The notes under the pieces are model-generated. The model ran no database searches. It was not told the DNA's origin and saw nothing but the letters and a program-made list of their open reading frames with translations. The position numbers were made by a program, and so were the translations under genes. Shown piece after piece: positions 1 to 64,000 of a DNA stretch of 64,000 nt; position 1 is the first letter of the stretch; every line of letters starts with the position of its first letter. The stretch spans positions 1,647 to 65,646 of the forward strand of contig CAYOFE010000001.1 of NCBI GenBank assembly GCA_964403135.1, in the 5' to 3' direction. The DNA is from an uncultured Chromatiaceae bacterium (GTDB taxonomy: Bacteria > Pseudomonadota > Gammaproteobacteria > Steroidobacterales > GCA-2729495).

Positions 1-1
1 C

Positions 2-805
2 GCCGCCGACGGCGTCGCTGCCCGTGCGCCAGCGCAGGGACCGCAATCCAGTGCTGCGCAATCGCGGATCGGCCTGCCCGGCAATCCGCCGTTCTACGAA
101 GTCGAAGGACGCCGCTATCACGTCCTCGATGACAGCGATGGCTACCTCGAGCGAGGCGTTGCTTCCTGGTACGGGCGGGAGTTCCACGGCAAACGTACCT
201 CCAATGGCGAGATCTACGACATGTATGGCCTTTCCGCCGCCCACAAGACACTGCCGCTGCCAACCATGGCGCGCGTTACCAATCTCGCCAACGGCAAAAG
301 CGTGATCGTGCGCATCAACGACCGCGGACCTTTCCGCAAGGACCGCGTGATCGACATGTCCTACGCTGCGGCGCGCGACCTCGGTATGCTCGGCGCCGGC
401 ACGACGCTGGTCGAGGTGCAGGCGCTGCCGGAGGGGGCGTCAGGAGCCGGCCCGCTAATCGGCAGCGCAGCACCCGATTTGCCGAACAAGGCGCCGGCGC
501 GGCAAAAGGAACCGCCCCGGATGTACGTGCAGGCCGGTGCATTTGGCCAGGCGGCCAATGCCGAGCAACTGAAGCGCCAGCTCGGCGAGCAGGGTATGCA
601 CAACGTGGTGATCCGTTATGATGCGCGCAGCCAGCCGGCACTGTACCGGGTTCGGGTCGGCCCTATCGCTGATGCGCGCGAGTACGACGCCGTCGTGGAC
701 CGTCTCGGCGAACTGCAGATTCGCAATCCGCAGCTGGTCGTCGAACGGGCCGATCCAGCATTGAATCCGCCGGCCAGGGATGGCGGGGCATTTCCCGGCG
801 GCTGA
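2..805 (+). CDS. rlpA: Septal-ring lytic transglycosylase RlpA, 5' end outside window
   Basis: Frame is open from the window edge; listed ORF 221-805 starts at an internal Met. DPBB motifs SWYGREFHGKRTSNGEIYD and VRINDRGPF, with a SPOR-like C-terminus. rlpA-dacC order as in Pseudomonas. Confidence 0.9.
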   Translation, partial: AADGVAARAPAQGPQSSAAQSRIGLPGNPPFYEVEGRRYHVLDDSDGYLERGVASWYGREFHGKRTSNGEIYDMYGLSAAHKTLPLPTMARVTNLANGKSVIVRINDRGPFRKDRVIDMSYAAARDLGMLGAGTTLVEVQALPEGASGAGPLIGSAAPDLPNKAPARQKEPPRMYVQAGAFGQAANAEQLKRQLGEQGMHNVVIRYDARSQPALYRVRVGPIADAREYDAVVDRLGELQIRNPQLVVERADPALNPPARDGGAFPGG

Positions 806-842
806 TCTTGCGCCAGCGCCTATCGGACAGGAGCAAAGTCAG

Positions 843-1991
843 ATGATGAGATTGCCAGGAGCCATGGGGCTTCTTGCCGTGGCGATTTTTTCCGCGCTGG
901 CGAACGCTGCTGCCCCGCCGCCCCCGGCGGTCGAGGCCCGGTCGCACATTCTGGTCGACTTCCAGACCGGTAAAGTGCTCGCCAGCGGCAACGAGAACCA
1001 GCGCGTGGAGCCCGCGAGCATCACCAAGCTGATGACCGCGTATGCGGTATTCCGCGCCCTTAAGTCCGGATCGGCGAAACTGACCGACGAGGCCTTCATC
1101 AGCGAGCGGGCCTGGCGCACCGGCGGTGCGGTCTCAGGTGGCTCCGCGACGTTTCTGCCGCTCAACAGCCGCGTGCCGATCGAGGTGCTGCTGAAAGGCA
1201 TGATCATCCAGTCCGGCAACGATGCCAGCATCGCGCTCGCCGAGCACATCGGCGGCAGCGAAGAGGCGTTCGCGGACCAGATGAACCAGTACGCGCGCGA
1301 GCTCGGCATGACCGGTACTCACTACACCAACAGCCCGGGACTGCCCGACCCCGAGCACTACACGACCGCCGCGGACATCGCCATCCTCGCCCGGGCCATG
1401 ATCCGCGAATTCCCCGACTACTATCGCTGGTACTCGCAGAAGGACTACACCTACAACGGCATCAAGCAGGGCAATCGCAACCTGCTGCTGTACCGCGACC
1501 CGACCGTCGACGGAATCAAGACAGGCCATACGGAAAGCGCCGGCTACTGCCTCGCCTCCTCGGCGATACGCAACGACATGCGGCTGATCGCAGTGGTGAT
1601 GGGCACGAAGAGCCCCGATGCGCGGGCCAAGGCTTCGCTGGAACTCCTCAACTGGGGCTTTCGCGCCTGGGAGAGCAAGCGGCTCTATGAGAAAGGCACG
1701 CAACTGACCGAAGCGCGCGTCTGGAAGGGCACGGTCGAGAAGACCGGCCTTGGCCTCAAGGAGGAGATCTGGGTGACGGTCCCGCGAGGTTCACTGCCGC
1801 AGATCCAGGCCGCGGTGCAGGCACCGCGCGACATCGTCGCCCCGGTCGCTGCCGCGGCAGAAATCGGCCGCCTGCAGCTGACGCTCGGCGGCGAGAAGCT
1901 CGCCGATGCGCCGCTCGTCGCGCTGACACCAGTCGGAGAAGGCTCGCTGTGGCGGCAGGCGGTCGACACGGTACTGCTCTGGTTCGAGTAG
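843..1991 (+). CDS. dacC: D-alanyl-D-alanine carboxypeptidase (PBP5/6 family)
   Basis: ORF 780-1991 with start moved to ATG 843, which has an upstream GGAG and signal peptide MMRLPGAMGLLAVAIFSALANA. Motifs SITK (SxxK), SGN and KTG present. Confidence 0.9.
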   Translation: MMRLPGAMGLLAVAIFSALANAAAPPPPAVEARSHILVDFQTGKVLASGNENQRVEPASITKLMTAYAVFRALKSGSAKLTDEAFISERAWRTGGAVSGGSATFLPLNSRVPIEVLLKGMIIQSGNDASIALAEHIGGSEEAFADQMNQYARELGMTGTHYTNSPGLPDPEHYTTAADIAILARAMIREFPDYYRWYSQKDYTYNGIKQGNRNLLLYRDPTVDGIKTGHTESAGYCLASSAIRNDMRLIAVVMGTKSPDARAKASLELLNWGFRAWESKRLYEKGTQLTEARVWKGTVEKTGLGLKEEIWVTVPRGSLPQIQAAVQAPRDIVAPVAAAAEIGRLQLTLGGEKLADAPLVALTPVGEGSLWRQAVDTVLLWFE

Positions 1992-1998
1992 CCCGAGC

Positions 1999-2847
1999 AT
2001 GGCCAGAGCTCTGCCGATTGCGCACCTGAACGGCGCGTTTCTGCCCATCGAGCAGGCGCGCATCTCGCCGCTCGACCGGGGTTTTCTCTTCGGCGATGCA
2101 ATCTACGAAGTGATACCGGTATTCGGCGGCCGGCCGCTGCTGCTCGACGAGCACCTGGGCCGCATGGAACGCAGCCTGGCCGAAACCCGCATCCGCTCGC
2201 CGCACGATGCCAGCGGCTGGCGCGCACTGGTCCATACGCTGATCGAGCGCAACGGCGGCGGCGACATGAGCATTTACCTGCAGGTGAGCCGCGGCGCCGA
2301 CACCGGTCGCGATCACGGGTTTCCGGCCTCAGTCCCACCCACGGTGTTCGGCATGGCCAGTCCGATGGCGCGGCCCGACCTGGCCAATGCCGGCGTCAGG
2401 GCGATCACTTCCGCCGATACGCGCTGGGCGCGCTGCGACATCAAGTCCACCTCGCTGCTCGCCAACATCCTGCTGCGCCAGGTGGCGGTGGAGGCCGGCG
2501 CCAGCGAAGTGATATTGATTCGCGACGGCAACGTCACCGAGGGCTCGGCAAGCTCGGTGGTGATCGTCGAGGGCAAGCGGCTAGCGACGCGGCCGAACGG
2601 CCCGGAAATCCTGCCCGGCACCACGATCCGGCTGGTCCGCGATCTGGCGCGCGAGTGCGGCTGCAGCTTCAATGAAGAAATGATCACCGAGGGCCGGCTG
2701 CGCGGCGCTGATGAAATCTGGGTGATGGGCGCGGTGCGCGGCATTTCGCCGATCACGCATCTCGACGGCCAGGCGGTCGGCGCCGGCGTGCCGGGACCCG
2801 TCTGGCGCGCGGTGGCAGAGCGCTATGAAGCCTGTAAACGCGCCTGA
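1999..2847 (+). CDS. dat: D-amino-acid transaminase (fold-type IV aminotransferase)
   Basis: Motifs RGFLFGDAIYEV, RWARCDIKSTSLL and VTEGSASSV line up with my memory of Bacillus D-amino-acid aminotransferase. Confidence 0.75.
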   Translation: MARALPIAHLNGAFLPIEQARISPLDRGFLFGDAIYEVIPVFGGRPLLLDEHLGRMERSLAETRIRSPHDASGWRALVHTLIERNGGGDMSIYLQVSRGADTGRDHGFPASVPPTVFGMASPMARPDLANAGVRAITSADTRWARCDIKSTSLLANILLRQVAVEAGASEVILIRDGNVTEGSASSVVIVEGKRLATRPNGPEILPGTTIRLVRDLARECGCSFNEEMITEGRLRGADEIWVMGAVRGISPITHLDGQAVGAGVPGPVWRAVAERYEACKRA

Positions 2848-3106
2848 GGACAGTTCGCCACTGACGTTTCCCTGCGCCTTTCCGATCAAGGCGGTGGGCC
2901 GGCACGACGCGCAGTTCGAGGCCCACGTCATCGAGCTGATTCGCCCGCACGTCGGCGAAATTCTGCTGCACCAGGTGCGGTCACGGCCGAGCAGTAACGG
3001 GCGATTTCTCGCAGTGACCGTCACCATTCAGGCCGAGAGCCGCGACCAGCTCGACAACATTTATCGCAGCCTCACGGCCAGCGAGTTCGTGTTGTTCGTC
3101 CTCTGA
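2825..3106 (+). CDS. ybeD: YbeD/DUF493 family protein
   Basis: 93 aa with FPCAFPIKAVG motif. Sits between dac and lipB as in the conserved dacA-ybeD-lipB arrangement. Confidence 0.8.
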   Translation: MKPVNAPEDSSPLTFPCAFPIKAVGRHDAQFEAHVIELIRPHVGEILLHQVRSRPSSNGRFLAVTVTIQAESRDQLDNIYRSLTASEFVLFVL

Positions 3107-3753
3107 TGAACGGTATCGTCGTGCGCCGCCCCGGTATCGTGGACTACCGCACAGCCCACGCCGAAATGATGCGCTTCACCGATGCGCGCGGTGCCGATAC
3201 GCCGGATGAAATCTGGCTGCTCGAGCACCGGCCGGTGTTCACACTCGGGCTGAATGCCGATCGCGTGCATCTTCTGGAGCCGGGCGACATCCCGGTGGAG
3301 CAGGCCGACCGCGGCGGGCAGGTCACCTACCACGGTCCCGGGCAGCTGGTGGTTTACGTGCTGCTCGATCTCGATCGAGCCCGACTTGGCATCCGTCGCC
3401 TCGTCACGGCGCTCGAAACCGCGACGATCGCCACGCTCGCCGGCTACGGTATCGAGGCGGCCGGACGGCGCGATGCGCCCGGCGTGTACGTCGCGGGCGC
3501 CAAGATCGCCAGCCTCGGCCTGCGCGTGCGCCGGCACTGCAGCTATCACGGCCTGGCGCTGAACGTGGCGATGAATCTCGAACCGTTCAGCCGCATCAAT
3601 CCCTGCGGCTATCGCAATCTCCAGGTCACGATGATTGCGGCGCTCGGCGGGCCGGCCGATGTCGGTCGCGTGGCCGAGGACCTGTTGCCGCATCTGCTGG
3701 CGACTCTCGATACGGGCCCGCGTCACTCGCAGGAGCGGCGTATGTCGCGATAG
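3106..3753 (+). CDS. lipB: Octanoyltransferase (lipoyl(octanoyl) transferase)
   Basis: RGGQVTYHGPGQLVVY hallmark. ATG overlaps the ybeD stop (TGATG). Confidence 0.9.
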   Translation: MNGIVVRRPGIVDYRTAHAEMMRFTDARGADTPDEIWLLEHRPVFTLGLNADRVHLLEPGDIPVEQADRGGQVTYHGPGQLVVYVLLDLDRARLGIRRLVTALETATIATLAGYGIEAAGRRDAPGVYVAGAKIASLGLRVRRHCSYHGLALNVAMNLEPFSRINPCGYRNLQVTMIAALGGPADVGRVAEDLLPHLLATLDTGPRHSQERRMSR

Positions 3754-3778
3754 CCGAGCGCCATCAAACCAGGCGTGA

Positions 3779-4132
3779 GCGGCCTTGCGGCGATGCGCCT
3801 CTCGCAACCTTTCCACGCTCGTTCGGACAGTCCCGTTTGCCCTGCCGGCTTGCGCAGGGGGGCTGCCACGGGTCGCTCGGGATAACCCCCTCGGTAAAGC
3901 TCGCTGGGGAAAAGGGGACGGACTTTAAGTCTGTCCCCATTGGTCCACGTATCGACGCCGCATCAGCGGCCGTAGGCGATGATGCCTCGGACGAGCCGGT
4001 CATGGTCATTTGACCGGGGCAAGCTGGGATGCCGGCCCGCTCCAGGTGGGCCGGCGACGGCTTGCAGGCTTCAGTCACTACCGTACGCAGCCGAAGCGCC
4101 GGCTCGGGAGAGGCGCATCGCCGAGAGGCCGC
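3779..4132. repeat. MITE-like non-coding structured repeat (copy A)
   Basis: Imperfect terminal inverted repeats 3779-3803 and 4108-4132 (23/25 complementary). Internal hairpin at 3914-3938. Modules 3828-3853 and 3964-4088 recur at 26179-26204 and 26508-26630. No credible ORF. Confidence 0.6.
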
Positions 4133-4141
4133 TTGCGGCTA

Positions 4142-7108
<2,967 letters not shown>

Positions 7109-7114
7109 ATTCCC

Positions 7115-8416
7115 ATGCCCTTATTACCCCGGATACTGCTTGCGGCAGCACTGGTGAGCGCCGCGGCGGCCCATGCCCAGGAGCGCAGCCTGTCGGACCG
7201 CGGCGAACTGCTCGACGGCATCGCGGCAGTCGTCAACGACGGCGTGGTGCTGAAAAGCGAGCTGCAGGTCGAGATGACGCGCATCGTCGAGAGGCTGCGC
7301 AAGCAGGGTACGCAGCTGCCGTCCGAGCGGGTCCTGGCCCAGCAGGTGCTCGAACGGCTGGTCATCAACCGCATCCAGCTGCAGCGCGCCGACCGGGTCG
7401 GCATCCAGGTGTCGGACGAAACGCTGAACGGCGCGCTGGCCAACATCGCGCAACGCAACAACGTCTCGCTCGAGCAGTTACCCGCTCTGCTCGCGCGCGA
7501 GGGCATCGATTACCAGACGTACCGCCGCGAGATGCGCGACCAGATCGCTCTGGAGCAGCTCCGCCAGCGCGACGTGGTGGGGAAGATCATCGTCACGCCT
7601 CGCGAGATCGACGAGTACCTGGCGCGGCAGGCCGGCCGCGCCGCCTTCAACCAGGAATACAACTTATCGCATATCCTGGTATCGATGTCGGGCACCGCAA
7701 CGCCGGAAGCCGTCGCAGCGGCCGAAAAAAAGGCGGCCGACATCTACAACCGCATCAAGGCGGGCGAAGACTTCGCACAGCTGGCCGTGACCTATTCGGA
7801 TGGCCAGCAGGCTCTGGAGGGCGGCGCACTCGGCTGGCGCAAGGGCGATGAGCTGCCCACGCTGTTCGTCGACGTGGTGCCCGGGCTGGAAAAAGGCCAG
7901 GTTTCCGAACCGATCCGCAGTGCCAGTGGCTTTCACATCGTCAAGCTCAACGACCGGCGCGGCGGCGAGCCGATCATGGAGAGCCAGGTCCATGCCCGGC
8001 ACATCCTGCTCAAGCCCAACGAGATCCTCGACAACGACGCGGTGCGCGAGAAACTCAAAGCGATTCGCGAGCAGATCGTCAAAGGCGATGACTTCGCCGC
8101 GGTCGCCAAGGCGGTTTCCGAAGACCCCGGCTCCAGGACCGACGGTGGCGATCTCGGCTGGACTGGCGGCTCGGACCTCGTTCCGGAATTCCAGGCGGTG
8201 CTCGACAAGCTCGACATCAACGACATCAGCGAGCCCTTCCAGAGCCGCTTCGGCTGGCACATCGTGCAGCTGCTCGGCCGGCGCGTGCAGGACACCACCG
8301 AGGAAACCCGCCGCCAGCAGGCAGGGCTTGCGATCCGCAACAGCAAGCTCGGCGAAGAGACCGAGCTGTGGACGCGGCGGCTGCGCGACCAGGCGTTCGT
8401 TGAGTACCGCATCTGA
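7115..8416 (+). CDS. surA: Periplasmic chaperone / peptidyl-prolyl isomerase SurA
   Basis: Signal peptide, SurA N-domain and two parvulin domains. lptD-surA-pdxA synteny. Confidence 0.95.
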   Translation: MPLLPRILLAAALVSAAAAHAQERSLSDRGELLDGIAAVVNDGVVLKSELQVEMTRIVERLRKQGTQLPSERVLAQQVLERLVINRIQLQRADRVGIQVSDETLNGALANIAQRNNVSLEQLPALLAREGIDYQTYRREMRDQIALEQLRQRDVVGKIIVTPREIDEYLARQAGRAAFNQEYNLSHILVSMSGTATPEAVAAAEKKAADIYNRIKAGEDFAQLAVTYSDGQQALEGGALGWRKGDELPTLFVDVVPGLEKGQVSEPIRSASGFHIVKLNDRRGGEPIMESQVHARHILLKPNEILDNDAVREKLKAIREQIVKGDDFAAVAKAVSEDPGSRTDGGDLGWTGGSDLVPEFQAVLDKLDINDISEPFQSRFGWHIVQLLGRRVQDTTEETRRQQAGLAIRNSKLGEETELWTRRLRDQAFVEYRI

Positions 8417-9428
8417 TCTGCCCCGCATTGCTCTGACACCGGGCGAGCCGGCCGGCGTTGGCCCGGACCTCGCGCTGATGATCGCGCGCGAGTCATGGCC
8501 CGTCGATGTCGTCGCCATCGCCGATCCTGGACTGCTCGACGCGCGGGCCCGGGCGCTCGGCCTTCGCTTGCGCATCGAGCCCTGGCAAGCGGATCAACCC
8601 GCTGCGCCCGCCGGCGCTGGCCACCTGCGAGTTCGCCCGGTACCTTTGCGCGCGGCCTGCCGCCCGGGCCATCCCGATCCCGCCAACGCCGAGTACGTGC
8701 TCGAAACGCTGCGCGTTGCCGCGGAAGGCTGCATGCGTGGCGAGTTCCACGCGATGGTCACCGCGCCGGTGCACAAGGGCGTGATCAATGACGCGGGGTT
8801 TCGTTTTTCCGGTCACACCGAGTACCTGGCCGAACTCACCGGCACCGCGGAACCGGTGATGATGCTCGTCGCCGGCGACCTGCGCGTTGCGCTGCTGACC
8901 ACGCACCTGCCGCTGCGCGAGGTGGCCAGGCAGGTGACGGGCCCGCGGGTCGAGAGCACCGTCCGCATTGTGCATGACTGCCTCGAGCGCATTTTCGGCA
9001 TTGTCGCGCCGCAGATCGCGGTGCTCGGGCTCAATCCCCATGCCGGCGAGTCGGGCCATCTCGGCACGGAGGAGCGCGACATCATCGAGCCCGCGCTCGA
9101 CCGGTTGCGGGTTGCAGGAGTTCCCGTCATCGGCCCCCTGCCTGCCGACAGCGCCTTCACGCGCGAACGCCTCGCGCAGTTCGATGCGGTGCTCGCCATG
9201 TACCACGACCAGGGCCTGCCCGTCCTCAAGCACATCGGCTTTGGTGACGCCGTTAACCTCACGCTCGGGCTGCCCATCATCCGCACGTCCGTGGACCACG
9301 GCACCGCCGTCGAACTCGCGGGCACCGGGCATGCCGACCCCGGCAGCCTGCGCGCGGCGCTGCGCCTGGCCGTCGATCTCGTCAGGCAATCGGCCAGTGC
9401 GCATCGACGCTCGGCTGCGCGCGCCTGA
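8400..9428 (+). CDS. pdxA: 4-hydroxythreonine-4-phosphate dehydrogenase
   Basis: Family-like sequence begins at RIALTPGEPAGVGPDL. Candidate TTG start at 8400 overlaps the surA stop. The upstream part of ORF 7800-9428 is an out-of-frame overlap with surA. Confidence 0.9.
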   Translation: MSTASDLPRIALTPGEPAGVGPDLALMIARESWPVDVVAIADPGLLDARARALGLRLRIEPWQADQPAAPAGAGHLRVRPVPLRAACRPGHPDPANAEYVLETLRVAAEGCMRGEFHAMVTAPVHKGVINDAGFRFSGHTEYLAELTGTAEPVMMLVAGDLRVALLTTHLPLREVARQVTGPRVESTVRIVHDCLERIFGIVAPQIAVLGLNPHAGESGHLGTEERDIIEPALDRLRVAGVPVIGPLPADSAFTRERLAQFDAVLAMYHDQGLPVLKHIGFGDAVNLTLGLPIIRTSVDHGTAVELAGTGHADPGSLRAALRLAVDLVRQSASAHRRSAARA

Positions 9429-9435
9429 ACCGCGG

Positions 9436-10230
9436 ATGCCGGCCGCTTCGCACACCCGGCCGCGCAAGTCGCTCGGCCAGCATTTCCTGCACGACCCGGC
9501 CATTATCGAACGCATCGTCAACGCCGTTGCGCCGACGCCGTCAGATCACCTGATCGAGATCGGGCCGGGCCGCGGTGCGATCACGGTGCCGCTGCTCGGG
9601 ATCGTCCGCCGACTCGACGTCGTGGAACTCGACCGCGAGCTGGCCGCCGCGCTGCAGGTAAAATTCGACCGGCCCGGATTCACCGTGCACCGCGCCGATG
9701 CGCTGAAGTTCGATTTCCGGTCACTCGCCACGGCACCTCGCGCGCTGCGGCTGGTGGGCAACCTGCCCTACAACATCTCGACACCGTTGCTGTTCCACCT
9801 GCTCGACCAGGCGGAGGTCTTCAGCGATCTGCACCTCATGCTGCAGAAAGAAGTCGTGGAGCGCATGGTCGCCGCCCCCGGCTCGAAGACTTACGGGCGG
9901 CTCACCGTGGCGCTCGCCGCGCGCTGCCGCGTGGAGAAGCTGTTCATCATCCGACCCGGCGCTTTCGCCCCGCCGCCGCGCGTGGACTCGGCCTTCGCCC
10001 GGATCATTCCCGACGCAGCCCTCGCTTCGCGCATCGCCGACCCAGCTGCGTTCAACCGCATCGTGACCGCCGCGTTCTCGATGCGCCGCAAGCGACTTGG
10101 CAATGCCCTGCGCACGCATCTGACCGAGGCACAGATCGAGGCCGTCGGGGCGGACCCCGGCGTACGCGCCGAAAATGTGACGCCGGAGCAGTACGTGCGG
10201 ATGTCGAACCGGCTCGCATCGGGACATTGA
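9436..10230 (+). CDS. rsmA: 16S rRNA (adenine1518/1519-N6)-dimethyltransferase
   Basis: MPAASHTRPRKSLGQHFLHD and IEIGPGRGAIT motifs, with ATG at 9436. Confidence 0.95.
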   Translation: MPAASHTRPRKSLGQHFLHDPAIIERIVNAVAPTPSDHLIEIGPGRGAITVPLLGIVRRLDVVELDRELAAALQVKFDRPGFTVHRADALKFDFRSLATAPRALRLVGNLPYNISTPLLFHLLDQAEVFSDLHLMLQKEVVERMVAAPGSKTYGRLTVALAARCRVEKLFIIRPGAFAPPPRVDSAFARIIPDAALASRIADPAAFNRIVTAAFSMRRKRLGNALRTHLTEAQIEAVGADPGVRAENVTPEQYVRMSNRLASGH

Positions 10231-10306
10231 CCGCCGTCACAATCCGGCACAAGCGCTGTGCGCCAATCGATGGAACATAGCCCTCCCCGCCCGCACAATC
10301 CCGCTC

Positions 10307-11164
10307 ATGTGCCGATTTGCGTTCTACAAGGGCAAGCCGCTGCATCTGCGCATGCTCCTCACGGAGCCTGAGCACTCGCTCATTCACCAGAGCTACCACG
10401 CGCGCGAGCGCGACGAGCCGCTGAACGGCGACGGCTTCGGCGTGGCCTGGTACGCCGAGGGCCATGACGAGCCGGCGCTGTTCCGATCGGTGACCCCGGC
10501 CTGGAGCAACCAGAACCTGCGGGAACTGGCGCGTGTCACCGAGAGCCATTGCGTGCTCGCGCATGTGCGGGCCGCCACCCAGGGACTGCAGGTCGCCGAG
10601 CCTAACTGCCACCCCTTCCGTCGCGACCGCTACGCGTTCATGCACAACGGCGACATCGGCGGCTTCGCACAGATTCGCCGCCACCTGATCGGCGAACTGA
10701 GCGATGACTCGTTCAATGCCATTCGCGGCACTACCGATTCGGAGCACTTCTTCGCGCTGCTGTGCGACGAGCTGGCGGCGGGTCCCGCGCATGCGACCTC
10801 AGCACAGATGGCGGATGCATTGCGGCGCGCCATCCGGCGCGTCCTCGCAATGGTGAGCCGCCATGCACCCGACGAGCACATCTACCTGAACGCCGTGCTC
10901 ACCGACGGCAATGCCGCAGTCGCCTGCCGGTATACCACCGACCGGCAGGAGAACGCCGACACGCTGTACACCAACTCGGGCCGGCGTTACATCTGCGACG
11001 ATGGCGTATGCCGCATGCTCGACCCTGGCGAGCAAAATGGCAGCGCGGTGATGGTGAGCTCCGAGCCGCTCAGCAGCGATACCGGCTGGTCGCCGGTGGC
11101 GATAAACCATTTGATCCGCATCGAGCCCAACCTGACGCTGATCGGCGAACCCGTGGGCGTCTGA
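10307..11164 (+). CDS. Class II (Ntn) glutamine amidotransferase family protein
   Basis: N-terminal Met-Cys nucleophile (MCRF), plus LNGDGFGVAWY and HVRAAT motifs. YafJ/EgtC-like. Confidence 0.8.
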   Translation: MCRFAFYKGKPLHLRMLLTEPEHSLIHQSYHARERDEPLNGDGFGVAWYAEGHDEPALFRSVTPAWSNQNLRELARVTESHCVLAHVRAATQGLQVAEPNCHPFRRDRYAFMHNGDIGGFAQIRRHLIGELSDDSFNAIRGTTDSEHFFALLCDELAAGPAHATSAQMADALRRAIRRVLAMVSRHAPDEHIYLNAVLTDGNAAVACRYTTDRQENADTLYTNSGRRYICDDGVCRMLDPGEQNGSAVMVSSEPLSSDTGWSPVAINHLIRIEPNLTLIGEPVGV

Positions 11165-11214
11165 ATCCCGGGCCGAGCGGGGCAAACGGGCCGCGCCCCG
11201 GTTAAGATAGGCGC

Positions 11215-11592
11215 ATGCACCGCGGCGATGAGATCGAGATCGAAGTCGAGAGCGCCTACCTGCCGGACCAGTCCGACCCGGGGGCGCCACGTTACGTGTT
11301 TGCCTACACCGTGAGTATCCGCAACCGCGGCTCCGCGGCGGCCACATTGCTGACCCGGCGCTGGGTCATCACGGATGCCAATGGCAAGGTGCGCGAGGTC
11401 GAGGGCCAGGGCGTGGTCGGCGAGCAGCCGTGCATCCCGCCCGGCGAGACGCACCGCTACTCCAGTGGCACGGTCATCGAGACACCGGTCGGCGTCATGG
11501 AAGGCATGTACGGCATGCTCGGCGAGGACGGCGTGTCGTTTCCCGCGCCGATTCCGGCCTTCCGGCTCGCCGTGCCCGGCATCGTGCACTGA
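11215..11592 (+). CDS. apaG: ApaG (DUF525) protein
   Basis: 125 aa with RYVFAYTVSIRN and RRWVITDANG motifs. Precedes apaH. Confidence 0.9.
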   Translation: MHRGDEIEIEVESAYLPDQSDPGAPRYVFAYTVSIRNRGSAAATLLTRRWVITDANGKVREVEGQGVVGEQPCIPPGETHRYSSGTVIETPVGVMEGMYGMLGEDGVSFPAPIPAFRLAVPGIVH

Positions 11593-11631
11593 CGGCGCAG
11601 GTTGCCGCCGCCACGCGCCGGCGCTGAATTC

Positions 11632-12456
11632 ATGGCCGTTTACGCGATCGGCGACGTCCAGGGCTGCTACGACGAGCTCGGACGCCTGCTCGATGCGCTG
11701 AAGACCGACCCGGCCGAGGACGAACTCTGGTTCGTCGGCGACCTGGTGAACCGCGGACCCGCTTCCCTCGAAGTCCTGCGACTCGTGAAATCTCTCGGCC
11801 GGGCCGCCGTTGTCGTGCTCGGTAATCATGATCTGCATCTGCTGGCCTTCGCGCATGGCCGCGAGGGTGTCGACGCGGAACTGCGCCCGGTGCTGGATGC
11901 GCCGGATGCCGCCGAGCTGATCGACTGGCTGCGCCAGCGGCCGCTCGCGCACTACCGGCCGGATCTCAACACGCAGATGGTGCACGCCGGCGTGCCGCCG
12001 GAGTGGGACCCGCTGCAGACCGTAAAGCTGGCGCGCGAGGTGGAAAGCGTGCTGCGCGGATCAGGCTGCGGCGCGTTCCTTGCCGCGATGTACGGCAACC
12101 GCCCGGAGCGCTGGTCAGCGGAGCTCGCTGGCATCGACCGCCTGCGTTTCATCGTCAATTGCCTGACCCGCGCCCGCTACTGCCACCGCGACGGGCGCAT
12201 GGACTTCCAGCACAACGGGCCGCCCGGTTCACAACCGCCGGAGCTCGTTCCCTGGTTCGACCTGCCCGGCCGCGCCACGCAGGCGGTGCGCATGGTGTTC
12301 GGGCACTGGTCCTCGCTCGGGCTGGTGCAGCAGGCGAACCTGATCGGCCTCGACACCGGTTGCGTGTGGGGACGCAGCCTCAGCGCGGTGCGCCTCGACG
12401 GCCCGGCGCGGATTTACTCCGTACCCTGCCGCTGCTACAGGCCGCTGGGCGCCTGA
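11632..12456 (+). CDS. apaH: Bis(5'-nucleosyl)-tetraphosphatase, symmetrical
   Basis: MAVYAIGDVQGCYDEL and GDLVNRGP metallophosphatase motifs. Start moved to ATG 11632. Confidence 0.95.
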   Translation: MAVYAIGDVQGCYDELGRLLDALKTDPAEDELWFVGDLVNRGPASLEVLRLVKSLGRAAVVVLGNHDLHLLAFAHGREGVDAELRPVLDAPDAAELIDWLRQRPLAHYRPDLNTQMVHAGVPPEWDPLQTVKLAREVESVLRGSGCGAFLAAMYGNRPERWSAELAGIDRLRFIVNCLTRARYCHRDGRMDFQHNGPPGSQPPELVPWFDLPGRATQAVRMVFGHWSSLGLVQQANLIGLDTGCVWGRSLSAVRLDGPARIYSVPCRCYRPLGA

Positions 12457-13460
12457 CGGACCGGTGCAGTTGGGCGTTGCCCGGCACTCAGGCAACGACG
12501 CGCGTCACCCGGCGCACGTCCCGTCCAGTTTCGATAAGCATGGCAGAAAGAACTCTGCTCGCGATAGCCAAGCCGGGCGGCGATCTCCTGCAGGCTGAGC
12601 TCACTCGATGCCAGATAGTCGTTGGCCATCTCCATGCGAAGTTCCTGCAACAGCCGATGAAACGTCGTGCCGTGCGCGCGCAGCTCGCGCTGCAGGCTGC
12701 GTGTCGACTTGGCGAGCCGTTGCGCAACTCGGCCAACACTGACCTCCCCATCCGGAATCAACTCGATCACCGCCTGGCTTATCGCGGCGAGCCCGCTGTT
12801 GCGGCGAAACGTGGCCAGCAGCTGCCGGGCGTGCTTTTCCAGCAGTGGCACGAGCGAGGCCTCCGCGGTACATAACGGCACCTCGAGCCAACGGCGCGCC
12901 AGCGAGAAACCGTTGCGTTCGGACCCAAACTGCAGTGACGAGCCGAAAATCGTCTCGTGCAGCGACGGGTCCCGCGGACGCGGATAGGTGAACGCGGCCT
13001 GCAGCACCGGCGGCTCATCGCCGAGCAGCCACACGCCGAAGTAGCGCACGCCCGACATCAGCAGGTCGATGAATTCGCGCGGCTGGTCGAGGCCGCCGAA
13101 CTGCCAATGCAGATGCAACGCATCGTTATCGACAGCAACGTTCAGCTTCACGCCGTCGGCGACCAGGCGCTGGAAGCGCGAGATGCGCGGCAAGGCATCC
13201 AGCAGCGTCGGACCCGCCATGACGAGATACCCGGTGATCGCGAAACAGGTCGGGTTCAGCATCCGGCCGGCACGCAAACCGATATCGTCATCGCCGCTCT
13301 GCCGGCGCAACTCGCCGAGCGCCCGGTGCAGGGCATACAGGGGCACGCGTGCGCCGGCGCAAGCCGCCTGCCTCTGCGCCGGCAACGCGTAACCCATGGA
13401 CCGGCCGACGCGGCAAACCTCGCCGTACAGGGCGGCCGAAACCGTAGCTGTGCTGTTCAT
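12435..13460 (-). CDS. AraC-family transcriptional regulator
   Basis: C-terminal double HTH (LSLQEIAARLGYREQSSFCHAYRNWTG). Start placed at ATG 13460 (MNSTATV), giving ~341 aa. Confidence 0.85.
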   Translation of the reverse strand: MNSTATVSAALYGEVCRVGRSMGYALPAQRQAACAGARVPLYALHRALGELRRQSGDDDIGLRAGRMLNPTCFAITGYLVMAGPTLLDALPRISRFQRLVADGVKLNVAVDNDALHLHWQFGGLDQPREFIDLLMSGVRYFGVWLLGDEPPVLQAAFTYPRPRDPSLHETIFGSSLQFGSERNGFSLARRWLEVPLCTAEASLVPLLEKHARQLLATFRRNSGLAAISQAVIELIPDGEVSVGRVAQRLAKSTRSLQRELRAHGTTFHRLLQELRMEMANDYLASSELSLQEIAARLGYREQSSFCHAYRNWTGRAPGDARRCLSAGQRPTAPVRQAPSGL

Positions 13461-13667
13461 GGCAACGGCGTCGTCCCCCCGGGCGACAGTTGCGCCTGAA
13501 CAATTAACATGGCGCCTTTCAACAAGCAAACCGCCGGTGCTGCGGTTAAAAGGCCACGGTTGGGGAAGAGGGCAATCGCAGATCGCTGACCTGTACGTCA
13601 CGCGACGTGGTGCACCGCAAGAAGTACCCTTCACGTCATCGGTCGGAATTATTCAAGGGAGAAATAG

Positions 13668-14507
13668 ATGATGCGAATCATGACACTGTTGTTAGGCCTG
13701 ACGCTGATAGCCGCTGTTCAAACGGGCCTGGCGGCACAGATGGACCACGATCCCGCTGCGTCGTGCTCGGTGCGCGTGATCTACCCGTCGACCGTACCGG
13801 CCAACGCCGAGGTGTTCGTGATCGGCGTGGGCACCGCGATGTCGCGCACCGATTACGACTTTCTCGGCGCCCAGCTCACGGCCAAGGGCTATGTCCTCGT
13901 CGCGATGGACCACAACCCGGGCAACATGGTGAAGACCGACGAGACCAGGTACCGCAACTGCGTCAACGCAGTGAAATCAGCGTTGCCGGGCTGGCTCGCC
14001 CCTTACGGGCTTGCCTCCGTCGCGCATTGGATCGTTGGCGGGCACTCGGCCGGCGGCCAGGCCGCGCAGTATGCCTTTGCCAACAACCCCGGCCTCGGCA
14101 GCGCGATCTTCAGCATCGACCCGTATAACCTCAGCAGTGCGCCAATCGTCAACGGTCCGGCGCTGTACTGGGGATTCAACGTCACAACCTGTTTCGTCAG
14201 CATCAATGACGCTGCGAAAGCCGGTTACTACCGCACGCAGGGTCAACGCGCCTTCGTACGGGTGAAGAAGGTTTACTCCTTCGGGCCCTGCGGCTATTCA
14301 CCGAAGTACTTTCACTGCAGTTTCTGCGACGGACACTGCCCCGCCTGCACCAACTGCATGACCACGCCGAACTCGTTCTTCGTAGATATCGCCAACAGCG
14401 TGCAGAAGTTCGTCAACGCGGCGTTTTACGGGACCTGGTCGAAGGCCAACCTGACCGTGTCCATGACCACGCCCACCGAACTCTTCGTCGATAGCGACGC
14501 GCCGTAA
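13668..14507 (+). CDS. Secreted alpha/beta-hydrolase-like protein with Cys-rich C-terminus
   Basis: Signal peptide, GGHSAGG nucleophile-elbow-like motif, and a CxxC-rich tail (HCSFCDGHCPACTNC). Locally AT-richer by eye. Confidence 0.55.
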   Translation: MMRIMTLLLGLTLIAAVQTGLAAQMDHDPAASCSVRVIYPSTVPANAEVFVIGVGTAMSRTDYDFLGAQLTAKGYVLVAMDHNPGNMVKTDETRYRNCVNAVKSALPGWLAPYGLASVAHWIVGGHSAGGQAAQYAFANNPGLGSAIFSIDPYNLSSAPIVNGPALYWGFNVTTCFVSINDAAKAGYYRTQGQRAFVRVKKVYSFGPCGYSPKYFHCSFCDGHCPACTNCMTTPNSFFVDIANSVQKFVNAAFYGTWSKANLTVSMTTPTELFVDSDAP

Positions 14508-14563
14508 CGACAGACGGGATCGGGCTGCGGTTCCGGCGCGAATCGCGGTCTGATCCCTTTTTC

Positions 14564-15358
14564 TTACACCGCCACCGGGGCGCGGATCGCCGGGTGTGAT
14601 TGATAGCCCACGATCTCGAAGTCTTCGAAGCGGTAATCGAAGATCGACGCCGGCCGGCGGTGGATCACCAGTTGCGGCAGCGGCAGCGGCGCGCGCCGGA
14701 GCTGCTCGTCGGCCTGTTCCAGGTGATTCAGGTACAGGTGACAATCCCCGCCGGTCCAGATGAAGTCGCCCACCGCAAGATTTGCCTGCTGCGCCACCAT
14801 GTGCGTCAGCAGCGCGTAGGAGGCGATGTTGAACGGCACGCCGAGAAACACGTCAGCGCTGCGCTGATAGAGCTGGCAGGACAACCGTCCGTCGGCAACG
14901 TAGAACTGGAACAACAGGTGGCAGGGCGCCAGCGCCATCTTCGGCAGCTCCGCGACGTTCCAGGCGCTGACGATCAGGCGGCGCGAATCCGGATCGCGCG
15001 CAAGCCCGTCCATCAGCGCCTGCACCTGGTCGATATGCCGGCCGTCGGGCGCCGGCCACGAGCGCCATTGCGCGCCGTACACCGGCCCGAGATCGCCGTT
15101 CGCATCGGCCCACTCGTCCCAGATGGTGACCTTGTGCGCGCGGAGGTACGCGACGTTGGTCTCGCCGCGCAGGAACCACAGCAGCTCGTGGATGATCGAG
15201 CGCAGGTGGAGCTTCTTGGTGGTGACCAGCGGGAAACCCTCGCGCAGGTCGAAGCGCATCTGGTGGCCGAAAACGCTGAGCGTGCCGGTGCCGGTGCGGT
15301 CGGCCTTGCGCGCGCCGTGGTCACGGATGTGCCGGACGAGGTCGAGGTACTGTCTCAT
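14564..15358 (-). CDS. thyA: Thymidylate synthase
   Basis: [11 protein letters not shown]...[12 protein letters not shown]. Full-length at 264 aa. Confidence 0.97.
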
Positions 15359-15359
15359 C

Positions 15360-16145
15360 TCAGTGCACCGCGACAGCAGGCCGTCGATACGCGAGCGCGA
15401 GCAGCAGCAACCCGCCGGCCAGCATCGGCAGCGTCAGCACGTGGCCCATGGTCAGCCAGCCGAAGGCGAGGTAGCCGATGTGCGCGTCGGGCAGGCGGAC
15501 GAACTCGACCGAGAGGCGGAACACCCCGTAACCTGCCAGGAACAGCCCCGTCACCGCCATGCGCGGCCGCGGCTTCGAGGAAAAAATCCACACGATCACG
15601 AACAGCGCCAGGCCTTCGAGAAAGGCCTCGTAGAGTTGCGAGGGATGCCGCCCCTGCCCCTCTACGACGAAGGCCCAGGGCAGCTCGGTCGGCTTGCCCC
15701 AGAGCTCGCCGTTGATGAAGTTGCCGAGGCGCCCGGCGCCGAGCCCGACCGGCACCATCGGTGCGCTGAAGTCGGTGAGTGCGAGCAGCGAGCTGCCGAT
15801 GCGCCGCGCATACAGCCAGCAGGCGAGCGTCACGCCGAGCAGTCCGCCGTGAAACGACATGCCGCCCTCCCAGATGCGAAACAGCGCGAGCGGATTCGCG
15901 ACGATCTGCTCGAACCCGTAGAACAGCATGTAGCCGATGCGCCCTCCGAGGATCACGCCGAGCGCGACGTAGAACACCAGGTCGTCGACCTGGGCCACCG
16001 TCACCGGCGAGTCGGCGCGCGTCGCCCGGCGACGCGCCAGGTACCAGCCGCCGCCGATGCCGATCAGGTACATCAGCCCGTACCAGCGGATCGCCAGCGG
16101 CCCGAGCTGGATGGCGACGGGGTCGAATTCGGGGTAAGCGAGCAT
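15360..16145 (-). CDS. lgt: Prolipoprotein diacylglyceryl transferase
   Basis: [15 protein letters not shown] motif and polytopic membrane profile. lgt-thyA order as in E. coli. Confidence 0.95.
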
Positions 16146-16183
16146 GCCTGGTTACGGATCGGGCGGGGAAACGGGGCGCCAGT

Positions 16184-16822
16184 CTAGCGCGGTCCGCGAT
16201 CGCGGTCTTTCTTCCAGGCAGCCGCACGAGCCAGCACGAGCTGCTCGATTTCCTCCCAGGACGAGGCGCGGGGTCCGGGCAGGTGGTCGTTGGTGGAATT
16301 CACCACCACGATAGTCTCGTGGCCGGCGGCGCGCAGCGACTGGATGTTCTCGGGGCTGTCCTCGAGATACAGGTTCGCGCCGACCGCCGCCTTGTCGCGC
16401 ATGAAACAGATGTCCCAGTACGGGATGCCCTGGTGCTCCAGCCACTCGGTGGTCTGCTGGATCGCTTCCTTGTGAAACCAGTGGATGTAAAGCCGGTGGG
16501 TGATGATGCGGATGCGGATGTCGCCGACTGCGCTCAGCCGGCGCAGAGCTGCCGGAGCACCCTCGATCGGCGGCAACCGGGCGAACAGCTCGCGTTCCTT
16601 CACCGCGAAACGATGCAGCGCATCGTAACCGCCGGCCCGCTCCAGCCCCCACTCCCTGAAGCCGTAGCTGATGTTGTCTGTCAGCGTGGACTGCGCCACG
16701 CCCAGCCACTCCGCGGCAATGGGCTTGAGCCCCCGCGCGAAATCCGCGACCACGCCGTCGAGGTCCACGCCCAGCACGAAGCGGCTGTCGGTCGTCACAA
16801 CAAATCCCCGTACCCGAGACAA
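16184..16822 (-). CDS. HAD-superfamily 5'(3')-deoxyribonucleotidase-like protein
   Basis: DxDGV motif (GVDLDGVVADF) and NT5C-like length. The start codon is uncertain (TTG 16822 or GTG 16798). Confidence 0.55.
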   Translation of the reverse strand: MSRVRGFVVTTDSRFVLGVDLDGVVADFARGLKPIAAEWLGVAQSTLTDNISYGFREWGLERAGGYDALHRFAVKERELFARLPPIEGAPAALRRLSAVGDIRIRIITHRLYIHWFHKEAIQQTTEWLEHQGIPYWDICFMRDKAAVGANLYLEDSPENIQSLRAAGHETIVVVNSTNDHLPGPRASSWEEIEQLVLARAAAWKKDRDRGPR

Positions 16823-16865
16823 CTGTCGCTAATATAACCCGGCCGCCACGCGGAGGAGCCCTCTC

Positions 16866-17276
16866 ATGAATACGAACATTCCCGACACGCACAAAGCCCT
16901 GCTCGAACGGCCGATCGTCGCCTCGCTGGCTACTCAGATGAAAAGCGGTGCAATCCAGGTGCACCCCGTGTGGTTCGGCTGGGACGGCCGGCGCCTGCTC
17001 GTCAATACCGAGAAACATCGCTCCAAGTATCGCAACCTGCACGAGCGCCGGCATGCCACGCTGCTGGTAGTCAACCCGGATGACGTCTTTCACTGGATCG
17101 AGATCCGCGGGCGGGTGGTCGCCGAGACCGAGGAGAACGGCGCACGCAAACAGCTCGACGACGCAGCCAGGCGCTACATCGGCGCCGACAAGTACCCCTT
17201 CCACCAACCGGGCGACGTGCGCGTGCTGTTCCGCATCGAGCCCGAACACATCGTCACGTTCGGTCCGGGGGTGTAA
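16866..17276 (+). CDS. PPOX-class (pyridoxamine 5'-phosphate oxidase-like) family protein
   Basis: 136 aa. The LLERPIVASLATQMKSGAIQVHPVWF pattern is typical of the split-barrel PPOX family. Confidence 0.65.
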   Translation: MNTNIPDTHKALLERPIVASLATQMKSGAIQVHPVWFGWDGRRLLVNTEKHRSKYRNLHERRHATLLVVNPDDVFHWIEIRGRVVAETEENGARKQLDDAARRYIGADKYPFHQPGDVRVLFRIEPEHIVTFGPGV

Positions 17277-17301
17277 GCGCCGCAGAGCCGCGGCGAGCCG
17301 C

Positions 17302-17751
17302 CTACCAGAGCCAGCGCGGTACGCGCTGGCGATACCGTGCGCAGTCCGCGCCGAACGAGCGCGCCAGTGTCGGTTCCTCGACGCGCACGACGCGCAGATG
17401 AAAGGCCGAGGCGACGACTGCCGCGTACACGAGCAAGCCGGCGGAACCGAAGGCCATGCTCCAGCCGAGCAGGATGCTGACCACCGCCATGTACATCGGG
17501 TTGCGCGTGTAGCGGTACAGCCCGATCACCACCAGGCGCTGGGGCGGCGCCCATGGCGCGAGTGTGCCCCTGCCCGCCACGTAGAAATCACGCACGCACC
17601 ATAGCAGCGCCACGACCCCGGCGGCGAGAATTGCGAGACCCAGCGGCCGTACGACCTGCAGCTGCCCGGTCGCCCGCAGCCACGCCAGCGGCACCGTGAA
17701 GGCCACTACGCCGGGCAGCACCAGGCAAGCGATCAGGGCGCGGAGCCACAT
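17302..17751 (-). CDS. Isoprenylcysteine carboxyl / phospholipid methyltransferase-family membrane protein
   Basis: Multi-TM protein with GLYRYTRNPMY motif. Confidence 0.7.
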   Translation of the reverse strand: MWLRALIACLVLPGVVAFTVPLAWLRATGQLQVVRPLGLAILAAGVVALLWCVRDFYVAGRGTLAPWAPPQRLVVIGLYRYTRNPMYMAVVSILLGWSMAFGSAGLLVYAAVVASAFHLRVVRVEEPTLARSFGADCARYRQRVPRWLW

Positions 17752-17781
17752 CAGCGACGGATCACGATGCGGGCCGACCGC

Positions 17782-18252
17782 TCACTTGGTCACGACGTAC
17801 CAGTTGTTCTGGAGGTCATGAGCCAACCGGTGTGTGACGATCGAGCGGAATCCCGCCTGCTGCAGATACTCCCAGGTCTTTTCCTCGCCCCACATGGCGC
17901 CCAACCCTTCGCCGCCCTGCGCCAGCGACACTGTCATGCAGTGCGTGCAGGAGATCGTGCAGAGGAACGGGCCGGTCGGATGCTTGATGTCCTGGTGCAC
18001 GTCGCTGGTGCCGCTGATGTCCTGCATCAGGCAGACACCGTCGGGCTTCAGGGCGCGTTGGATGCCCCTGAGAACGTTGAGCGGCCTGCCCTGATCGTGG
18101 ATCGCGTCAAAGGTGGTCACGAAGTCCAAGGACTCATGCGGCGCGCTCCGGTCAAAGTCGCTCAGATCGGCGGCCAGGAACTCGATGTTATTGCAGCCCG
18201 CCTGCGCCGCGTGCTGCCGGGCGTAGTGGATAACCTCCCGCGAAAGATCCAC
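17782..18252 (-). pseudogene. 5'-truncated class I SAM-dependent methyltransferase (Rv2258c-like family)
   Basis: The C-terminal ~160 aa are family-like (FDAIHDQGRP, ISCTHCMTVSLAQGGEGLGAMWG). Upstream there is only a degenerate motif-I remnant before the stop of the neighbouring gene at 18372. The N-terminal ~150 aa are missing. Confidence 0.55.
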
Positions 18253-18371
18253 GCCGACGAATCGAGCACCGATTGCCCACTGTCCTCCGCCACCGGTCGG
18301 TGCCCCCCGGCCGATCCATTCTCGACCCAGCCTGCTCCGGCGGCAAGCTCCGCTTGCATATACGGCCGCCG

Positions 18372-18734
18372 TCAGCGGCAGTACCGCCCCGACTCGTAGT
18401 AACTCAGGCCAATGCCGTCGACCCAGACATTGAAGCCATAGCTGCTGGGCCCGTAGTAACCGCCGTAATACCGCGGCACGGGGTACCAGTAGTTATCCCA
18501 GCGATGATCGCGATACCCGTCGCGATAGCCGCGCCGGTATGACTGATAGCGGATGCGACCGTGCCCGTGATCGTGCCAATGATGATCGTGACTTCTCCAG
18601 CCGTAATTTGCCGGCCGCCCCGCCCAGGGCGGCGGCCCGCGACCGCGATCGTGGTCACGATCGGCCTGCGCCACGCCCGATAACCCCAGCAGGGCTACGG
18701 CTGCGGCCGCCGTTGCAACACTGCGCATGTTCAT
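18372..18734 (-). CDS. Small secreted His/Arg/Tyr/Gly-rich protein, unknown function
   Basis: Signal peptide MNMRSVATAAAAVALLGLSGVAQA followed by low-complexity HDHHWHDHGHG and RGYRDGYRDHRW tracts. A PhoP box faces it. Confidence 0.5.
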   Translation of the reverse strand: MNMRSVATAAAAVALLGLSGVAQADRDHDRGRGPPPWAGRPANYGWRSHDHHWHDHGHGRIRYQSYRRGYRDGYRDHRWDNYWYPVPRYYGGYYGPSSYGFNVWVDGIGLSYYESGRYCR

Positions 18735-18800
18735 GACTGTCCTCCTGATCTGAACGACTGGGCCTCCAGGGCCAACGCGAGCCCACCATAGCGGCCCGAC

Positions 18801-18817
18801 CTGAACCCAGCGTGAAC
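18801..18817 (-). promoter_or_regulatory. PhoP-box-like direct repeat facing the His-rich gene
   Basis: Minus strand reads GTTCAC-gctgg-GTTCAG. It lies 10 nt upstream of TATGGT (18790-18785). Confidence 0.5.
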
Positions 18818-18822
18818 GGGCT

Positions 18823-18839
18823 GTTCAGGTTCGGTTCAG
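18823..18839 (+). promoter_or_regulatory. PhoP box upstream of the phoPQ operon
   Basis: Perfect GTTCAG-gttcg-GTTCAG. It lies 11 nt upstream of TATTCT (18851-18856) and 63 nt before ATG 18903. Confidence 0.6.
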
Positions 18840-18902
18840 CCCGCCGTGCCTATTCTATGCGCGCAATCGGCGGGGCCTGCGCCCCGCACACAGGAGACAA
18901 AC

Positions 18903-19448
18903 ATGAATCGGATGACGGGCTTGATCGTGGCAGCACTGGCCGGCATCGGAAGTGCACAAGCCTCGCATGAGCGCGGCGCGCCGAACGGCGCCTATTACAC
19001 CGATGCCGAAGTCATCGACGTAAAGCCGATCGTGAGCATCGTCGAGGTGCGCGAACCGCAGGAAAGCTGCTGGAACGAAACCGTGCGCCGCGAAGACCGC
19101 GGTCGCGGCTATCGCTCGGCCACGCCGGTGGTGCTCGGCAGCATCCTCGGCGGTGTGGTCGGCCACCAGTTCGGCTCGGGCCGGGGCAACGACGTGATGA
19201 CGGCGGCAGGTGCCCTGCTCGGCGGCTCGATCGGCCACGACGTGTCGTATCGCAATGCGACCGCTCGCCCCGCGTACACCACCGAGCGATTGTGCGAGGT
19301 GCGCGAAACCGTGCACGAGGAAGAGCGCCTGGAAGGCTACCGCGTGCGTTACCGGCTCGACGGCCGCGAATTCGAGACCCGCACCGCCACCGACCCGGGA
19401 TCGCGGCTGCGCGTGCGTGTCCAGGTCGAGCCGGCCACCTATAATTGA
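18903..19448 (+). CDS. Glycine-zipper 2TM domain protein (exported)
   Basis: RBS AGGAG. Signal peptide MNRMTGLIVAALAGIGSAQA. Glycine zipper GSILGGVVGHQFGSGRGNDVMTAAGALLGGSIGH. Confidence 0.65.
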   Translation: MNRMTGLIVAALAGIGSAQASHERGAPNGAYYTDAEVIDVKPIVSIVEVREPQESCWNETVRREDRGRGYRSATPVVLGSILGGVVGHQFGSGRGNDVMTAAGALLGGSIGHDVSYRNATARPAYTTERLCEVRETVHEEERLEGYRVRYRLDGREFETRTATDPGSRLRVRVQVEPATYN

Positions 19449-19477
19449 GGCCGGTCGGGTCACCGGTGCAGTGAAAT

Positions 19478-19858
19478 TTGTCGTGCCGTTCGCTGAAAGT
19501 GCGCGGGCCGCACCGCGCGGTGATGCTCGGCATCGCGCTCATCGCAGCGGCGTCGGGAAGCGCGCCGGCCGAAGCCCGCCCGCCCCCGCGCGATGCACCG
19601 CGCATCGAGCAAGCCCCGCCGTCGCGGCCAGGCCAGCGGCCGGCGCCGCGCGAGGACCGTGAACGGCCGCCAGCCGACGACATCGCCATTTCCCCCGGTC
19701 AGGCCGCGGCTATCGCAGCCTCACGCACCGGCGGGCGCGTGCTCGGCGTCAAGCTCCAGGGCGGCAAGCGGCCCCGTTACCGCGTTCGGCTGTTGCTCGG
19801 CGGCGAGCGCGTGCGCAGCGTCACCGTGGACGCCGCCACCGGCGAGTTCCGGGGCTGA
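19478..19858 (+). CDS. PepSY domain-containing periplasmic protein
   Basis: C-terminal PepSY-like ISPGQAAAIAASRTGGRVLGVKL...VTVDAATGEF. The start may be the internal Met at 19523. Confidence 0.65.
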   Translation: MSCRSLKVRGPHRAVMLGIALIAAASGSAPAEARPPPRDAPRIEQAPPSRPGQRPAPREDRERPPADDIAISPGQAAAIAASRTGGRVLGVKLQGGKRPRYRVRLLLGGERVRSVTVDAATGEFRG

Positions 19859-19870
19859 GCGGAGCCTGCC

Positions 19871-20551
19871 ATGCGCGTACTGGTGATCGAAGACGACACC
19901 ACCTTGCGCGGGCAGATCGTGCGGGCGCTGCGCGAGGCCGGCAACGTGGTGGACCACGCCGGCAAGGGCGCCGAGGGTCTGTATCTCGGCAACGAGTTTC
20001 CGGTGGATGTGGCGATCGTCGATCTCGGCCTGCCCGATATCCCGGGGCTGGAACTGATACGGCGCTGGCGCGAAGCGGGCCGCACGTTTCCGATCCTGAT
20101 CCTCACCGCGCGCGGCCGCTGGCAGGAAAAAGTCGAAGGCCTGGAAACCGGCGCTGACGATTACCTGGTCAAGCCGGTGCGCACGGAGGAGGTCCAGGCG
20201 CGCCTCAAGGCGCTGGTGCGACGCGCCGCCGGCTGGGCGGATGCGACGCTCACCGCCGGTGCCATCGCGCTCGACACCACGAGGCAGCACGTGCGGGTGC
20301 GGGGCGAGCCGGTGGATCTCACCGGCTACGAATACCGGCTGCTCGAGTACCTGATGGTGCGCGCCGGTGCGGTGATCTCCAAAAGCGACCTGGCCGAGCA
20401 CCTGTACAAAGACCAGACAGATCGCGACAGCAACGTGCTCGAGGTGCTGCTCGCGCGGCTGCGCCGCAAGCTCGATCCCGACGGCACCCTCAAGCCCATC
20501 GAGACCCTGCGGGGTCGCGGCTATCGGTTGCGCTTTGAACGCAAGAGCTGA
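19871..20551 (+). CDS. phoP: OmpR/PhoB-family response regulator, PhoP-like
   Basis: AIVDLGLPDIPGLELIR...FPILILTARGRWQEKVEGLETGADDYLVKP closely resembles Pseudomonas PhoP as I recall it. PhoP boxes lie upstream of the operon. Confidence 0.8.
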   Translation: MRVLVIEDDTTLRGQIVRALREAGNVVDHAGKGAEGLYLGNEFPVDVAIVDLGLPDIPGLELIRRWREAGRTFPILILTARGRWQEKVEGLETGADDYLVKPVRTEEVQARLKALVRRAAGWADATLTAGAIALDTTRQHVRVRGEPVDLTGYEYRLLEYLMVRAGAVISKSDLAEHLYKDQTDRDSNVLEVLLARLRRKLDPDGTLKPIETLRGRGYRLRFERKS

Positions 20552-21908
20552 TCAAGCCGCGGCGCCTTCGCTGGTCAGGCGGCTGTTGATCGCTGCCTCC
20601 GTAGTACTCGTTGCCTTCCTCGGGCTGACCAGCCTCGCGCTCGATCACGCTTACCAGGCGAGCGTTCGCGAGCTGAGCCGCGAGCGGCTGCAGGCCAGAA
20701 TCTACCTGCTGATGGCCGCGGCGCAGGTGTCGGCTGACGGTGAGCTTACAATGACTGAACCGCTCGCCGAACCGCGACTCAGCGCGAGCAACTCGGGCGC
20801 CTACGCCGCAGTGAGTGACGCCAACGGCCAGTGGCTGTGGCGCTCGGCCTCCAGCGAGATGGCCGAGCTAACGTATCCGGAGCCGCTCGGGCCCGGCAAG
20901 CCTTCCTTTGGCGAGACCGAGATCGCCGGTGCCGGGGTGACGCTCGTGCTGACCTATCCCGTCGTGTGGGAGCTCGACGAGGGCGGCGAGCGCTACCTGG
21001 TATTCCACGCCGCCGAATCGCGCGCCGGCCTCGACGCCGAGGCCGATGGGTTTCGTCGCACCTTGTGGCTGTGGCTCGGCGGCGGAGCGCTGCTGCTGCT
21101 CGGCGCGCAGCTCGCGATGCTCTCGTGGAGCCTGCGGCCACTGCACGAGGTGGCGCACGAGGTGCAGGCTATCGAAGGCGGTCGCCAGGCCGAACTGCAG
21201 GGCCGATACCCCGCCGAGCTACGCCCGCTCACCGACAACCTGAATCGCCTGCTCGCGAGCAATCGCCGGCGGCTGAAGCGCCATCGGGATGCGCTCGCCG
21301 ATCTCGCGCACAGCCTGAAGACGCCGCTCGCCGTGCTCAAGAGCGGCCTCGGCGAAAAAGAGAACGCCGACCGCGAGCTGCTGCGCGAGCAGATCGAGCG
21401 CATGGACCGGACCATCGGCTACCAGCTGCAGCGCGCGGCCGCCTCCGGGCAGGGCGGACTCTCCGCACCCATCGACGTGTTACCCGTGGCGTCGCGGATC
21501 CTGCGCGCACTCGAGAAGCTGCACGCCGGCCGCGAGCGGCCGATCACCGCCGCGATTCACATCGCACCCGACGTGCGCTTCGCCGGCGACCCTGGCGATC
21601 TCGAGGAAATCGTCGGCAACCTCGCCGACAACGCCTTCAAGTGGGCCACGAGCCGCGCCAGCGTCAGCGCGCGCAACATCGAAGGCGAACGCCTGCGCCT
21701 CGAACTCGAAGTCACCGACGACGGCCCCGGCATACCTGAAGACATCCGCACCGAAGTGCTCCGCCGCGGCGTACGCCTCGACAGCGCCGTGCCCGGCCAG
21801 GGCATCGGCCTCGCCGTGGTGCGCGACATCGTCGAGCAGGTGTATGGCGGGAAGCTGCAAATCGCCGGGGGCGAGGCCGGGGGCACGAGGGTGAGGGTGG
21901 TGGTGTGA
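20535..21908 (+). CDS. phoQ: Sensor histidine kinase, PhoQ-like
   Basis: Two TM segments flank a periplasmic domain. H-box HSLKTPLAVL and ATPase G-boxes present. Overlaps phoP by 17 nt. TTG start is uncertain. Confidence 0.75.
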   Translation: MNARADQAAAPSLVRRLLIAASVVLVAFLGLTSLALDHAYQASVRELSRERLQARIYLLMAAAQVSADGELTMTEPLAEPRLSASNSGAYAAVSDANGQWLWRSASSEMAELTYPEPLGPGKPSFGETEIAGAGVTLVLTYPVVWELDEGGERYLVFHAAESRAGLDAEADGFRRTLWLWLGGGALLLLGAQLAMLSWSLRPLHEVAHEVQAIEGGRQAELQGRYPAELRPLTDNLNRLLASNRRRLKRHRDALADLAHSLKTPLAVLKSGLGEKENADRELLREQIERMDRTIGYQLQRAAASGQGGLSAPIDVLPVASRILRALEKLHAGRERPITAAIHIAPDVRFAGDPGDLEEIVGNLADNAFKWATSRASVSARNIEGERLRLELEVTDDGPGIPEDIRTEVLRRGVRLDSAVPGQGIGLAVVRDIVEQVYGGKLQIAGGEAGGTRVRVVV

Positions 21909-21967
21909 AATCGGTGGTTACTATACGTTATGCACCTCGCCACGCCGGACAATAGCTGCGACCGAGG

Positions 21968-22270
21968 CTAACTCGGCTTACGCCACGGATAGGTATGTTG
22001 ATAGTTGTATTCGAGATCCGACAACTTATTTTCTGCCCATTTCACAGCCTCGCTGACTGCCACGTCCGGAAGCCTCGGATCATTTGGCAGCTCCCTTATC
22101 ACATTACTCGAGTTACATGCCCCGGCCGTCATCGAGGCTCCCGGCACGCCATCCCAGCGAAGCGGTACCGTAACCCAATTGTTGTCTTTGCAAAGCTTGA
22201 TTTCTGCCGAAATCGCGGTCGGAGGCGCGACTCCGACCGCGATTTCCGAGATCGAGGAGGGGCACCACAT
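21968..22270 (-). CDS. Hypothetical protein (weak call)
   Basis: 100-aa ORF in an AT-richer islet. Its codon third positions look more coding-like than the opposite frame. No family recognised. The 5' end runs through a perfect hairpin. Confidence 0.3.
   Translation of the reverse strand: MWCPSSISEIAVGVAPPTAISAEIKLCKDNNWVTVPLRWDGVPGASMTAGACNSSNVIRELPNDPRLPDVAVSEAVKWAENKLSDLEYNYQHTYPWRKPS
22209..22246. repeat. Perfect 15-bp inverted repeat (hairpin)
   Basis: GAAATCGCGGTCGGA (22209-22223), 8-nt loop, TCCGACCGCGATTTC (22232-22246). Confidence 0.8.
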
Positions 22271-22625
22271 CCGGCACTGAGCGGTTGGCGGGCAGATACG
22301 GCTGTCGAATCTCGTCCTGCTCTGCCGGCATCATCATCGACTGGTGCACGAGAGCGGGTTCGGTGTCGAGATCCTCGACGATGGCGCACTGCGCTTCGTG
22401 CAGCCGGACGGGCAGTCGTTGTCAGAATCGGGCGAGCGGCACGTTCCGGTTCACTGGCAGCAGCTCACGGAGCAGAACCACGCGCTTGGGCTCGACATTG
22501 ACACCGGAACCGGCATCACCCGCTGGGGCGGGGAGCCGATGGATTACGACATCGCGATCGACTGCATGATGCGGCGGGATGGATTGTGGCCACCGCACGT
22601 TTCCGCGGAAACGTCACTCCAATAA
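22251..22625 (+). pseudogene. HNH endonuclease remnant (DUF222/13E12-like C-terminal part)
   Basis: Reads IEEGHHIRH-TGA-AVGGQIRLSNLVLLCRHHHRLVHESGF. The in-frame TGA at 22278-22280 sits where the family has Trp (HHxxHW). No intact N-terminal region is present. Confidence 0.6.
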
Positions 22626-22849
22626 TCCGCTTGGTTCCGGCCCGGACAACCAGGCGAGGTGCGACGGACGCGTTGACGCAACCTCGTGCCGAAGCTCCGT
22701 TTTCGCACCTGTTGATCAACAAGGGCCTTGATCGCCGGGGGAAGGGCTACCAACCGGACAGCGACCCAGGTACGAGCGCGGGGCGCCGTGGAAATGTGTC
22801 GGCGTGCGCCTCGATAACGAGGGTCAGAGTCGTCGTTTAAGGTTCCGGT

Positions 22850-23140
22850 ATGCCCAAATCAGCCTGGAAAACTGCAGCAAAATCAGCTTCACTTTCTGAG
22901 GTGAAGCGCAAGTTTTCGCGCTACCTCAAAAAGGCAGCGAATCGGGAGATCGTCATTACGCGCCATGGCAAGCCTGCGGGCGTACTTATTGGTTTCAAAT
23001 CTGAGGATGAGTGGCTGGAATACCGCCTCGAAGATGATCCGCGTTTTCTGGAGCGTATCGCCAATGCTAGGGCCAGTCTGCGCGCCGGCCGTGGAGTCCG
23101 CCTGGAAGACGTCAAGCCGGAGAAGGTGCGTTCTACCTGA
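22850..23140 (+). CDS. Phd/YefM-family type II antitoxin
   Basis: 96 aa. SLSEVKRKFSRYLKKAANREIVITRHGKPAGVLIGF is typical of Phd/YefM N-domains. Confidence 0.7.
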   Translation: MPKSAWKTAAKSASLSEVKRKFSRYLKKAANREIVITRHGKPAGVLIGFKSEDEWLEYRLEDDPRFLERIANARASLRAGRGVRLEDVKPEKVRST

Positions 23141-23325
23141 TCGCTACGCGGGTGAGATGGCACACGTAAATCCGTTCCGGTTCACCAGCGGGAGGTCACA
23201 GTCCGAAGCTGCGGGACAGGTTGTGGCCAGACGTTTCCGCGGCAACGTCTTGGCTGCGAACTACCAATACCATTCGTGAAGCGCTTTCTGCAGCGAGCGC
23301 AAGCCCGAAAATCAACCGATTCGCC

Positions 23326-23349
23326 GGCGCGGCTAAAGCCGCTCCTACA
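23326..23349 (-). repeat. REP-like element (single)
   Basis: Reverse complement reads TGTAGGAGCGGCTTTAGCCGCGCC, with a GCGGCT/AGCCGC stem. Confidence 0.5.
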
Positions 23350-23375
23350 GAAGGGGTTGCCGGTACAATTCCCCC

Positions 23376-25442
<2,067 letters not shown>

Positions 25443-25461
25443 TCTGGGGCATCATCGCATC

Positions 25462-26064
25462 ATGAAAGACGACGTCATCGGCCTGAAGCGGCTGCGCCCG
25501 CAACCCGACAAGCGCCTGACCTTCCTGCAGGGCTTCCTGCGCAAGCCACAGCAGGTCGGCTCGGTGGTGCCGAGCTCGCGCTTCCTGGAGCGGCGGCTGG
25601 TACGCATCGCCGACATCGCCTCCTCCAACGTCGTCGTCGAGCTCGGGCCCGGCACCGGCGGCACCACGCGCGCGATTCTGCGTGCGCTGCCCACGCACGG
25701 GCGATTGCTGGCGATCGAGATCGACCCCGAATTCGCCGCCTTGCTGCGCCGGGAGTGCCATGATCCGCGGCTGATCGTGCACCAGGGCAGTGCCGAGCAC
25801 ATCCGCGCGACGCTTGCCGCGCATGGCGTGCTACGCGCCGACGCGGTGATCTCGGGTATTCCCTTCTCGACCATGCCGGAGCCGCTCGGCGAGTGGATCA
25901 TCCGCGAAGTGCACGATGCCCTCGCACCCGGCGGGCGCTTTGTCGCCTACCAGTTCCGCGATCGTGTCGCCGAGCTCGGCCGCAGCGTGTTCGGTCCGCC
26001 GGACGTGGACCTCGAGCCGCTGAACATGCCGCCGGTGCGGGTGTACTGCTGGCGCAAGTCGTAG
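25462..26064 (+). CDS. Class I SAM-dependent methyltransferase (phospholipid N-methyltransferase-like)
   Basis: Start moved to ATG 25462 (MKDDVIGL). Motif I is VVELGPGTGGTT. Confidence 0.7.
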   Translation: MKDDVIGLKRLRPQPDKRLTFLQGFLRKPQQVGSVVPSSRFLERRLVRIADIASSNVVVELGPGTGGTTRAILRALPTHGRLLAIEIDPEFAALLRRECHDPRLIVHQGSAEHIRATLAAHGVLRADAVISGIPFSTMPEPLGEWIIREVHDALAPGGRFVAYQFRDRVAELGRSVFGPPDVDLEPLNMPPVRVYCWRKS

Positions 26065-26119
26065 ATCGCCCGGCGCCTGAGCGTCGGTCGGCGGTTCACC
26101 TGTCCGGAGCTGGCCTCTA

Positions 26120-26680
26120 CGCCAGCGGCCTACCGGCGAAGCGCTTGTCGCGCTGACTGGGTGTCGCGCTCCTTCGCGCAGTCCCGTTTGCCCTGCCGGC
26201 TTGCCCTGCGGGTGCCCTCGCCGGGCTCGCTTGCAGCGGTGCCCGCGCCAAGGGCCGTCCCTGACCCTGGCGCGGGGCGGGGCGCCCACGAGGGCCAACA
26301 GAGCGGTGTCGGCTGTCGCGCACCGAACTTCAGTGCTCGTTTGGAAAAGCACTGAAGTTTGGCGCCCGATCACCAACCATATCCTTCAAACGACACCGGG
26401 GCGCCAGCCCTCGCAAGCTTCGCCCGCTCGGCAAGCCAGCTTGAGGGTCGGTACGGGACTGACCGAAGGAACGCTCTCGAACCTCACCGCGAGTATCGCT
26501 GCCGTGTCAGCGGCCGCAGGCGATGTGCTCTGAGCGAGCCGGATGGGCCATTCGAGCGGGGCAAGCTGGGATGCCGGCCCGCTACCGGCGGGCCGGCGAC
26601 AGCTTGCAGGGTTCAGTCACTGCCGTACGCCGGCTCATGGCCGGCTCACGAAGAGTACATTCGCCGGTAGGCCGCGGGCG
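26120..26680. repeat. MITE-like non-coding structured repeat (copy B)
   Basis: Flanking inverted repeat 26125-26140 / 26660-26675 (16/16). Shares a 26-nt module (26179-26204) and a ~123-nt module (26508-26630) with copy A. Perfect 12-bp hairpin at 26326-26359. Confidence 0.55.
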
Positions 26681-26735
26681 CTGTACTGCGGTGGCGTAAT
26701 TGCGGCGCATCGCCAAGAGGCCACGTGCGCTGACG

Positions 26736-28922
26736 TCAGGAAAGTCGCAGCGGCAGATCGCGCAGCCGCCGGCCGGTCGCGGCGAACACCGCGTTCGCCA
26801 CCGCCGGTGCGATCGGCGGCGTGCCCGGCTCGCCGACGCCGCTGAGTTTTGCGCCTGTCTCCACGATATGCACGTCGATCTGCGGCGAATCGTGTAGCCG
26901 GAGCATCGGGTAATCGTGGAAGTTGGTCTGCCGGACGCACCCGTTCTCGATGGTGATCTCGCCGTAGAGCGCCGCGGTGAGGCCGAACAGGATGCCACCC
27001 TCCATCTGCTGGCGTACGATGTCGGGATTGATGGCGAAACCGCAGTCCACTGCGCAGGTGACGCGGTGCACGCGGATCCCCTGCTCCGCGTGCACCGAGA
27101 CCTCGGCCACCTGCGCGACCACCGCACCGAAGGCCTCGTGCACCGCGAGCCCGTGATGATGTCCTGCTGAGACACGGCCCCAGCCGGAGACCTCGATGAC
27201 CTTGTCGAGCACCGCCAGGTGCCGCGGGCGATCCTTCAATAGCTTGCGGCGAAACGCCGCCGGGTCTTCTCCCGCGCGCGAGGCAAGCTCATCGATGAAG
27301 GTTTCGACCACAAAGGCGTTGTAGGAATTGCCGACCGAGCGCCAGATGCCGATCGGGATGCCGGGGTTCCATTCCAGCGTGTCCACCGCGACGTTCGGGA
27401 TCGCGTACGGCATGGTCACCGCGCCATCGCGCGCCTGGAATGGCCCGAGCGCCCAGGTGGCGAAGCGACCGGCACCGCCTGCCAGCCAACCCACCATCGG
27501 CCGTGGCCACCACTCCGGCGCGATCGCCGGCAGCGCCAGCGGCAGGATCTGGTTGCTCAGCGAGCCCGCGACCAGACGATGGCTCCACGCGATCGGCTGG
27601 TCGTTCGCGTCGATGGCCGCTTTCGCACGGTGCACGGTGGCCTGCCGGTAGAACCCGTGGCGCATGTCGTCCTCGCGGCTAAAGACGAGCTTCACCGCCA
27701 CGCCGGCCTGCTGCGCGATCGCGGTGGCCTCTGCCACGTAATCCAGCAGCGCGCGCCGCCCGAAGCCGCCGCCACAGAACGTGCTGTGCACCGTCACCTG
27801 CTCGCGTGCCAGGCCGGTAATGTTGCAGACGATCTGCCGCGCCATGTCCGGGCCCTGGCTCGGCACCCAGATCTCCGCGGCATCGGGACTCAGCGCCACG
27901 GTACAGTTCATCGGCTCCATAGTGGCGTGGGCCAGATACGGAAACGTGTACTCGGCCTCGACGACATCACGGGCATTGGCGAACGCCTCGTCGGCGTCAC
28001 CGTCATCGCGCACGCGGTCTCCGGGCTCGCTGTCGAGACGGCGCCGTTGCTCCGCATGCACCGATGCGGTGCCGGTTATAGCCAGCGGGCCGCTCTGCCA
28101 CTCAACAGCCAGCATCTCCGCCGCGCGACGCGCGTGCCAGAAGCTGTCAGCGACCACGGCGATGCCGGTGGGAATCGCGTACACGCCGTGCACGCCCGGA
28201 GCGGCGCGCGCCGCGGCATCGTCGACGCGGGCGATACTGCCGCCGATCTCGTGGCTGCGCACCACGACGGCGGTCATCAGACCTGGCATTTGCACGTCGA
28301 TGCCGTATTGCGCGACACCACGCACCTTAGCCGGAGCGTCCGGCCGCGGCACGGCATGACCGATATAGCGGAAGTTCTCGCGCGTACGCAGCTCAACTTG
28401 CTCCGGCACCGGCCGCTGCGCCGCCTGCGTGGCGAGTTCGGCGTAAGCGAGGCGCTCGCCCGCGGCGTTCACGACGAAGCCTTCGCCGTTGCTGCGCACC
28501 GCATCGCGCGCCACGCCCCAGCGGGCGGCCGCCGCATCGCGCAGCATCTGGCGGGCCGCCGCACCGGTCTCGCGCAGCACGTGCCAGCGCATGACCATGC
28601 TTTTGCTCTCGCCGGTGACCATGGTCGGGTCCTGGAACAGCGGGTGCACCGGCGCGAAGCGCACCGTGATCCGCGCCGGCGGCACATCGAGTTCCTCCGC
28701 GATGCAGGTCACGAAGCCGGTGATCACGCCCTGGCCGAGCTCGGCCTTGTCGACCTGCAGGATGATTTCTCCGCTGGGTGTGATCTGCAGGTAGGCATTG
28801 GGCTCGAGTGCATCGGCGTCGGCGGTGAACCGGCGCTTGTCCGGGTCAGGGCGCAGCCAGGTCAGCGCGAGACCGCCGCCGGCGACCAGCGCGGCGCCAA
28901 TCAGCAATCGGCGGCGATTCAC
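26736..28922 (-). CDS. Molybdopterin-binding oxidoreductase large subunit (IorB / aldehyde oxidase family), Tat-exported
   Basis: Twin-arginine leader [20 protein letters not shown]. 728 aa with xanthine dehydrogenase-family Mo-binding domains. Confidence 0.85.
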
Positions 28923-28929
28923 AGACCGG

Positions 28930-29751
28930 CTACCAGGGGATCGGCTTGCCGTCCACGTTAATGGGAATCCCGGGATCCTCGGCGGTCATCGCCTCGATGA
29001 TCTTCGCCATGCCGGCAGCGCTTTGCGCGGGGGTAAGCGACTTGCCGCGGTAGCCCGAGTCAAACAGCAGCTGCGTATCGACCATGCCCGGCGCGACCAG
29101 CCCGACGATGATGCCGCGCGGTTTCAGGTCGGCGCGCAAACCGCGGAAGCCCATGTTCAGCGCCGCTTTGCTCATGCGGTAGTTGTAGAAGCCCGACATC
29201 CTGCCCATTAACTCCAGCGAACCGAGCCCGCTGGTCAGCGCGATGATCTTCTTCTGCTGGCTCGCCGCCACGTGCTCGGCAAACGCCTCGGAGACCTTCA
29301 ACGGGCCGAACACGTTGACCTTCATCACCCGCTCGAACTCGCCGTAGTCCAGCCCACCGACTTTCTGCTTCGGCAGGTCGCCGAGCACCGCGGCGTTATT
29401 GATCAGCAGATCGATCGGCGTGCCGCGATAGCGCTCGGCCATATCCTCTATCCCCCGGTGATCGGCCACGTCGAGCTTTTCGACAATCACTTTCGGATTC
29501 TGCGCGGCCAGCGCCTTGAGATCGGCCGCCTCTTCCGGCTTGCGGCAGGTGGCGATCACCCTCCAGCCGGCGCCGGCGTAGTGCTGCGCGAGCGCCAGGC
29601 CGATGCCGCGGTTGGCGCCGGTCACCAGCACTGTGGAGCCGGCGGCCCCGACCGGCGGATTCTCAACGGCCATGACCGTCGTGTTCACGGACATGAATAC
29701 CGCCAGAGAAGCGGCCAAGGCCGGGCCGTAATCCATCAACTTGCGTAACAT
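28930..29751 (-). CDS. Short-chain dehydrogenase/reductase with N-terminal hydrophobic leader
   Basis: [11 protein letters not shown] cofactor motif. Start placed at [20 protein letters not shown] (29751). Its stop lies 7 nt before the IorB-like start. Confidence 0.8.
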
Positions 29752-29824
29752 GCGGGAAACTCCAACCCATAAAGCGTCGCGGCACCTTGCAGTCAAGCCG
29801 TAAGAATTTCAAGCGCGGCGCGCG

Positions 29825-31453
29825 TCAGGGGCTCGGGCCGATCGGGGGATTGGAGAACGGATCGGCGGCCTTCGCCGGGGCCATGCCGCGATGCATGCGC
29901 TGCCAGCGCGCCGGATCGTTCGGCTCGCCCTCGCCGCCAAATCGCGCCGTATCGGGATATGGGAACACCGGGCGCACCAGCAGCGCCGCGGTTGCCGGCA
30001 GCGGGAAACGCGGCTGGCGCTGCGACGCGGGCACACTGTCAGGCATGCGATAGGCGATCAGCCTGTCCGGCGCCTCGTCGTGTTCCACCCAGCGCTCCAG
30101 GACGGTGAGGAAATCGACGTCGCCCGCGCCGGGGCCACCCCCGCAGTGCGTCACGCCCGGCAACATGTACAGCCGCGCGAACTCGGCAAGTTTTTCCTGC
30201 CCGCCCGCCGCGCGCTGCGCCTTGTGCCAGTAATCGAGCGTATGTGACGGCATCAGGCTTTCGTCGGCCCAGCCGTGATAGACGATGAGCCGTCCGTCCC
30301 GCGCGCGGAAGCGCGCCAGTTGCGGCGAGAAATGCACTTGCCGGGCGACCGCTTCGAGCCGCGCCGGATCGCGATCGAAGTCGAACACAAACGGCCCGCT
30401 GTTCAGGGGCGGGTCGGGCTCGTACGCATGGTACTGGGACCAGTTCTGGCCGATGAACCGGAAATACGGCGGCTTGCCGCCCGCGCCGAGCAGCTGCTGC
30501 GCCCAGGCGAACTCGCTGCCGACCGCCGCACCGAACGGCGCCAGGCGCTGGCCGCGGCCGTTCACCGGCCCGTAGTAGATCTTCAGGGCCGCATTGACCT
30601 GCCCGCGGTCGAGGCATTCCTTCGGGCCGCCGTCGCGGCACAGCAGGGCTTCCGGCGTGAAGGCGCAGGACGGCGGATCGCCGATGACGCCGTCCTGCAC
30701 GCCGTCGTCCGCATCGCAGGTGTCAAGCGCCGCCCGGTGCAGCAGCTCGAACTGGGCCCTGGCGAGAATCGGCGTGCCGTCGGGCGCGGTATTGGACCGA
30801 TCCGCCCAGATCATTTGCGGAACCGACAGCGCCTGGTGAAACGGCGCGCCGGCGATGATGCCGTCGAAATCGTCCGGATAACGCGAGGCGGCGACGAGCC
30901 CCTGCCGCCCGCCCGTCGAGCAGCCGCGGAAAAAGCTGTGTGCCTCACGACTGCCGTAGTAGGCTCGCACGAGTTCCTTCGCCAGCACGACGGCCAGGTG
31001 CGTGGCGCGATGCGCGAAATCGAGTTCCAGCGCCGCGTTATTGAACGCCCAGCTGCTGCCCGGGTACTTCTTCTCGCTGTGTCCCATGTCCGTGGTGACG
31101 GTGGCGTAGCCGCGCGCGGCAGCGTCCTCCATCTGGTCGGCGCGGATCACGCCGCACAAGCCATAGCAGCCGGCCGTGAAAAGCTTCGCGTTCCACCCCT
31201 CCACCGGCAGCCACGCCTCGATGCCAACTTCCGGGGCAATCGTGCCAGTCGCGCGGCAACGCGCCGGCAAGTCCCGCTCGGCAGGCATGACCGAGGCTTT
31301 CACCGCGACCGCGGCACCCACCGCCTCGTTGAAATCCAGCGCGCCGAGCACGACGCATTCCTCTGCGCTGATTTCACCGCTGGCTACTGCCGGCAGCAGC
31401 GCGCCGAGCATCAGCAAGCAAGTGGCGTAACGCCTCGATGCGGTTCGGTCCAC
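29825..31453 (-). CDS. Tannase / feruloyl esterase family hydrolase (exported)
   Basis: Signal peptide and GCSTGGRQG nucleophile motif. 542 aa. Confidence 0.85.
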   Translation of the reverse strand: MDRTASRRYATCLLMLGALLPAVASGEISAEECVVLGALDFNEAVGAAVAVKASVMPAERDLPARCRATGTIAPEVGIEAWLPVEGWNAKLFTAGCYGLCGVIRADQMEDAAARGYATVTTDMGHSEKKYPGSSWAFNNAALELDFAHRATHLAVVLAKELVRAYYGSREAHSFFRGCSTGGRQGLVAASRYPDDFDGIIAGAPFHQALSVPQMIWADRSNTAPDGTPILARAQFELLHRAALDTCDADDGVQDGVIGDPPSCAFTPEALLCRDGGPKECLDRGQVNAALKIYYGPVNGRGQRLAPFGAAVGSEFAWAQQLLGAGGKPPYFRFIGQNWSQYHAYEPDPPLNSGPFVFDFDRDPARLEAVARQVHFSPQLARFRARDGRLIVYHGWADESLMPSHTLDYWHKAQRAAGGQEKLAEFARLYMLPGVTHCGGGPGAGDVDFLTVLERWVEHDEAPDRLIAYRMPDSVPASQRQPRFPLPATAALLVRPVFPYPDTARFGGEGEPNDPARWQRMHRGMAPAKAADPFSNPPIGPSP

Positions 31454-31537
31454 GTCCGGCGGCTCCGGTGACTGCGAACCGCAAGGTGCCGCACTCGCAT
31501 CGGGCGGTCAAGGCGGCGCGCGCCTTGTGGCATATTA

Positions 31538-32797
31538 ATGACCTACACCCCCGCGAATGACATGCTGATCAACCGGCCCCGAGCCCAGGAGATCCTCACC
31601 CGCGAACGGCTTGACGGGCTCGTCGCCGTGCGGCCGATCAACAGCTACTACCTGAGCGATTACTGGGGTGCTTTCAATACGCCGGTCGGCTATGACGGCA
31701 GCTACTTTGCGGTACTGCCGAAGAATGAGAACGAGCCCGCCGGGCTGGTGGTGCCGGCCGTGGAGATCCGGCGGCTGGAAACCACTGGCGGCACCTGGAT
31801 GCCGAATGTCTTCGCCTACTCCTCGCCCGTCGCCAACGCCGAGGCGTTCGACGACAACACCCCGCGGGGCGCCGAATACCTGGGCTGGCCGGCCCGCGAG
31901 GGCGCCACGCTCACTCCGCTCGATGAACAATGGCTGATCATTACTCGCCGCCTGGGTCAGTCCATGTCACCGGATGCGCGCTGGGCGCTGGCCCGTGCCG
32001 TGAAAGCGGCCGGCCTGGAGCGCAGCCACCTCGTCGTGGATGACCCGCGCGTGTACGGCTGGCTTGCCGCCTGCGGGCTCACTCGCGCCAAGTGCCTGTT
32101 CGCGCCGGAGTTCTTCAACGAAATCCGCATGGTCAAGACCGGTGCGGAAATCGACATTCTGCGCCGGGCCGCCCGCATCAACGAGAGGGCGCTGCTCGCC
32201 GCGGCCGACGGCATGCGTGAGGGCGCAACCTGGATCGAAATCGAAAACCTCTATCACATGGAGATGGCCCGCCAGGGCGGGCGCGGTGTGTATCTGATGT
32301 GCGGGCTCGGCGAGCTGCCGGCGGGAAAAGTGCGCCGGGGCGAGCCCGTACTCTTCGATGCACTGGGCCAGTACCGGCACTACCACGGCGATTTCGGCCG
32401 CTGCGCCGTGGTGGGCGAACCTTCCGCCGAGCATCGTGCCCGGCACGCCGCCATCTGCCGGGGCTGGGAGGCAGCGCTCGAAGTGCTCAGGCCGGGAAAG
32501 CGCTACAGCGATGTCTCGCGCACGGTGGGCGATGCGGTGCGCGCGGCAGGCATCCGCGATTTCCGCGATCCGATCGTGCACGGCCTCGGCCTCGAGCACA
32601 CCGACGATCCCAAGCCCGCCTGCGTGCAGCCGCAGACCAAGCCCGACCAGGTGCTGGCCGAGAACATGGTCGTCAACGTCGACATGCCCCATACCGAAAT
32701 CGGCTGGGGCTCGGTGCACATGGAGGATACCGTGCGCATCACCGCCAACGGCTGCGAGCGGCTGGGAACGGCGGATTTCAGTATGCGGATATCGTAG
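31538..32797 (+). CDS. M24-family metallopeptidase (Xaa-Pro peptidase / creatinase-like)
   Basis: Creatinase-like N-domain plus pita-bread C-domain (FDALGQYRHYHGDFGR, VHGLGLEH). Confidence 0.8.
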   Translation: MTYTPANDMLINRPRAQEILTRERLDGLVAVRPINSYYLSDYWGAFNTPVGYDGSYFAVLPKNENEPAGLVVPAVEIRRLETTGGTWMPNVFAYSSPVANAEAFDDNTPRGAEYLGWPAREGATLTPLDEQWLIITRRLGQSMSPDARWALARAVKAAGLERSHLVVDDPRVYGWLAACGLTRAKCLFAPEFFNEIRMVKTGAEIDILRRAARINERALLAAADGMREGATWIEIENLYHMEMARQGGRGVYLMCGLGELPAGKVRRGEPVLFDALGQYRHYHGDFGRCAVVGEPSAEHRARHAAICRGWEAALEVLRPGKRYSDVSRTVGDAVRAAGIRDFRDPIVHGLGLEHTDDPKPACVQPQTKPDQVLAENMVVNVDMPHTEIGWGSVHMEDTVRITANGCERLGTADFSMRIS

Positions 32798-32852
32798 GAG
32801 CGGCACCAGTCGCAACCGGGAATTACCCTGTGGGCGCGACGCCAGTCGCGAC
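32793..32852 (+). repeat. REP-like doublet
   Basis: CGTAGGAGCGGCACCAGTCGCAACC ... TGTGGGCGCGACGCCAGTCGCGAC. Same organisation as 4142-4194 in inverted orientation. Confidence 0.6.
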
Positions 32853-32878
32853 TAAACGAAAAAACCGGAGAACAAACC

Positions 32879-33721
32879 ATGATCAGGATCTCAGCCGTCA
32901 TCGCCCTCCTCGCCGCGCTCACGGCCTGCGCCACGAACGTCGCCGGCCGACGGCAGCTGATGCTGGTTTCCGAACAGCAGGCGATCGCCGCTTCGAAGCA
33001 GCAGTACCTGCAGACCATGGACAAGCTCGGCTCGGAGGGCAAGCTCGTCACCGATCCGCGCATGGTGAAGCGCATCAGCATCATAACGGGGCGTCTTGTC
33101 GCGCAGGCGATCGAGGTCCGACCGGAAACCAAGAGCTGGGAGTGGAGCGTGCGGATCATCGACGACGCGAAGACGATCAATGCCTGGTGCATGGCCGGCG
33201 GCCGCATGGCCATCTACACCGGGCTGATCCGGAAGCTCGATCCGACCGATGACGAGCTCGCCCAGGTGATGGGCCACGAGATCAGCCATGCGCTGCTCAA
33301 TCACACCGCCGAGCGGATGTCGATGGCGATGGCATCGCAGCTCGGCGCGGTTGCCGCCGGGGTGGCGACCGACAGTGGCGCGGTCATGGCCGGCACCGCC
33401 GGGCTTGCCCAGCTCGGGTTGTTGCTGCCGAACAGCCGTGCCTCCGAGGCCGAGGCGGACCGCGTCGGCATGGAAATCGCAGCGCGAGCGGGCTACGACC
33501 CGCGCGCGGCAGCCACCCTGTGGCAGAAAATGGCCAAGGCCGGCGGTGCCGGTCCGCCCCAATTCCTGAGCACGCACCCCAGCCCGGGGAATCGCCAGCA
33601 GGCGCTCGCCGCGCTGGCGCCGCAGTACATGGCGCTGTACCAGGCGCCCGGCGAGCGGCCGCTCTACAAATTATCGGCGGCGCCGAAAACGACGTCCGGC
33701 GCCAAGGCCACGGTGCGCTAG
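32879..33721 (+). CDS. M48-family metallopeptidase lipoprotein
   Basis: Lipobox LTAC and HEISHAL zinc motif. Confidence 0.85.
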   Translation: MIRISAVIALLAALTACATNVAGRRQLMLVSEQQAIAASKQQYLQTMDKLGSEGKLVTDPRMVKRISIITGRLVAQAIEVRPETKSWEWSVRIIDDAKTINAWCMAGGRMAIYTGLIRKLDPTDDELAQVMGHEISHALLNHTAERMSMAMASQLGAVAAGVATDSGAVMAGTAGLAQLGLLLPNSRASEAEADRVGMEIAARAGYDPRAAATLWQKMAKAGGAGPPQFLSTHPSPGNRQQALAALAPQYMALYQAPGERPLYKLSAAPKTTSGAKATVR

Positions 33722-34485
33722 CCGCGCGCCCGCACCTTATAGTTGCCGCGCTCCTTGTCGAACTCCAGCTGCAGCAATCCCTGCCTGGCTGCATCCTCCA
33801 GCAGCTCGGCGAAGCTGCGGTAGCCATAGGCCGTCTCGTTGAAGCCGGGATACTTGCGCCGCACCGTCTGCTTCACCAGCGAGCCCCATAACGGGTCGTA
33901 CTCGGCTGAGAGCGATTCCACGGTGTCGGCCACGCGGTCGAGCGCTTCCTGCTGCTCGTTGGATTTGGCCTTCCTCGCGCGCGTCTTCGGCCGCTGCGAA
34001 ACCTTCAGCAGGTCGTCGTAGAAAATGAACTCGTCGCAGTTCGAGGCGAGCAGATCGGACGTCGAGTTACGCACGCCGCAGCCGATGACGCGCTTGTCGT
34101 TTTCCTTGAGCTTGGACACCAGCGGCGAGAAATCGCTGTCGCCGGTGAGCAGCGCAAACGCGTCGATGTGCGACTTGGAGTAGCACATGTCGAGGGCGTC
34201 CACCACCATGCGGATGTCAGCGCTGTTCTTGCCACTCATCTTGGTCTGCGGGATATCGATCATCTCGAAGCCGTTGCGATGGAACTCCTGCATAAAGTTG
34301 CGGTAACGGGTCCAGTCGCAGTAGGCGCGCTTGGCGACCACGCGGCCCTTCTCCAGCAGGCGCCTGAGCACGAGCTCGATTTCGAATCGGGTGCCCTTGA
34401 TATCTTCGGCGCCGAGCGCCAGGTTCTCGAAATCGACGAAGACCGCCAGCGTCAGCTCGGCCCGATTGCTTGTGTCCTGCGCCAT
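33718..34485 (-). CDS. NYN-domain (LabA-like) ribonuclease-fold protein with C-terminal OST-HTH/LOTUS-like domain
   Basis: Motifs VFVDFENL and LLTGDSDFSPLV. The C-terminal ~70 aa (YGYRSFAELLEDAARQGLLQLE) are LOTUS-like. Confidence 0.8.
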   Translation of the reverse strand: MAQDTSNRAELTLAVFVDFENLALGAEDIKGTRFEIELVLRRLLEKGRVVAKRAYCDWTRYRNFMQEFHRNGFEMIDIPQTKMSGKNSADIRMVVDALDMCYSKSHIDAFALLTGDSDFSPLVSKLKENDKRVIGCGVRNSTSDLLASNCDEFIFYDDLLKVSQRPKTRARKAKSNEQQEALDRVADTVESLSAEYDPLWGSLVKQTVRRKYPGFNETAYGYRSFAELLEDAARQGLLQLEFDKERGNYKVRARG

Positions 34486-34532
34486 GCACGTGATCCCCTG
34501 CTAGTATTCCGCGAACTCTACCACGACACTCA

Positions 34533-36521
34533 ATGGCCAGAAGCGCGATGTCGATCCGCCGGCTGACGGTTTTCTTCTGGGGCCTCGTGTTGTGCGCAGC
34601 GGGCGAAGCGCGGACCTGGTCCTGGTACGGCGGCGATGCCGGCGGCACGCGCTTCTCGCCACTCGCGCAGATCACTCGCGACAACGTCGGCAACCTCCAG
34701 CTCGCCTGGAGCTGGCGGCACGGCGATTTCGCGCAGCACGCTGACCGGCGTAGCTTTGCCGGGTTTCACGTCACGCCGATCCTGCTGCCTGGCGAAGCGG
34801 GCGGGCATCTCGTCGTGTGCACGCCGTTCAACCGCGTGGTCGCGCTGGACCCGGCAACCGGCGCCGAACGCTGGAGTCACGACCCGAAAGTGCAACTGAG
34901 CGAGGTGCCGACGCGAATCAAGTGCCTGGGTGTCGCGTACTGGCGCGACCGGCAGGCGGGGACCGGCGCACGCTGCGCGCACCGCCTGTTTACGGGAACC
35001 ACCGACCGGCGCCTGCTCGCGCTCGACGCACGCGACGGCGCATTCTGTACGGACTTCGGCGCCGGCGGACAGGTGGACGTGAACCCGATCATCGCCACGA
35101 CGAGGCCCGCGCATCCGGACCCTTGGGGAACGATTTTCTCGGCGCCGCCCGTGGTGGTGAACGGCATCGTGGTAATCGGCCACATCAATAATATGAAGAA
35201 CCAGTTCGCCGCAGCACCAAGCGGCGCAACGCGCGCGTTCGATGCGCGCAGCGGCGCGCTGCGCTGGAGTTTCGACCCGGTGCCGCGCGACCGTGCCGAC
35301 GCTCCGGCGCTCGGCTGGACACCGCAGGCACTGGAGAAAACCGGTGGCGCCAACGTCTGGTCCACGCTGTCGGTCGACGAGGCGCGCGACCTGGTGTTCC
35401 TGCCCACGGCGAGCGCCTCGCCGAACTTCTTCGGCGGCACCCGGCCCGGCGACAACCGTTATGCGAACTCGGTGGTCGCGTTGCGCGGCGCCACGGGCGA
35501 AGTGGCCTGGCATTTCCAGACCATTCGCCACGACGTGTGGGACTGGGACCTGCCGACCAATCCGATGCTCATCGATCTGGAACGCGACGGACAGAGCATC
35601 CCGGCAGTCGTGCAGCTCACCAAGCAAGGCTACGTGTTCGTGCTGCACCGGGAAACCGGCGCACCGCTGTTCCCGGTCGAGGAGCGGCCCGTGCCAACCG
35701 ATGGCGTGCCGGGCGAGTCGCTCTCGCCGACGCAGCCGTTCCCGGTAAAGCCGCCACCGCTGATGAAAACCGGCATCGCGCCCGACGACGCCTGGGGCCT
35801 CACCATCTGGGATCGCGGCAAGTGCCGCGACTGGCTGGCAAGCGCCCGAACCGGGCCGATTTTCACGCCGCCCTCGACACGGGGCTGGATCATGTTCCCC
35901 GGCACGGCGGGCGGCATGAACTGGGGCGGCGGCGCCTTCGACCCGCAGCGTAACTTGCTGGTGACCAGCGTGTCGCAGGTCGGCATGTGGCTGCGGTTGC
36001 TGTCGAATGCCGGGCTGCCCCCGGAGGAGAAGTTCGATGCCTCGGCCGGCGCGCCAATGGGACGGCCGGCGTCGATCCAGGGCACGCCCTACGCGGTGGA
36101 GCAGAAAATCCTGCTTGGCCCGCTGTTCATGCCCTGCACGCCGCCGCCCTGGTCCTCGCTGGTGGCAGTGGATCTCGCGGCCGGTGCGATCCGCTGGTCG
36201 GTACCGCTCGGCACCACCGAGCATCTCTCGCCGGTACCGATTCCGCTGAAGTGGGGCTCACCGATAGCCGGCGGGCCGATCGTGACAGCAGGCGGCGTCG
36301 TGTTCATCGCCGCCACGGCCGATCACCGCATCCGCGCATTCGATGTCGAGTCTGGCGAGGAACTGTGGAGCGCCGAGATGCCGACTGCCGGGCACGCTAC
36401 GCCCATGACTTACGAAACCAGCGGCCGGCAGTTCCTGGTGATCGCCGCCGGCGGTCACATGTTCATCAACGCCCGCAACATCGACGATTATCTGCTCGCT
36501 TATGCGCTGCCGCGGCACTGA
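34533..36521 (+). CDS. PQQ-dependent dehydrogenase (quinoprotein, exported)
   Basis: Signal peptide, then WSWYGGDAGGTRFSPL start and a beta-propeller repeat pattern typical of the glucose/alcohol quinoprotein family. Confidence 0.85.
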   Translation: MARSAMSIRRLTVFFWGLVLCAAGEARTWSWYGGDAGGTRFSPLAQITRDNVGNLQLAWSWRHGDFAQHADRRSFAGFHVTPILLPGEAGGHLVVCTPFNRVVALDPATGAERWSHDPKVQLSEVPTRIKCLGVAYWRDRQAGTGARCAHRLFTGTTDRRLLALDARDGAFCTDFGAGGQVDVNPIIATTRPAHPDPWGTIFSAPPVVVNGIVVIGHINNMKNQFAAAPSGATRAFDARSGALRWSFDPVPRDRADAPALGWTPQALEKTGGANVWSTLSVDEARDLVFLPTASASPNFFGGTRPGDNRYANSVVALRGATGEVAWHFQTIRHDVWDWDLPTNPMLIDLERDGQSIPAVVQLTKQGYVFVLHRETGAPLFPVEERPVPTDGVPGESLSPTQPFPVKPPPLMKTGIAPDDAWGLTIWDRGKCRDWLASARTGPIFTPPSTRGWIMFPGTAGGMNWGGGAFDPQRNLLVTSVSQVGMWLRLLSNAGLPPEEKFDASAGAPMGRPASIQGTPYAVEQKILLGPLFMPCTPPPWSSLVAVDLAAGAIRWSVPLGTTEHLSPVPIPLKWGSPIAGGPIVTAGGVVFIAATADHRIRAFDVESGEELWSAEMPTAGHATPMTYETSGRQFLVIAAGGHMFINARNIDDYLLAYALPRH

Positions 36522-36623
36522 CCGCAGCGCGGAATGCGGCAGCGTCCGCCCTATGGATTCTTGCAGGGCGCCGTGCCATGATCCCGGGCGCCCGGATTCC
36601 AACCAGAACAGGGGGTTTCATTC

Positions 36624-36962
36624 ATGAAGAAGGCGACTATCGCAGCGCTGGCTCTGCTCGTCGCGGCTCCGTTTGCCGGACCCGCGTTTGCAGAAGACGC
36701 CGGACACTGCAACTACGTGCAACAGAACATGTTCGCAGGCCCATTCAAGGTCTGCGAGATGCCGATCGATGCGGCCAAGTGCGCGGAGCTCGGCAAAACC
36801 GACGAGAATAAGGACGCGGTGCATGCCGCGGGCGCCTGCACCACCGAAAGCCTGGTCGGCACCTGCGACAAAGGCGCGACCAAGCTGCTCTACTATGAAG
36901 GGGATGCTGCGGGCCTGGAGATCGGTTGCGGATTCCAGGGCGGCACCTGGGTCAAGCCGTAA
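36624..36962 (+). CDS. Small secreted Cys-rich protein, unknown function
   Basis: Signal peptide MKKATIAALALLVAAPFAGPAFA and 6 Cys. Followed by a clear terminator. Confidence 0.45.
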   Translation: MKKATIAALALLVAAPFAGPAFAEDAGHCNYVQQNMFAGPFKVCEMPIDAAKCAELGKTDENKDAVHAAGACTTESLVGTCDKGATKLLYYEGDAAGLEIGCGFQGGTWVKP

Positions 36963-36984
36963 GCGGCGCACCACGCGTACACAG

Positions 36985-37015
36985 GGCCGGGCCTTTCGGG
37001 GTCCGGCCTTTTTTT
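36985..37015 (+). terminator. Rho-independent terminator
   Basis: 9-bp GC-rich stem (36985-36993 / 37000-37008, one G-T pair) followed by a run of seven T (37009-37015). Confidence 0.7.
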
Positions 37016-38039
37016 AACCCGCCGTCAGGCGCGCTTCCAGGAACCGCGCGATTTCCTCCGATGCCATCCGGGCTTCAGGCGCCGTGGCGTGGTCCTGCCA
37101 GACGTGCCACATGCCTTCCCACACATCCAGCGTCACGTCCACACCGGCTGCCCGGGCACGACGCGCCAGGCGCACCGAATCGCTGAGCAGCACCTCGCGT
37201 GTGCCGACCTGGATCAGCAGCGGCGGGAAGCCGGCGAAATCACCGTAGACCGGCGAGATCAGCGGATCGCGCCGGTCGTGCGTGCCGGCGTAAGCGCCGA
37301 ATCTCACGGTTGGATCACCGACGACGATCGGGTCGTAAGCGGCTAGCGTCACGCGCGTGTCACTGGTCGGCGATAGATCCGTGAGCGGCGAGAGCGCCAC
37401 CACGGCGGCGGGCAGGGGCAATTTGTCGCGGCGCGCGCCGAGCGCGCAGGCAACCGCGAGACCGCCGCCGGCCGAGTCACCCATGAAGGCGATGTCGCTG
37501 CCCTTGCGCCCGCTCTTCAGCAGCCAGCGATAGGCGGCAAGGCAGTCATCGAGCGCTGCCGGGTAAGGTTGCTCGGGCGCCAGTCGATACTCCACCGACA
37601 GCACCGGGATCCCCGCGGCCGGACCGATTCGCAGCGGAATCCCAAGATTGCTGACCGCGGAACCGAGGATATAGCCACCGCCGTGCAGGTAAATGATCGC
37701 CTTGCCGGCATGGCGTGGAGTGCCTGTGCGTACCCAATAGGCCGTCACGCCACCGGCGTCGACCTCCTCGAGGCGGTAATCGGTGGCGATCCTGCGCGCG
37801 TTCGCGAGAAACATCTGCGCCAGCCCGTTGCGCATGCGCTGCATCGCCTGCGCGTCCGTGTAGTCCATTTCGACCGGTGGACGCGGCCTCATATTGCGAT
37901 AGAACGCCTGCGCTTCCGGACTGATCGAGGCAGGGACTGGCGGTGGCATTGGCGCCTGGGCGAACGCAGTAGCAGTCCAGGCTGCGAAGCCGGCCAGGAC
38001 CACGCCCGCACCCGACATGTTTTTGGTGCGCTCGGTCAT
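37014..38039 (-). CDS. Alpha/beta hydrolase, HSL-like esterase/lipase (exported)
   Basis: HGGGY oxyanion motif and GDSAGG nucleophile elbow, with signal peptide. Confidence 0.8.
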   Translation of the reverse strand: MTERTKNMSGAGVVLAGFAAWTATAFAQAPMPPPVPASISPEAQAFYRNMRPRPPVEMDYTDAQAMQRMRNGLAQMFLANARRIATDYRLEEVDAGGVTAYWVRTGTPRHAGKAIIYLHGGGYILGSAVSNLGIPLRIGPAAGIPVLSVEYRLAPEQPYPAALDDCLAAYRWLLKSGRKGSDIAFMGDSAGGGLAVACALGARRDKLPLPAAVVALSPLTDLSPTSDTRVTLAAYDPIVVGDPTVRFGAYAGTHDRRDPLISPVYGDFAGFPPLLIQVGTREVLLSDSVRLARRARAAGVDVTLDVWEGMWHVWQDHATAPEARMASEEIARFLEARLTAG

Positions 38040-38077
38040 GTGGGCTCCCCCTCAGGCGGCACCACGCCGCCAATCAA

Positions 38078-39292
38078 CTATATCCGCATGCCACGGATAA
38101 CAGTGTTGATGAGAAATGCGTTGTCCCAGCCGGGTTTCAAGGGCTGGTAACCATTGAACGGCCCGAGCCGCACCACCACCAGGTCGAGCGAACGCGAGAC
38201 GTAGACGCGCTGGCCGCCCCGGCCGATCAGCATGAAAAGATCCGGCGCCAGGTACGGCTCGGACTGTCGAAGCTCGGTATCGGCCACATGCCGGCGCTCG
38301 TCGATCCCGGCGCCGAGCCAGGTAAAAAAGCCGTAGCCGGCGTAGGCGGGCGATGGCGTGATCATTTTCTCGATCCATCCGTCCGGGAACACCTGGGCAC
38401 CGTTGACCCGACCATGGTCCTTGAGCATCACCCCTAAGCGCACCCAGGACATAGCGGGCGCAAGCAGGCAACACGCCGTCATCGCCCCACCCTGATCGCG
38501 ATCCAGCCAGATCCGTGCGGCCGGGGCGCCGATCGGCCGCCATAGTTTCTCCGACAGGTACTGCGCGTAGCGCCTGCCGGTGGCGCGCTCGACGATCATG
38601 CCGGCGAGCTGCGCGTTGACGTCGTTGTAGTCGAAACGGCTGCCGGGCGCCCACTCCTGCCGAGTGCCGAGCACCACCGGGTAGCGGTCGGCGCTGAACA
38701 GAAAACGGAATGCGCTGTCCTGCGCAAACGGGTTCATGGTGAACTCGTATTGAGCCAGCCCGCTCGACATGCTGATCACGTCGCGAATGCGCATCGCGCC
38801 GCGCGCATCGCCCTGCCATTCCGGCAGGTACTTCCCGACCGGCTCGTCCTCGGATTCGATGTAACCGTCGGCAATAGCCGCACCGATCATCAGCGCGGTG
38901 ACGGTCTTGTTCATGGACTGCGAATGCGTGAGCCGCTCGCGGTTCCAGCCGGGGGCGTACCACTCGGTCTGCATCACGCCACGATGCACCACAATGAGCG
39001 CGAACGTGTCGAAGCGAGCCGCGTACCGCTCAGCCTCGCGCAGCGCCTCTGCCCTGATCGTGAGCCCTGGCTCCTCGGCAACGGGCAGCGGGGACCCGCT
39101 GGATCCTGGCACCTCCTCGAGCGGCGCCAGGTTCAGATACCCCGGATCGAGGTGGGTCATGGTGTCGAACCACCGGCGCCAGTACAGCGGGTCGCGCCAG
39201 TAGTCGATGTTCAGCCAGGCGAATCCGGCGAGGGCAACTGCGCCTGACAGGCGAAGAATCCAACTGCGCATGGCCTGCCTCCCCGACGGCAT
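38078..39292 (-). CDS. Serine hydrolase of the beta-lactamase/class C esterase family
   Basis: SMNK (SxxK) motif, 404 aa, N-terminal membrane/signal segment. Confidence 0.8.
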   Translation of the reverse strand: MPSGRQAMRSWILRLSGAVALAGFAWLNIDYWRDPLYWRRWFDTMTHLDPGYLNLAPLEEVPGSSGSPLPVAEEPGLTIRAEALREAERYAARFDTFALIVVHRGVMQTEWYAPGWNRERLTHSQSMNKTVTALMIGAAIADGYIESEDEPVGKYLPEWQGDARGAMRIRDVISMSSGLAQYEFTMNPFAQDSAFRFLFSADRYPVVLGTRQEWAPGSRFDYNDVNAQLAGMIVERATGRRYAQYLSEKLWRPIGAPAARIWLDRDQGGAMTACCLLAPAMSWVRLGVMLKDHGRVNGAQVFPDGWIEKMITPSPAYAGYGFFTWLGAGIDERRHVADTELRQSEPYLAPDLFMLIGRGGQRVYVSRSLDLVVVRLGPFNGYQPLKPGWDNAFLINTVIRGMRI

Positions 39293-39331
39293 GATCCGGC
39301 AAGCGGGCGGCAGCGGGAAGACCCGCCGGGC

Positions 39332-39715
39332 TTACGGCTGGTTCGCGTGGCAGTACTCGGCAACCTCCGCCATGGCCTCGTGGCAGTACGCCGAGGTCAG
39401 GCTCACTACGCCGGTGCAACCCTGGATCAGCCAGGCCTCGATACCCATGACGTCGTTGGTGCCCTGCGGCGGCACGCCCTTGCAGACGGCGGCGTTCGCC
39501 GGGCGGCTCTCGAGGCAGGAACGGATCGCCTGGCGGGCGTTGGCCACCCCGGCGCTTTTGGGGTGGAACCTCATGACCTCCGCCACACACGTGGACGGGC
39601 CCATCGCCGGCGGCCTGTTCGAAGGGGCCTCCGCGGCCGCTGCGGCGGACAGGGCCGCAGCGAACGCGGCAAATGCCAGCAGTCGGAAAAAAGTAAACGG
39701 GTTCGGCTGGGTCAT
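39332..39715 (-). CDS. Small secreted Cys-containing protein, unknown function
   Basis: Start moved to ATG 39715 (MTQPNPFTFFRLLAFAAFAAALSAAAAA). 6 Cys. First gene of a three-gene same-strand run. Confidence 0.4.
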   Translation of the reverse strand: MTQPNPFTFFRLLAFAAFAAALSAAAAAEAPSNRPPAMGPSTCVAEVMRFHPKSAGVANARQAIRSCLESRPANAAVCKGVPPQGTNDVMGIEAWLIQGCTGVVSLTSAYCHEAMAEVAEYCHANQP

Positions 39716-39761
39716 GAGGTGCTCCTGGCAGCTGATGCGGGTTATTTCGACAACGCAGCGG

Positions 39762-40724
39762 CTACCGATTCGCGTCAGGGCGCCGCTGCGCCCTGCGCAG
39801 GTAACCCGGCGCCACATCGGCGAGATCCGCAGCAGAAATTCCCAGCCAGCCAAGGCCTGGATGCTGCCCGGTAGCAACGCTTGGCACCTTCATGGAGTCG
39901 AGGTTGTCGCGCGACATGAGTGTCTCGCCCGGCAGCAGTTCCATCGCCAGGGCCTGCAGCCGGGCCAGGGGGCCTGGAAGTCCGAGCACGGGCCGCGGAT
40001 GTCCCGACCACTGGCCAGCAAGCCTCACGATCTCTTTCAGCGTGTACTCCCGTGGGCCGGCACATTCGATGGTGAGGCCGATGGTGTCGGGGCGGTCGAG
40101 ACACGCGACGATCGCCCCGGCCACGTCCTCCACCCACACCGGCTGGTAGCGTGAGTCGGCCCCCGCCAGCGGTATCACCGGGAACACCGCCAGCAGCCGG
40201 GCAAAAAGGTTCAGAAACCGGTCGGGGGCGCCGAAGATTACCGACGGGCGGAGCACGGTCAGGTCAAGGCCAGCTTCCCTGAGCATCTGCTCGCCCCGAC
40301 CCTTGGAACGCAGGTATTCGCTGGGGCCGTCGGCGGCCGCGCCGAGCGCACTCACATGCACGAGCCTGCGCACGCCGGCCGTCCGGCACGCCCGTGCGAG
40401 CCGGCGCGGCAGATCGGCGTGCACGCGCCCGAATTCGGCTGCCGAGCCATGCAGAATCGCGATCAGGTTGACGACCGCGTCACGACCCGCGACCAGGCGG
40501 GCGAGCACCGCGTCGTCGTGCACATCGGCCGCGATGACTTGGACGCCATTGACTGGCGTGGCCACGGCTGGCCCCAGCCCACGGCTTGGCACGGTGACCG
40601 CGCACGCCGGACGCGCCGCGAGCATGGTGCACAGGCTTCTCCCGAGGAACCCGCTGCCGCCAAGGACGAGAACGTCGCGCACCGCCGGCCGCACAGTCGT
40701 CCGGCGCTCAGGCGGGGCGGGCAC
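39762..40724 (-). CDS. NAD(P)H-binding atypical SDR (NDUFA9 / NmrA-like)
   Basis: VLVLGGSGFLGRSL Rossmann motif, 320 aa. Overlaps the preceding gene by 17 nt. Confidence 0.75.
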   Translation of the reverse strand: MPAPPERRTTVRPAVRDVLVLGGSGFLGRSLCTMLAARPACAVTVPSRGLGPAVATPVNGVQVIAADVHDDAVLARLVAGRDAVVNLIAILHGSAAEFGRVHADLPRRLARACRTAGVRRLVHVSALGAAADGPSEYLRSKGRGEQMLREAGLDLTVLRPSVIFGAPDRFLNLFARLLAVFPVIPLAGADSRYQPVWVEDVAGAIVACLDRPDTIGLTIECAGPREYTLKEIVRLAGQWSGHPRPVLGLPGPLARLQALAMELLPGETLMSRDNLDSMKVPSVATGQHPGLGWLGISAADLADVAPGYLRRAQRRPDANR

Positions 40725-41478
40725 GTACCGGATTCGTCGCGGGAGGTTGCAGCAGCGAGACGAGCGTCACCACCACCGCTACCGCGCAGCCTGCCGCGGC
40801 GGCGAACCGTACCGCAGCGCTGGTCGGCAGCGTCTGCAGGACGATGCCGAGCGAGGCCCAGGCGAATACCGCGGTGAAAACGGCATCGCGAGTCTGCACC
40901 CCGGCAGCCGAATAGATGCCGGTCGCGGTGACCACGGTGAGCAGCGCCCACTCCTCCATGGCCAACCCGAACGGGTAAACGCCGAGGTCATAGAACCACG
41001 CCGCAAGGTTCGCGAGCGTGGCGGTGGTAATCCAGCCGAGGTACAGGCTGAACGGCATATCCACGCACCATCGCTCGCGGCGTGATGACGGCGCTGCATG
41101 GCCCAGGCGCACGTAGACCAGCAGAAGGCTCAGCAGCAGAGCAACCATGAGCACGAAGCTCGCCGCGATCAGCTCGTAGTGCCACATGAATATCCATGCG
41201 GCATTAGCCACGCAGCTGACGAGGTACGGAGCCTCGATGGCGCGCAGCCTCGCGTTGACCGACTCCGACGCCCGGGCCGCGTAGACGCCAAATGCAATCA
41301 GCCCGATATAAATGAGGCTCCAGATGGAAAATACCCACCCGGCGGGCGTGAACCCCGTCGGGTAGTTGGCGCTCATTTCGCCGGTGTTGATGCCATTGAT
41401 CGGGACGATATTTGCCGCAGCATTGACGCCAATCACCAGGACTGTCGCAAGCAACGGCAGATATCGCCTCATCACCAT
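40708..41478 (-). CDS. TspO/MBR-related tryptophan-rich membrane protein (long form)
   Basis: Polytopic. FTPAGWVFSIWSLIYIGL and W-rich helices resemble proteins annotated as tryptophan-rich sensory protein. Assignment from memory only. Confidence 0.5.
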   Translation of the reverse strand: MVMRRYLPLLATVLVIGVNAAANIVPINGINTGEMSANYPTGFTPAGWVFSIWSLIYIGLIAFGVYAARASESVNARLRAIEAPYLVSCVANAAWIFMWHYELIAASFVLMVALLLSLLLVYVRLGHAAPSSRRERWCVDMPFSLYLGWITTATLANLAAWFYDLGVYPFGLAMEEWALLTVVTATGIYSAAGVQTRDAVFTAVFAWASLGIVLQTLPTSAAVRFAAAAGCAVAVVVTLVSLLQPPATNPVRARPA

Positions 41479-42849
41479 TTACCCCGCGAAGTCGTCGAGC
41501 AGGATCAGGCCTGCGGACGCGCCCCCGCCGGCGGCATCACGCGCCACTGCAGTATAGACCCCGCCAGCCTGCACGGTAACCGTCACGTCGAGCGCGACCT
41601 GGCTGGAATCGCCGGCCGGCGTCAGCACCACGCGATAATCACCAGCCCCAAGCGGGACGTAGCCGGTGTCCGCCTGGAACGGCACGGCTGCGAACGCGGC
41701 GGTGTCGTCAGTGATGTCCGTATCGGCCTCGTCGACGACATAGATGTCCACCTCGCCGGCGGCTGGCGAGGCATGCACGAGCCGCACCTTCGCCTCGGTC
41801 GCTACGCGACGGTTGTCGTCGGCGAGAATCAGCTGCGAGATGTCGGCCAGCAAGCCGGTTGCCAGCACCGTATACGCCTTGCCCGCGGCGAGCGTGGCGT
41901 CGAAGTCCAGCACCACCGTGTTCGTGCCAGCTGCCGCGACCTTGAAGTTATAGGCATCCGCGGGCACCGCCAGGTAGGCGTCGGCGCCGGGGGCGACATC
42001 CGGGTAGGCCAAGCCGGAAACAGGCGGGCTGCCGAAGTCATCGTTCACGATCACGTCCACCGGGGGCGCATCCGGCGAGGCATGCACGACACGAACGTCC
42101 GCGGGGGTGCTGACATCGAGAATCTCTGCGCTGCCGGCGCCATCCAGAGCCACGAGCGAGATCGGCGCATCGCCGGTGCCGGTGTTCTCCACCGCAACGA
42201 TCAGCAGATCGGCTCCTGCGTCGAGCGGCAGGGCGCCGGAGTCGAAAACCACCGAAGCCGCGTCGCCCGCCAGCGTGACCCTGATCTGGTAGTCACCGGC
42301 CGGCACTTCAACCGGTCCCAGTTCTTCCTTGAAACTGAAGCTGCCGAGCGGTGTCTCCGCGCCGAGATCGGCTCCGGGCGCGGTGACGTAGACGTCCACC
42401 GCGGGCGCGCCGGGCGCGGCGTGCACGACCTGCGCGCGAATATTGCCGGCACCCAAAGGCTCCTGCGGGTTGGCGATGACCAGCGGCTCCTGTGTCGCGT
42501 CACCGACTTTGCCCACGGCGATCACGCTGTAATCGGTATCGCCATCGAGGTTCGTGTCGGGAAGATCGATCACGGTCGCATTTCCGCCCGGGATGATCCC
42601 TTCCACCGCGATGTCGTAGCTGCCTTCATCGAGATCGCGGAAAGCTGACCCGGTCTTGTAATCAACGCCCTCCAGCACCGCGTCGCCATCCACGATGACG
42701 TTGACCTTCGGCGCATCGGGAGATGCGTGCAGCACGCGCAGTGCGAGTTGCGCCGGCTGGAACGTCACGTCATCATCATCGTCGTCGCAGCCAGCGGCGA
42801 GAACCACCGCCATAAGAACCGGTGCAATGGCGAGAATTCTTTTCATCAT
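41479..42849 (-). CDS. DUF4397 repeat lipoprotein
   Basis: Lipobox LAAGC then a poly-Asp tract. Four repeats begin LRVLHASPDAPKVNV, AQVVHAAPGAPAVDV, VRVVHASPDAPPVDV and VRLVHASPAAGEVDI. Confidence 0.75.
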   Translation of the reverse strand: MMKRILAIAPVLMAVVLAAGCDDDDDDVTFQPAQLALRVLHASPDAPKVNVIVDGDAVLEGVDYKTGSAFRDLDEGSYDIAVEGIIPGGNATVIDLPDTNLDGDTDYSVIAVGKVGDATQEPLVIANPQEPLGAGNIRAQVVHAAPGAPAVDVYVTAPGADLGAETPLGSFSFKEELGPVEVPAGDYQIRVTLAGDAASVVFDSGALPLDAGADLLIVAVENTGTGDAPISLVALDGAGSAEILDVSTPADVRVVHASPDAPPVDVIVNDDFGSPPVSGLAYPDVAPGADAYLAVPADAYNFKVAAAGTNTVVLDFDATLAAGKAYTVLATGLLADISQLILADDNRRVATEAKVRLVHASPAAGEVDIYVVDEADTDITDDTAAFAAVPFQADTGYVPLGAGDYRVVLTPAGDSSQVALDVTVTVQAGGVYTAVARDAAGGGASAGLILLDDFAG

Positions 42850-42936
42850 GTCGGACTCTCCCGGGACACAATGTCCCTGCGTTTGAGCCCATTCGTCGCG
42901 CCGATCGGCGCAGATTCAGTGGTGCGGGGTCTCTGC

Positions 42937-43509
42937 ATGAGCAGGCGTGTTGCAATCTTGATGCTCGTCTCGTGGTTCGCAGTTGGCGCCTGCACCTCCA
43001 CCGGCCAGCCACCATTGCGCGGCATGGAGCAGCCGGTGGACCTGCCAAGGTTCATGGGCAAGTGGTACGTGATCGGCTACATCCCGATACACCTGCCGCC
43101 GCTGTTTTCGGAAAAAGATGCCTACAACGGCGTCGAGTCATACCGGCTGGACCCCGACGCAATGATCGCGACGACCTACACCTTTCGCCGCGGCTCGTTC
43201 GACGGCCCTGAAAAGAAATTCACGCCGCGGGCGCGCGTCGCCAACCCGCCGCTCAACAGCGAGTGGAAAATGAAGTTCTTCTGGTACCTGCCTGCCGGGG
43301 ACTGCCTGATCCTGCACGTGGACGGCGACTACCGCAGGACGATCATCGGCGTCCCGGACCGCAGCTACGTGTGGATCATGGCGCGAGAACCAGTCCTGGA
43401 AGATGCGGAGTACGCCGATCTGTGGGCGCTCGCTGCGCAGATGGGCTACGACGCCACGAAGATCGAGCGCGTGCCGCAGCAGCCGGCCTTCGATCGCACC
43501 GCACGCTGA
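42937..43509 (+). CDS. Bacterial lipocalin (Blc-like) lipoprotein
   Basis: Start moved to ATG 42937. Lipobox-like VGAC and the lipocalin motif [12 protein letters not shown]. Confidence 0.8.
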
Positions 43510-43657
43510 AGCCGACCACGACCTGCCCCAGAACCAGCGCGACACCGCTATAAATGGATTGCGGTTGAATCCATCGGTGCTACCCGTGGCGAATAGCAGC
43601 CCAGCAGGCGCAATGCTTGGCCTGTTCAAGGCAATCAACCACCCAGGGAGTCTTACT

Positions 43658-44179
43658 ATGAATTCGATCGCGAGGAATTTTGGAACCCGACGCAGCATGC
43701 TGGTAGCGAGCCTGCTGGTGTTCGGCGCCATCGGCCTGTCGCTGTCACCGTCGGCAAAGGCCGGCGGGAAGGACATCGTGGACACCGCCGTCGCTGCCGG
43801 CTCTTTCAACACGCTGGCTGCGGCGCTGAAGGCTGCCGGCCTGGTCGACGCGCTCAAGGACACCGGTCCGTTCACCGTGTTTGCGCCGACGGACGCAGCG
43901 TTCGCCAAGCTGCCGGCCGGCACGCTCGATGACCTGCTGAAACCCGCCAACAAGGAAAAGCTCAAGGGCATCCTGCTCTACCACGTGGTTTCCGGGAAAA
44001 TCATGGCCGCTGACATCAAGGGCGAGGCCAAGCCCAAGACCCTGCAGGGCGCTACTCTCGACGTGAAGGCAGCCGCTGGTGGCGTGACGGTTAACGGCGC
44101 CAAGGTCACCTCGGCCGACGTTGGGGCCAGCAACGGCGTGATTCACGTGATCGATGCGGTGGTCCTGCCGCCTGCCTGA
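43658..44179 (+). CDS. Fasciclin (FAS1) domain protein, secreted
   Basis: Start moved to ATG 43658 (RBS AGGGAG). Motifs [14 protein letters not shown] and [13 protein letters not shown]. Confidence 0.9.
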
Positions 44180-44224
44180 TCCGGGTTTCCTCAGGCCAAC
44201 CGCCCAGGCAAAGACAGGGCCCCG

Positions 44225-44257
44225 GGGCGGGCACGGCACCCCCTGCCGTGTCCGCCC
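44225..44257 (+). terminator. GC-rich hairpin after the fasciclin gene (no U-tract)
   Basis: 14-bp stem (one G-T pair) with CCCCC loop. Lack of a T-run makes intrinsic termination uncertain. Confidence 0.35.
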
Positions 44258-44285
44258 GCTTCAATAGGCGCTGCGTTCGTCGTGT

Positions 44286-44942
44286 ATGATGCTGGAAGTA
44301 ATAGCAAAATGGCCGGTCAGCACGAGTCCCCTCCACGACCGGGGTCTCGCTCCGGATCGGCCGCAAGCCGCAGTGAGCCAGCAACCGACCATCCTCGAGC
44401 GCATCGCCGCAGGCGACAGCGCCGCAGTACAGGAATGCATCAATACCTACGGCGACCTGATCTGGTCGCTGGCGCGTCGCCTGTTGCGCAACCATGCCGA
44501 TGCCGAAGACGCCGTGCAGGACATTTTCATCGACCTGTGGAACAGCGCATCGCGCTTCGACCCCAATGTGGCGAGCGAGGTGGCATTTGTCTCGACGATC
44601 GCGCGAAGGCGCCTGATTGACCGACTGCGCCAGCAGGGCCGTCGCCCCGGTATGGATTCGCTCGACGACGACGAGGCCGGCGACGCACGCCAGCCCTTCA
44701 TCCTGGCGCAGAACGAGGAACAGTCCGACGTAGCGGTGGTAGCGCGGGTGCTGGCCGAGATGGACCCGCAGCACAGCCGTATCCTCTCGCTGTCGCTCTA
44801 TGAGGGCTACAGCCACAGCGAGATAGCCGAACAGCTCGGCATTCCGCTCGGCACCGTAAAGACACGCGTGCGCCGCGGCCTGATACACATCCGCGAACAA
44901 CTCGGCATTGCAGCTCCGGACACCGAGGAGGCGGCCGGGTGA
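44286..44942 (+). CDS. ECF-type RNA polymerase sigma factor
   Basis: Region 2 (DAEDAVQDIFIDLW) and region 4 (YSHSEIAEQLGIPLGTVKTRVRRG). The true start may lie downstream of 44286. Confidence 0.9.
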   Translation: MMLEVIAKWPVSTSPLHDRGLAPDRPQAAVSQQPTILERIAAGDSAAVQECINTYGDLIWSLARRLLRNHADAEDAVQDIFIDLWNSASRFDPNVASEVAFVSTIARRRLIDRLRQQGRRPGMDSLDDDEAGDARQPFILAQNEEQSDVAVVARVLAEMDPQHSRILSLSLYEGYSHSEIAEQLGIPLGTVKTRVRRGLIHIREQLGIAAPDTEEAAG

Positions 44943-45772
44943 TGGCGCAACCCGTACGCAATCGGGCTAAGGTTCTGGACCTGCTCGCCGGCGAGGCCGC
45001 GGGCGATCTCAGCCTGGAGGAGTCGCTGGAACTCGCAGCGCTGCGCCGCCCGGATCCCCTGGCGGGTTCCGAGCAGCTGATGACCGCTGCCGGTCTGGCG
45101 CAGTTGTCCTTCCTCAAGGCCGATCGGCGCGGTGTCGAGCGTATGCCCGAAAATCTCCAGGCGCGCCTGCTGCACAGCGCCAAGGCATGGTCCGCGTCTC
45201 GTGCCGGCAATAGCCAGGTCACCGACATCGCGGTAGCGCGGCGCGAGCGTCACGTTGCTGCCACGCCCTCGGCGCCGCAACGCCAGCCGGTGGCGATGGC
45301 CGGCTGGGCAGTCGCTGCAGCGCTCGCCGTGGCGTTCGTTGTTTTCCGCGCGAGCGACCCTGGCGCTCCCGGTCGGATCAGTGCCGAGCAACAGCGCGCG
45401 CACCTGATGAGTTCGGCCACCGACCTGTTGCATGCCCCCTGGTCGCCGCCCAGCGCGCCCGGCTACGAGGGTGTCCGCGGCGATGTGCTCTGGAGCAGCG
45501 CGCGGCAGGAGGGGTACCTCCGGCTGGCCGGCTTGCCGGAAAACGACCCGGCGCGCAACCAGTATCAGCTCTGGATCGTCGACCCGGAGCGCGATGCGAA
45601 TCCCGTGGATGGCGGCGTGTTCGATGTGCCGTCCTCAGGGGAGGTCACCATTCCCATACAGGCCAAGCTCGCGATCGGCCGGCCCCGTGCCTTCGCGATC
45701 ACTCTCGAACAGCCTGGTGGAGTGGTCGTTTCGAAAGGGCCGTTGCTGGTGGTCGCTGCAGTCGGCAGCTGA
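44942..45772 (+). CDS. Anti-sigma factor with RskA-type C-terminal domain
   Basis: ATG overlaps the sigma stop (TGATG). Central TM segment (MAGWAVAAALAVAFVVF). C-terminal YQLWIVDPE...AFAITLEQPGG resembles anti-sigma-K RskA. Confidence 0.75.
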   Translation: MAQPVRNRAKVLDLLAGEAAGDLSLEESLELAALRRPDPLAGSEQLMTAAGLAQLSFLKADRRGVERMPENLQARLLHSAKAWSASRAGNSQVTDIAVARRERHVAATPSAPQRQPVAMAGWAVAAALAVAFVVFRASDPGAPGRISAEQQRAHLMSSATDLLHAPWSPPSAPGYEGVRGDVLWSSARQEGYLRLAGLPENDPARNQYQLWIVDPERDANPVDGGVFDVPSSGEVTIPIQAKLAIGRPRAFAITLEQPGGVVVSKGPLLVVAAVGS

Positions 45773-45796
45773 GCGGCAGCGCGCCCGCACCGACGG

Positions 45797-46474
45797 GTGG
45801 CCGACATTCGCGGAGCATACAGCCAGATGTTGCCGGACCAGCGCATTGCACAAATACTGGCCGCCGCCGCCGAGTACCGCATTGCTGACTACGAACGCTG
45901 CCTGGCCGAGGCGGCGTCGCAGATGAACCCGGAGGAACTGGTCGAGCAGCTGTTCGCACCATTGCTCCGGGAGGCTGGCGACCGCTGGCACAGCGGCGAA
46001 CTCTCGATCGTGCAGGAGCACATGCTGTCGAGCGCGGTACGGCGCCAGTTGTACTATGTACTGGACCGCCATGCGCGCGCGTCAGCCGGTCCGGCCATTG
46101 CTTTTACCACGCTCAGCGGCGAGCGTCACGAAATGGGCAGCCTGATGCTGGCGGTTGTCAGCGCCAGCCGGGGCTTTCGCGCGATATACCTCGGCGCCGA
46201 CCTGCCCGTTGACGAGGTCGGACGCTTCTGCACGCAGGTTGACGTCGCCGCGGTAGCGATCAGCCTGGTGACCAGCCCGGTGGTCATCGACGCCTACGCC
46301 CAGTTGCAAACGCTGCGCCGGCTCACCAATCCACGGGTGCAGATCTGGATCGGTGGCCAGGCGGCGCGGCTGCTCGATGCCGCGCAACTGCCGGCGGGAA
46401 CCGTGACGATCATGGACATGCAGCAATTTGACGCGCAGCTGGCCGTGCTGCGCGAGAGGACAATCGCCAAATGA
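45797..46474 (+). CDS. Stand-alone CarH-type cobalamin-binding module (no DNA-binding domain)
   Basis: W-x9-EH (W64...E74 H75; TGG at 45986-45988) and ExHxxG (E109-R-H111-E-M-G114). Only 24 nt separate it from the anti-sigma stop, so there is no room for a MerR HTH. GTG start. Confidence 0.8.
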   Translation: MADIRGAYSQMLPDQRIAQILAAAAEYRIADYERCLAEAASQMNPEELVEQLFAPLLREAGDRWHSGELSIVQEHMLSSAVRRQLYYVLDRHARASAGPAIAFTTLSGERHEMGSLMLAVVSASRGFRAIYLGADLPVDEVGRFCTQVDVAAVAISLVTSPVVIDAYAQLQTLRRLTNPRVQIWIGGQAARLLDAAQLPAGTVTIMDMQQFDAQLAVLRERTIAK

Positions 46475-47595
46475 CACCACGCAACCGCCGGCGGCTGCTC
46501 GCCTCAGGTATCGCGCTGACATTGATCGTTGCCGTCGTGTTCTGGAGAACCCGCCCCGAACAGGCCGCGGTAGTGACCCCGGTGCAACGCGATGTGGTGG
46601 AGGTCGTGGTGGCCAGCGGCAAGATCCGCGCCGTACGCCAGAGCGTGGTCGGCGCCGAGTCAGCGGGCATCGTCGAAAGCGTGGAGGTCGCCGAGGGTGA
46701 CTCGGTGAAGGCCGGGCAGTTGCTCGGGCGACTGCGGCTCGGCGAAACGGATGCGCGGCTCGCCCAGACGCTCGCCTCACTGCGGGCGGCGGAAACCACG
46801 CTGCGCGGCGAGGAATCGCTTCTCGAGGCATCGCAACGCGAGCTCAATCGCGCACGCGAGCTCGCCGCGCGCAGGCTCGTGCCGGCGGCCGAGCTGGAGG
46901 ACGCCGAATCGGCCGAGCGGCTGCAGCGGACCAAAACCGACGCAGCACGCGCGCGGCTCGAGGAAGCGCAGGCCGAGGTCGCCAAGGTGCGACCCGAGTT
47001 CGGCAAGCGCGAGGTGCGCGCACCGTTCGACGGAGTCGTGATCGAGCGGCTGGTGCAGCCCGGCACCGGCGTGACGAGCTCCACGGGATGGTTCTCGATC
47101 GCCGAAATGAGCGCTACCGAAATCTACGTCGAAACCGACGAGAACAACCTCGGGCGCCTGAAAGTGGGCCAGCCCGCCATCGCGGTCGCTCCCGCCTACC
47201 CCGACAAGCCCTTCGACGCGCGCCTGACCCAGGTCGGGCCCAACGTCGACAGCGAGCGCGGCGTGGTCGGCCTGCGCCTGCGCGCCGACAACCTGCCGCC
47301 ATTCATATTGCCCAACATGACGATCGACGTGAACATCGAGGTGAAGCGCACCGACAAGGCCATAGCAGTGCCCGCGAGCGCCGTATCGCTGCAGGGGCCG
47401 CCCCATGTGCTGGCGATTGGCGATGGCGGCCGCCTCGAAATGCGCCGCGTGGAGATCCTGGGGCGCAACCCCGAGTGGGTCGCGGTGCGGGGTCTCGATG
47501 GGAACACGCGGGTGCTGCGCGAGGTGCGCGGCGGCGCTGCCGGCGATCGCATCCGGCCGATCGAGGCCGAGGTAGCGGGGCCGCCACGCCGATGA
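46471..47595 (+). CDS. HlyD/MacA-type periplasmic adaptor (membrane fusion protein)
   Basis: ATG overlaps the preceding stop (ATGA). N-terminal TM segment, coiled-coil hairpin and barrel-sandwich pattern. Confidence 0.85.
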   Translation: MTPRNRRRLLASGIALTLIVAVVFWRTRPEQAAVVTPVQRDVVEVVVASGKIRAVRQSVVGAESAGIVESVEVAEGDSVKAGQLLGRLRLGETDARLAQTLASLRAAETTLRGEESLLEASQRELNRARELAARRLVPAAELEDAESAERLQRTKTDAARARLEEAQAEVAKVRPEFGKREVRAPFDGVVIERLVQPGTGVTSSTGWFSIAEMSATEIYVETDENNLGRLKVGQPAIAVAPAYPDKPFDARLTQVGPNVDSERGVVGLRLRADNLPPFILPNMTIDVNIEVKRTDKAIAVPASAVSLQGPPHVLAIGDGGRLEMRRVEILGRNPEWVAVRGLDGNTRVLREVRGGAAGDRIRPIEAEVAGPPRR

Positions 47596-48842
47596 AACTC
47601 AGCTACTTCACGCTGACGGTGGCGCTGCGGCACCTGCGCTATGGCGTCGGCCAGTCGCTGCTGACCATCGGCGTGGTCGCAATCAGCGTGCTGCTGATCG
47701 TCTACCTGCGCACCGTCATCGGCGGCACGCAGGTGCGCATCGTCAACAACGTCACCGGGGCGATTCCCCACATCGTGCTCGAGCCTCCCGAGCGCACACC
47801 GATGGCGGCCTGGCGGCTGCCGCCGCGGGAGCGCGACACGATCTATGTCGGCGAGTCCGTGAAGCTGCCCCGCGCCATGGACAAGATCGACGACTGGCCG
47901 CAGTGGCTGCAAGCCCTCGATCGGGATCGGCAGTTCACGGTGGTTTCGCCGGTTGCCAGCGGCAACGTCTTCATGTTCCGCTCGGCGCGACGCCAGTCGG
48001 TGCGCATCACCGGCGTGATGCCGGAGCGCCATGATGCAATCGTCAACATCGAGGCCAACCTCGTCGAAGGGCGCTTTCTGCAACTGATTTCCGGCGAAGT
48101 CGCGCTTGGCCGCAAGCTCGCCGACCAGCTTGGCATCAGGCTGCGCGACAAGCTGCGGCTGGTCGGGCCCGGTGGCCAGGCGCTGTCGGTCACTGTCGGC
48201 GGCATCTACAACACCGGTTTTGGCGCGCTCGACGACGGACAGCTGTTCATGAACCTGCGCGATGCGCAATCGCTGCTCGAGCTCGGCAGCTCCATCAGCA
48301 ACATCTCGCTGCGCGTACGGGAGCTTTTCGCGGCAGACAGGATCGCGCAGGGACTCGCGGTGCGCATGCCGTTCAAGGTGCGCTCCTGGATCAGCGACAA
48401 CCCGAGCATCTTCGGCACGCTCGACGCGCAGAACCAGACCATCGACCTGGTCCTGATCTCCACCATCTTTGCGGCAGGCTTCGGCATCGCCAGCATCCTG
48501 ATCATGTCCGTGACGGGCAAGTACCGGGAGATCGGCATCCTCAAGGCAATGGGCGCGACACCGCCCGAGATCCAGACCATCTTCGTCGTGGAGGGCTTCC
48601 TGCTGGCGGTGCTTGGCTGCTTCGTCGGCATTCCGGCCGGCATAGCGCTGTTGCAGGCGCTGTCGCAGATCCGCGCGCCGGGGCCCGGCGGCAGGATCCA
48701 GTCGGTGTTCCTCATCGAGATCGATCCGGTACTGCTCGCCGGCGCGGCCGCAGTGGCCATCACGGTTGGGGTCACCGCCGCGTTCTTTCCCGCGCGCCGC
48801 GCAGCCAGTATCGACCCGATGGAAGTCATCCGGGGTGCCTGA
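47592..48842 (+). CDS. ABC transporter permease, FtsX/MacB/LolC-like
   Basis: Start moved to ATG 47592 (overlaps the adaptor stop). Large periplasmic loop and C-terminal FtsX TM bundle. Confidence 0.85.
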   Translation: MKLSYFTLTVALRHLRYGVGQSLLTIGVVAISVLLIVYLRTVIGGTQVRIVNNVTGAIPHIVLEPPERTPMAAWRLPPRERDTIYVGESVKLPRAMDKIDDWPQWLQALDRDRQFTVVSPVASGNVFMFRSARRQSVRITGVMPERHDAIVNIEANLVEGRFLQLISGEVALGRKLADQLGIRLRDKLRLVGPGGQALSVTVGGIYNTGFGALDDGQLFMNLRDAQSLLELGSSISNISLRVRELFAADRIAQGLAVRMPFKVRSWISDNPSIFGTLDAQNQTIDLVLISTIFAAGFGIASILIMSVTGKYREIGILKAMGATPPEIQTIFVVEGFLLAVLGCFVGIPAGIALLQALSQIRAPGPGGRIQSVFLIEIDPVLLAGAAAVAITVGVTAAFFPARRAASIDPMEVIRGA

Positions 48843-49609
48843 TGGCAAGCACGCCGGTCATAGAGCTGCGTGACGTCGGCAAAACCTACCAGACCGGCGA
48901 AATCCAGACCCCGGTGCTCTTCGACGTGTCGTTCACGGTGTACCGCAGCGAGTTCGTCGCCATCGTCGGTGGCAGCGGCTCGGGCAAGACCACGCTGCTG
49001 AACCTCATGGGCCTGCTCGACCGGCCGAGTACCGGCCAGATCCTGATCGAGGGCCGTCCGGCAAGCGACCTCGACGAGCCGGGCCGCGCGCAGATGCGCC
49101 GTGAGCGACTGGGGTTCATCTTCCAGTTCCATTACCTGCTGCCGGAATTCAACGTCCTGGAGAACGCCCTGATGCCGTGCCGCATGAAAGGGGCGGATTT
49201 CGAGGCCCGGCAGGAAACGCGCATGCGGCAGTTGCTCGAGACCGTGGGCCTCGGCGACAAGCTCAGGAACCGGCCCAGCCAGCTCTCCGGAGGCCAGCAG
49301 CAAAGGGTCGCGGTGGTGCGCTCCCTCGCCAACAATCCGGCGCTGGTGCTGGCCGACGAGCCGACCGGCAACCTCGACAGCCGCAGCGGCCGGGTGGTGT
49401 TCGACCTGATGCGATCGCTCAGCCGCGAGTCGGGCACGACCTTCATCATGGTCACCCACGATGATGACTTTGCCCTGGAGGCCGACCGGGTTATCCGCAT
49501 CAAGGACGGCCGGATCCAGCACCTGGCGGCGGCCGAGCGGCCCGCCGGCGCCGGGCCGTCGCAGACCGCGAATCCAATCCCGCCTGCGCCGACGAATTAC
49601 CTCACGTAA
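48842..49609 (+). CDS. ABC transporter ATP-binding protein (MacB/LolD-like)
   Basis: Walker [10 protein letters not shown], signature LSGGQQQR, Walker [12 protein letters not shown] overlaps the permease stop. Confidence 0.95.
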
Positions 49610-49664
49610 CGGGGGCCATTGGGGCTCCCCGCCCGAACATCCCATTGAGGGAGGGAGAGCCACC

Positions 49665-50414
49665 ATGAGCCCACCGCCAGTACACGCCCTTGCCGCGTCC
49701 ACGCCCGTCGAAGTCGGCTCGCTGTTCCGCCTGCCCGTGCCCGGGCCTGAAGCCGGGCTGCGGCCAGAAGCCATCGCGGTACGCAATGCCCTGATCCGCC
49801 GCGGGCTGGAAACGCCGATGGTCGGGAACCCCCTGAGCGCCGAGGAAAAACGCCAGCGCATCCAGGCGCATTTCACCGAGATCATGAAAGTGCTCGGCCT
49901 CGATCTCAGCGACGACAGCCTCATGGACACGCCGCGGCGCATCGCCAAGATGTACGTCAACGAGATCTTCGGCGGGCTCGACTACCGCAACTTCCCGAAG
50001 CTGACCGTGGTCGAGAACAAGATGCAGGTCGACGAGATGGTTCGAGTCGCCAACATTAACCTGTCCTCCACCTGCGAACACCACTTCATCACGATCGACG
50101 GCACCGCGACCGTCGCCTACATTCCCGGCGGCAAGGTAATCGGGCTTTCAAAGATCAACCGCATCGTGGCTTTTTTCGCACAGCGGCCGCAGATCCAGGA
50201 ACGTCTCACCGAGCAGGTCCTGCTTGCTTTGCAGACTCTGCTCGAGACTGACGACGTCGCCGTCAGCATCAACGCCATGCACTTCTGCGTGAAAGCCCGC
50301 GGCGTGATGGACGCCAGCAGCCGCACCACCACCACCGCGCTCGGCGGCGCCTTCAAGACGAACGCCGAGACGCGCAAGGAGTTCCTTGCCGGCGTGGCAG
50401 GCGCGGCCCAGTAG
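49665..50414 (+). CDS. folE: GTP cyclohydrolase I
   Basis: Start moved to ATG 49665 (RBS GAGGGAGGGAG). Motifs SSTCEHHF and RPQIQERLT. Confidence 0.95.
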
Positions 50415-50427
50415 CGGGCCGCGCCGG

Positions 50428-50700
50428 TTACTCGGCGGTGGTCGGATCGATGATCTCGCGCACCTGCGAAATGCGATTGGCGGGAAAGCCGCCTTGTCTC
50501 GCATGCTCGCGCACCGCAGCCTCGTCCGGCGCGATGTAGATACAGTACACCTTGTCGTCGGTGACGTAGCTCTGCAGCCACTGGATCTGCGGGCCAAGCT
50601 TGCGCAGCACGCCGCAGGACTTCTGCGAAATGCCCTGCAGTTCCTCAGCCGTGAGCTTGCCGGCGCCGGGAATGTCCCGCTCGATAACGAACCTGGGCAT
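50428..50700 (-). CDS. DUF4242-like small protein
   Basis: Start moved to ATG 50700 (MPRFVIERDIPGAG...). About 90 aa, matching the family pattern as I recall it. Confidence 0.55.
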   Translation of the reverse strand: MPRFVIERDIPGAGKLTAEELQGISQKSCGVLRKLGPQIQWLQSYVTDDKVYCIYIAPDEAAVREHARQGGFPANRISQVREIIDPTTAE

Positions 50701-50936
50701 GGTCTGATCCTTCCCCGTCCAGAGGGTTGGCCTGCCGACAGTGGCCGGGCGATTGTACTCGACCAGCGACGGCAACGGCCTGGCCTGCTCCAGCCAGCCT
50801 GCGCTGGTGCTCAACGCGATGCCGGGAACGGCTTCACGTTGCGGTGGGCAGCCGCCGCCCCGCATGCAGAATCCGTGAACACACGGCGCGCGAACTTGCC
50901 CGTATTGGATCTCAATTTCGGCAGGGGAAGCGCCAC

Positions 50937-52373
50937 GTGACCTCGCTGCTGTGGTTCAGGCAGGACCTGCGGCTCGCCGACAACCCGGCGCTGCGCGCGG
51001 CTGTGGACAGCGACGGGCCCGTGATCCCGGTCTACATTCACTGCCCGGAGGAAGACGGCCGCTGGCCACCCGGAGCCGCATCGCGCTGGTGGCTGCACCA
51101 CTCCCTGCAGTCGCTCGATTCTGAACTGCGCCGCCGCGGCTCTCGGCTGCTGCTTGCCCGTGGGCAAGCGCTAACGGCATTGCGGCGGTTGATTGTCGGA
51201 ACCGGCGCCCGCACCGTCTTCTGGAACCGCCGCTATGAACCCGCGGCGGCGCAACGGGACGAATTCGTGCGCCGGGCGCTCGAGGCCGATGGCATCGCGG
51301 TCCGCACGTTCAATGCGTCGTTGCTCATGGAGCCCGCTGCGATCAGCACGCGCGAGGGCCGCCCGTTCCAGGTATTCACGGCGTTCTGGCGGCGCGCAAG
51401 CAACGCATTGGAGCCGCCCGTCCCGCAGCCAGCGCGGCGCAGGATCGAGCCGCCGGGGACCTGGCCCGAATCTCTGCCTCTCGCGTCATTGGGGCTCTTC
51501 CCGCACAAGCCCTGGCATCACGGGCTTGCGTGCGGATGGCGGCCCGGCGAAGCGGCGGCGCATGCGCGGCTTGATCTGTTTACGGGCGATCTGCTCGCCG
51601 CATATGCCAGGGACAGAAATCGCCCCGACCACGACGGCACCTCGCGGCTTTCGCCGCATCTGCATTTCGGCGAGATCTCGCCACGCCAGGTGCTGGCGGC
51701 CGTGCTGTCAGCAGGCGCGGCGGCAGGACTCGCGCCCGGCGAGGCGCTCAAGTCGCCTTTCTTGACGGAACTCGGCTGGCGCGAGTTCGGCTATCACCTC
51801 CTGCACCACTACCCGAGCAGCAGCGACGAGCCGTTGCGTGAACGGTTCCGGCGATTTCCCTGGCGGGATGACGCCGCGGCGCTGGAGGCCTGGCAGCGCG
51901 GCCGCACCGGCGTGCCGATCGTCGATGCCGGCATGCGCCAGCTCTGGCAGACCGGATGGATGCACAACCGCGTGCGCATGATCGCGGCATCGTACCTGGT
52001 GAAGAACCTGCGCGTGCCGTGGCAGCATGGCGCGCGCTGGTTCTGGGACACGCTGGTCGATGCGGACCTCGCCAGCAACACGCTTGGCTGGCAATGGGTT
52101 ACAGGCTGCGGCGCCGATGCCGCCCCGTACTTCAGGATCTTCAACCCGGTGATCCAGGCGCGCAGGTTCGACCCCGACGGGAGCTACGTAAGACGATTCG
52201 TCCCCGAGCTCGCAGGCCTCTCCACCACACGGATCCACGCGCCCTGGGAGGCGTCTGCGGCCGAGCTGGCAGCGGCCGGCATCCGCCTCGGCGAGGACTA
52301 CCCGGCGCCGATCGTCGATCTGCGCGCCTCGCGCGAGGCGGCGCTCGCCGCGTTCAGGTCACTGCGCCGCTAG
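50937..52373 (+). CDS. phrB: Deoxyribodipyrimidine photolyase (class I CPD type)
   Basis: GTG 50937 gives TSLLWFRQDLRLADNPAL. FAD-binding TGVPIVDAGMRQLWQTGWMHNRVRMIAASYLVK present. Confidence 0.95.
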   Translation: MTSLLWFRQDLRLADNPALRAAVDSDGPVIPVYIHCPEEDGRWPPGAASRWWLHHSLQSLDSELRRRGSRLLLARGQALTALRRLIVGTGARTVFWNRRYEPAAAQRDEFVRRALEADGIAVRTFNASLLMEPAAISTREGRPFQVFTAFWRRASNALEPPVPQPARRRIEPPGTWPESLPLASLGLFPHKPWHHGLACGWRPGEAAAHARLDLFTGDLLAAYARDRNRPDHDGTSRLSPHLHFGEISPRQVLAAVLSAGAAAGLAPGEALKSPFLTELGWREFGYHLLHHYPSSSDEPLRERFRRFPWRDDAAALEAWQRGRTGVPIVDAGMRQLWQTGWMHNRVRMIAASYLVKNLRVPWQHGARWFWDTLVDADLASNTLGWQWVTGCGADAAPYFRIFNPVIQARRFDPDGSYVRRFVPELAGLSTTRIHAPWEASAAELAAAGIRLGEDYPAPIVDLRASREAALAAFRSLRR

Positions 52374-53527
52374 CACACGCACGCAATGCTGTCCGCGGAG
52401 TCCGTCCGGCCGACGGACTTTTTCTCCAGCGCCGTCCGGATCGCCTCGCCCATCCACTTCACGAAATTGTCATGCTGGACGATGCCCTTGGCGTTGAACG
52501 TGAAGTCGAGCCCCTTCAGGTCATCGCGCAGCTTCGCCTGGATGGTGCGGGCGCCGACCAGATTGGTGACGATCAGCACCTTCTTGCCGTTCTTCTGGGC
52601 CGTTTCCACCATCGCTCGCAGCTTCTTCACGTTGGCCTCGCGGATCTCGGTCGGCGCATCGTCTTGCAGCGAAGCGGCGTAGACATCGGCAAAGCCTCCG
52701 TCCTCCTTGACGATCTTGGCCAGGCCGTTGAGCAGCGCCAGGTCTTTTTCGTGGTCTTTCGCGTCGGTCGGGCCATGGGCCGTGATGATGACCACTTCGT
52801 TCTTCGGGTCGGTGCTGATTTCCGTGGCATAGTCGAGCAGGATCTCGGCGATCAGCGGGTCATCGCCCGGCGGCGGCACGAAATACACTTTGGCGTCGGT
52901 CTTCACCCTGGGCACGGTGGCGAACTGCACCTGGTCCCGCTTGCCGAAGATCCACAGCCACTGCCGGTACATCTCGTTGTTCTCGGTCGACACCACCGGC
53001 ACGACGACGATTTCCTTTGCGCCGGCCGCCTGCAGGTCGTCGAGGGCGAGCTGGATGTGATCGGACATCATCATCGCCATGCCCACGCCGAGGGCGGTGG
53101 GCAACACGTCGGCGATCGGCTGCACCTCGTCGCGGAACACCTTGTCACCGCGCTCGCGGAATCCGTGCAGCAGGATCAGCACGCCCTGGTCGGCCTTCAG
53201 TTCCGGCGGGCTGATGTACCACATGTACTCGTGGCCCATCTGCTCCATCGAGAGGTTGATCTGCGCGTCGGTGTAATTCCTGTACAGCGGCACGTTCTGG
53301 CGCAGCTCGCGGATCATTTCCGGGCTCATCTGGTGTTTCATGCCATACAGCCGGCGACCCAGCTCGTCACGGCCGGTGTCATGGTGGGCGTGTTCGCTTT
53401 GTTGCCGATGCTGTGAATGGTCCATCTCCTCGGCGGCGAGCGCCGGGAAGCCGAGGCACCCGGCGCCGGCGGCGAGCAACGCCACGCATGCGGGTGCGCA
53501 CTTCGAACGGCGGTTCCAGTGATTCAT
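52370..53527 (-). CDS. Exported protein with CbiX/SirB-like (class II chelatase) fold and His-rich N-terminus
   Basis: Start moved to ATG 53527 (RBS GGGGAG). Signal peptide ...LGFPALA-AE, then EEMDHSQHRQQSEHAHHD. Two halves with LILLHG and IITAHGP motifs. Fold call is tentative. Confidence 0.45.
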   Translation of the reverse strand: MNHWNRRSKCAPACVALLAAGAGCLGFPALAAEEMDHSQHRQQSEHAHHDTGRDELGRRLYGMKHQMSPEMIRELRQNVPLYRNYTDAQINLSMEQMGHEYMWYISPPELKADQGVLILLHGFRERGDKVFRDEVQPIADVLPTALGVGMAMMMSDHIQLALDDLQAAGAKEIVVVPVVSTENNEMYRQWLWIFGKRDQVQFATVPRVKTDAKVYFVPPPGDDPLIAEILLDYATEISTDPKNEVVIITAHGPTDAKDHEKDLALLNGLAKIVKEDGGFADVYAASLQDDAPTEIREANVKKLRAMVETAQKNGKKVLIVTNLVGARTIQAKLRDDLKGLDFTFNAKGIVQHDNFVKWMGEAIRTALEKKSVGRTDSADSIACVC

Positions 53528-53582
53528 AGCTCCCCTTTCGTCGTTACCAGAATTGCGAATAGTCCAGAGCAGTCGCCGATAA

Positions 53583-54161
53583 TCAGCCCGGCGCAAGGTG
53601 CTCGGCGGTGAACTGTGACGGGTCGCAGCCATCGGGCGCAGCACGCTGAATGGCCGAGAACAGCCGCTCTTCGGTCTGCAGGCTCTCCTCCGTGACCCCG
53701 GCGATACGCACCCAATCCTCATCGCTGAACAGGGCGTCGGTATGCTTGAAGAACGGGTTGCGTCGCGGCGCCATCAGGCCCCGGAAGGCCTCGGCGAACT
53801 GCCGGGCGGCGGGCACGAACGAGCCCAGCGCCGCTGCGCCCATGCGGCGCAGGTCTGCCGCAGCGGCGGCAAATTCGGCCACCAGCGCACGACTCTGGCG
53901 CTGCCGTTCGTTCAAGGTGGCAAGCCGCTCGTGGGCATCCGTCTCGGCCGAAGGGATACGAGCGCTCAAAAGGTCATGAATCAGCTGGTCCTGCGCGTGC
54001 AGCCGGTCCATCGACGCGATCAGGTAATCGGCGCAGGCCTCGAAGAACGGCACCAGCACGGGGTCGTAACCGCCATCGAGCGCAAGACCGGCGTCGAAGG
54101 CCTTCCGCACCTGCATCTGACGGCGGCGTTCGCGGGCGATTTCTGCGCGTGCTGGCAACAT
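53583..54161 (-). CDS. Hypothetical helical protein
   Basis: 192-aa ORF directly upstream of, and co-directional with, the chelatase-fold gene. No family recognised. Confidence 0.4.
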   Translation of the reverse strand: MLPARAEIARERRRQMQVRKAFDAGLALDGGYDPVLVPFFEACADYLIASMDRLHAQDQLIHDLLSARIPSAETDAHERLATLNERQRQSRALVAEFAAAAADLRRMGAAALGSFVPAARQFAEAFRGLMAPRRNPFFKHTDALFSDEDWVRIAGVTEESLQTEERLFSAIQRAAPDGCDPSQFTAEHLAPG

Positions 54162-54292
54162 GTCCTGCGACGAACCGGGAGAGAATATGCGATCTTAGGG
54201 CCAACGCGGGCGGGCGCCTATGCGGCGGAATGCCACAGGCGGGTCCCGGCGGGTGACGTCACCCCCGGCCCGCCGCTACCATCGGCTACCCA

Positions 54293-55668
54293 ATGCAGCC
54301 CGATCGTTGAGATCTCCGGATCACCCGTAGCGCCCTCCTGCTGTCGCTGTCGGTCGCCGCTGGCCTGGCCTGCGCGGAACCGCGGCTGGCTTCGGTCACC
54401 CGCCCGCAGGACGATTTTTTTGCCTACGTGAACGGGGAGTGGGTTGCTCAGACGCAGATCCCGGCCGAGTGGTCGAGCTACGGGTCCATCCAGATCGTGT
54501 CGGAGCGGACCGAGGAGCAGCTGCGAGCATTGATCGCGGACTCGGGCAGAACGCGCAGCGAGATGCGCAAGGCCGCGGATCTTTATGCCAGCTTCATGGA
54601 CGAGGCGCGCATCGAACGGGCAGGCGTTGCACCGATGGCGCGCGAGTTCTCGCGCATCGGGTGCCTCGGCAGTCACGCCGACGTGATCCGTCACTTCGGC
54701 TACGCGCTGCTCGCCGGTACGTCAGCGCCGGTGGATTTCTACGTCGCTGGTCATCCACTCGATCCCGATACGAACATCCTTTACCTGTGGCAATCCGGGC
54801 TCGGCCTGCCCGATCGCGACTACTATCTGCTGCAGACGCCCGAAATGGAGAAGATGCGCGCCGAGTACCGCGCGCACATCGAGCGGCTGGCCGGGCTGGC
54901 CGGCTGGCCCGATGCGGACACGATCGCCGCGACCGTTTTCGGTATCGAGACGCGGCTTGCCGAAGCCCAGTGGAGCAGCACCCAGAACCGCGATCGCGAG
55001 CGCATTGCCGGCAATCGCTACATGCTCGCCGGCGCAGCAGCCTTTGCGCCGGATCTCGACTGGAAAGCCTATCTCGACGCCGCGCAGTTCCATGTGCCCG
55101 GTGAATTCGTCATTGCGCAGGCCGACTATTTCAGGGCGCTCGGCGGTATCGTTCGCGCCGTACCCGTCGCTCAGTGGCAGGCATACCTGCGCTTCAGGCT
55201 GCTCAAGGCATATGCCCCTTACCTGAATGCCGCCATCGTCGGCGAGGATTTCGCATTCGAGGGCACGGCGCGGCGCGGACAGCCGCAGATCAAGGCGCGC
55301 TGGAAGCGCGGCGTGCGACTGGCGAACGAGGCGCTCGGCGAGCTCGTCGGGCAGGCCTACGTGACGCGGGATTTTCCACCCGCCGCCAAGGCGCGCATGG
55401 ATCAGCTGATCGCCAGCCTGCGAGCCGCCTACGGCCAATGGCTGGCCTTACGGGCGAGCAGCGGTTCTTCATTTCCTACGCGCTGGCGTGGCGCAGCAAG
55501 TTCCGCGACGGGCTGCTTCGCGAGATCCTGCTCTCCGACCCGCACCCGCCCGGCGAGTACCGGGTGCGCGGCGTGCTGCAGAACATGCCGGAGTTCTACG
55601 CCGCGTTCGGCGTGAAGGTTGGCGACGGCATGTACCTGTCGCCGGCGGAGCGCGTGAAGATCTGGTAG
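54293..55668 (+). pseudogene. M13-family (PepO/neprilysin-like) metallopeptidase, disrupted
   Basis: In-frame TGA at 54308-54310 after codon 5. The N-domain runs to about 55440, then a frame change joins directly to the extreme C-terminus (GEQRFFISYALAWRSK...VKIW). No HExxH region is present. Confidence 0.75.
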
Positions 55669-55774
55669 CCGTCGCAACGAGTGCCCCGACCTGTGGCGGC
55701 CTGCCGGCCAATGTATCCTTCGCGAGCCGGCTCTTCGGCGGGGTACGGCGGTCGCATAAACGCGCGAGCAGGGC

Positions 55775-55797
55775 CCGACCAGCCTATGGCTGGTCGG
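55775..55797. terminator. Hairpin between convergent genes (no U-tract)
   Basis: Perfect 10-bp stem CCGACCAGCC / GGCTGGTCGG with a 3-nt loop. Confidence 0.3.
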
Positions 55798-55882
55798 CAT
55801 CCCTGCCCGCACCGGTCGAAGGGCCAGTTCCGGCTCGCTCAGGACACATCGCCTGCAGCCGCATCGGCACCCGTGGTGAGGA

Positions 55883-58111
<2,229 letters not shown>

Positions 58112-58134
58112 CTACCTAGAAGGCTGACCAGGGG

Positions 58135-58461
58135 CTAATCGCTGACCTCGATCAGTCCCTTCATTTCCGGGTGCGGCCCGCAGCTGTACGGATAGCTGCC
58201 GGGCTGGTCGAACGTGCGTTCCCAGGATTCGCCGGGGAAGAACCGCTCGGACTCAAACCCACCCGCGCCAAGGAACAGGATCGAGTGGCTGACACGCTTC
58301 TCGTTGTTAGTCCACTTCACGGTGGTGCCCACCTTGATCTTGAGCTCCGCCGGCTCGTACTTGTACTCCGCAATGCTGACCTCAACCGTGTCGGCGCAGA
58401 CCGGCGCTGCCAGCCAGGCCAGCAGCGCCGGTACCGCGATCCATTGCAGCCGAGGGCCCAT
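58135..58461 (-). CDS. Cupredoxin (type 1 blue copper protein, amicyanin-like ligand loop)
   Basis: Start moved to ATG 58461. Signal peptide, VSHS His ligand and YSCGPHPEM loop. Confidence 0.8.
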   Translation of the reverse strand: MGPRLQWIAVPALLAWLAAPVCADTVEVSIAEYKYEPAELKIKVGTTVKWTNNEKRVSHSILFLGAGGFESERFFPGESWERTFDQPGSYPYSCGPHPEMKGLIEVSD

Positions 58462-58475
58462 GGCTTCAGGCCGGC

Positions 58476-59345
58476 CTAGTCGTGGGCCGCCTTGATGTCG
58501 GCGTCGGCACCGATGCCGAGCGTGTAGCCGAGCGACACCTGGTGGAACCGGCCCTGCGTGTAGTCGTCGTGGATCGCGAAGCCGAAGTTGTAGACCTTGC
58601 CCTTGGCCATCGCGATGTCGCCCTCGCCGCCGCCAGCCAGCTTGCGGGTAAAGGTTACCACCCACTCATCGCCCTTCTTCTCGCCCTGGGCATCGACCAG
58701 CGCCTTGCCGCCGTCCATTACGCGCTTGTCGGCGACATAGCCGTCGTGCCTGGCGCCCTTGCTGGTCCACTGGATCAGGTCGTAGAACCTGCCGGCCTTG
58801 ACGTCGCCACCAGCGACGTATTTCGTCTTGTTGGCGTCCTTGGCGTCTGGCATGGTGCGCGCATCGCCGTGGCAGGTCTCCCAGCAGCCCGACAGGTTAG
58901 CGCGCTCGATCTTATTGTCCTCGAACATCACCGAGAGCTTGACCTGGTTGTCCTTGTCCATCTTCTCGGCGCCGCCAGCCGGCTGCTTCCAGGAAAACCG
59001 CAGGTACAGGTTGCCATCGTCCGCGGCTGCCTGCACCTTCACGGGAATGGATCCCGCCTTGCCTTTGATGGGTTTCGGCTCGATCTTCTGGCCGCTGACC
59101 ATCTTCTGGCCCATGTCGGCGGTTTCCTCGTCGTGGCAGGCGGCACAGCTCTCGCCTTTCTTGATACCACGCGCTCCCCCATGCTCGGTTCCGGTCATGA
59201 TCCATTCGATCGGTGAGACACCGGGATAAAGCAACGTGACGGTCCTGCCCTCGATCTTGTTCCAGTCCGGCGAGGCCTGGGCACTGCCCGCGGCAAATAA
59301 GGCCATCAATCCGGCGGTCGAAATGCTGATGAGTTTCTTCTGCAT
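58476..59345 (-). CDS. nirB: Dihaem cytochrome c, NirB (cytochrome c552)-like with EB_dh-type fold
   Basis: Signal peptide and two CxxCH motifs (CAACH, CWETCH). Sits directly after nirT, as nirB does in the nirSTB arrangement of Stutzerimonas stutzeri. Confidence 0.55.
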   Translation of the reverse strand: MQKKLISISTAGLMALFAAGSAQASPDWNKIEGRTVTLLYPGVSPIEWIMTGTEHGGARGIKKGESCAACHDEETADMGQKMVSGQKIEPKPIKGKAGSIPVKVQAAADDGNLYLRFSWKQPAGGAEKMDKDNQVKLSVMFEDNKIERANLSGCWETCHGDARTMPDAKDANKTKYVAGGDVKAGRFYDLIQWTSKGARHDGYVADKRVMDGGKALVDAQGEKKGDEWVVTFTRKLAGGGEGDIAMAKGKVYNFGFAIHDDYTQGRFHQVSLGYTLGIGADADIKAAHD

Positions 59346-59414
59346 GATCGGATCCTCGATCTCTCCAGGTTTGGGCTGAACCGCGGCGCAATTATAGCCG
59401 CGGCCCGGCGCTCG

Positions 59415-60011
59415 TTACGCCTCGTCATCTTCGGTCATGCCATCCGGCTTGTGGTGTGCGATGCCCTTGTGGCAGTCGATGCAGGTGTCGCCATCCTCCA
59501 GGGCCAATTCATGCTGCTTGCGCGCTCGCTGCTTCTGTTTTTCCGGCGCCATGCTCTGCAGGCTGTGGCAATTGCGGCATTCCAGCGAATCGTTGCCTTT
59601 CATGCGGTTCCACTCGCGCCGCGCCAGTTCGATCCGCTTGGCCTGGAACTTCTCGCGCGTATCTACGGTGCCGGTGATCTTGCCCCACAGTTCCCGCGAG
59701 GCCTGCACCTTGCGGATCATCTTCGCCGTCCACTCTTTCGGCACGTGGCAGTCGGTGCACACCGCGCGCACGCCGGTGCGGTTGGTGTAATGGATGGTCT
59801 CCCTGTACTCGGCATAGACGTTGTCCCGCATCTCGTGGCAACTGATGCAGAACCTCTCGGTGTTCGTCGCCTCGACGGCCATGTTGAAACCGCCCCAGAA
59901 AATGACGCCGGTCACCAGGCCCGCCGTCATCATCGTCAGTATCGAGGCTCTCCTGCTGGGCTGGCGCAAGCGACGCCAGAGGCTCTCGCGAGGAGCGGTT
60001 TGATCAGACAT
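59415..60011 (-). CDS. nirT: NapC/NirT-family membrane tetrahaem cytochrome c
   Basis: N-terminal TM anchor and four CxxCH motifs (CISCH, CTDCH, CRNCH, CIDCH). Confidence 0.9.
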   Translation of the reverse strand: MSDQTAPRESLWRRLRQPSRRASILTMMTAGLVTGVIFWGGFNMAVEATNTERFCISCHEMRDNVYAEYRETIHYTNRTGVRAVCTDCHVPKEWTAKMIRKVQASRELWGKITGTVDTREKFQAKRIELARREWNRMKGNDSLECRNCHSLQSMAPEKQKQRARKQHELALEDGDTCIDCHKGIAHHKPDGMTEDDEA

Positions 60012-60045
60012 TTCGGTTCTCGACCTTGTTCACAGCCTCTGCCCA

Positions 60046-60074
60046 CAAAAGCCCGGGGGCGCGCGGCCCCCGGG
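60046..60074 (-). terminator. Hairpin plus short U-tract downstream of nirS (possible partial terminator)
   Basis: Perfect 9-bp stem CCCGGGGGC / GCCCCCGGG with a 5-nt loop, followed on the minus strand by CTTTTG. Confidence 0.5.
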
Positions 60075-60099
60075 ATTGTTCCTGCTCAACGCATGACAA

Positions 60100-61794
60100 T
60101 CAGTAGATGTCGTTCTGCGTGTTCCAGACATTGAACTTGCCGGTCGGCGTCACGATCCGCGGATCGGTGATCACCTTCTTCAGCTTCATCGTCTTGTCGT
60201 CATAGACCACGATCGCCGACTGGTCGGTCTTGCCGCCCCACAGCGAGATCCAGACCTCGGAACCGTCTTCGCTGTACTCCGGATGCACAGCGCGGCGCAG
60301 CGCCTTGGTCTCCGGAAGCCCGGAGTCCTTCGCCACCTCGATCTTGACCGGCGCCTTCGACAGGTCCGTCAGGTCGAAAACGTACACCGCCTCGGTGTTG
60401 CTCCGCTCCGGGTTCATCGGCAGGTCGGCCCACAGGTGCTTCGACTTCGGGTGCGTCTTGACGAACAGGTTGCCAGCGCCCGGCATCGGCAGCTCCTGCA
60501 CGACCTTCCAGTTGCTGTGCTTGTACTTGGCATTCTTCGCATCGTCCGACGGCGTTGAGATCAGCGACACCACCGCATCACCCAGGTGACCGGTCGCCCA
60601 GACGGGACCGTACTGCGGATGCACGAAGTTGGCGCCACGGCCGGGGTGGGGGATCTTCTTGGTGTCCACCAGGGCGGCAAGCTTGCCGGTCTGGGTGTCC
60701 ACTGCCGCCACCTTGTGCGAGGCGTTCGCCGCCACCAGGAAGTAGCGCTTGGAAGCATCCCATCCGCCGTCGTGCAGGAACTTCGCCGACTCGATGGTGG
60801 TGGTCTTCAGGTTCTTGATGTCGCTGTAGTCCACCAGCAGGATCTGGCCGGTCTCCTTCACGTTGACCACCCATTCCGGCTTGATGTGCGAGGACACGAT
60901 CGAGGCCACGCGCGGTTCCGGGTGATAGTCGCCGTCCACGGTCATGCCGCGGGTGGAGACCACTTTCAGGGGCTTCAGCGTGTCGCCTTCCATGATCGAG
61001 TACTGCGGCGGCCAGTAAGACCCGCCGATCAGGTATTTGTCCTCGTAGCCCCTGAACTTCGAAGTGTCCACCGAGCGCGCATCGGAGCCGAGCTTGATGG
61101 TGGCTACCGTGGTGGGCGTGTCGAACCACAGATCAATCAGCGTGATGAGCCCGTCGCGGCCCACCGTGTAGACATAGCGGCCGGACGCCGACAGGCGCGA
61201 GATGTGGACCGCGTAGCCGGTATCCAGGATCTGCCAGATCTCCTTGGTGTCGCCGTCGATCAGCGCCAGCTTGCCCGAGTCGCGCAGCGTGGTCGCGAAG
61301 ATGTTCTTCAGATTGACCTTGCTCTGCTGCCTGACCGGGCGCTCGGCAACCGGCACCAGCAGCTTCCAGGATGCCTCCATGTCCTTCAAACTGAACTCAG
61401 GCGGTACATCCGGCACGTTCTGGATGTAACGCGCCATGATGTTGATTTCTTCCTTGCTCAGGATGTCGTCGTAATTGACCATTCCGCCTTCGGTGCCGAG
61501 GGCGATGATCTTCTCCAGGCGCGCGGTGCCGAGCTTCAGCGTGCCGCCCTCCTGAACCGAGCCGTCAGGCAGGGTCTTCTTCCACTGCGGCTCCAGGTTC
61601 TTGCCGGTGGCGCCCTTGCGAAGCACGCCATGGCAGCCTGCGCAACGCTCGAAGTAGATCTTCTTGCCGGTCGCTTTTTCAGCCTCGGTCATCGCCGGGA
61701 CGTCCTGGGCCGAGGCGGCGCTGAATGCGCCGACCAGCGCCAGTGGCACGGCCAGTACACCCGCTGCAATCGACAGTGCATTACGCTTTCTCAT
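60100..61794 (-). CDS. nirS: Cytochrome cd1 nitrite reductase
   Basis: Start moved to ATG 61794 (MRKRNALSIAAGVLAVPLALVGAFSAASA). Motifs CAGCH and [11 protein letters not shown]-terminal [16 protein letters not shown]. 564 aa. Confidence 0.95.
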   Translation of the reverse strand: MRKRNALSIAAGVLAVPLALVGAFSAASAQDVPAMTEAEKATGKKIYFERCAGCHGVLRKGATGKNLEPQWKKTLPDGSVQEGGTLKLGTARLEKIIALGTEGGMVNYDDILSKEEINIMARYIQNVPDVPPEFSLKDMEASWKLLVPVAERPVRQQSKVNLKNIFATTLRDSGKLALIDGDTKEIWQILDTGYAVHISRLSASGRYVYTVGRDGLITLIDLWFDTPTTVATIKLGSDARSVDTSKFRGYEDKYLIGGSYWPPQYSIMEGDTLKPLKVVSTRGMTVDGDYHPEPRVASIVSSHIKPEWVVNVKETGQILLVDYSDIKNLKTTTIESAKFLHDGGWDASKRYFLVAANASHKVAAVDTQTGKLAALVDTKKIPHPGRGANFVHPQYGPVWATGHLGDAVVSLISTPSDDAKNAKYKHSNWKVVQELPMPGAGNLFVKTHPKSKHLWADLPMNPERSNTEAVYVFDLTDLSKAPVKIEVAKDSGLPETKALRRAVHPEYSEDGSEVWISLWGGKTDQSAIVVYDDKTMKLKKVITDPRIVTPTGKFNVWNTQNDIY

Positions 61795-61999
61795 GGGTTT
61801 TCTCCCTGAACCAAGAACCCGTGCTTCAGGATCGCCGGGGGGCACGACGGTCCTCGCCAGAACCGCCTGTAGATTGACCAAGCGCCGCACCGCAAGAAAT
61901 AGGTGAATTCCGCAGACCCGTGACGCGTTTTTCACGACCCCGGGGGTCTTGCCTCGAATTTGGCAGAAAACGCTTTTTCCCGCCCGGCTTCGCGGACGC

Positions 62000-63508
62000 T
62001 TATTTGCCCCAACCGCGCAGGTATTCCTCCCAGCGCGCGTCCACGACCTCGAACGCACCGGGTGCGCCCTGGCGTAGCAGGTCGCGGTTCAGCGGCGCCC
62101 AGCTTTTCGGGCCGCCCTCCCCGGGCAGCTGGCGGGTAGCGTCGATGACCATCTTGCTCGACAGGCCCCAGCCCGGGCGGCTGGGGTCGGGCATCATCAT
62201 CTGGGTCTGCGGAATCAGCAGGCTGGCCGACGGCTGCCAGCGCGCACCGAGCGCGTGCAGGACCTGGCTCGGATCGTGAATATTGAGATCCTTGTCCACC
62301 ACGATCACGACCTTGTTCAGTCCGGCATTCGCCGCCAGGTACTGCCCGGCCGCCATGCCCTCGCCAGGGAAGCGCTTGTCGATGCTGATCACGACCACGC
62401 CATTGGCCCCGCGCGGGGTGATGAAACCGGTCAGCGACGGAATCAGCTTCTTATAGAGGAAGAAATTCGCGGCGATCTGCGGCGCACGCGGCATGTCGCA
62501 GGTCAGCCCGGTGAAGGAGTTCAGCACCCACGGGTTGCGCCGGTGCGTAATCGCCTTGATGTTCATAAAGTAGTTGTTCGGTTTCAGCGGCCCGAGGTAA
62601 CCGTACATTTCCCCATACGGCCCCTCGTCCTCGAACTCGTCGAGCGGCACCTCGCCCTCGATCACGAACTCCGCGTGCGCCGGCACGCGGATGTCGCAGG
62701 TTTCGCACTTCACCACCTCGAGCGGCCGCCCGCGCAGGCCGCCGGCGAATTCCAGCTCGTCCTCGAGATAGCCGGCCATCTTGGTGCTGGAAGCGCAAAA
62801 GGTCATCGGATCGGGCCCGACGGCCACCGCGACGCGCGCGAGCTTATCGCCGCGCTCCTGCATTGCCTTGAGAATGCGCCAGCCATGCTGGCCAGGCTCC
62901 GGATTGATGGCCATCTTGCGGGGGCCCTTCACCTGGCAACGATAGGTGCCGGCATTGCTGCCGATCTGCGGGTCCTGGATGAATACCGCGCCCATGTTCA
63001 CGTAGCGGCCCGCATCGGCCGGGTTATTCTTCAGCCAGGCGAAGGACTCGAGATCGATGTCCGAACCGGTCAGCACCACTTCCTTGCACGGTGCTTTGCG
63101 CGGGTCACTCAGTTCCACCGGACCGATGCGCCGCCAATTGCCGCCCGGATCGAGCCGTCTCTGCAGTTCGCCGATGACCGCCTGGTACATGGCCGGCACG
63201 TCATCGGTAATGTCGCTCAACCCGAACAGCACGGCCTCGTCGGCCCAGCGCCCGTAAGCGTTGGCCACCACCGGCCCCGCAATCCACCGGCCGCCGATGC
63301 GGATCCGTTCGATCAGGAACGCGGGTGCCGCTTCGATGCCGAACTTGTCGATCAGCCGATAAGCGAAAGCCGTCGCTTCGTAGCGATCCTGGTCCATGGC
63401 CGGGATGCGCAGCAACCGGCCGCGCCGGTCGAGGGCACTGACGTAATCGCGCACGGAATCGAAGGGTGGCGGGAAGGTGCCCGCCTCGGCGGATCTGACA
63501 GTGCTCAT
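62000..63508 (-). CDS. UbiD-family (prFMN-dependent) decarboxylase
   Basis: About 500 aa with a UbiD-like pattern (NMGAVFIQDP, GTYRCQV, EGPYGEMYGY). Start moved to ATG 63508. Confidence 0.8.
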   Translation of the reverse strand: MSTVRSAEAGTFPPPFDSVRDYVSALDRRGRLLRIPAMDQDRYEATAFAYRLIDKFGIEAAPAFLIERIRIGGRWIAGPVVANAYGRWADEAVLFGLSDITDDVPAMYQAVIGELQRRLDPGGNWRRIGPVELSDPRKAPCKEVVLTGSDIDLESFAWLKNNPADAGRYVNMGAVFIQDPQIGSNAGTYRCQVKGPRKMAINPEPGQHGWRILKAMQERGDKLARVAVAVGPDPMTFCASSTKMAGYLEDELEFAGGLRGRPLEVVKCETCDIRVPAHAEFVIEGEVPLDEFEDEGPYGEMYGYLGPLKPNNYFMNIKAITHRRNPWVLNSFTGLTCDMPRAPQIAANFFLYKKLIPSLTGFITPRGANGVVVISIDKRFPGEGMAAGQYLAANAGLNKVVIVVDKDLNIHDPSQVLHALGARWQPSASLLIPQTQMMMPDPSRPGWGLSSKMVIDATRQLPGEGGPKSWAPLNRDLLRQGAPGAFEVVDARWEEYLRGWGK

Positions 63509-63541
63509 GCGTGCTTCCCCCCGGATCGCCGGCAACGGTCG

Positions 63542-63946
63542 TTATTGCTGTATCGAGCGGATGTAATCCACCAGCTTGTCCACGATGCGGTTAAGTCTGG
63601 CTTCCGCCTGCTGATCGGCGCCCTCGCCGACGAAAAACTGCTGGCCCCATACCGGCATAAACCGCGAGCCGTGTACCGGGATCACCTGCCGGCCATCAAT
63701 GATCTCGCGGATCTTTTGCTCGGGAAACCTGCCGCCGTGGCGCTGATACATGCGTGTGAGATCCGGAATCGTGACCTTGAGCGAAGCAGCCACCGGCCCG
63801 TCGCCGTAACCGTCATCGCCGTGGCAACTGGCGCAGAAGCGCTGGTAGAGCTCCTCGCCACTGTAGTCGCTGAACGATTCGGCCGCCGGTGCAGACGTGC
63901 TGGCAAACAGCGACAAAGCAATGAATCCGAGTGCGGTGCGGCGCAT
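63542..63946 (-). CDS. Monohaem class I cytochrome c (exported)
   Basis: Start moved to ATG 63946. Signal peptide and a single CASCH motif. 134 aa. Confidence 0.75.
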   Translation of the reverse strand: MRRTALGFIALSLFASTSAPAAESFSDYSGEELYQRFCASCHGDDGYGDGPVAASLKVTIPDLTRMYQRHGGRFPEQKIREIIDGRQVIPVHGSRFMPVWGQQFFVGEGADQQAEARLNRIVDKLVDYIRSIQQ

Positions 63947-64000
63947 GCAAGGGCTCCGTGGCCGATGATCCACGGCAGAATAGCACGCGCGTGCTAGCAT

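What the first reader, a model, noticed from the sequence alone, without database searches (positions are those of the whole stretch)
44286..50414. Candidate new system: ECF sigma / anti-sigma / B12 sensor fused transcriptionally to a MacAB-like exporter and folE
Six genes are chained by overlapping or near-abutting start/stop codons. The order is sigma, TGATG, anti-sigma, a 24-nt gap, B12 module, ATGA, adaptor, ATGA, permease, TGATG, ATPase. folE follows after 55 nt. I know of no described ECF system in which a cobalamin/light-sensor module is the third component. MacAB-type pumps have been reported to export protoporphyrin in E. coli. Together with the TspO-like gene and photolyase nearby, this suggests a light- or B12-gated response to tetrapyrrole phototoxicity. 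This is a hypothesis built on motifs and gene order only.
Basis: inference. Interest (0 to 1): 0.8.

Follow-up and report, generated by a model that had tools for sequence, protein, structure and literature searches.

The report
B12 light sensor joined to efflux pump
A gene for a vitamin-B12 light-sensor module with no DNA-binding part always travels with a three-gene efflux pump; here that cassette sits directly behind a known sigma/anti-sigma pair, inside a block of light-protection genes that share one promoter motif.

Summary
All seven genes, their overlaps and their gaps are as described.

The six-gene chain is two conserved modules joined end to end.
- Module 1 is the known fasciclin(mpt83)-sigK-rskA cassette.
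- Module 2 is a four-gene cassette I did not find described: a CarH-type B12-binding module without a DNA-binding domain, then a membrane-fusion protein, a MacB/FtsX permease and an ABC ATPase.

Conservation:
- The B12 gene is followed by the pump in all 29 genome loci that extend past it.
- Sigma/anti-sigma lie directly upstream only in the window's close relatives.

A promoter-like motif, GAATC(C)-N16-18-CGAA, occurs five times in the 64-kb window. All five sites lie upstream of cluster genes: fasciclin, DUF4397-TspO, an unknown operon, folE and photolyase. The same motif precedes the B12-pump cassette in most other genomes, and precedes fasciclin-sigK nearly everywhere.

A link between SigK and B12 photoreceptors does recur, but through a different protein. 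Photocobilin-like B12 proteins adjoin this sigma in six loci, and two of those are true sigma/anti-sigma/B12 triads.

Most likely reading: this is a SigK-driven photoprotection regulon, and the B12 module is a light-sensing partner specific to the pump. The last step is inferred.

The parts
37014..39715 (-). Three-gene unit on the minus strand: unknown 127-aa protein (39332-39715), beta-lactamase-fold protein (38078-39271), alpha/beta hydrolase (37014-38039).
   Evidence: Pfam. Gene calls from L001. The promoter motif lies just upstream.
39746..39771 (-). SigK-type promoter motif, GAATCGGTAGCCGCTGCGTTGTCGAA, about 30 nt upstream of the 127-aa gene.
39762..42849 (-). DUF4397 lipoprotein (41479-42849), TspO-like membrane protein (40708-41478) and NAD-dependent epimerase-like protein (39762-40694).
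   Evidence: Pfam. The TspO-like gene recurs near the cassette in L024 and L090.
42892..42917 (-). SigK-type promoter motif upstream of the DUF4397 gene.
42961..43509 (+). Lipocalin (Blc-like) lipoprotein. No promoter motif was found upstream.
   Evidence: Pfam. Motif scan with one mismatch allowed.
43567..43593 (+). SigK-type promoter motif, GAATCCATCGGTGCTACCCGTGGCGAA, upstream of the fasciclin gene.
   Evidence: The same position is occupied in L085, L087, L171, L172, L093, L098-L101 and L107.
43697..44179 (+). Secreted fasciclin-domain protein (Mpt83/Mpt70-like).
   Evidence: Pfam 5.8e-40. [quoted passage not shown]
44225..44257 (+). A 14-bp G+C-rich hairpin between the fasciclin and sigma genes. 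It may be a terminator or attenuator. The conserved box TCGTGTATGATG follows at 44280-44291.
   Evidence: Fold. Conserved in L085 and L087.
44373..44942 (+). SigK-like ECF sigma factor. The alternative start is 44286.
44942..45772 (+). Single-pass membrane anti-sigma factor with a periplasmic RskA_C domain.
   Evidence: Pfam 2.8e-15.
45827..46474 (+). CarH-type cobalamin-binding photoreceptor module (four-helix bundle plus Rossmann-like domain) with no DNA-binding domain. The alternative start is 45797.
   Evidence: AlphaFold2 model with pLDDT 96.6. The top 50 PDB fold matches are all TtCarH/LitR.
46471..47595 (+). Membrane-fusion (periplasmic adaptor) protein of the exporter.
47592..48842 (+). 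MacB/LolC/DevC-type permease (MacB_PCD and FtsX domains).
48842..49609 (+). ABC ATPase with intact Walker A, signature, Walker B and H-loop motifs.
49570..49596 (+). SigK-type promoter motif for folE, lying inside the 3' end of the ATPase gene.
   Evidence: Conserved at the same place in L005, L085 and L087.
49665..50414 (+). GTP cyclohydrolase I (FolE).
50428..50865 (-). SCO4226-like small protein.
   Evidence: Precomputed Pfam annotation in L001.
50869..50894 (+). SigK-type promoter motif upstream of the photolyase gene.
50937..52373 (+). Deoxyribodipyrimidine photolyase.
   Evidence: Pfam.

Best explanation
The region from about 37.0 to 52.4 kb is a photoprotection gene island driven by a SigK-type ECF sigma factor. 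The finding itself is two conserved modules joined end to end.

Module 1 is the known fasciclin(mpt83)-sigK-rskA cassette.

Module 2 is a four-gene cassette: a CarH-type adenosylcobalamin-binding module that has lost its DNA-binding domain, followed with overlapping stop and start codons by a tripartite-type ABC exporter (adaptor, MacB-like permease, ATPase).

Shown by the data:
- The promoter-like motif GAATC(C)-N16-18-CGAA precedes fasciclin, DUF4397-TspO-epimerase, an unknown operon, folE and photolyase in the window.
- The same motif precedes the B12-pump cassette in most other genomes.
- The same motif precedes fasciclin-sigK (or sigK itself) across many relatives.
- In the window's clade the cassette has no motif of its own and directly follows rskA.

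Inferred:
- The motif is the promoter recognised by this sigma, so the B12-pump cassette is an output of the regulon.
- In the window's clade the cassette is co-transcribed with sigK-rskA.
- The regulon answers light or photo-oxidative stress.
- The DNA-binding-less B12 protein binds AdoCbl and changes oligomeric state in light, as CarH does. It passes that change by protein-protein contact to the pump it is always encoded with, so that export happens in the light.
- The exported substrate is plausibly a phototoxic tetrapyrrole taken from the periplasm or membrane.
For: Module structure:
- All 29 genome loci with a stand-alone B12 gene and downstream sequence carry adaptor-permease-ATPase next. 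So do L085, L087, L089, L090 and L175.
- None of the 50 full-length MerR-B12 loci has the pump.
- The pump orthologue group at 58% identity or more keeps the B12 gene (L175). The nearest outgroup pump, at 47% identity, lacks it (L174).

Promoter motif:
- Five exact hits occur in 64 kb against 1.4 expected, and 0 of 100 shuffles reached five. All five lie in the cluster, correctly oriented upstream of genes.
- 19 of 28 stand-alone B12 loci have the exact motif within 220 nt upstream. The background is 0.003 per such stretch, giving a binomial tail of 1e-41 that is not corrected for relatedness.
- Four more of those loci, plus L089, carry a GAAACC variant.
- In L024 and L090 the motif lies upstream of a SOUL gene that leads the cassette.
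- None of the 50 MerR-B12 loci has the motif.
- The motif precedes fasciclin-sigma or sigma in 13 sigma loci.

Photoreceptor nature of the B12 protein:
- W-x9-EH and ExHxxG are invariant in 48 family members.
- The published light-response signature GxxW/EH/GxxH/GxxxP (PMC11796333) is complete.
- The family profile hits TtCarH at 1e-25, against 4e-11 for corrinoid proteins.
- The model has pLDDT 96.6, and its top 50 PDB fold matches are all CarH/LitR, with target-normalised TM-scores up to 0.84.
- dN/dS is 0.18-0.27.

Light context:
- A photolyase gene lies in the neighbourhood in 17 of the 29 loci clustered.
- folE and phrB are light-induced in Pseudomonas (PMC9758184).
- The fasciclin genes mpk70/83 and the phrB-tspO genes are light-induced in M. 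kansasii (PMC9861118).
- Photocobilin-like B12 proteins adjoin this sigma in L005, L093, L096, L098, L108 and L171.
- Full-length LitR is divergently paired with fasciclin genes in at least 21 loci.
- Stand-alone B12 photoreceptors are known to act through protein contacts (PMC10979010).

Tetrapyrrole hint:
- A SOUL protein with a signal peptide is the first gene of the cassette in L024 and L090.
- TspO-like genes lie nearby in three loci.
Against: - No expression, binding or transport data exist. The light response, AdoCbl binding and pump control are all inferred.
- I found no gene fusion between the B12 module and a pump component among the best 150 representatives.
- There is no cassette-specific insertion in the ATPase that could serve as a docking site.
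- MacB-type pumps act on periplasmic substrates while the B12 protein is cytoplasmic, so any control must go through the ATPase or a cytoplasmic tail.
- In the window there is no motif directly upstream of sigma or of the B12 gene. A strong hairpin follows the fasciclin gene. Whether the cassette is SigK-dependent in this genome is therefore uncertain.
- I could not retrieve the published SigK site, so I did not compare the motif with it.
- Four cassette loci lack a recognisable motif.
Confidence: 0.55

Rival explanations
1. The B12 module is the third component of the ECF system. It is a cytoplasmic light or B12 input that acts on SigK or on the cytoplasmic domain of RskA, like an anti-anti-sigma or a second anti-sigma. 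The pump is only an output.
For: - The B12 gene sits directly after rskA in four contigs.
- This is the position held by a photocobilin-like B12 gene in L171 and L108.
- Photocobilin genes directly precede the sigma, with no RskA, in L005, L096 and L098. B12 photoreceptors therefore plausibly feed this sigma.
- Negative regulators are commonly members of their own regulon, and the B12 gene is the first gene behind the SigK-type motif elsewhere.
- The signal for SigK-RskA is unknown (PMC7509140).
Against: - This B12 family is never found beside sigma/anti-sigma without the pump. It is found with the pump and no adjacent sigma in 29 genomes.
- L171 has both a photocobilin in the triad position and a separate B12-pump cassette about 5 kb away. 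That suggests two different jobs.
- The syntenic locus L172 has sigK-rskA and no B12 gene.
- The sensing domain of RskA is periplasmic.
Confidence: 0.2
2. The B12 module is a transcriptional co-regulator. Like AerR with CrtJ, or by forming mixed oligomers with a full-length LitR/CarH encoded elsewhere, it tunes a DNA-binding partner. It is encoded with the pump only because both are light-induced.
For: - Its closest relatives are full-length MerR-B12 repressors of the same bacterial groups, at 40-47% identity.
- CarH modules oligomerise through this very domain.
- There is precedent for regulators that are only a B12-binding domain, namely AerR (PMC9144470, listed).
Against: - No full-length LitR/CarH is present in the 64-kb window or next to the cassette in most loci.
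- The strict, translationally coupled link to one pump lineage would be unexplained.
- The cassette promoters look ECF-type, and no conserved operator lies beside them.
Confidence: 0.12
3. The B12 protein is not a photoreceptor. It is a corrinoid carrier, storage or methyl-transfer protein (JGI names it 'MtbC1'), or the gene order reflects co-regulation with no functional link.
For: - JGI annotates it as a methanogenic corrinoid protein.
- There are weak NCBIfam matches to MtgC and MtbC.
Against: - CarH scores far better than corrinoid proteins: 101 against 46 bits in NCBIfam, and 1e-25 against 4e-11 in the PDB profile search.
- The Wx9EH cap and the whole light signature are invariant.
- No methyltransferase partner genes lie nearby.
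- The cassette is conserved in over 30 loci with overlapping stop and start codons.
Confidence: 0.06

Closest known systems
CarH/LitR class I AdoB12 photoreceptor-repressors (Thermus thermophilus CarH, PDB 5C8D; Myxococcus CarH; Bacillus LitR)
   Same: - The light-sensing module is the same: a four-helix bundle with Wx9EH, and a Rossmann-like domain with ExHxxG.
- It is the best sequence match and the best fold match.
- Full-length relatives in the same bacterial groups are 40-47% identical.
   Different: - There is no MerR DNA-binding domain, so it cannot be a repressor on its own.
- It is encoded as the first gene of an ABC exporter operon, behind an ECF-type promoter rather than a self-repressed sigma-70 promoter.
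Stand-alone B12 photoreceptor modules that act by protein contact: AerR/PpaA (antirepressor of CrtJ/PpsR) and stand-alone photocobilins (SasPcob, PDB 8J2W)
   Same: It is a B12-binding module with no output domain, and is expected to signal through a partner protein.
   Different: - AerR did not match the family profile at E <= 0.001.
- The window protein has no photoglobin domain.
- The proposed partner is a transporter, not a transcription factor or an enzyme.
- The photocobilin-like proteins are the ones that sit beside the sigma in relatives.
mpt83-sigK-rskA cassette (Mycobacterium, Yersinia; Veyrier 2008, as cited in PMC7509140)
   Same: - The gene order is fasciclin, ECF sigma, then an anti-sigma with an RskA_C domain.
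- A sigma-type site lies upstream of the fasciclin gene.
- The activating signal is unknown there too.
   Different: - This sigma has one cysteine, so it lacks the redox cysteine pair of M. tuberculosis SigK.
- NCBIfam SigK subfamily cut-offs are not reached.
- Here the inferred regulon holds photolyase, folE, TspO and a B12-pump cassette.
LitR-LitS of Streptomyces (B12 photoreceptor plus ECF sigma)
   Same: A B12 photoreceptor and an ECF sigma cooperate in light-induced transcription (PMC11519972).
   Different: - LitR is a DNA-binding repressor of litS, and LitS has no anti-sigma.
- Here the B12 protein has no DNA-binding domain, and the sigma has a membrane anti-sigma.
MacAB-TolC / DevBCA / LolCDE (type VII ABC systems)
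   Same: - It has an adaptor, a four-helix permease with a large periplasmic domain, and an ATPase.
- The gene order adaptor-permease-ATPase is that of DevBCA.
- From my own knowledge, not checked here: MacAB is reported to export protoporphyrin in E. coli.
   Different: - The ATPase and permease are separate genes, unlike E. coli MacB.
- It scores below every NCBIfam equivalog cut-off.
- No outer-membrane partner gene lies nearby.
- It is unique in carrying a B12 photoreceptor gene.
RpoE-ChrR singlet-oxygen regulon (Rhodobacter) and the LitR/PplR light regulon of Pseudomonas
   Same: The output genes overlap: photolyase, folE, and CFA/furan fatty-acid synthase with amine oxidase and DUF1365 (the last three seen in L005).
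   Different: The regulators differ: SigK/RskA instead of RpoE/ChrR or a MerR-type repressor.

Membership tests
CarH/LitR class I photoreceptor-repressor | N-terminal MerR-type helix-turn-helix DNA-binding domain | tested here: not met
   Pfam and NCBIfam find only B12-binding_2 and B12-binding. The match to the CarH model covers profile positions 80-264 only. Family members are 215-222 aa. A MerR query finds nothing nearby.
CarH/LitR class I photoreceptor-repressor | Four-helix bundle with the W-x9-E-H cap over the adenosyl group | tested here: met
   W54, E64 and H65 are invariant in 48 sequences and align with the TtCarH WHRGEIGVAEEH stretch.
CarH/LitR class I photoreceptor-repressor | Rossmann-like domain with the E/DxHxxG lower-axial histidine motif | tested here: met
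   GERHEMG is present. G98, R100, H101 and G104 are invariant.
Light-responsive cobalamin-binding domains (SignatureFinder signature GxxW, EH, GxxH, GxxxP) | All four signature elements present | tested here: met
   GDRW, EH, GERH and GADLP are in the window protein. The signature comes from PMC11796333. The key residues are invariant or nearly so in A1.
CarH/LitR class I photoreceptor-repressor | AdoCbl binding and a light-driven change of oligomeric state | not testable with these tools
   This needs purified protein, spectroscopy and size-exclusion chromatography.
mpt83-sigK-rskA cassette | ECF sigma followed by an anti-sigma with an RskA_C domain | tested here: met
   Sigma70_r2 and Sigma70_r4_2 are present. 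RskA_C scores 57 bits against a cut-off of 29.
mpt83-sigK-rskA cassette | Fasciclin (mpt83-like) gene directly upstream, carrying the sigma's promoter site | tested here: met
   The fasciclin gene is at 43697-44179 with the motif at 43567-43593. The same layout occurs in at least 10 relatives. I could not compare the motif with the published SigK site because that paper is not held.
mpt83-sigK-rskA cassette | Sigma belongs to the SigK subfamily by a curated model | tested here: not met
   NF007228 (SigK) scores 124 bits against a cut-off of 226. Only the ECF superfamily model passes. I therefore call it SigK-like.
mpt83-sigK-rskA cassette | Redox-sensitive cysteine pair in the sigma (C133/C183 of M. 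tuberculosis) | tested here: not met
   The protein has a single cysteine, C22. Cysteine-less SigK proteins are known in Nocardia.
MacAB-type (type VII) tripartite ABC exporter | Periplasmic adaptor, permease with MacB periplasmic core and FtsX domains, and an ABC ATPase | tested here: met
   HlyD_D23, MacB_PCD plus FtsX, and ABC_tran are all present.
MacAB-type (type VII) tripartite ABC exporter | Orthology to MacA/MacB (curated equivalogs; fused ATPase-permease) | tested here: not met
   MacA scores 84 bits against a cut-off of 342. MacB scores 224 and 47 bits against 966. The two halves are separate genes.
MacAB-type (type VII) tripartite ABC exporter | Outer-membrane channel partner (TolC-like) | not tested
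   None was seen among the annotated neighbours. The rest of the genome is not available.
Photocobilin | Photoglobin (biliverdin-binding) domain joined to the B12-binding domain | tested here: not met
   The window protein is only the B12-binding module. The sigma-adjacent proteins of relatives do match SasPcob in both domains (E 2e-31 overall; globin stretch 0.0018).
LitR-LitS | DNA-binding B12 repressor controlling transcription of an ECF sigma that has no anti-sigma | tested here: not met
   There is no DNA-binding domain, and an anti-sigma is present.

The most novel reading that the evidence does not exclude
Two linked claims remain open.

(1) The DNA-binding-less CarH module is a light-gated regulatory subunit of a MacB-type ABC exporter. 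That would be the first efflux pump placed under direct control of a photoreceptor.

(2) The widespread SigK-RskA system, whose signal has been unknown since its discovery in mycobacteria, is a light or photo-oxidative-stress system. B12 photoreceptors (photocobilins, and perhaps this module) would be its inputs or partners.
Probability: 0.3. Interest if true: 0.85.

Novelty: new variant of a known kind. Interest (0 to 1): 0.62.

Why it matters
If the B12 module controls the pump, it would be a new output class for B12 photoreceptors: a transporter rather than DNA or an enzyme. It would also be a compact, natural, green-light switch for efflux, of use in optogenetics.

The promoter motif and the repeated pairing of B12 photoreceptors with SigK-like sigma factors give a concrete, testable answer to an open question, namely what signal activates SigK-RskA. 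SigK-RskA is the system behind MPT70/MPB83 expression in the tuberculosis complex.

The analysis also defines a photoprotection regulon in uncultured Gammaproteobacteria: fasciclin, TspO, folE, photolyase, DUF4397 and a pump.

Tried and rejected
- **Conserved three-gene ECF unit.** Rejected. tblastn of 80 genome loci found sigma/anti-sigma upstream only in close relatives.
- **Truncated or decaying LitR.** Rejected. The family has about 90 clusters at 90% identity, invariant cofactor motifs and dN/dS of 0.18-0.27.
- **Corrinoid methyl-transfer protein (JGI name).** Rejected.
- **Second B12 or LitR gene, or a photocobilin, in the window.** None found.
- **Cobalamin riboswitch or any Rfam RNA in the window.** None found.
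- **Sigma-70 promoters or intrinsic terminators inside the chain.** None above chance.
- **SigK-type motif upstream of sigma or of the B12 gene in the window clade.** None, even with two mismatches allowed.
- **Conserved operator beside the cassette promoters.** Only the two promoter boxes are invariant.
- **Fusion of the B12 module to a pump component.** None among the best 150 representatives. The 492-aa hit is an over-extended MerR-B12 call, and the 1202-aa hit is a MerR-B12 protein with an unrelated C-terminal extension.
- **Cassette-specific insertion in the ATPase.** None. The adaptor alignment was viewed in summary only and was not checked for insertions.
- **Published SigK promoter consensus and the supplement of the ECF classification paper.** Not held, so no comparison was made.
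- **Literature search for CarH together with MacB.** No paper found.

Full report
**What is in the window**

The window is a 67% G+C metagenomic contig. The same sequence occurs in JGI sample 3300037465. Its nearest genome relatives are uncultured Gammaproteobacteria labelled Chromatiales, Chromatiaceae or Steroidobacteraceae.

- an ECF sigma;
- an anti-sigma with an RskA_C domain;
- a periplasmic adaptor;
- a permease with MacB_PCD and FtsX domains;
- an ABC ATPase;
- folE.

I read the junctions base by base. They are TGATG, a 24-nt gap, ATGA, ATGA, TGATG and a 55-nt gap.

Two start codons are ambiguous:
- Homologues of the B12 protein are 215-222 aa. This favours ATG 45827 over GTG 45797.
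- The first 29 codons of the sigma ORF from 44286 are not conserved.

The neighbours on the plus strand are a lipocalin and a fasciclin protein upstream, and a photolyase downstream. Divergently transcribed upstream are a DUF4397 lipoprotein, a TspO-like protein, an epimerase, an unknown 127-aa protein, a beta-lactamase-fold protein and a hydrolase.

**The B12 protein is a CarH-type light-sensing module without a DNA-binding domain**

- Its best curated match is CarH, over profile positions 80-264 only. That is everything except the MerR domain.
- A profile of 48 family members hits Thermus CarH/LitR structures at 1e-25. Corrinoid proteins score 4e-11 and photocobilin 1e-10.
- The AlphaFold2 model is confident (pLDDT 96.6). 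Its 50 best PDB fold matches are all CarH/LitR.
- The W-x9-EH cap and the ExHxxG histidine loop are invariant in the family.
- The published four-part light-response signature GxxW/EH/GxxH/GxxxP (PMC11796333) is complete.
- The gene is under purifying selection, with dN/dS of 0.18-0.27.
- The next relatives, at 40-47% identity, are full-length MerR-B12 repressors of the same bacterial groups.

The family therefore looks like a LitR/CarH that lost its DNA-binding domain. JGI's name for it, 'methanogenic corrinoid protein MtbC1', is a mis-annotation.

**What is conserved is B12 plus pump, not sigma plus anti-sigma plus B12**

I scanned one genome per species with the family alignment. This returned 80 loci.
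- All 29 loci with a stand-alone B12 gene and sequence downstream have adaptor-permease-ATPase immediately after it.
- The 50 loci with a full-length MerR-B12 gene never do.
- Five further metagenome contigs show the same cassette.

The flanks differ between lineages:
- lipB and LptD;
- a restriction system;
- a SOUL gene;
- in a large clade, polyamine genes followed by photolyase, an ABM-like gene and a trypsin-like gene.

The pump orthologue group runs from 100% down to 58% identity and still carries the B12 gene at 58% (L175). The next pump, at 47%, lacks it (L174).

Sigma and anti-sigma lie directly upstream only in L085, L086 and L087, which are syntenic with the window. A further syntenic relative, L172, has M48-NYN-PQQ-fasciclin-sigma-RskA and then unrelated genes. 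It has no B12 gene, pump, folE or photolyase there.

So the six-gene chain is a lineage-specific joining of two modules.

**Module 1 is already known**

Fasciclin, sigma and an RskA-type anti-sigma form the mpt83-sigK-rskA cassette. It has been described from mycobacteria to Yersinia, with a SigK site upstream of mpt83. Its activating signal is still unknown (PMC7509140).

The window's sigma is SigK-like only. It misses the curated SigK cut-off, and it has one cysteine rather than the redox pair.

**A shared promoter motif ties the cluster together**

I first noticed GAATC...CGAA by eye upstream of the fasciclin, DUF4397 and photolyase genes.
- The pattern GAATC-N16-18-CGAA has five exact matches in the 64-kb window, against 1.4 expected. 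None of 100 shuffles reached five.
- All five lie between 39.7 and 50.9 kb.
- All five are on the coding strand upstream of a gene: the 127-aa gene, DUF4397, fasciclin, folE (inside the end of the ATPase gene) and photolyase.

In other genomes the same motif lies about 50-180 nt upstream of the stand-alone B12 gene.
- 19 of 28 loci carry it exactly. The background is 0.003 per such stretch, giving a binomial tail of 1e-41 that is not corrected for relatedness.
- Four more of those loci, and L089, carry a GAAACC variant.
- In L024 and L090 it precedes a SOUL gene that leads the cassette.
- In an alignment of 14 upstream regions, the two boxes are the only invariant elements.
- None of the 50 MerR-B12 loci has the motif.

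The same motif also precedes fasciclin-sigma, or the sigma itself, in L171, L172, L091, L093, L098-L101, L107, L108, L122, L085 and L087.

Its shape, spacing and position, and its link to the sigma's own operon, make it the likely promoter of this sigma. This is an inference. I could not obtain the published SigK site to compare.

In the window clade there is no such motif upstream of sigma or of the B12 gene. A conserved strong hairpin (44225-44257) and a conserved TCGTGTATGATG box separate the fasciclin and sigma genes. How the chain is transcribed here remains open.

**B12 photoreceptors do recur beside this sigma, but as another protein**

Sigma orthologues at 68-100% identity are abundant. 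I collected sigma loci from metagenomes and from large contigs. A 340-380-aa protein adjoins the sigma in six of them. It has an N-terminal helical domain followed by the B12-binding domains. The arrangements are:
- L005: B12 protein then sigma, with no RskA;
- L096 and L098: B12 protein, sigma, a 90-aa ORF, then a PP2C phosphatase;
- L093: B12 gene divergent from fasciclin-sigma-RskA;
- L108: sigma-RskA-B12-folE-DUF4397-fasciclin-lipocalin;
- L171: SnoaL-CMAS-fasciclin-sigma-RskA-B12.

A profile of these six proteins matches the photocobilin SasPcob (8J2W) at 2e-31. Its globin-like domain also matches, at 0.0018. They are only 23-31% identical to the window's B12 protein.

L171 is on the same contig as L090. 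That genome has the photocobilin in the triad position and, about 5 kb away, a separate SOUL-B12-pump cassette. This argues that the two B12 proteins have different roles. The photocobilin sits near the sigma as a likely input. The CarH-type module sits with the pump.

**Why I read the regulon as light or photo-oxidative protection (inferred)**

- Photolyase and folE are light-induced members of the LitR regulon in Pseudomonas (PMC9758184).
- In M. kansasii the fasciclin genes mpk70/83 and the phrB-tspO genes are light-induced (PMC9861118).
- L005 adds amine oxidase, DUF1365, SnoaL and CFA synthase genes next to the sigma.
- Full-length LitR is divergently paired with a fasciclin gene in at least 21 loci.

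For the pump's substrate, the only hints are a signal-peptide-bearing SOUL haem-binding gene at the head of the cassette in two loci and TspO-like genes nearby.

**Mechanism and weights**

I give about 0.85 to the two-module, shared-promoter picture. I give about 0.6 to light or photo-oxidative stress as the stimulus.

I give about 0.35-0.4 to the specific idea that the B12 module passes a light-driven oligomer change to the pump through protein contact.
- Precedent: stand-alone B12 photoreceptors act through protein contacts (PMC10979010).
- Main argument: the strict and exclusive coupling, with overlapping stop and start codons, to one pump lineage.
- Against: I found no fusion protein and no docking insertion in the ATPase, and the B12 protein is cytoplasmic while MacB-type pumps work on the periplasmic side.

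Rival explanations are a light input to SigK/RskA (0.2), a co-regulator of a LitR-type partner (0.12), and a non-photoreceptor or merely co-regulated protein (0.06).

**Novelty**

All the building blocks are known: CarH-type domains, B12 modules without output domains, SigK-RskA, MacB-type pumps, and LitR-LitS as a B12-ECF pair.

I did not find the following described in the held literature:
- the obligate cassette of a B12 photoreceptor module and an ABC exporter;
- its placement behind a SigK-type promoter;
- the repeated pairing of photocobilin-like proteins with SigK-like sigma factors.

I rate this a new variant of a known kind, with moderate to high interest. The main reason is that it makes the unknown signal of SigK-RskA testable.

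Noticed in passing
window 54311-55615 (+): The peptidase M13 gene has only its N-terminal domain here (395 aa plus a 34-aa fragment in the gene calls). Relative L085 has an intact 659-aa gene with both domains. This is probably a frameshift or a pseudogene.
   Followed up: partly
window 55883-63541 (-): A denitrification-type block: two cytochrome cd1 (NirS-like) genes, a NapC/NirT cytochrome and an EB_dh-like haem protein, followed by a UbiD-like decarboxylase.
   Followed up: no
window 44225-44257 and 44280-44291: A 14-bp G+C-rich hairpin follows the fasciclin gene (the 86-nt stretch around it, 44205-44290, folds at -43 kcal/mol, z = -2.6). It is followed by the box TCGTGTATGATG. Both are conserved in L085 and L087, and the box also in L172. 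The box could be the -10 element of a sigma-70 promoter for sigK, or the context of a start codon.
   Followed up: partly
L096:686-3560 and L098:5862-8726: A different wiring of the same sigma family: photocobilin-like B12 protein, sigma, an 86-90-aa ORF with no Pfam match, then a SpoIIE/PP2C phosphatase. There is no RskA.
   Followed up: partly
L039, L042, L043, L045-L047, L050, L051, L053, L055, L058-L060, L062-L067, L073, L076 (around 9000-10600): Full-length MerR-B12 (LitR/CarH) genes are divergently paired with a fasciclin gene in at least 21 genomes. Mpt83-like fasciclin proteins therefore seem to be light-regulated by a second route.
   Followed up: no
L172:2778-9481: This locus is syntenic with the window (M48, NYN, PQQ dehydrogenase, 112-aa gene, fasciclin, sigma, RskA) but lacks the B12-pump-folE-photolyase block. 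It marks the insertion or deletion boundary right after rskA.
   Followed up: partly
L005:4940-10729: Next to the sigma lie amine oxidase, DUF1365, SnoaL_2 and cyclopropane/CFA synthase genes. From my own recollection, not checked here, this is the set found at the M. tuberculosis sigK locus and in singlet-oxygen regulons.
   Followed up: no
L024:1678-2418 and L090:7387-7977: A SOUL haem-binding protein with a signal peptide is the first gene of the B12-pump operon, and the promoter motif lies upstream of it.
   Followed up: partly
window 45797-46474: Public annotation (JGI) names this protein 'methanogenic corrinoid protein MtbC1'. The evidence points to a CarH-type photoreceptor module instead.
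   Followed up: yes
window 44942-46474: The anti-sigma and B12 ORFs are in the same reading frame, separated by one TGA and 24-54 nt. A single stop-codon change would fuse them. No such fusion was seen among relatives.
   Followed up: partly

Follow-up and report, generated by a model that had tools for sequence, protein, structure and literature searches.

The window analysed here, a stretch of 64 kb of DNA, carries on its forward strand a gene for a stand-alone CarH-type cobalamin-binding protein (CBD; 45827..46474, 215 amino acids, or 225 amino acids from an alternative GTG start at 45797). Three genes of the same orientation lie upstream of it: a fasciclin-domain protein of the Mpt70/83-like type (43658..44179, a probable start, with 43613 also possible), a SigK-like ECF sigma factor of 189 amino acids read from GTG (44373..44942), and an RskA-type anti-sigma factor (44939..45772) with a cytoplasmic N-terminal part, one transmembrane segment and a periplasmic RskA_C domain. 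Downstream follow, on the same strand, a MacA-like periplasmic adaptor (membrane fusion protein, MFP; 46471..47595), whose ATG overlaps the CBD stop codon (ATGA), a type VII ABC permease of 416 amino acids resembling LolC/E/F (47592..48842), and a LolD/MacB-type ABC ATPase encoded as a separate polypeptide of 255 amino acids (48842..49609). Pfam identifies HlyD_D23/HlyD_3 in the adaptor and MacB_PCD and FtsX in the permease, and the PDB matches of the pump proteins are MacA, LolC/E/F and MacB.

The initial annotation had described a 225-aa reading frame starting with GTG at 45797, only 24 nt past the anti-sigma stop; this frame (45797..46474, +) is present in the window, and the stop codon is TGA 45770-45772. 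The ATG at 45827, 54 nt from that stop, is the likelier start, because a GGAG sequence is located 11 nt upstream of it and because the identical database entry P0001 as well as all database homologues begin at the equivalent position. Upstream of the CBD the reading frame stays open no further than the anti-sigma stop, and the anti-sigma gene is read in this frame too, so that a sequencing error could only fuse the CBD to RskA_C and never uncover a helix-turn-helix (HTH) domain. An HTH hidden in frame 5' of the CBD, which the initial annotation had named as a finding that would speak against its proposal, is ruled out, since the frame is shut by the anti-sigma stop and the in-frame sequence beyond it encodes the periplasmic RskA_C.

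The Pfam search detected B12-binding_2 in residues 18-87 (E 6e-13) and B12-binding in residues 102-196 (E 8.7e-8, just above the cut-off), and nothing beyond these two B12 domains; the profile comparison suggested at the outset, with B12-binding, B12-binding_2 and MerR models, thus returned both B12 domains and no MerR or other HTH match. When all PDB sequences were searched, Thermus thermophilus CarH (TtCarH) and its isolated cobalamin-binding domain ranked first (E 1.7e-22), a similarity far beyond chance. Corrinoid methyl-transfer proteins and methionine synthase match more weakly, at 1e-8 or worse (MttC at 2.7e-8), and AerR (PDB 7TE2) at 2.7e-4.

CarH homologues have been defined in a review by the motifs ExHx2Gx41SxV/Tx22-27GG and Wx9EH, the latter being the cap for the adenosyl group that is missing in MetH-type methylcobalamin binders (PMC8156234). 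In the numbering of the 215-aa protein, Wx9EH is represented in the four-helix bundle by W54-H55...E64-H65, and the motif of the Rossmann domain is complete (E99-R-H101-E-M-G104, x41, S146-L-V148, x27, G176-G177). The strings DRWHSGELSIVQEHM and GERHEMG, quoted in the initial annotation as CarH signatures, both occur in the 225-aa frame. The corresponding TtCarH residues W131-H132, E141-H142 and E175-x-H177-x-x-G180 align with these motifs: RWHSGELSIVQEH stands opposite AWHRGEIGVAEEH (W131, H132, E141, H142) and GERHEMG opposite GERHEIG, with H101 at the place of the lower histidine ligand H177. The histidine next to the tryptophan, H55, is the equivalent of TtCarH H132, the upper histidine ligand required for light-driven disassembly (PMC10442372). 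CarH oligomerises entirely via its cobalamin-binding domain, with R176, D201 and G192 serving the head-to-tail dimer and the dimer-dimer contact and G192Q known as the dimer mutant (PMC8221060); the equivalents R100, D125 and G116 are all present in the CBD.

An AlphaFold2 model of the protein alone, built on an alignment of 139 sequences, reached a mean pLDDT of 97.7 and a pTM of 0.92 and adopts the CarH fold, a helical bundle on a Rossmann domain. The top 50 matches of this model in a Foldseek search of the PDB are all TtCarH chains (TM 0.73-0.85), so the structure prediction that had been proposed as a check agrees with the sequence matches. The protein is a predicted CarH-type AdoCbl-binding module without a DNA-binding domain, homologous to the light-sensing domain of CarH; the original view of a B12 photoreceptor module of this kind is fully supported by the Pfam and PDB matches, the fold model and the family survey given below.

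A word-indexed search with the CBD gave about 90 clusters of 205-247 aa and 48-77% identity, all without MerR, followed by MerR-fused proteins of 295-315 aa at 47% identity or less. In an exhaustive search of representatives the family representative scored 213 bits versus 167 bits for the first MerR-fused protein. A MerR domain was sought in 31 family members and found in none, and the MerR-type HTH reported as absent from the window protein is therefore absent from these relatives as well. In a neighbour-joining tree 87 stand-alone sequences form one clade with a MerR-fused sister, a pattern that one loss of the DNA-binding domain could account for. The CBD belongs to a monophyletic, HTH-less gammaproteobacterial family and is not a one-off truncation. 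The closest relatives outside the family are MerR-fused LitR proteins of related gammaproteobacteria (40-47% identity). An ABC ATPase gene near the closest of these, in Steroidobacteraceae MAGs, was considered as an ancestral link between LitR and the pump and rejected, as it is of the unrelated Mla type and lies on the opposite strand. Two more distant stand-alone proteins, P0123 and P0127, are encoded on contigs too short to show their context.

Invariant in the family are W54, E64, H65, G98-E-R-H-E102, G104, G116, D125 and G176-G177, the Wx9EH motif having been scored over 83 sequences; like Wx9EH, the Rossmann-domain motif ExHx2Gx41SxVx27GG is complete in the family and does not vary. Position 55 is histidine in about half of the family and glutamate or glutamine in the rest; because the H132 equivalent is not always histidine, the light-switch chemistry of the family may differ from that of CarH. 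Ten further positions are invariant in the family and unlike the LitR relatives (A50, V62, D80, V110, C135, V140, T149, P151, V153 and D155); most of them fall in the stretch 135-155 of the Rossmann domain, and they represent a candidate partner surface.

The first three look-ups of relatives (CBD identity 77%, 59% and 52%) showed the MFP, the MacB_PCD/FtsX permease and the ABC ATPase 3' of the CBD in all three cases, and a sigma and anti-sigma factor only at the closest relative. A scan of 185,579 species genomes, with the window proteins mapped on by tblastn, delivered 80 loci. The family set was delimited by a CBD identity of at least 48%, plus L036 at 44%, and comprises 27 loci including L001-L004 from the earlier look-ups (L001 and L002 are one contig, as are L003 and L006); none of the 27 has room for an HTH. 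In these loci together with L086 and L133, 29 in all, the genes for MFP, permease and ATPase lie directly 3' of the CBD gene and in its orientation as far as each contig extends, and the CBD is the first gene of the four-gene operon throughout. The other loci of the scan, with CBD identities of 45% or less, are all MerR-fused, and none is accompanied by that pump.

About 20 loci have the CBD stop overlapping the MFP start, either by 4 nt (ATGA) or by a single nucleotide, and in the rest at most 8 nt separate the two; translational coupling of the CBD to the adaptor gene is the usual case. Across the loci the identities of CBD, MFP, permease and ATPase drop in parallel. Viewed from the permease, homologues form a dense set of 58-100% identity, in which the CBD is found in 24 of the 24 loci with both genes visible, down to permeases of 58-59% identity; after a gap the next homologues have 51% identity or less, and there the two loci with a visible upstream region (L134 and L136) encode MFP, permease and ATPase without a CBD, the contig of L135 ending just upstream of the permease. 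The CBD marks one pump subfamily, and the partner that stays constant across relatives is the three-part ABC efflux pump rather than the adjacent sigma and anti-sigma factors.

The order fasciclin, SigK-like sigma factor, RskA found in the window by Pfam and NCBIfam recurs in L089-L098 and L138, and a sigma-centred metagenome scan returned orthologues (50-77% identity) in the same order. The arrangement is known from mycobacteria and Yersinia as the 'mpt83-sigK-rskA minimal cassette' (PMC7509140). At several of the loci from the metagenome scan nothing B12-related follows the cassette; the sigma/anti-sigma pair is part of a self-contained unit that is widely found without a B12 protein.

Each of the 8 cassettes examined, that of the window included, has a motif GAATCC-N16/17-CGAA just 5' of fasciclin, and for this reason the motif very probably represents the SigK-type promoter of the cassette. 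The window contains four exact matches, versus 0.44 expected, and 3 of 200 simulated sequences reached three. All four are located within 42.9-50.9 kb, each 5' of a gene on the correct strand: 43567..43593 (+, N17) upstream of fasciclin, likely the promoter of the fasciclin-sigma-rskA-CBD-pump unit; 42892..42917 (-, N16) upstream of the genes for DUF4397 (41479-42849, -) and TspO (40708-41478, -); 49570..49596 (+, N17) upstream of folE (49665-50414); and 50869..50894 (+, N16) upstream of a photolyase gene (GTG 50937-52373). These searches used the plain core with N16 or N17, as a position weight matrix with spacer columns suffered from over-fitting and failed to recover true sites.

In relatives without a nearby sigma factor the motif GAA(T/A)C(C/T)-N16-CGAA was found 5' of the CBD. 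In 380 kb of family loci there are 18 exact matches to GAATCY-N16-CGAA, of which 14 are located 17-111 nt ahead of the CBD start and two more precede a SOUL-family gene immediately 5' of the CBD, so that 16 of 18 are accounted for. In other loci the motif also occurs before folE, a pyrimidine-dimer excision gene and the gene of a second, N-terminally extended B12 protein described below. Since the window has no such motif directly 5' of the sigma or the CBD gene, transcription of CBD and pump is likely to occur here by read-through from the fasciclin promoter. A hairpin 3' of fasciclin and a TATGAT box 5' of the sigma gene are conserved; the scan for sigma-70 promoters and terminators in 42.7-52.5 kb gave nothing above shuffle level, and no convincing terminator appeared in it between the sigma gene and the CBD gene. 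Rfam searches of 40-53 kb detected neither a cobalamin riboswitch nor any other RNA family.

Judged from motif positions, the CBD-pump operon is placed in a SigK-type regulon together with genes for UV and light protection (photolyase, folE, DUF4397/TspO and fasciclin). Published findings fit a light or photo-oxidative regulon: in Mycobacterium kansasii light induces phrB, tspO and the fasciclins of the SigK regulon (PMC9861118), the singlet-oxygen pair RpoE/ChrR of Rhodobacter capsulatus resembles SigK/RskA, and R. sphaeroides shows induction of fasciclin and folE2 (PMC7074977).

Among the systems compared, CarH/LitR (TtCarH, PDB 5C8D/8C31; Myxococcus CarH; Streptomyces LitR) gives the best sequence and fold match and shares the two-subdomain module, Wx9EH, ExHxxG...SxV...GG, the histidine next to the tryptophan and the equivalents of R176, D201 and G192. 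In contrast to that family, which is defined by its HTH, the window protein lacks a MerR DNA-binding domain, its gene opens an ABC pump operon and does not stand beside carotenoid genes, and its own family shows the ten specific invariant residues. The LitR-LitS locus of Streptomyces likewise combines a B12 protein with an ECF sigma factor in a light response; having no HTH, however, the window protein cannot control sigma transcription as LitR does, and its apparent role is that of a sigma-factor target, not of a master regulator. Agreement with mpt83-sigK-rskA of Mycobacterium and Yersinia extends from the canonical gene order to the conserved promoter motif before fasciclin.

AerR/PpaA, the HTH-less co-regulators of CrtJ/PpsR in purple bacteria, are also stand-alone B12 proteins for which protein-protein signalling is expected, but their sequence match is distant compared with that of CarH, the conserved neighbour here is a transporter and not a transcription factor, and no PpsR/CrtJ-type gene or photosynthesis cluster was present among the 20 neighbours scanned; an AerR/PpaA orthologue was rejected on the weak match and the missing crtJ/ppsR linkage. 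Stand-alone photocobilins (SasPcob, PDB 8J2W) resemble the CBD as B12 modules without an output domain that regulate a partner enzyme in trans (PMC10979010). They differ by an extra globin-like, biliverdin-binding domain, whereas here the two B12 subdomains fill all 215 residues; this assignment was rejected, as the helices and strands from 3 to 214 all belong to those subdomains and leave no photoglobin domain. The proteins downstream of the CBD correspond to type VII ABC systems of the MacAB-TolC/LolCDE kind (MacA-like adaptor, MacB_PCD/FtsX permease, LolD/MacB-like ATPase): the separate ATPase polypeptide is a LolCDE trait and the adaptor a MacAB trait, while the MacB-type fusion of ATPase and permease does not occur here. 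In the literature searched, no described member of MacAB/LolCDE has a cobalamin-binding accessory.

Taken with the photo-damage regulon, the pump linkage suggests that the HTH-less CarH-type module, a predicted cytoplasmic protein, is a dedicated accessory of a MacA/LolCE/LolD-type pump within an ECF-controlled response, a reading to which we give about an even chance. More tentatively, a MacB/Lol-type ABC pump could have in this module a regulatory subunit that responds to light, acts by post-translational gating and couples efflux to illumination. Photo-oxidative or UV stress would lead the SigK-type sigma factor to turn on the island including CBD and pump; the CBD would bind AdoCbl and oligomerise in the dark, as CarH does; light would cleave the Co-C bond, His55 would become the upper ligand and the helical bundle would shift. 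The change in shape or oligomeric state may then alter how the CBD touches the pump on its cytoplasmic side, with the LolD-like ATPase as the most plausible site, and tune the efflux of a light-related toxic compound to the actual illumination.

MacB-type pumps are thought to take up their substrate from the periplasmic side, and a cytoplasmic partner must therefore act on the ATPase cycle, for which the literature searched offered no precedent; domain searches showed no docking or regulatory domain in adaptor, permease or ATPase. The compound exported could be a tetrapyrrole photosensitiser, a guess based on the TspO and SOUL proteins in the islands and on the export of protoporphyrin by MacAB (PMC4263509). 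Regulation of partners through protein-protein contacts is documented for stand-alone B12 photoreceptor modules (PMC10979010). Membership in one operon and the stop/start overlap are compatible with other roles of the CBD as well.

The initial annotation had looked for the partner upstream. Spelled out, that proposal would have the HTH-less B12 module bind RskA at its cytoplasmic domain, or the SigK-like sigma factor itself, and bring about a light-dependent release or activity of the sigma factor in feedback or feed-forward; we regard it as unlikely, though the best of the alternatives. The adjacency is real, with the CBD 24-54 nt from sigma-rskA and probably co-transcribed with them in the window, L001/L002 and L005, but these are the only places where RskA stands directly 5' of the CBD (the contig of L005 ending within the RskA C-terminus), and they form one clade with CBD identities of at least 68%. 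In about 24 of the 29 loci of the family neither a sigma nor an anti-sigma factor is encoded nearby, yet the pump is retained in all. Feedback is conceivable, given that this type of sigma factor has the CBD-pump operon among its conserved targets, and this ties the two functionally even where their genes lie apart; in addition, the natural stimulus of SigK-RskA has been described as obscure (PMC9861118). Many bacteria, however, have a working cassette and no B12 protein with it (PMC7509140), and action on the sigma pair leaves the translational coupling of the CBD to the adaptor gene unexplained. Of the original idea, feedback thus stands as conceivable, while conservation favours the pump as partner.

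A B12 protein of unrelated architecture does sit after rskA or beside the sigma gene in other genomes. In L005 a 357-aa protein is encoded 18 nt upstream of a sigma factor 73% identical to that of the window and not followed by RskA; an N-terminus of about 145 aa with no domain assigned to it precedes B12-binding_2 and B12-binding, and its motifs are W-H...EEH and HDxG. Homologues of this N-extended protein form more than 120 clusters. Their genes follow sigma-RskA in L090/L091 and L138/L139, come directly after the sigma gene in L102 and directly before an ECF sigma gene in L137, and often have a SigK-type motif in front. Such neighbours can be read in favour of a sigma-bound B12 protein, but in the genomes with both proteins (L005; also L004 and L018) the N-extended one lies beside the sigma gene and the CBD beside the pump. 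Of the two B12 families, it is the N-extended one whose members track the sigma factor, which favours a division of labour between it and the short, pump-associated CBD.

Somewhat less probable again is a role in mixed oligomers, in which the module would join full-length LitR/CarH or the N-extended B12 protein and tune the light or B12 response, perhaps with a dominant-negative or buffering effect for which the short and long forms of AerR offer a parallel, an idea to which we likewise give little weight. The conserved interface residues, the MerR-fused LitR proteins as nearest relatives and the N-extended proteins in the same islands at L004, L005 and L018 speak for such contacts. Against them, the 64-kb window contains no LitR/CarH and no N-extended B12 gene, the ten family-invariant, LitR-unlike positions argue for a distinct partner surface, and the linkage to the pump is left unexplained.

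Least probable is a non-photoreceptor, be it a corrinoid carrier, storage protein, chaperone or methyl-transfer protein that hands cobalamin or its photolysis product to the pump or shields AdoCbl: the database label 'methanogenic corrinoid protein MtbC1', a fold common to corrinoid proteins and a transporter in the operon that could mean a substrate relation point that way, but the NCBIfam corrinoid-protein models reach only 26.8-46.6 bits versus cut-offs of 215-370, MttC ranks far below CarH, the Wx9EH adenosyl cap is invariant, no methyltransferase genes or cobalamin riboswitch lie nearby and the neighbourhood is a light or UV-damage island; a methyl-transfer protein of the MtbC/MttC/MtgC type was rejected on the scores and the missing methyltransferase partners.

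B12 photoreceptors have so far been understood mainly as DNA-binding repressors (CarH/LitR) or as partners of transcription factors (AerR), and genome surveys have noted other architectures without functional characterisation (PMC10979010). Stand-alone B12 modules acting through protein contacts are thus already known; new, as far as the literature searched goes, is a conserved B12 family that goes with an ABC pump and stands under ECF control, and that literature held nothing relevant on a link between B12 domains and ABC pumps. The SigK-type motif and regulon, together with the B12 family that tracks the sigma factor, bear on the question which signal drives SigK-RskA. The CBD could also serve as a compact natural light- and B12-responsive protein-protein switch for optogenetics. 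With an ABC pump as its sole constant partner, the sharply defined CBD family offers a testable case of non-transcriptional B12 light output; if light gating of the pump by the CBD is true, the CBD would set a precedent as a photoreceptor with post-translational control over an ABC transporter, the first one known, perhaps in the efflux of tetrapyrrole photosensitisers.

The ECF-type promoter-like motif GAATCC-N16/17-CGAA (SigK-type) occurs in four exact copies in the window, at 42892-42917 (-), 43567-43593 (+), 49570-49596 (+) and 50869-50894 (+), compared with 0.44 expected, and all four are located upstream of genes of a single island: DUF4397/TspO, fasciclin-sigma-rskA, folE and photolyase. 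All 8 of the related cassettes checked carry the motif ahead of fasciclin, and at other loci it is found ahead of folE, Pyr_excise, the gene for an N-extended B12 protein, and the gene for the stand-alone CarH-type cobalamin-binding protein (CBD) with its downstream pump operon. In the related locus L004 a SOUL-family gene (7309-7977, Pfam SOUL match) lies between the motif and the CBD gene; an equivalent gene is placed in the same position in L018 solely by the similarity of the upstream DNA. The SOUL gene would be co-transcribed with CBD and pump in both loci, and its position adds to the tetrapyrrole theme, which includes TspO.

Within the cassette, the fasciclin stop codon is followed by an inverted repeat that is GC-rich and conserved (GGCGGGCACGGC...GCCGTGTCCGCC, window 44216-44260). 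A conserved CGTGTATGATG box is located 29-35 nt downstream of this repeat and upstream of the sigma gene in the window and in L001 and L002, both from one contig of the window's own clade; repeat and box may represent an attenuator plus a second promoter. The anti-sigma (44939-45772) and CBD (45797-46474) ORFs share a reading frame and are parted by a single TGA (45770-45772), as is also the case in L001. Read-through of this codon, which would attach a B12 domain to RskA at its periplasmic end, seems implausible, and the shared frame is probably a coincidence.

The window homologue of an M13 peptidase (54320-55665 (+)) matches the L001 orthologue over residues 1-407 in one frame and over residues 584-659 in another. 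It lacks some 176 residues, which indicates an internal deletion, a pseudogene or an assembly error. The gap falls where the second domain of the orthologue, Peptidase_M13, would be; the window ORF keeps M13_N only. The island is flanked, as in L001, by a cytochrome cd1 nitrite reductase-like gene (55883-58111 (-)) with two cytochrome c domains and a Cytochrom_D1 domain.

The closest full-length LitR genes in Steroidobacteraceae-like MAGs run convergently to an operon for Mla-type lipid transport, which comprises STAS-MlaE, an ABC ATPase, MlaD and ABC_trans_aux, with a PAS-GGDEF-EAL gene ahead of these genes; in L040 the operon (10745-14283 (-)) adjoins the MerR-fused LitR gene (9665-10615).

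The N-extended B12 proteins form a large family of 350-380 aa, with an N-terminus of about 145 aa without domain assignment followed by a CarH-like B12 module; the 64-kb window encodes no member. SigK-like ECF sigma genes directly adjoin their genes in three arrangements, in two of which RskA is missing between or after the pair. One such locus is L005 (B12 gene 5528-6601 (-), sigma gene 4940-5509 (-)), and further loci are L090, L091, L102, L137 and L138/L139. The family is a candidate B12- or light-dependent regulator, possibly an anti-sigma factor, of the SigK-type sigma.
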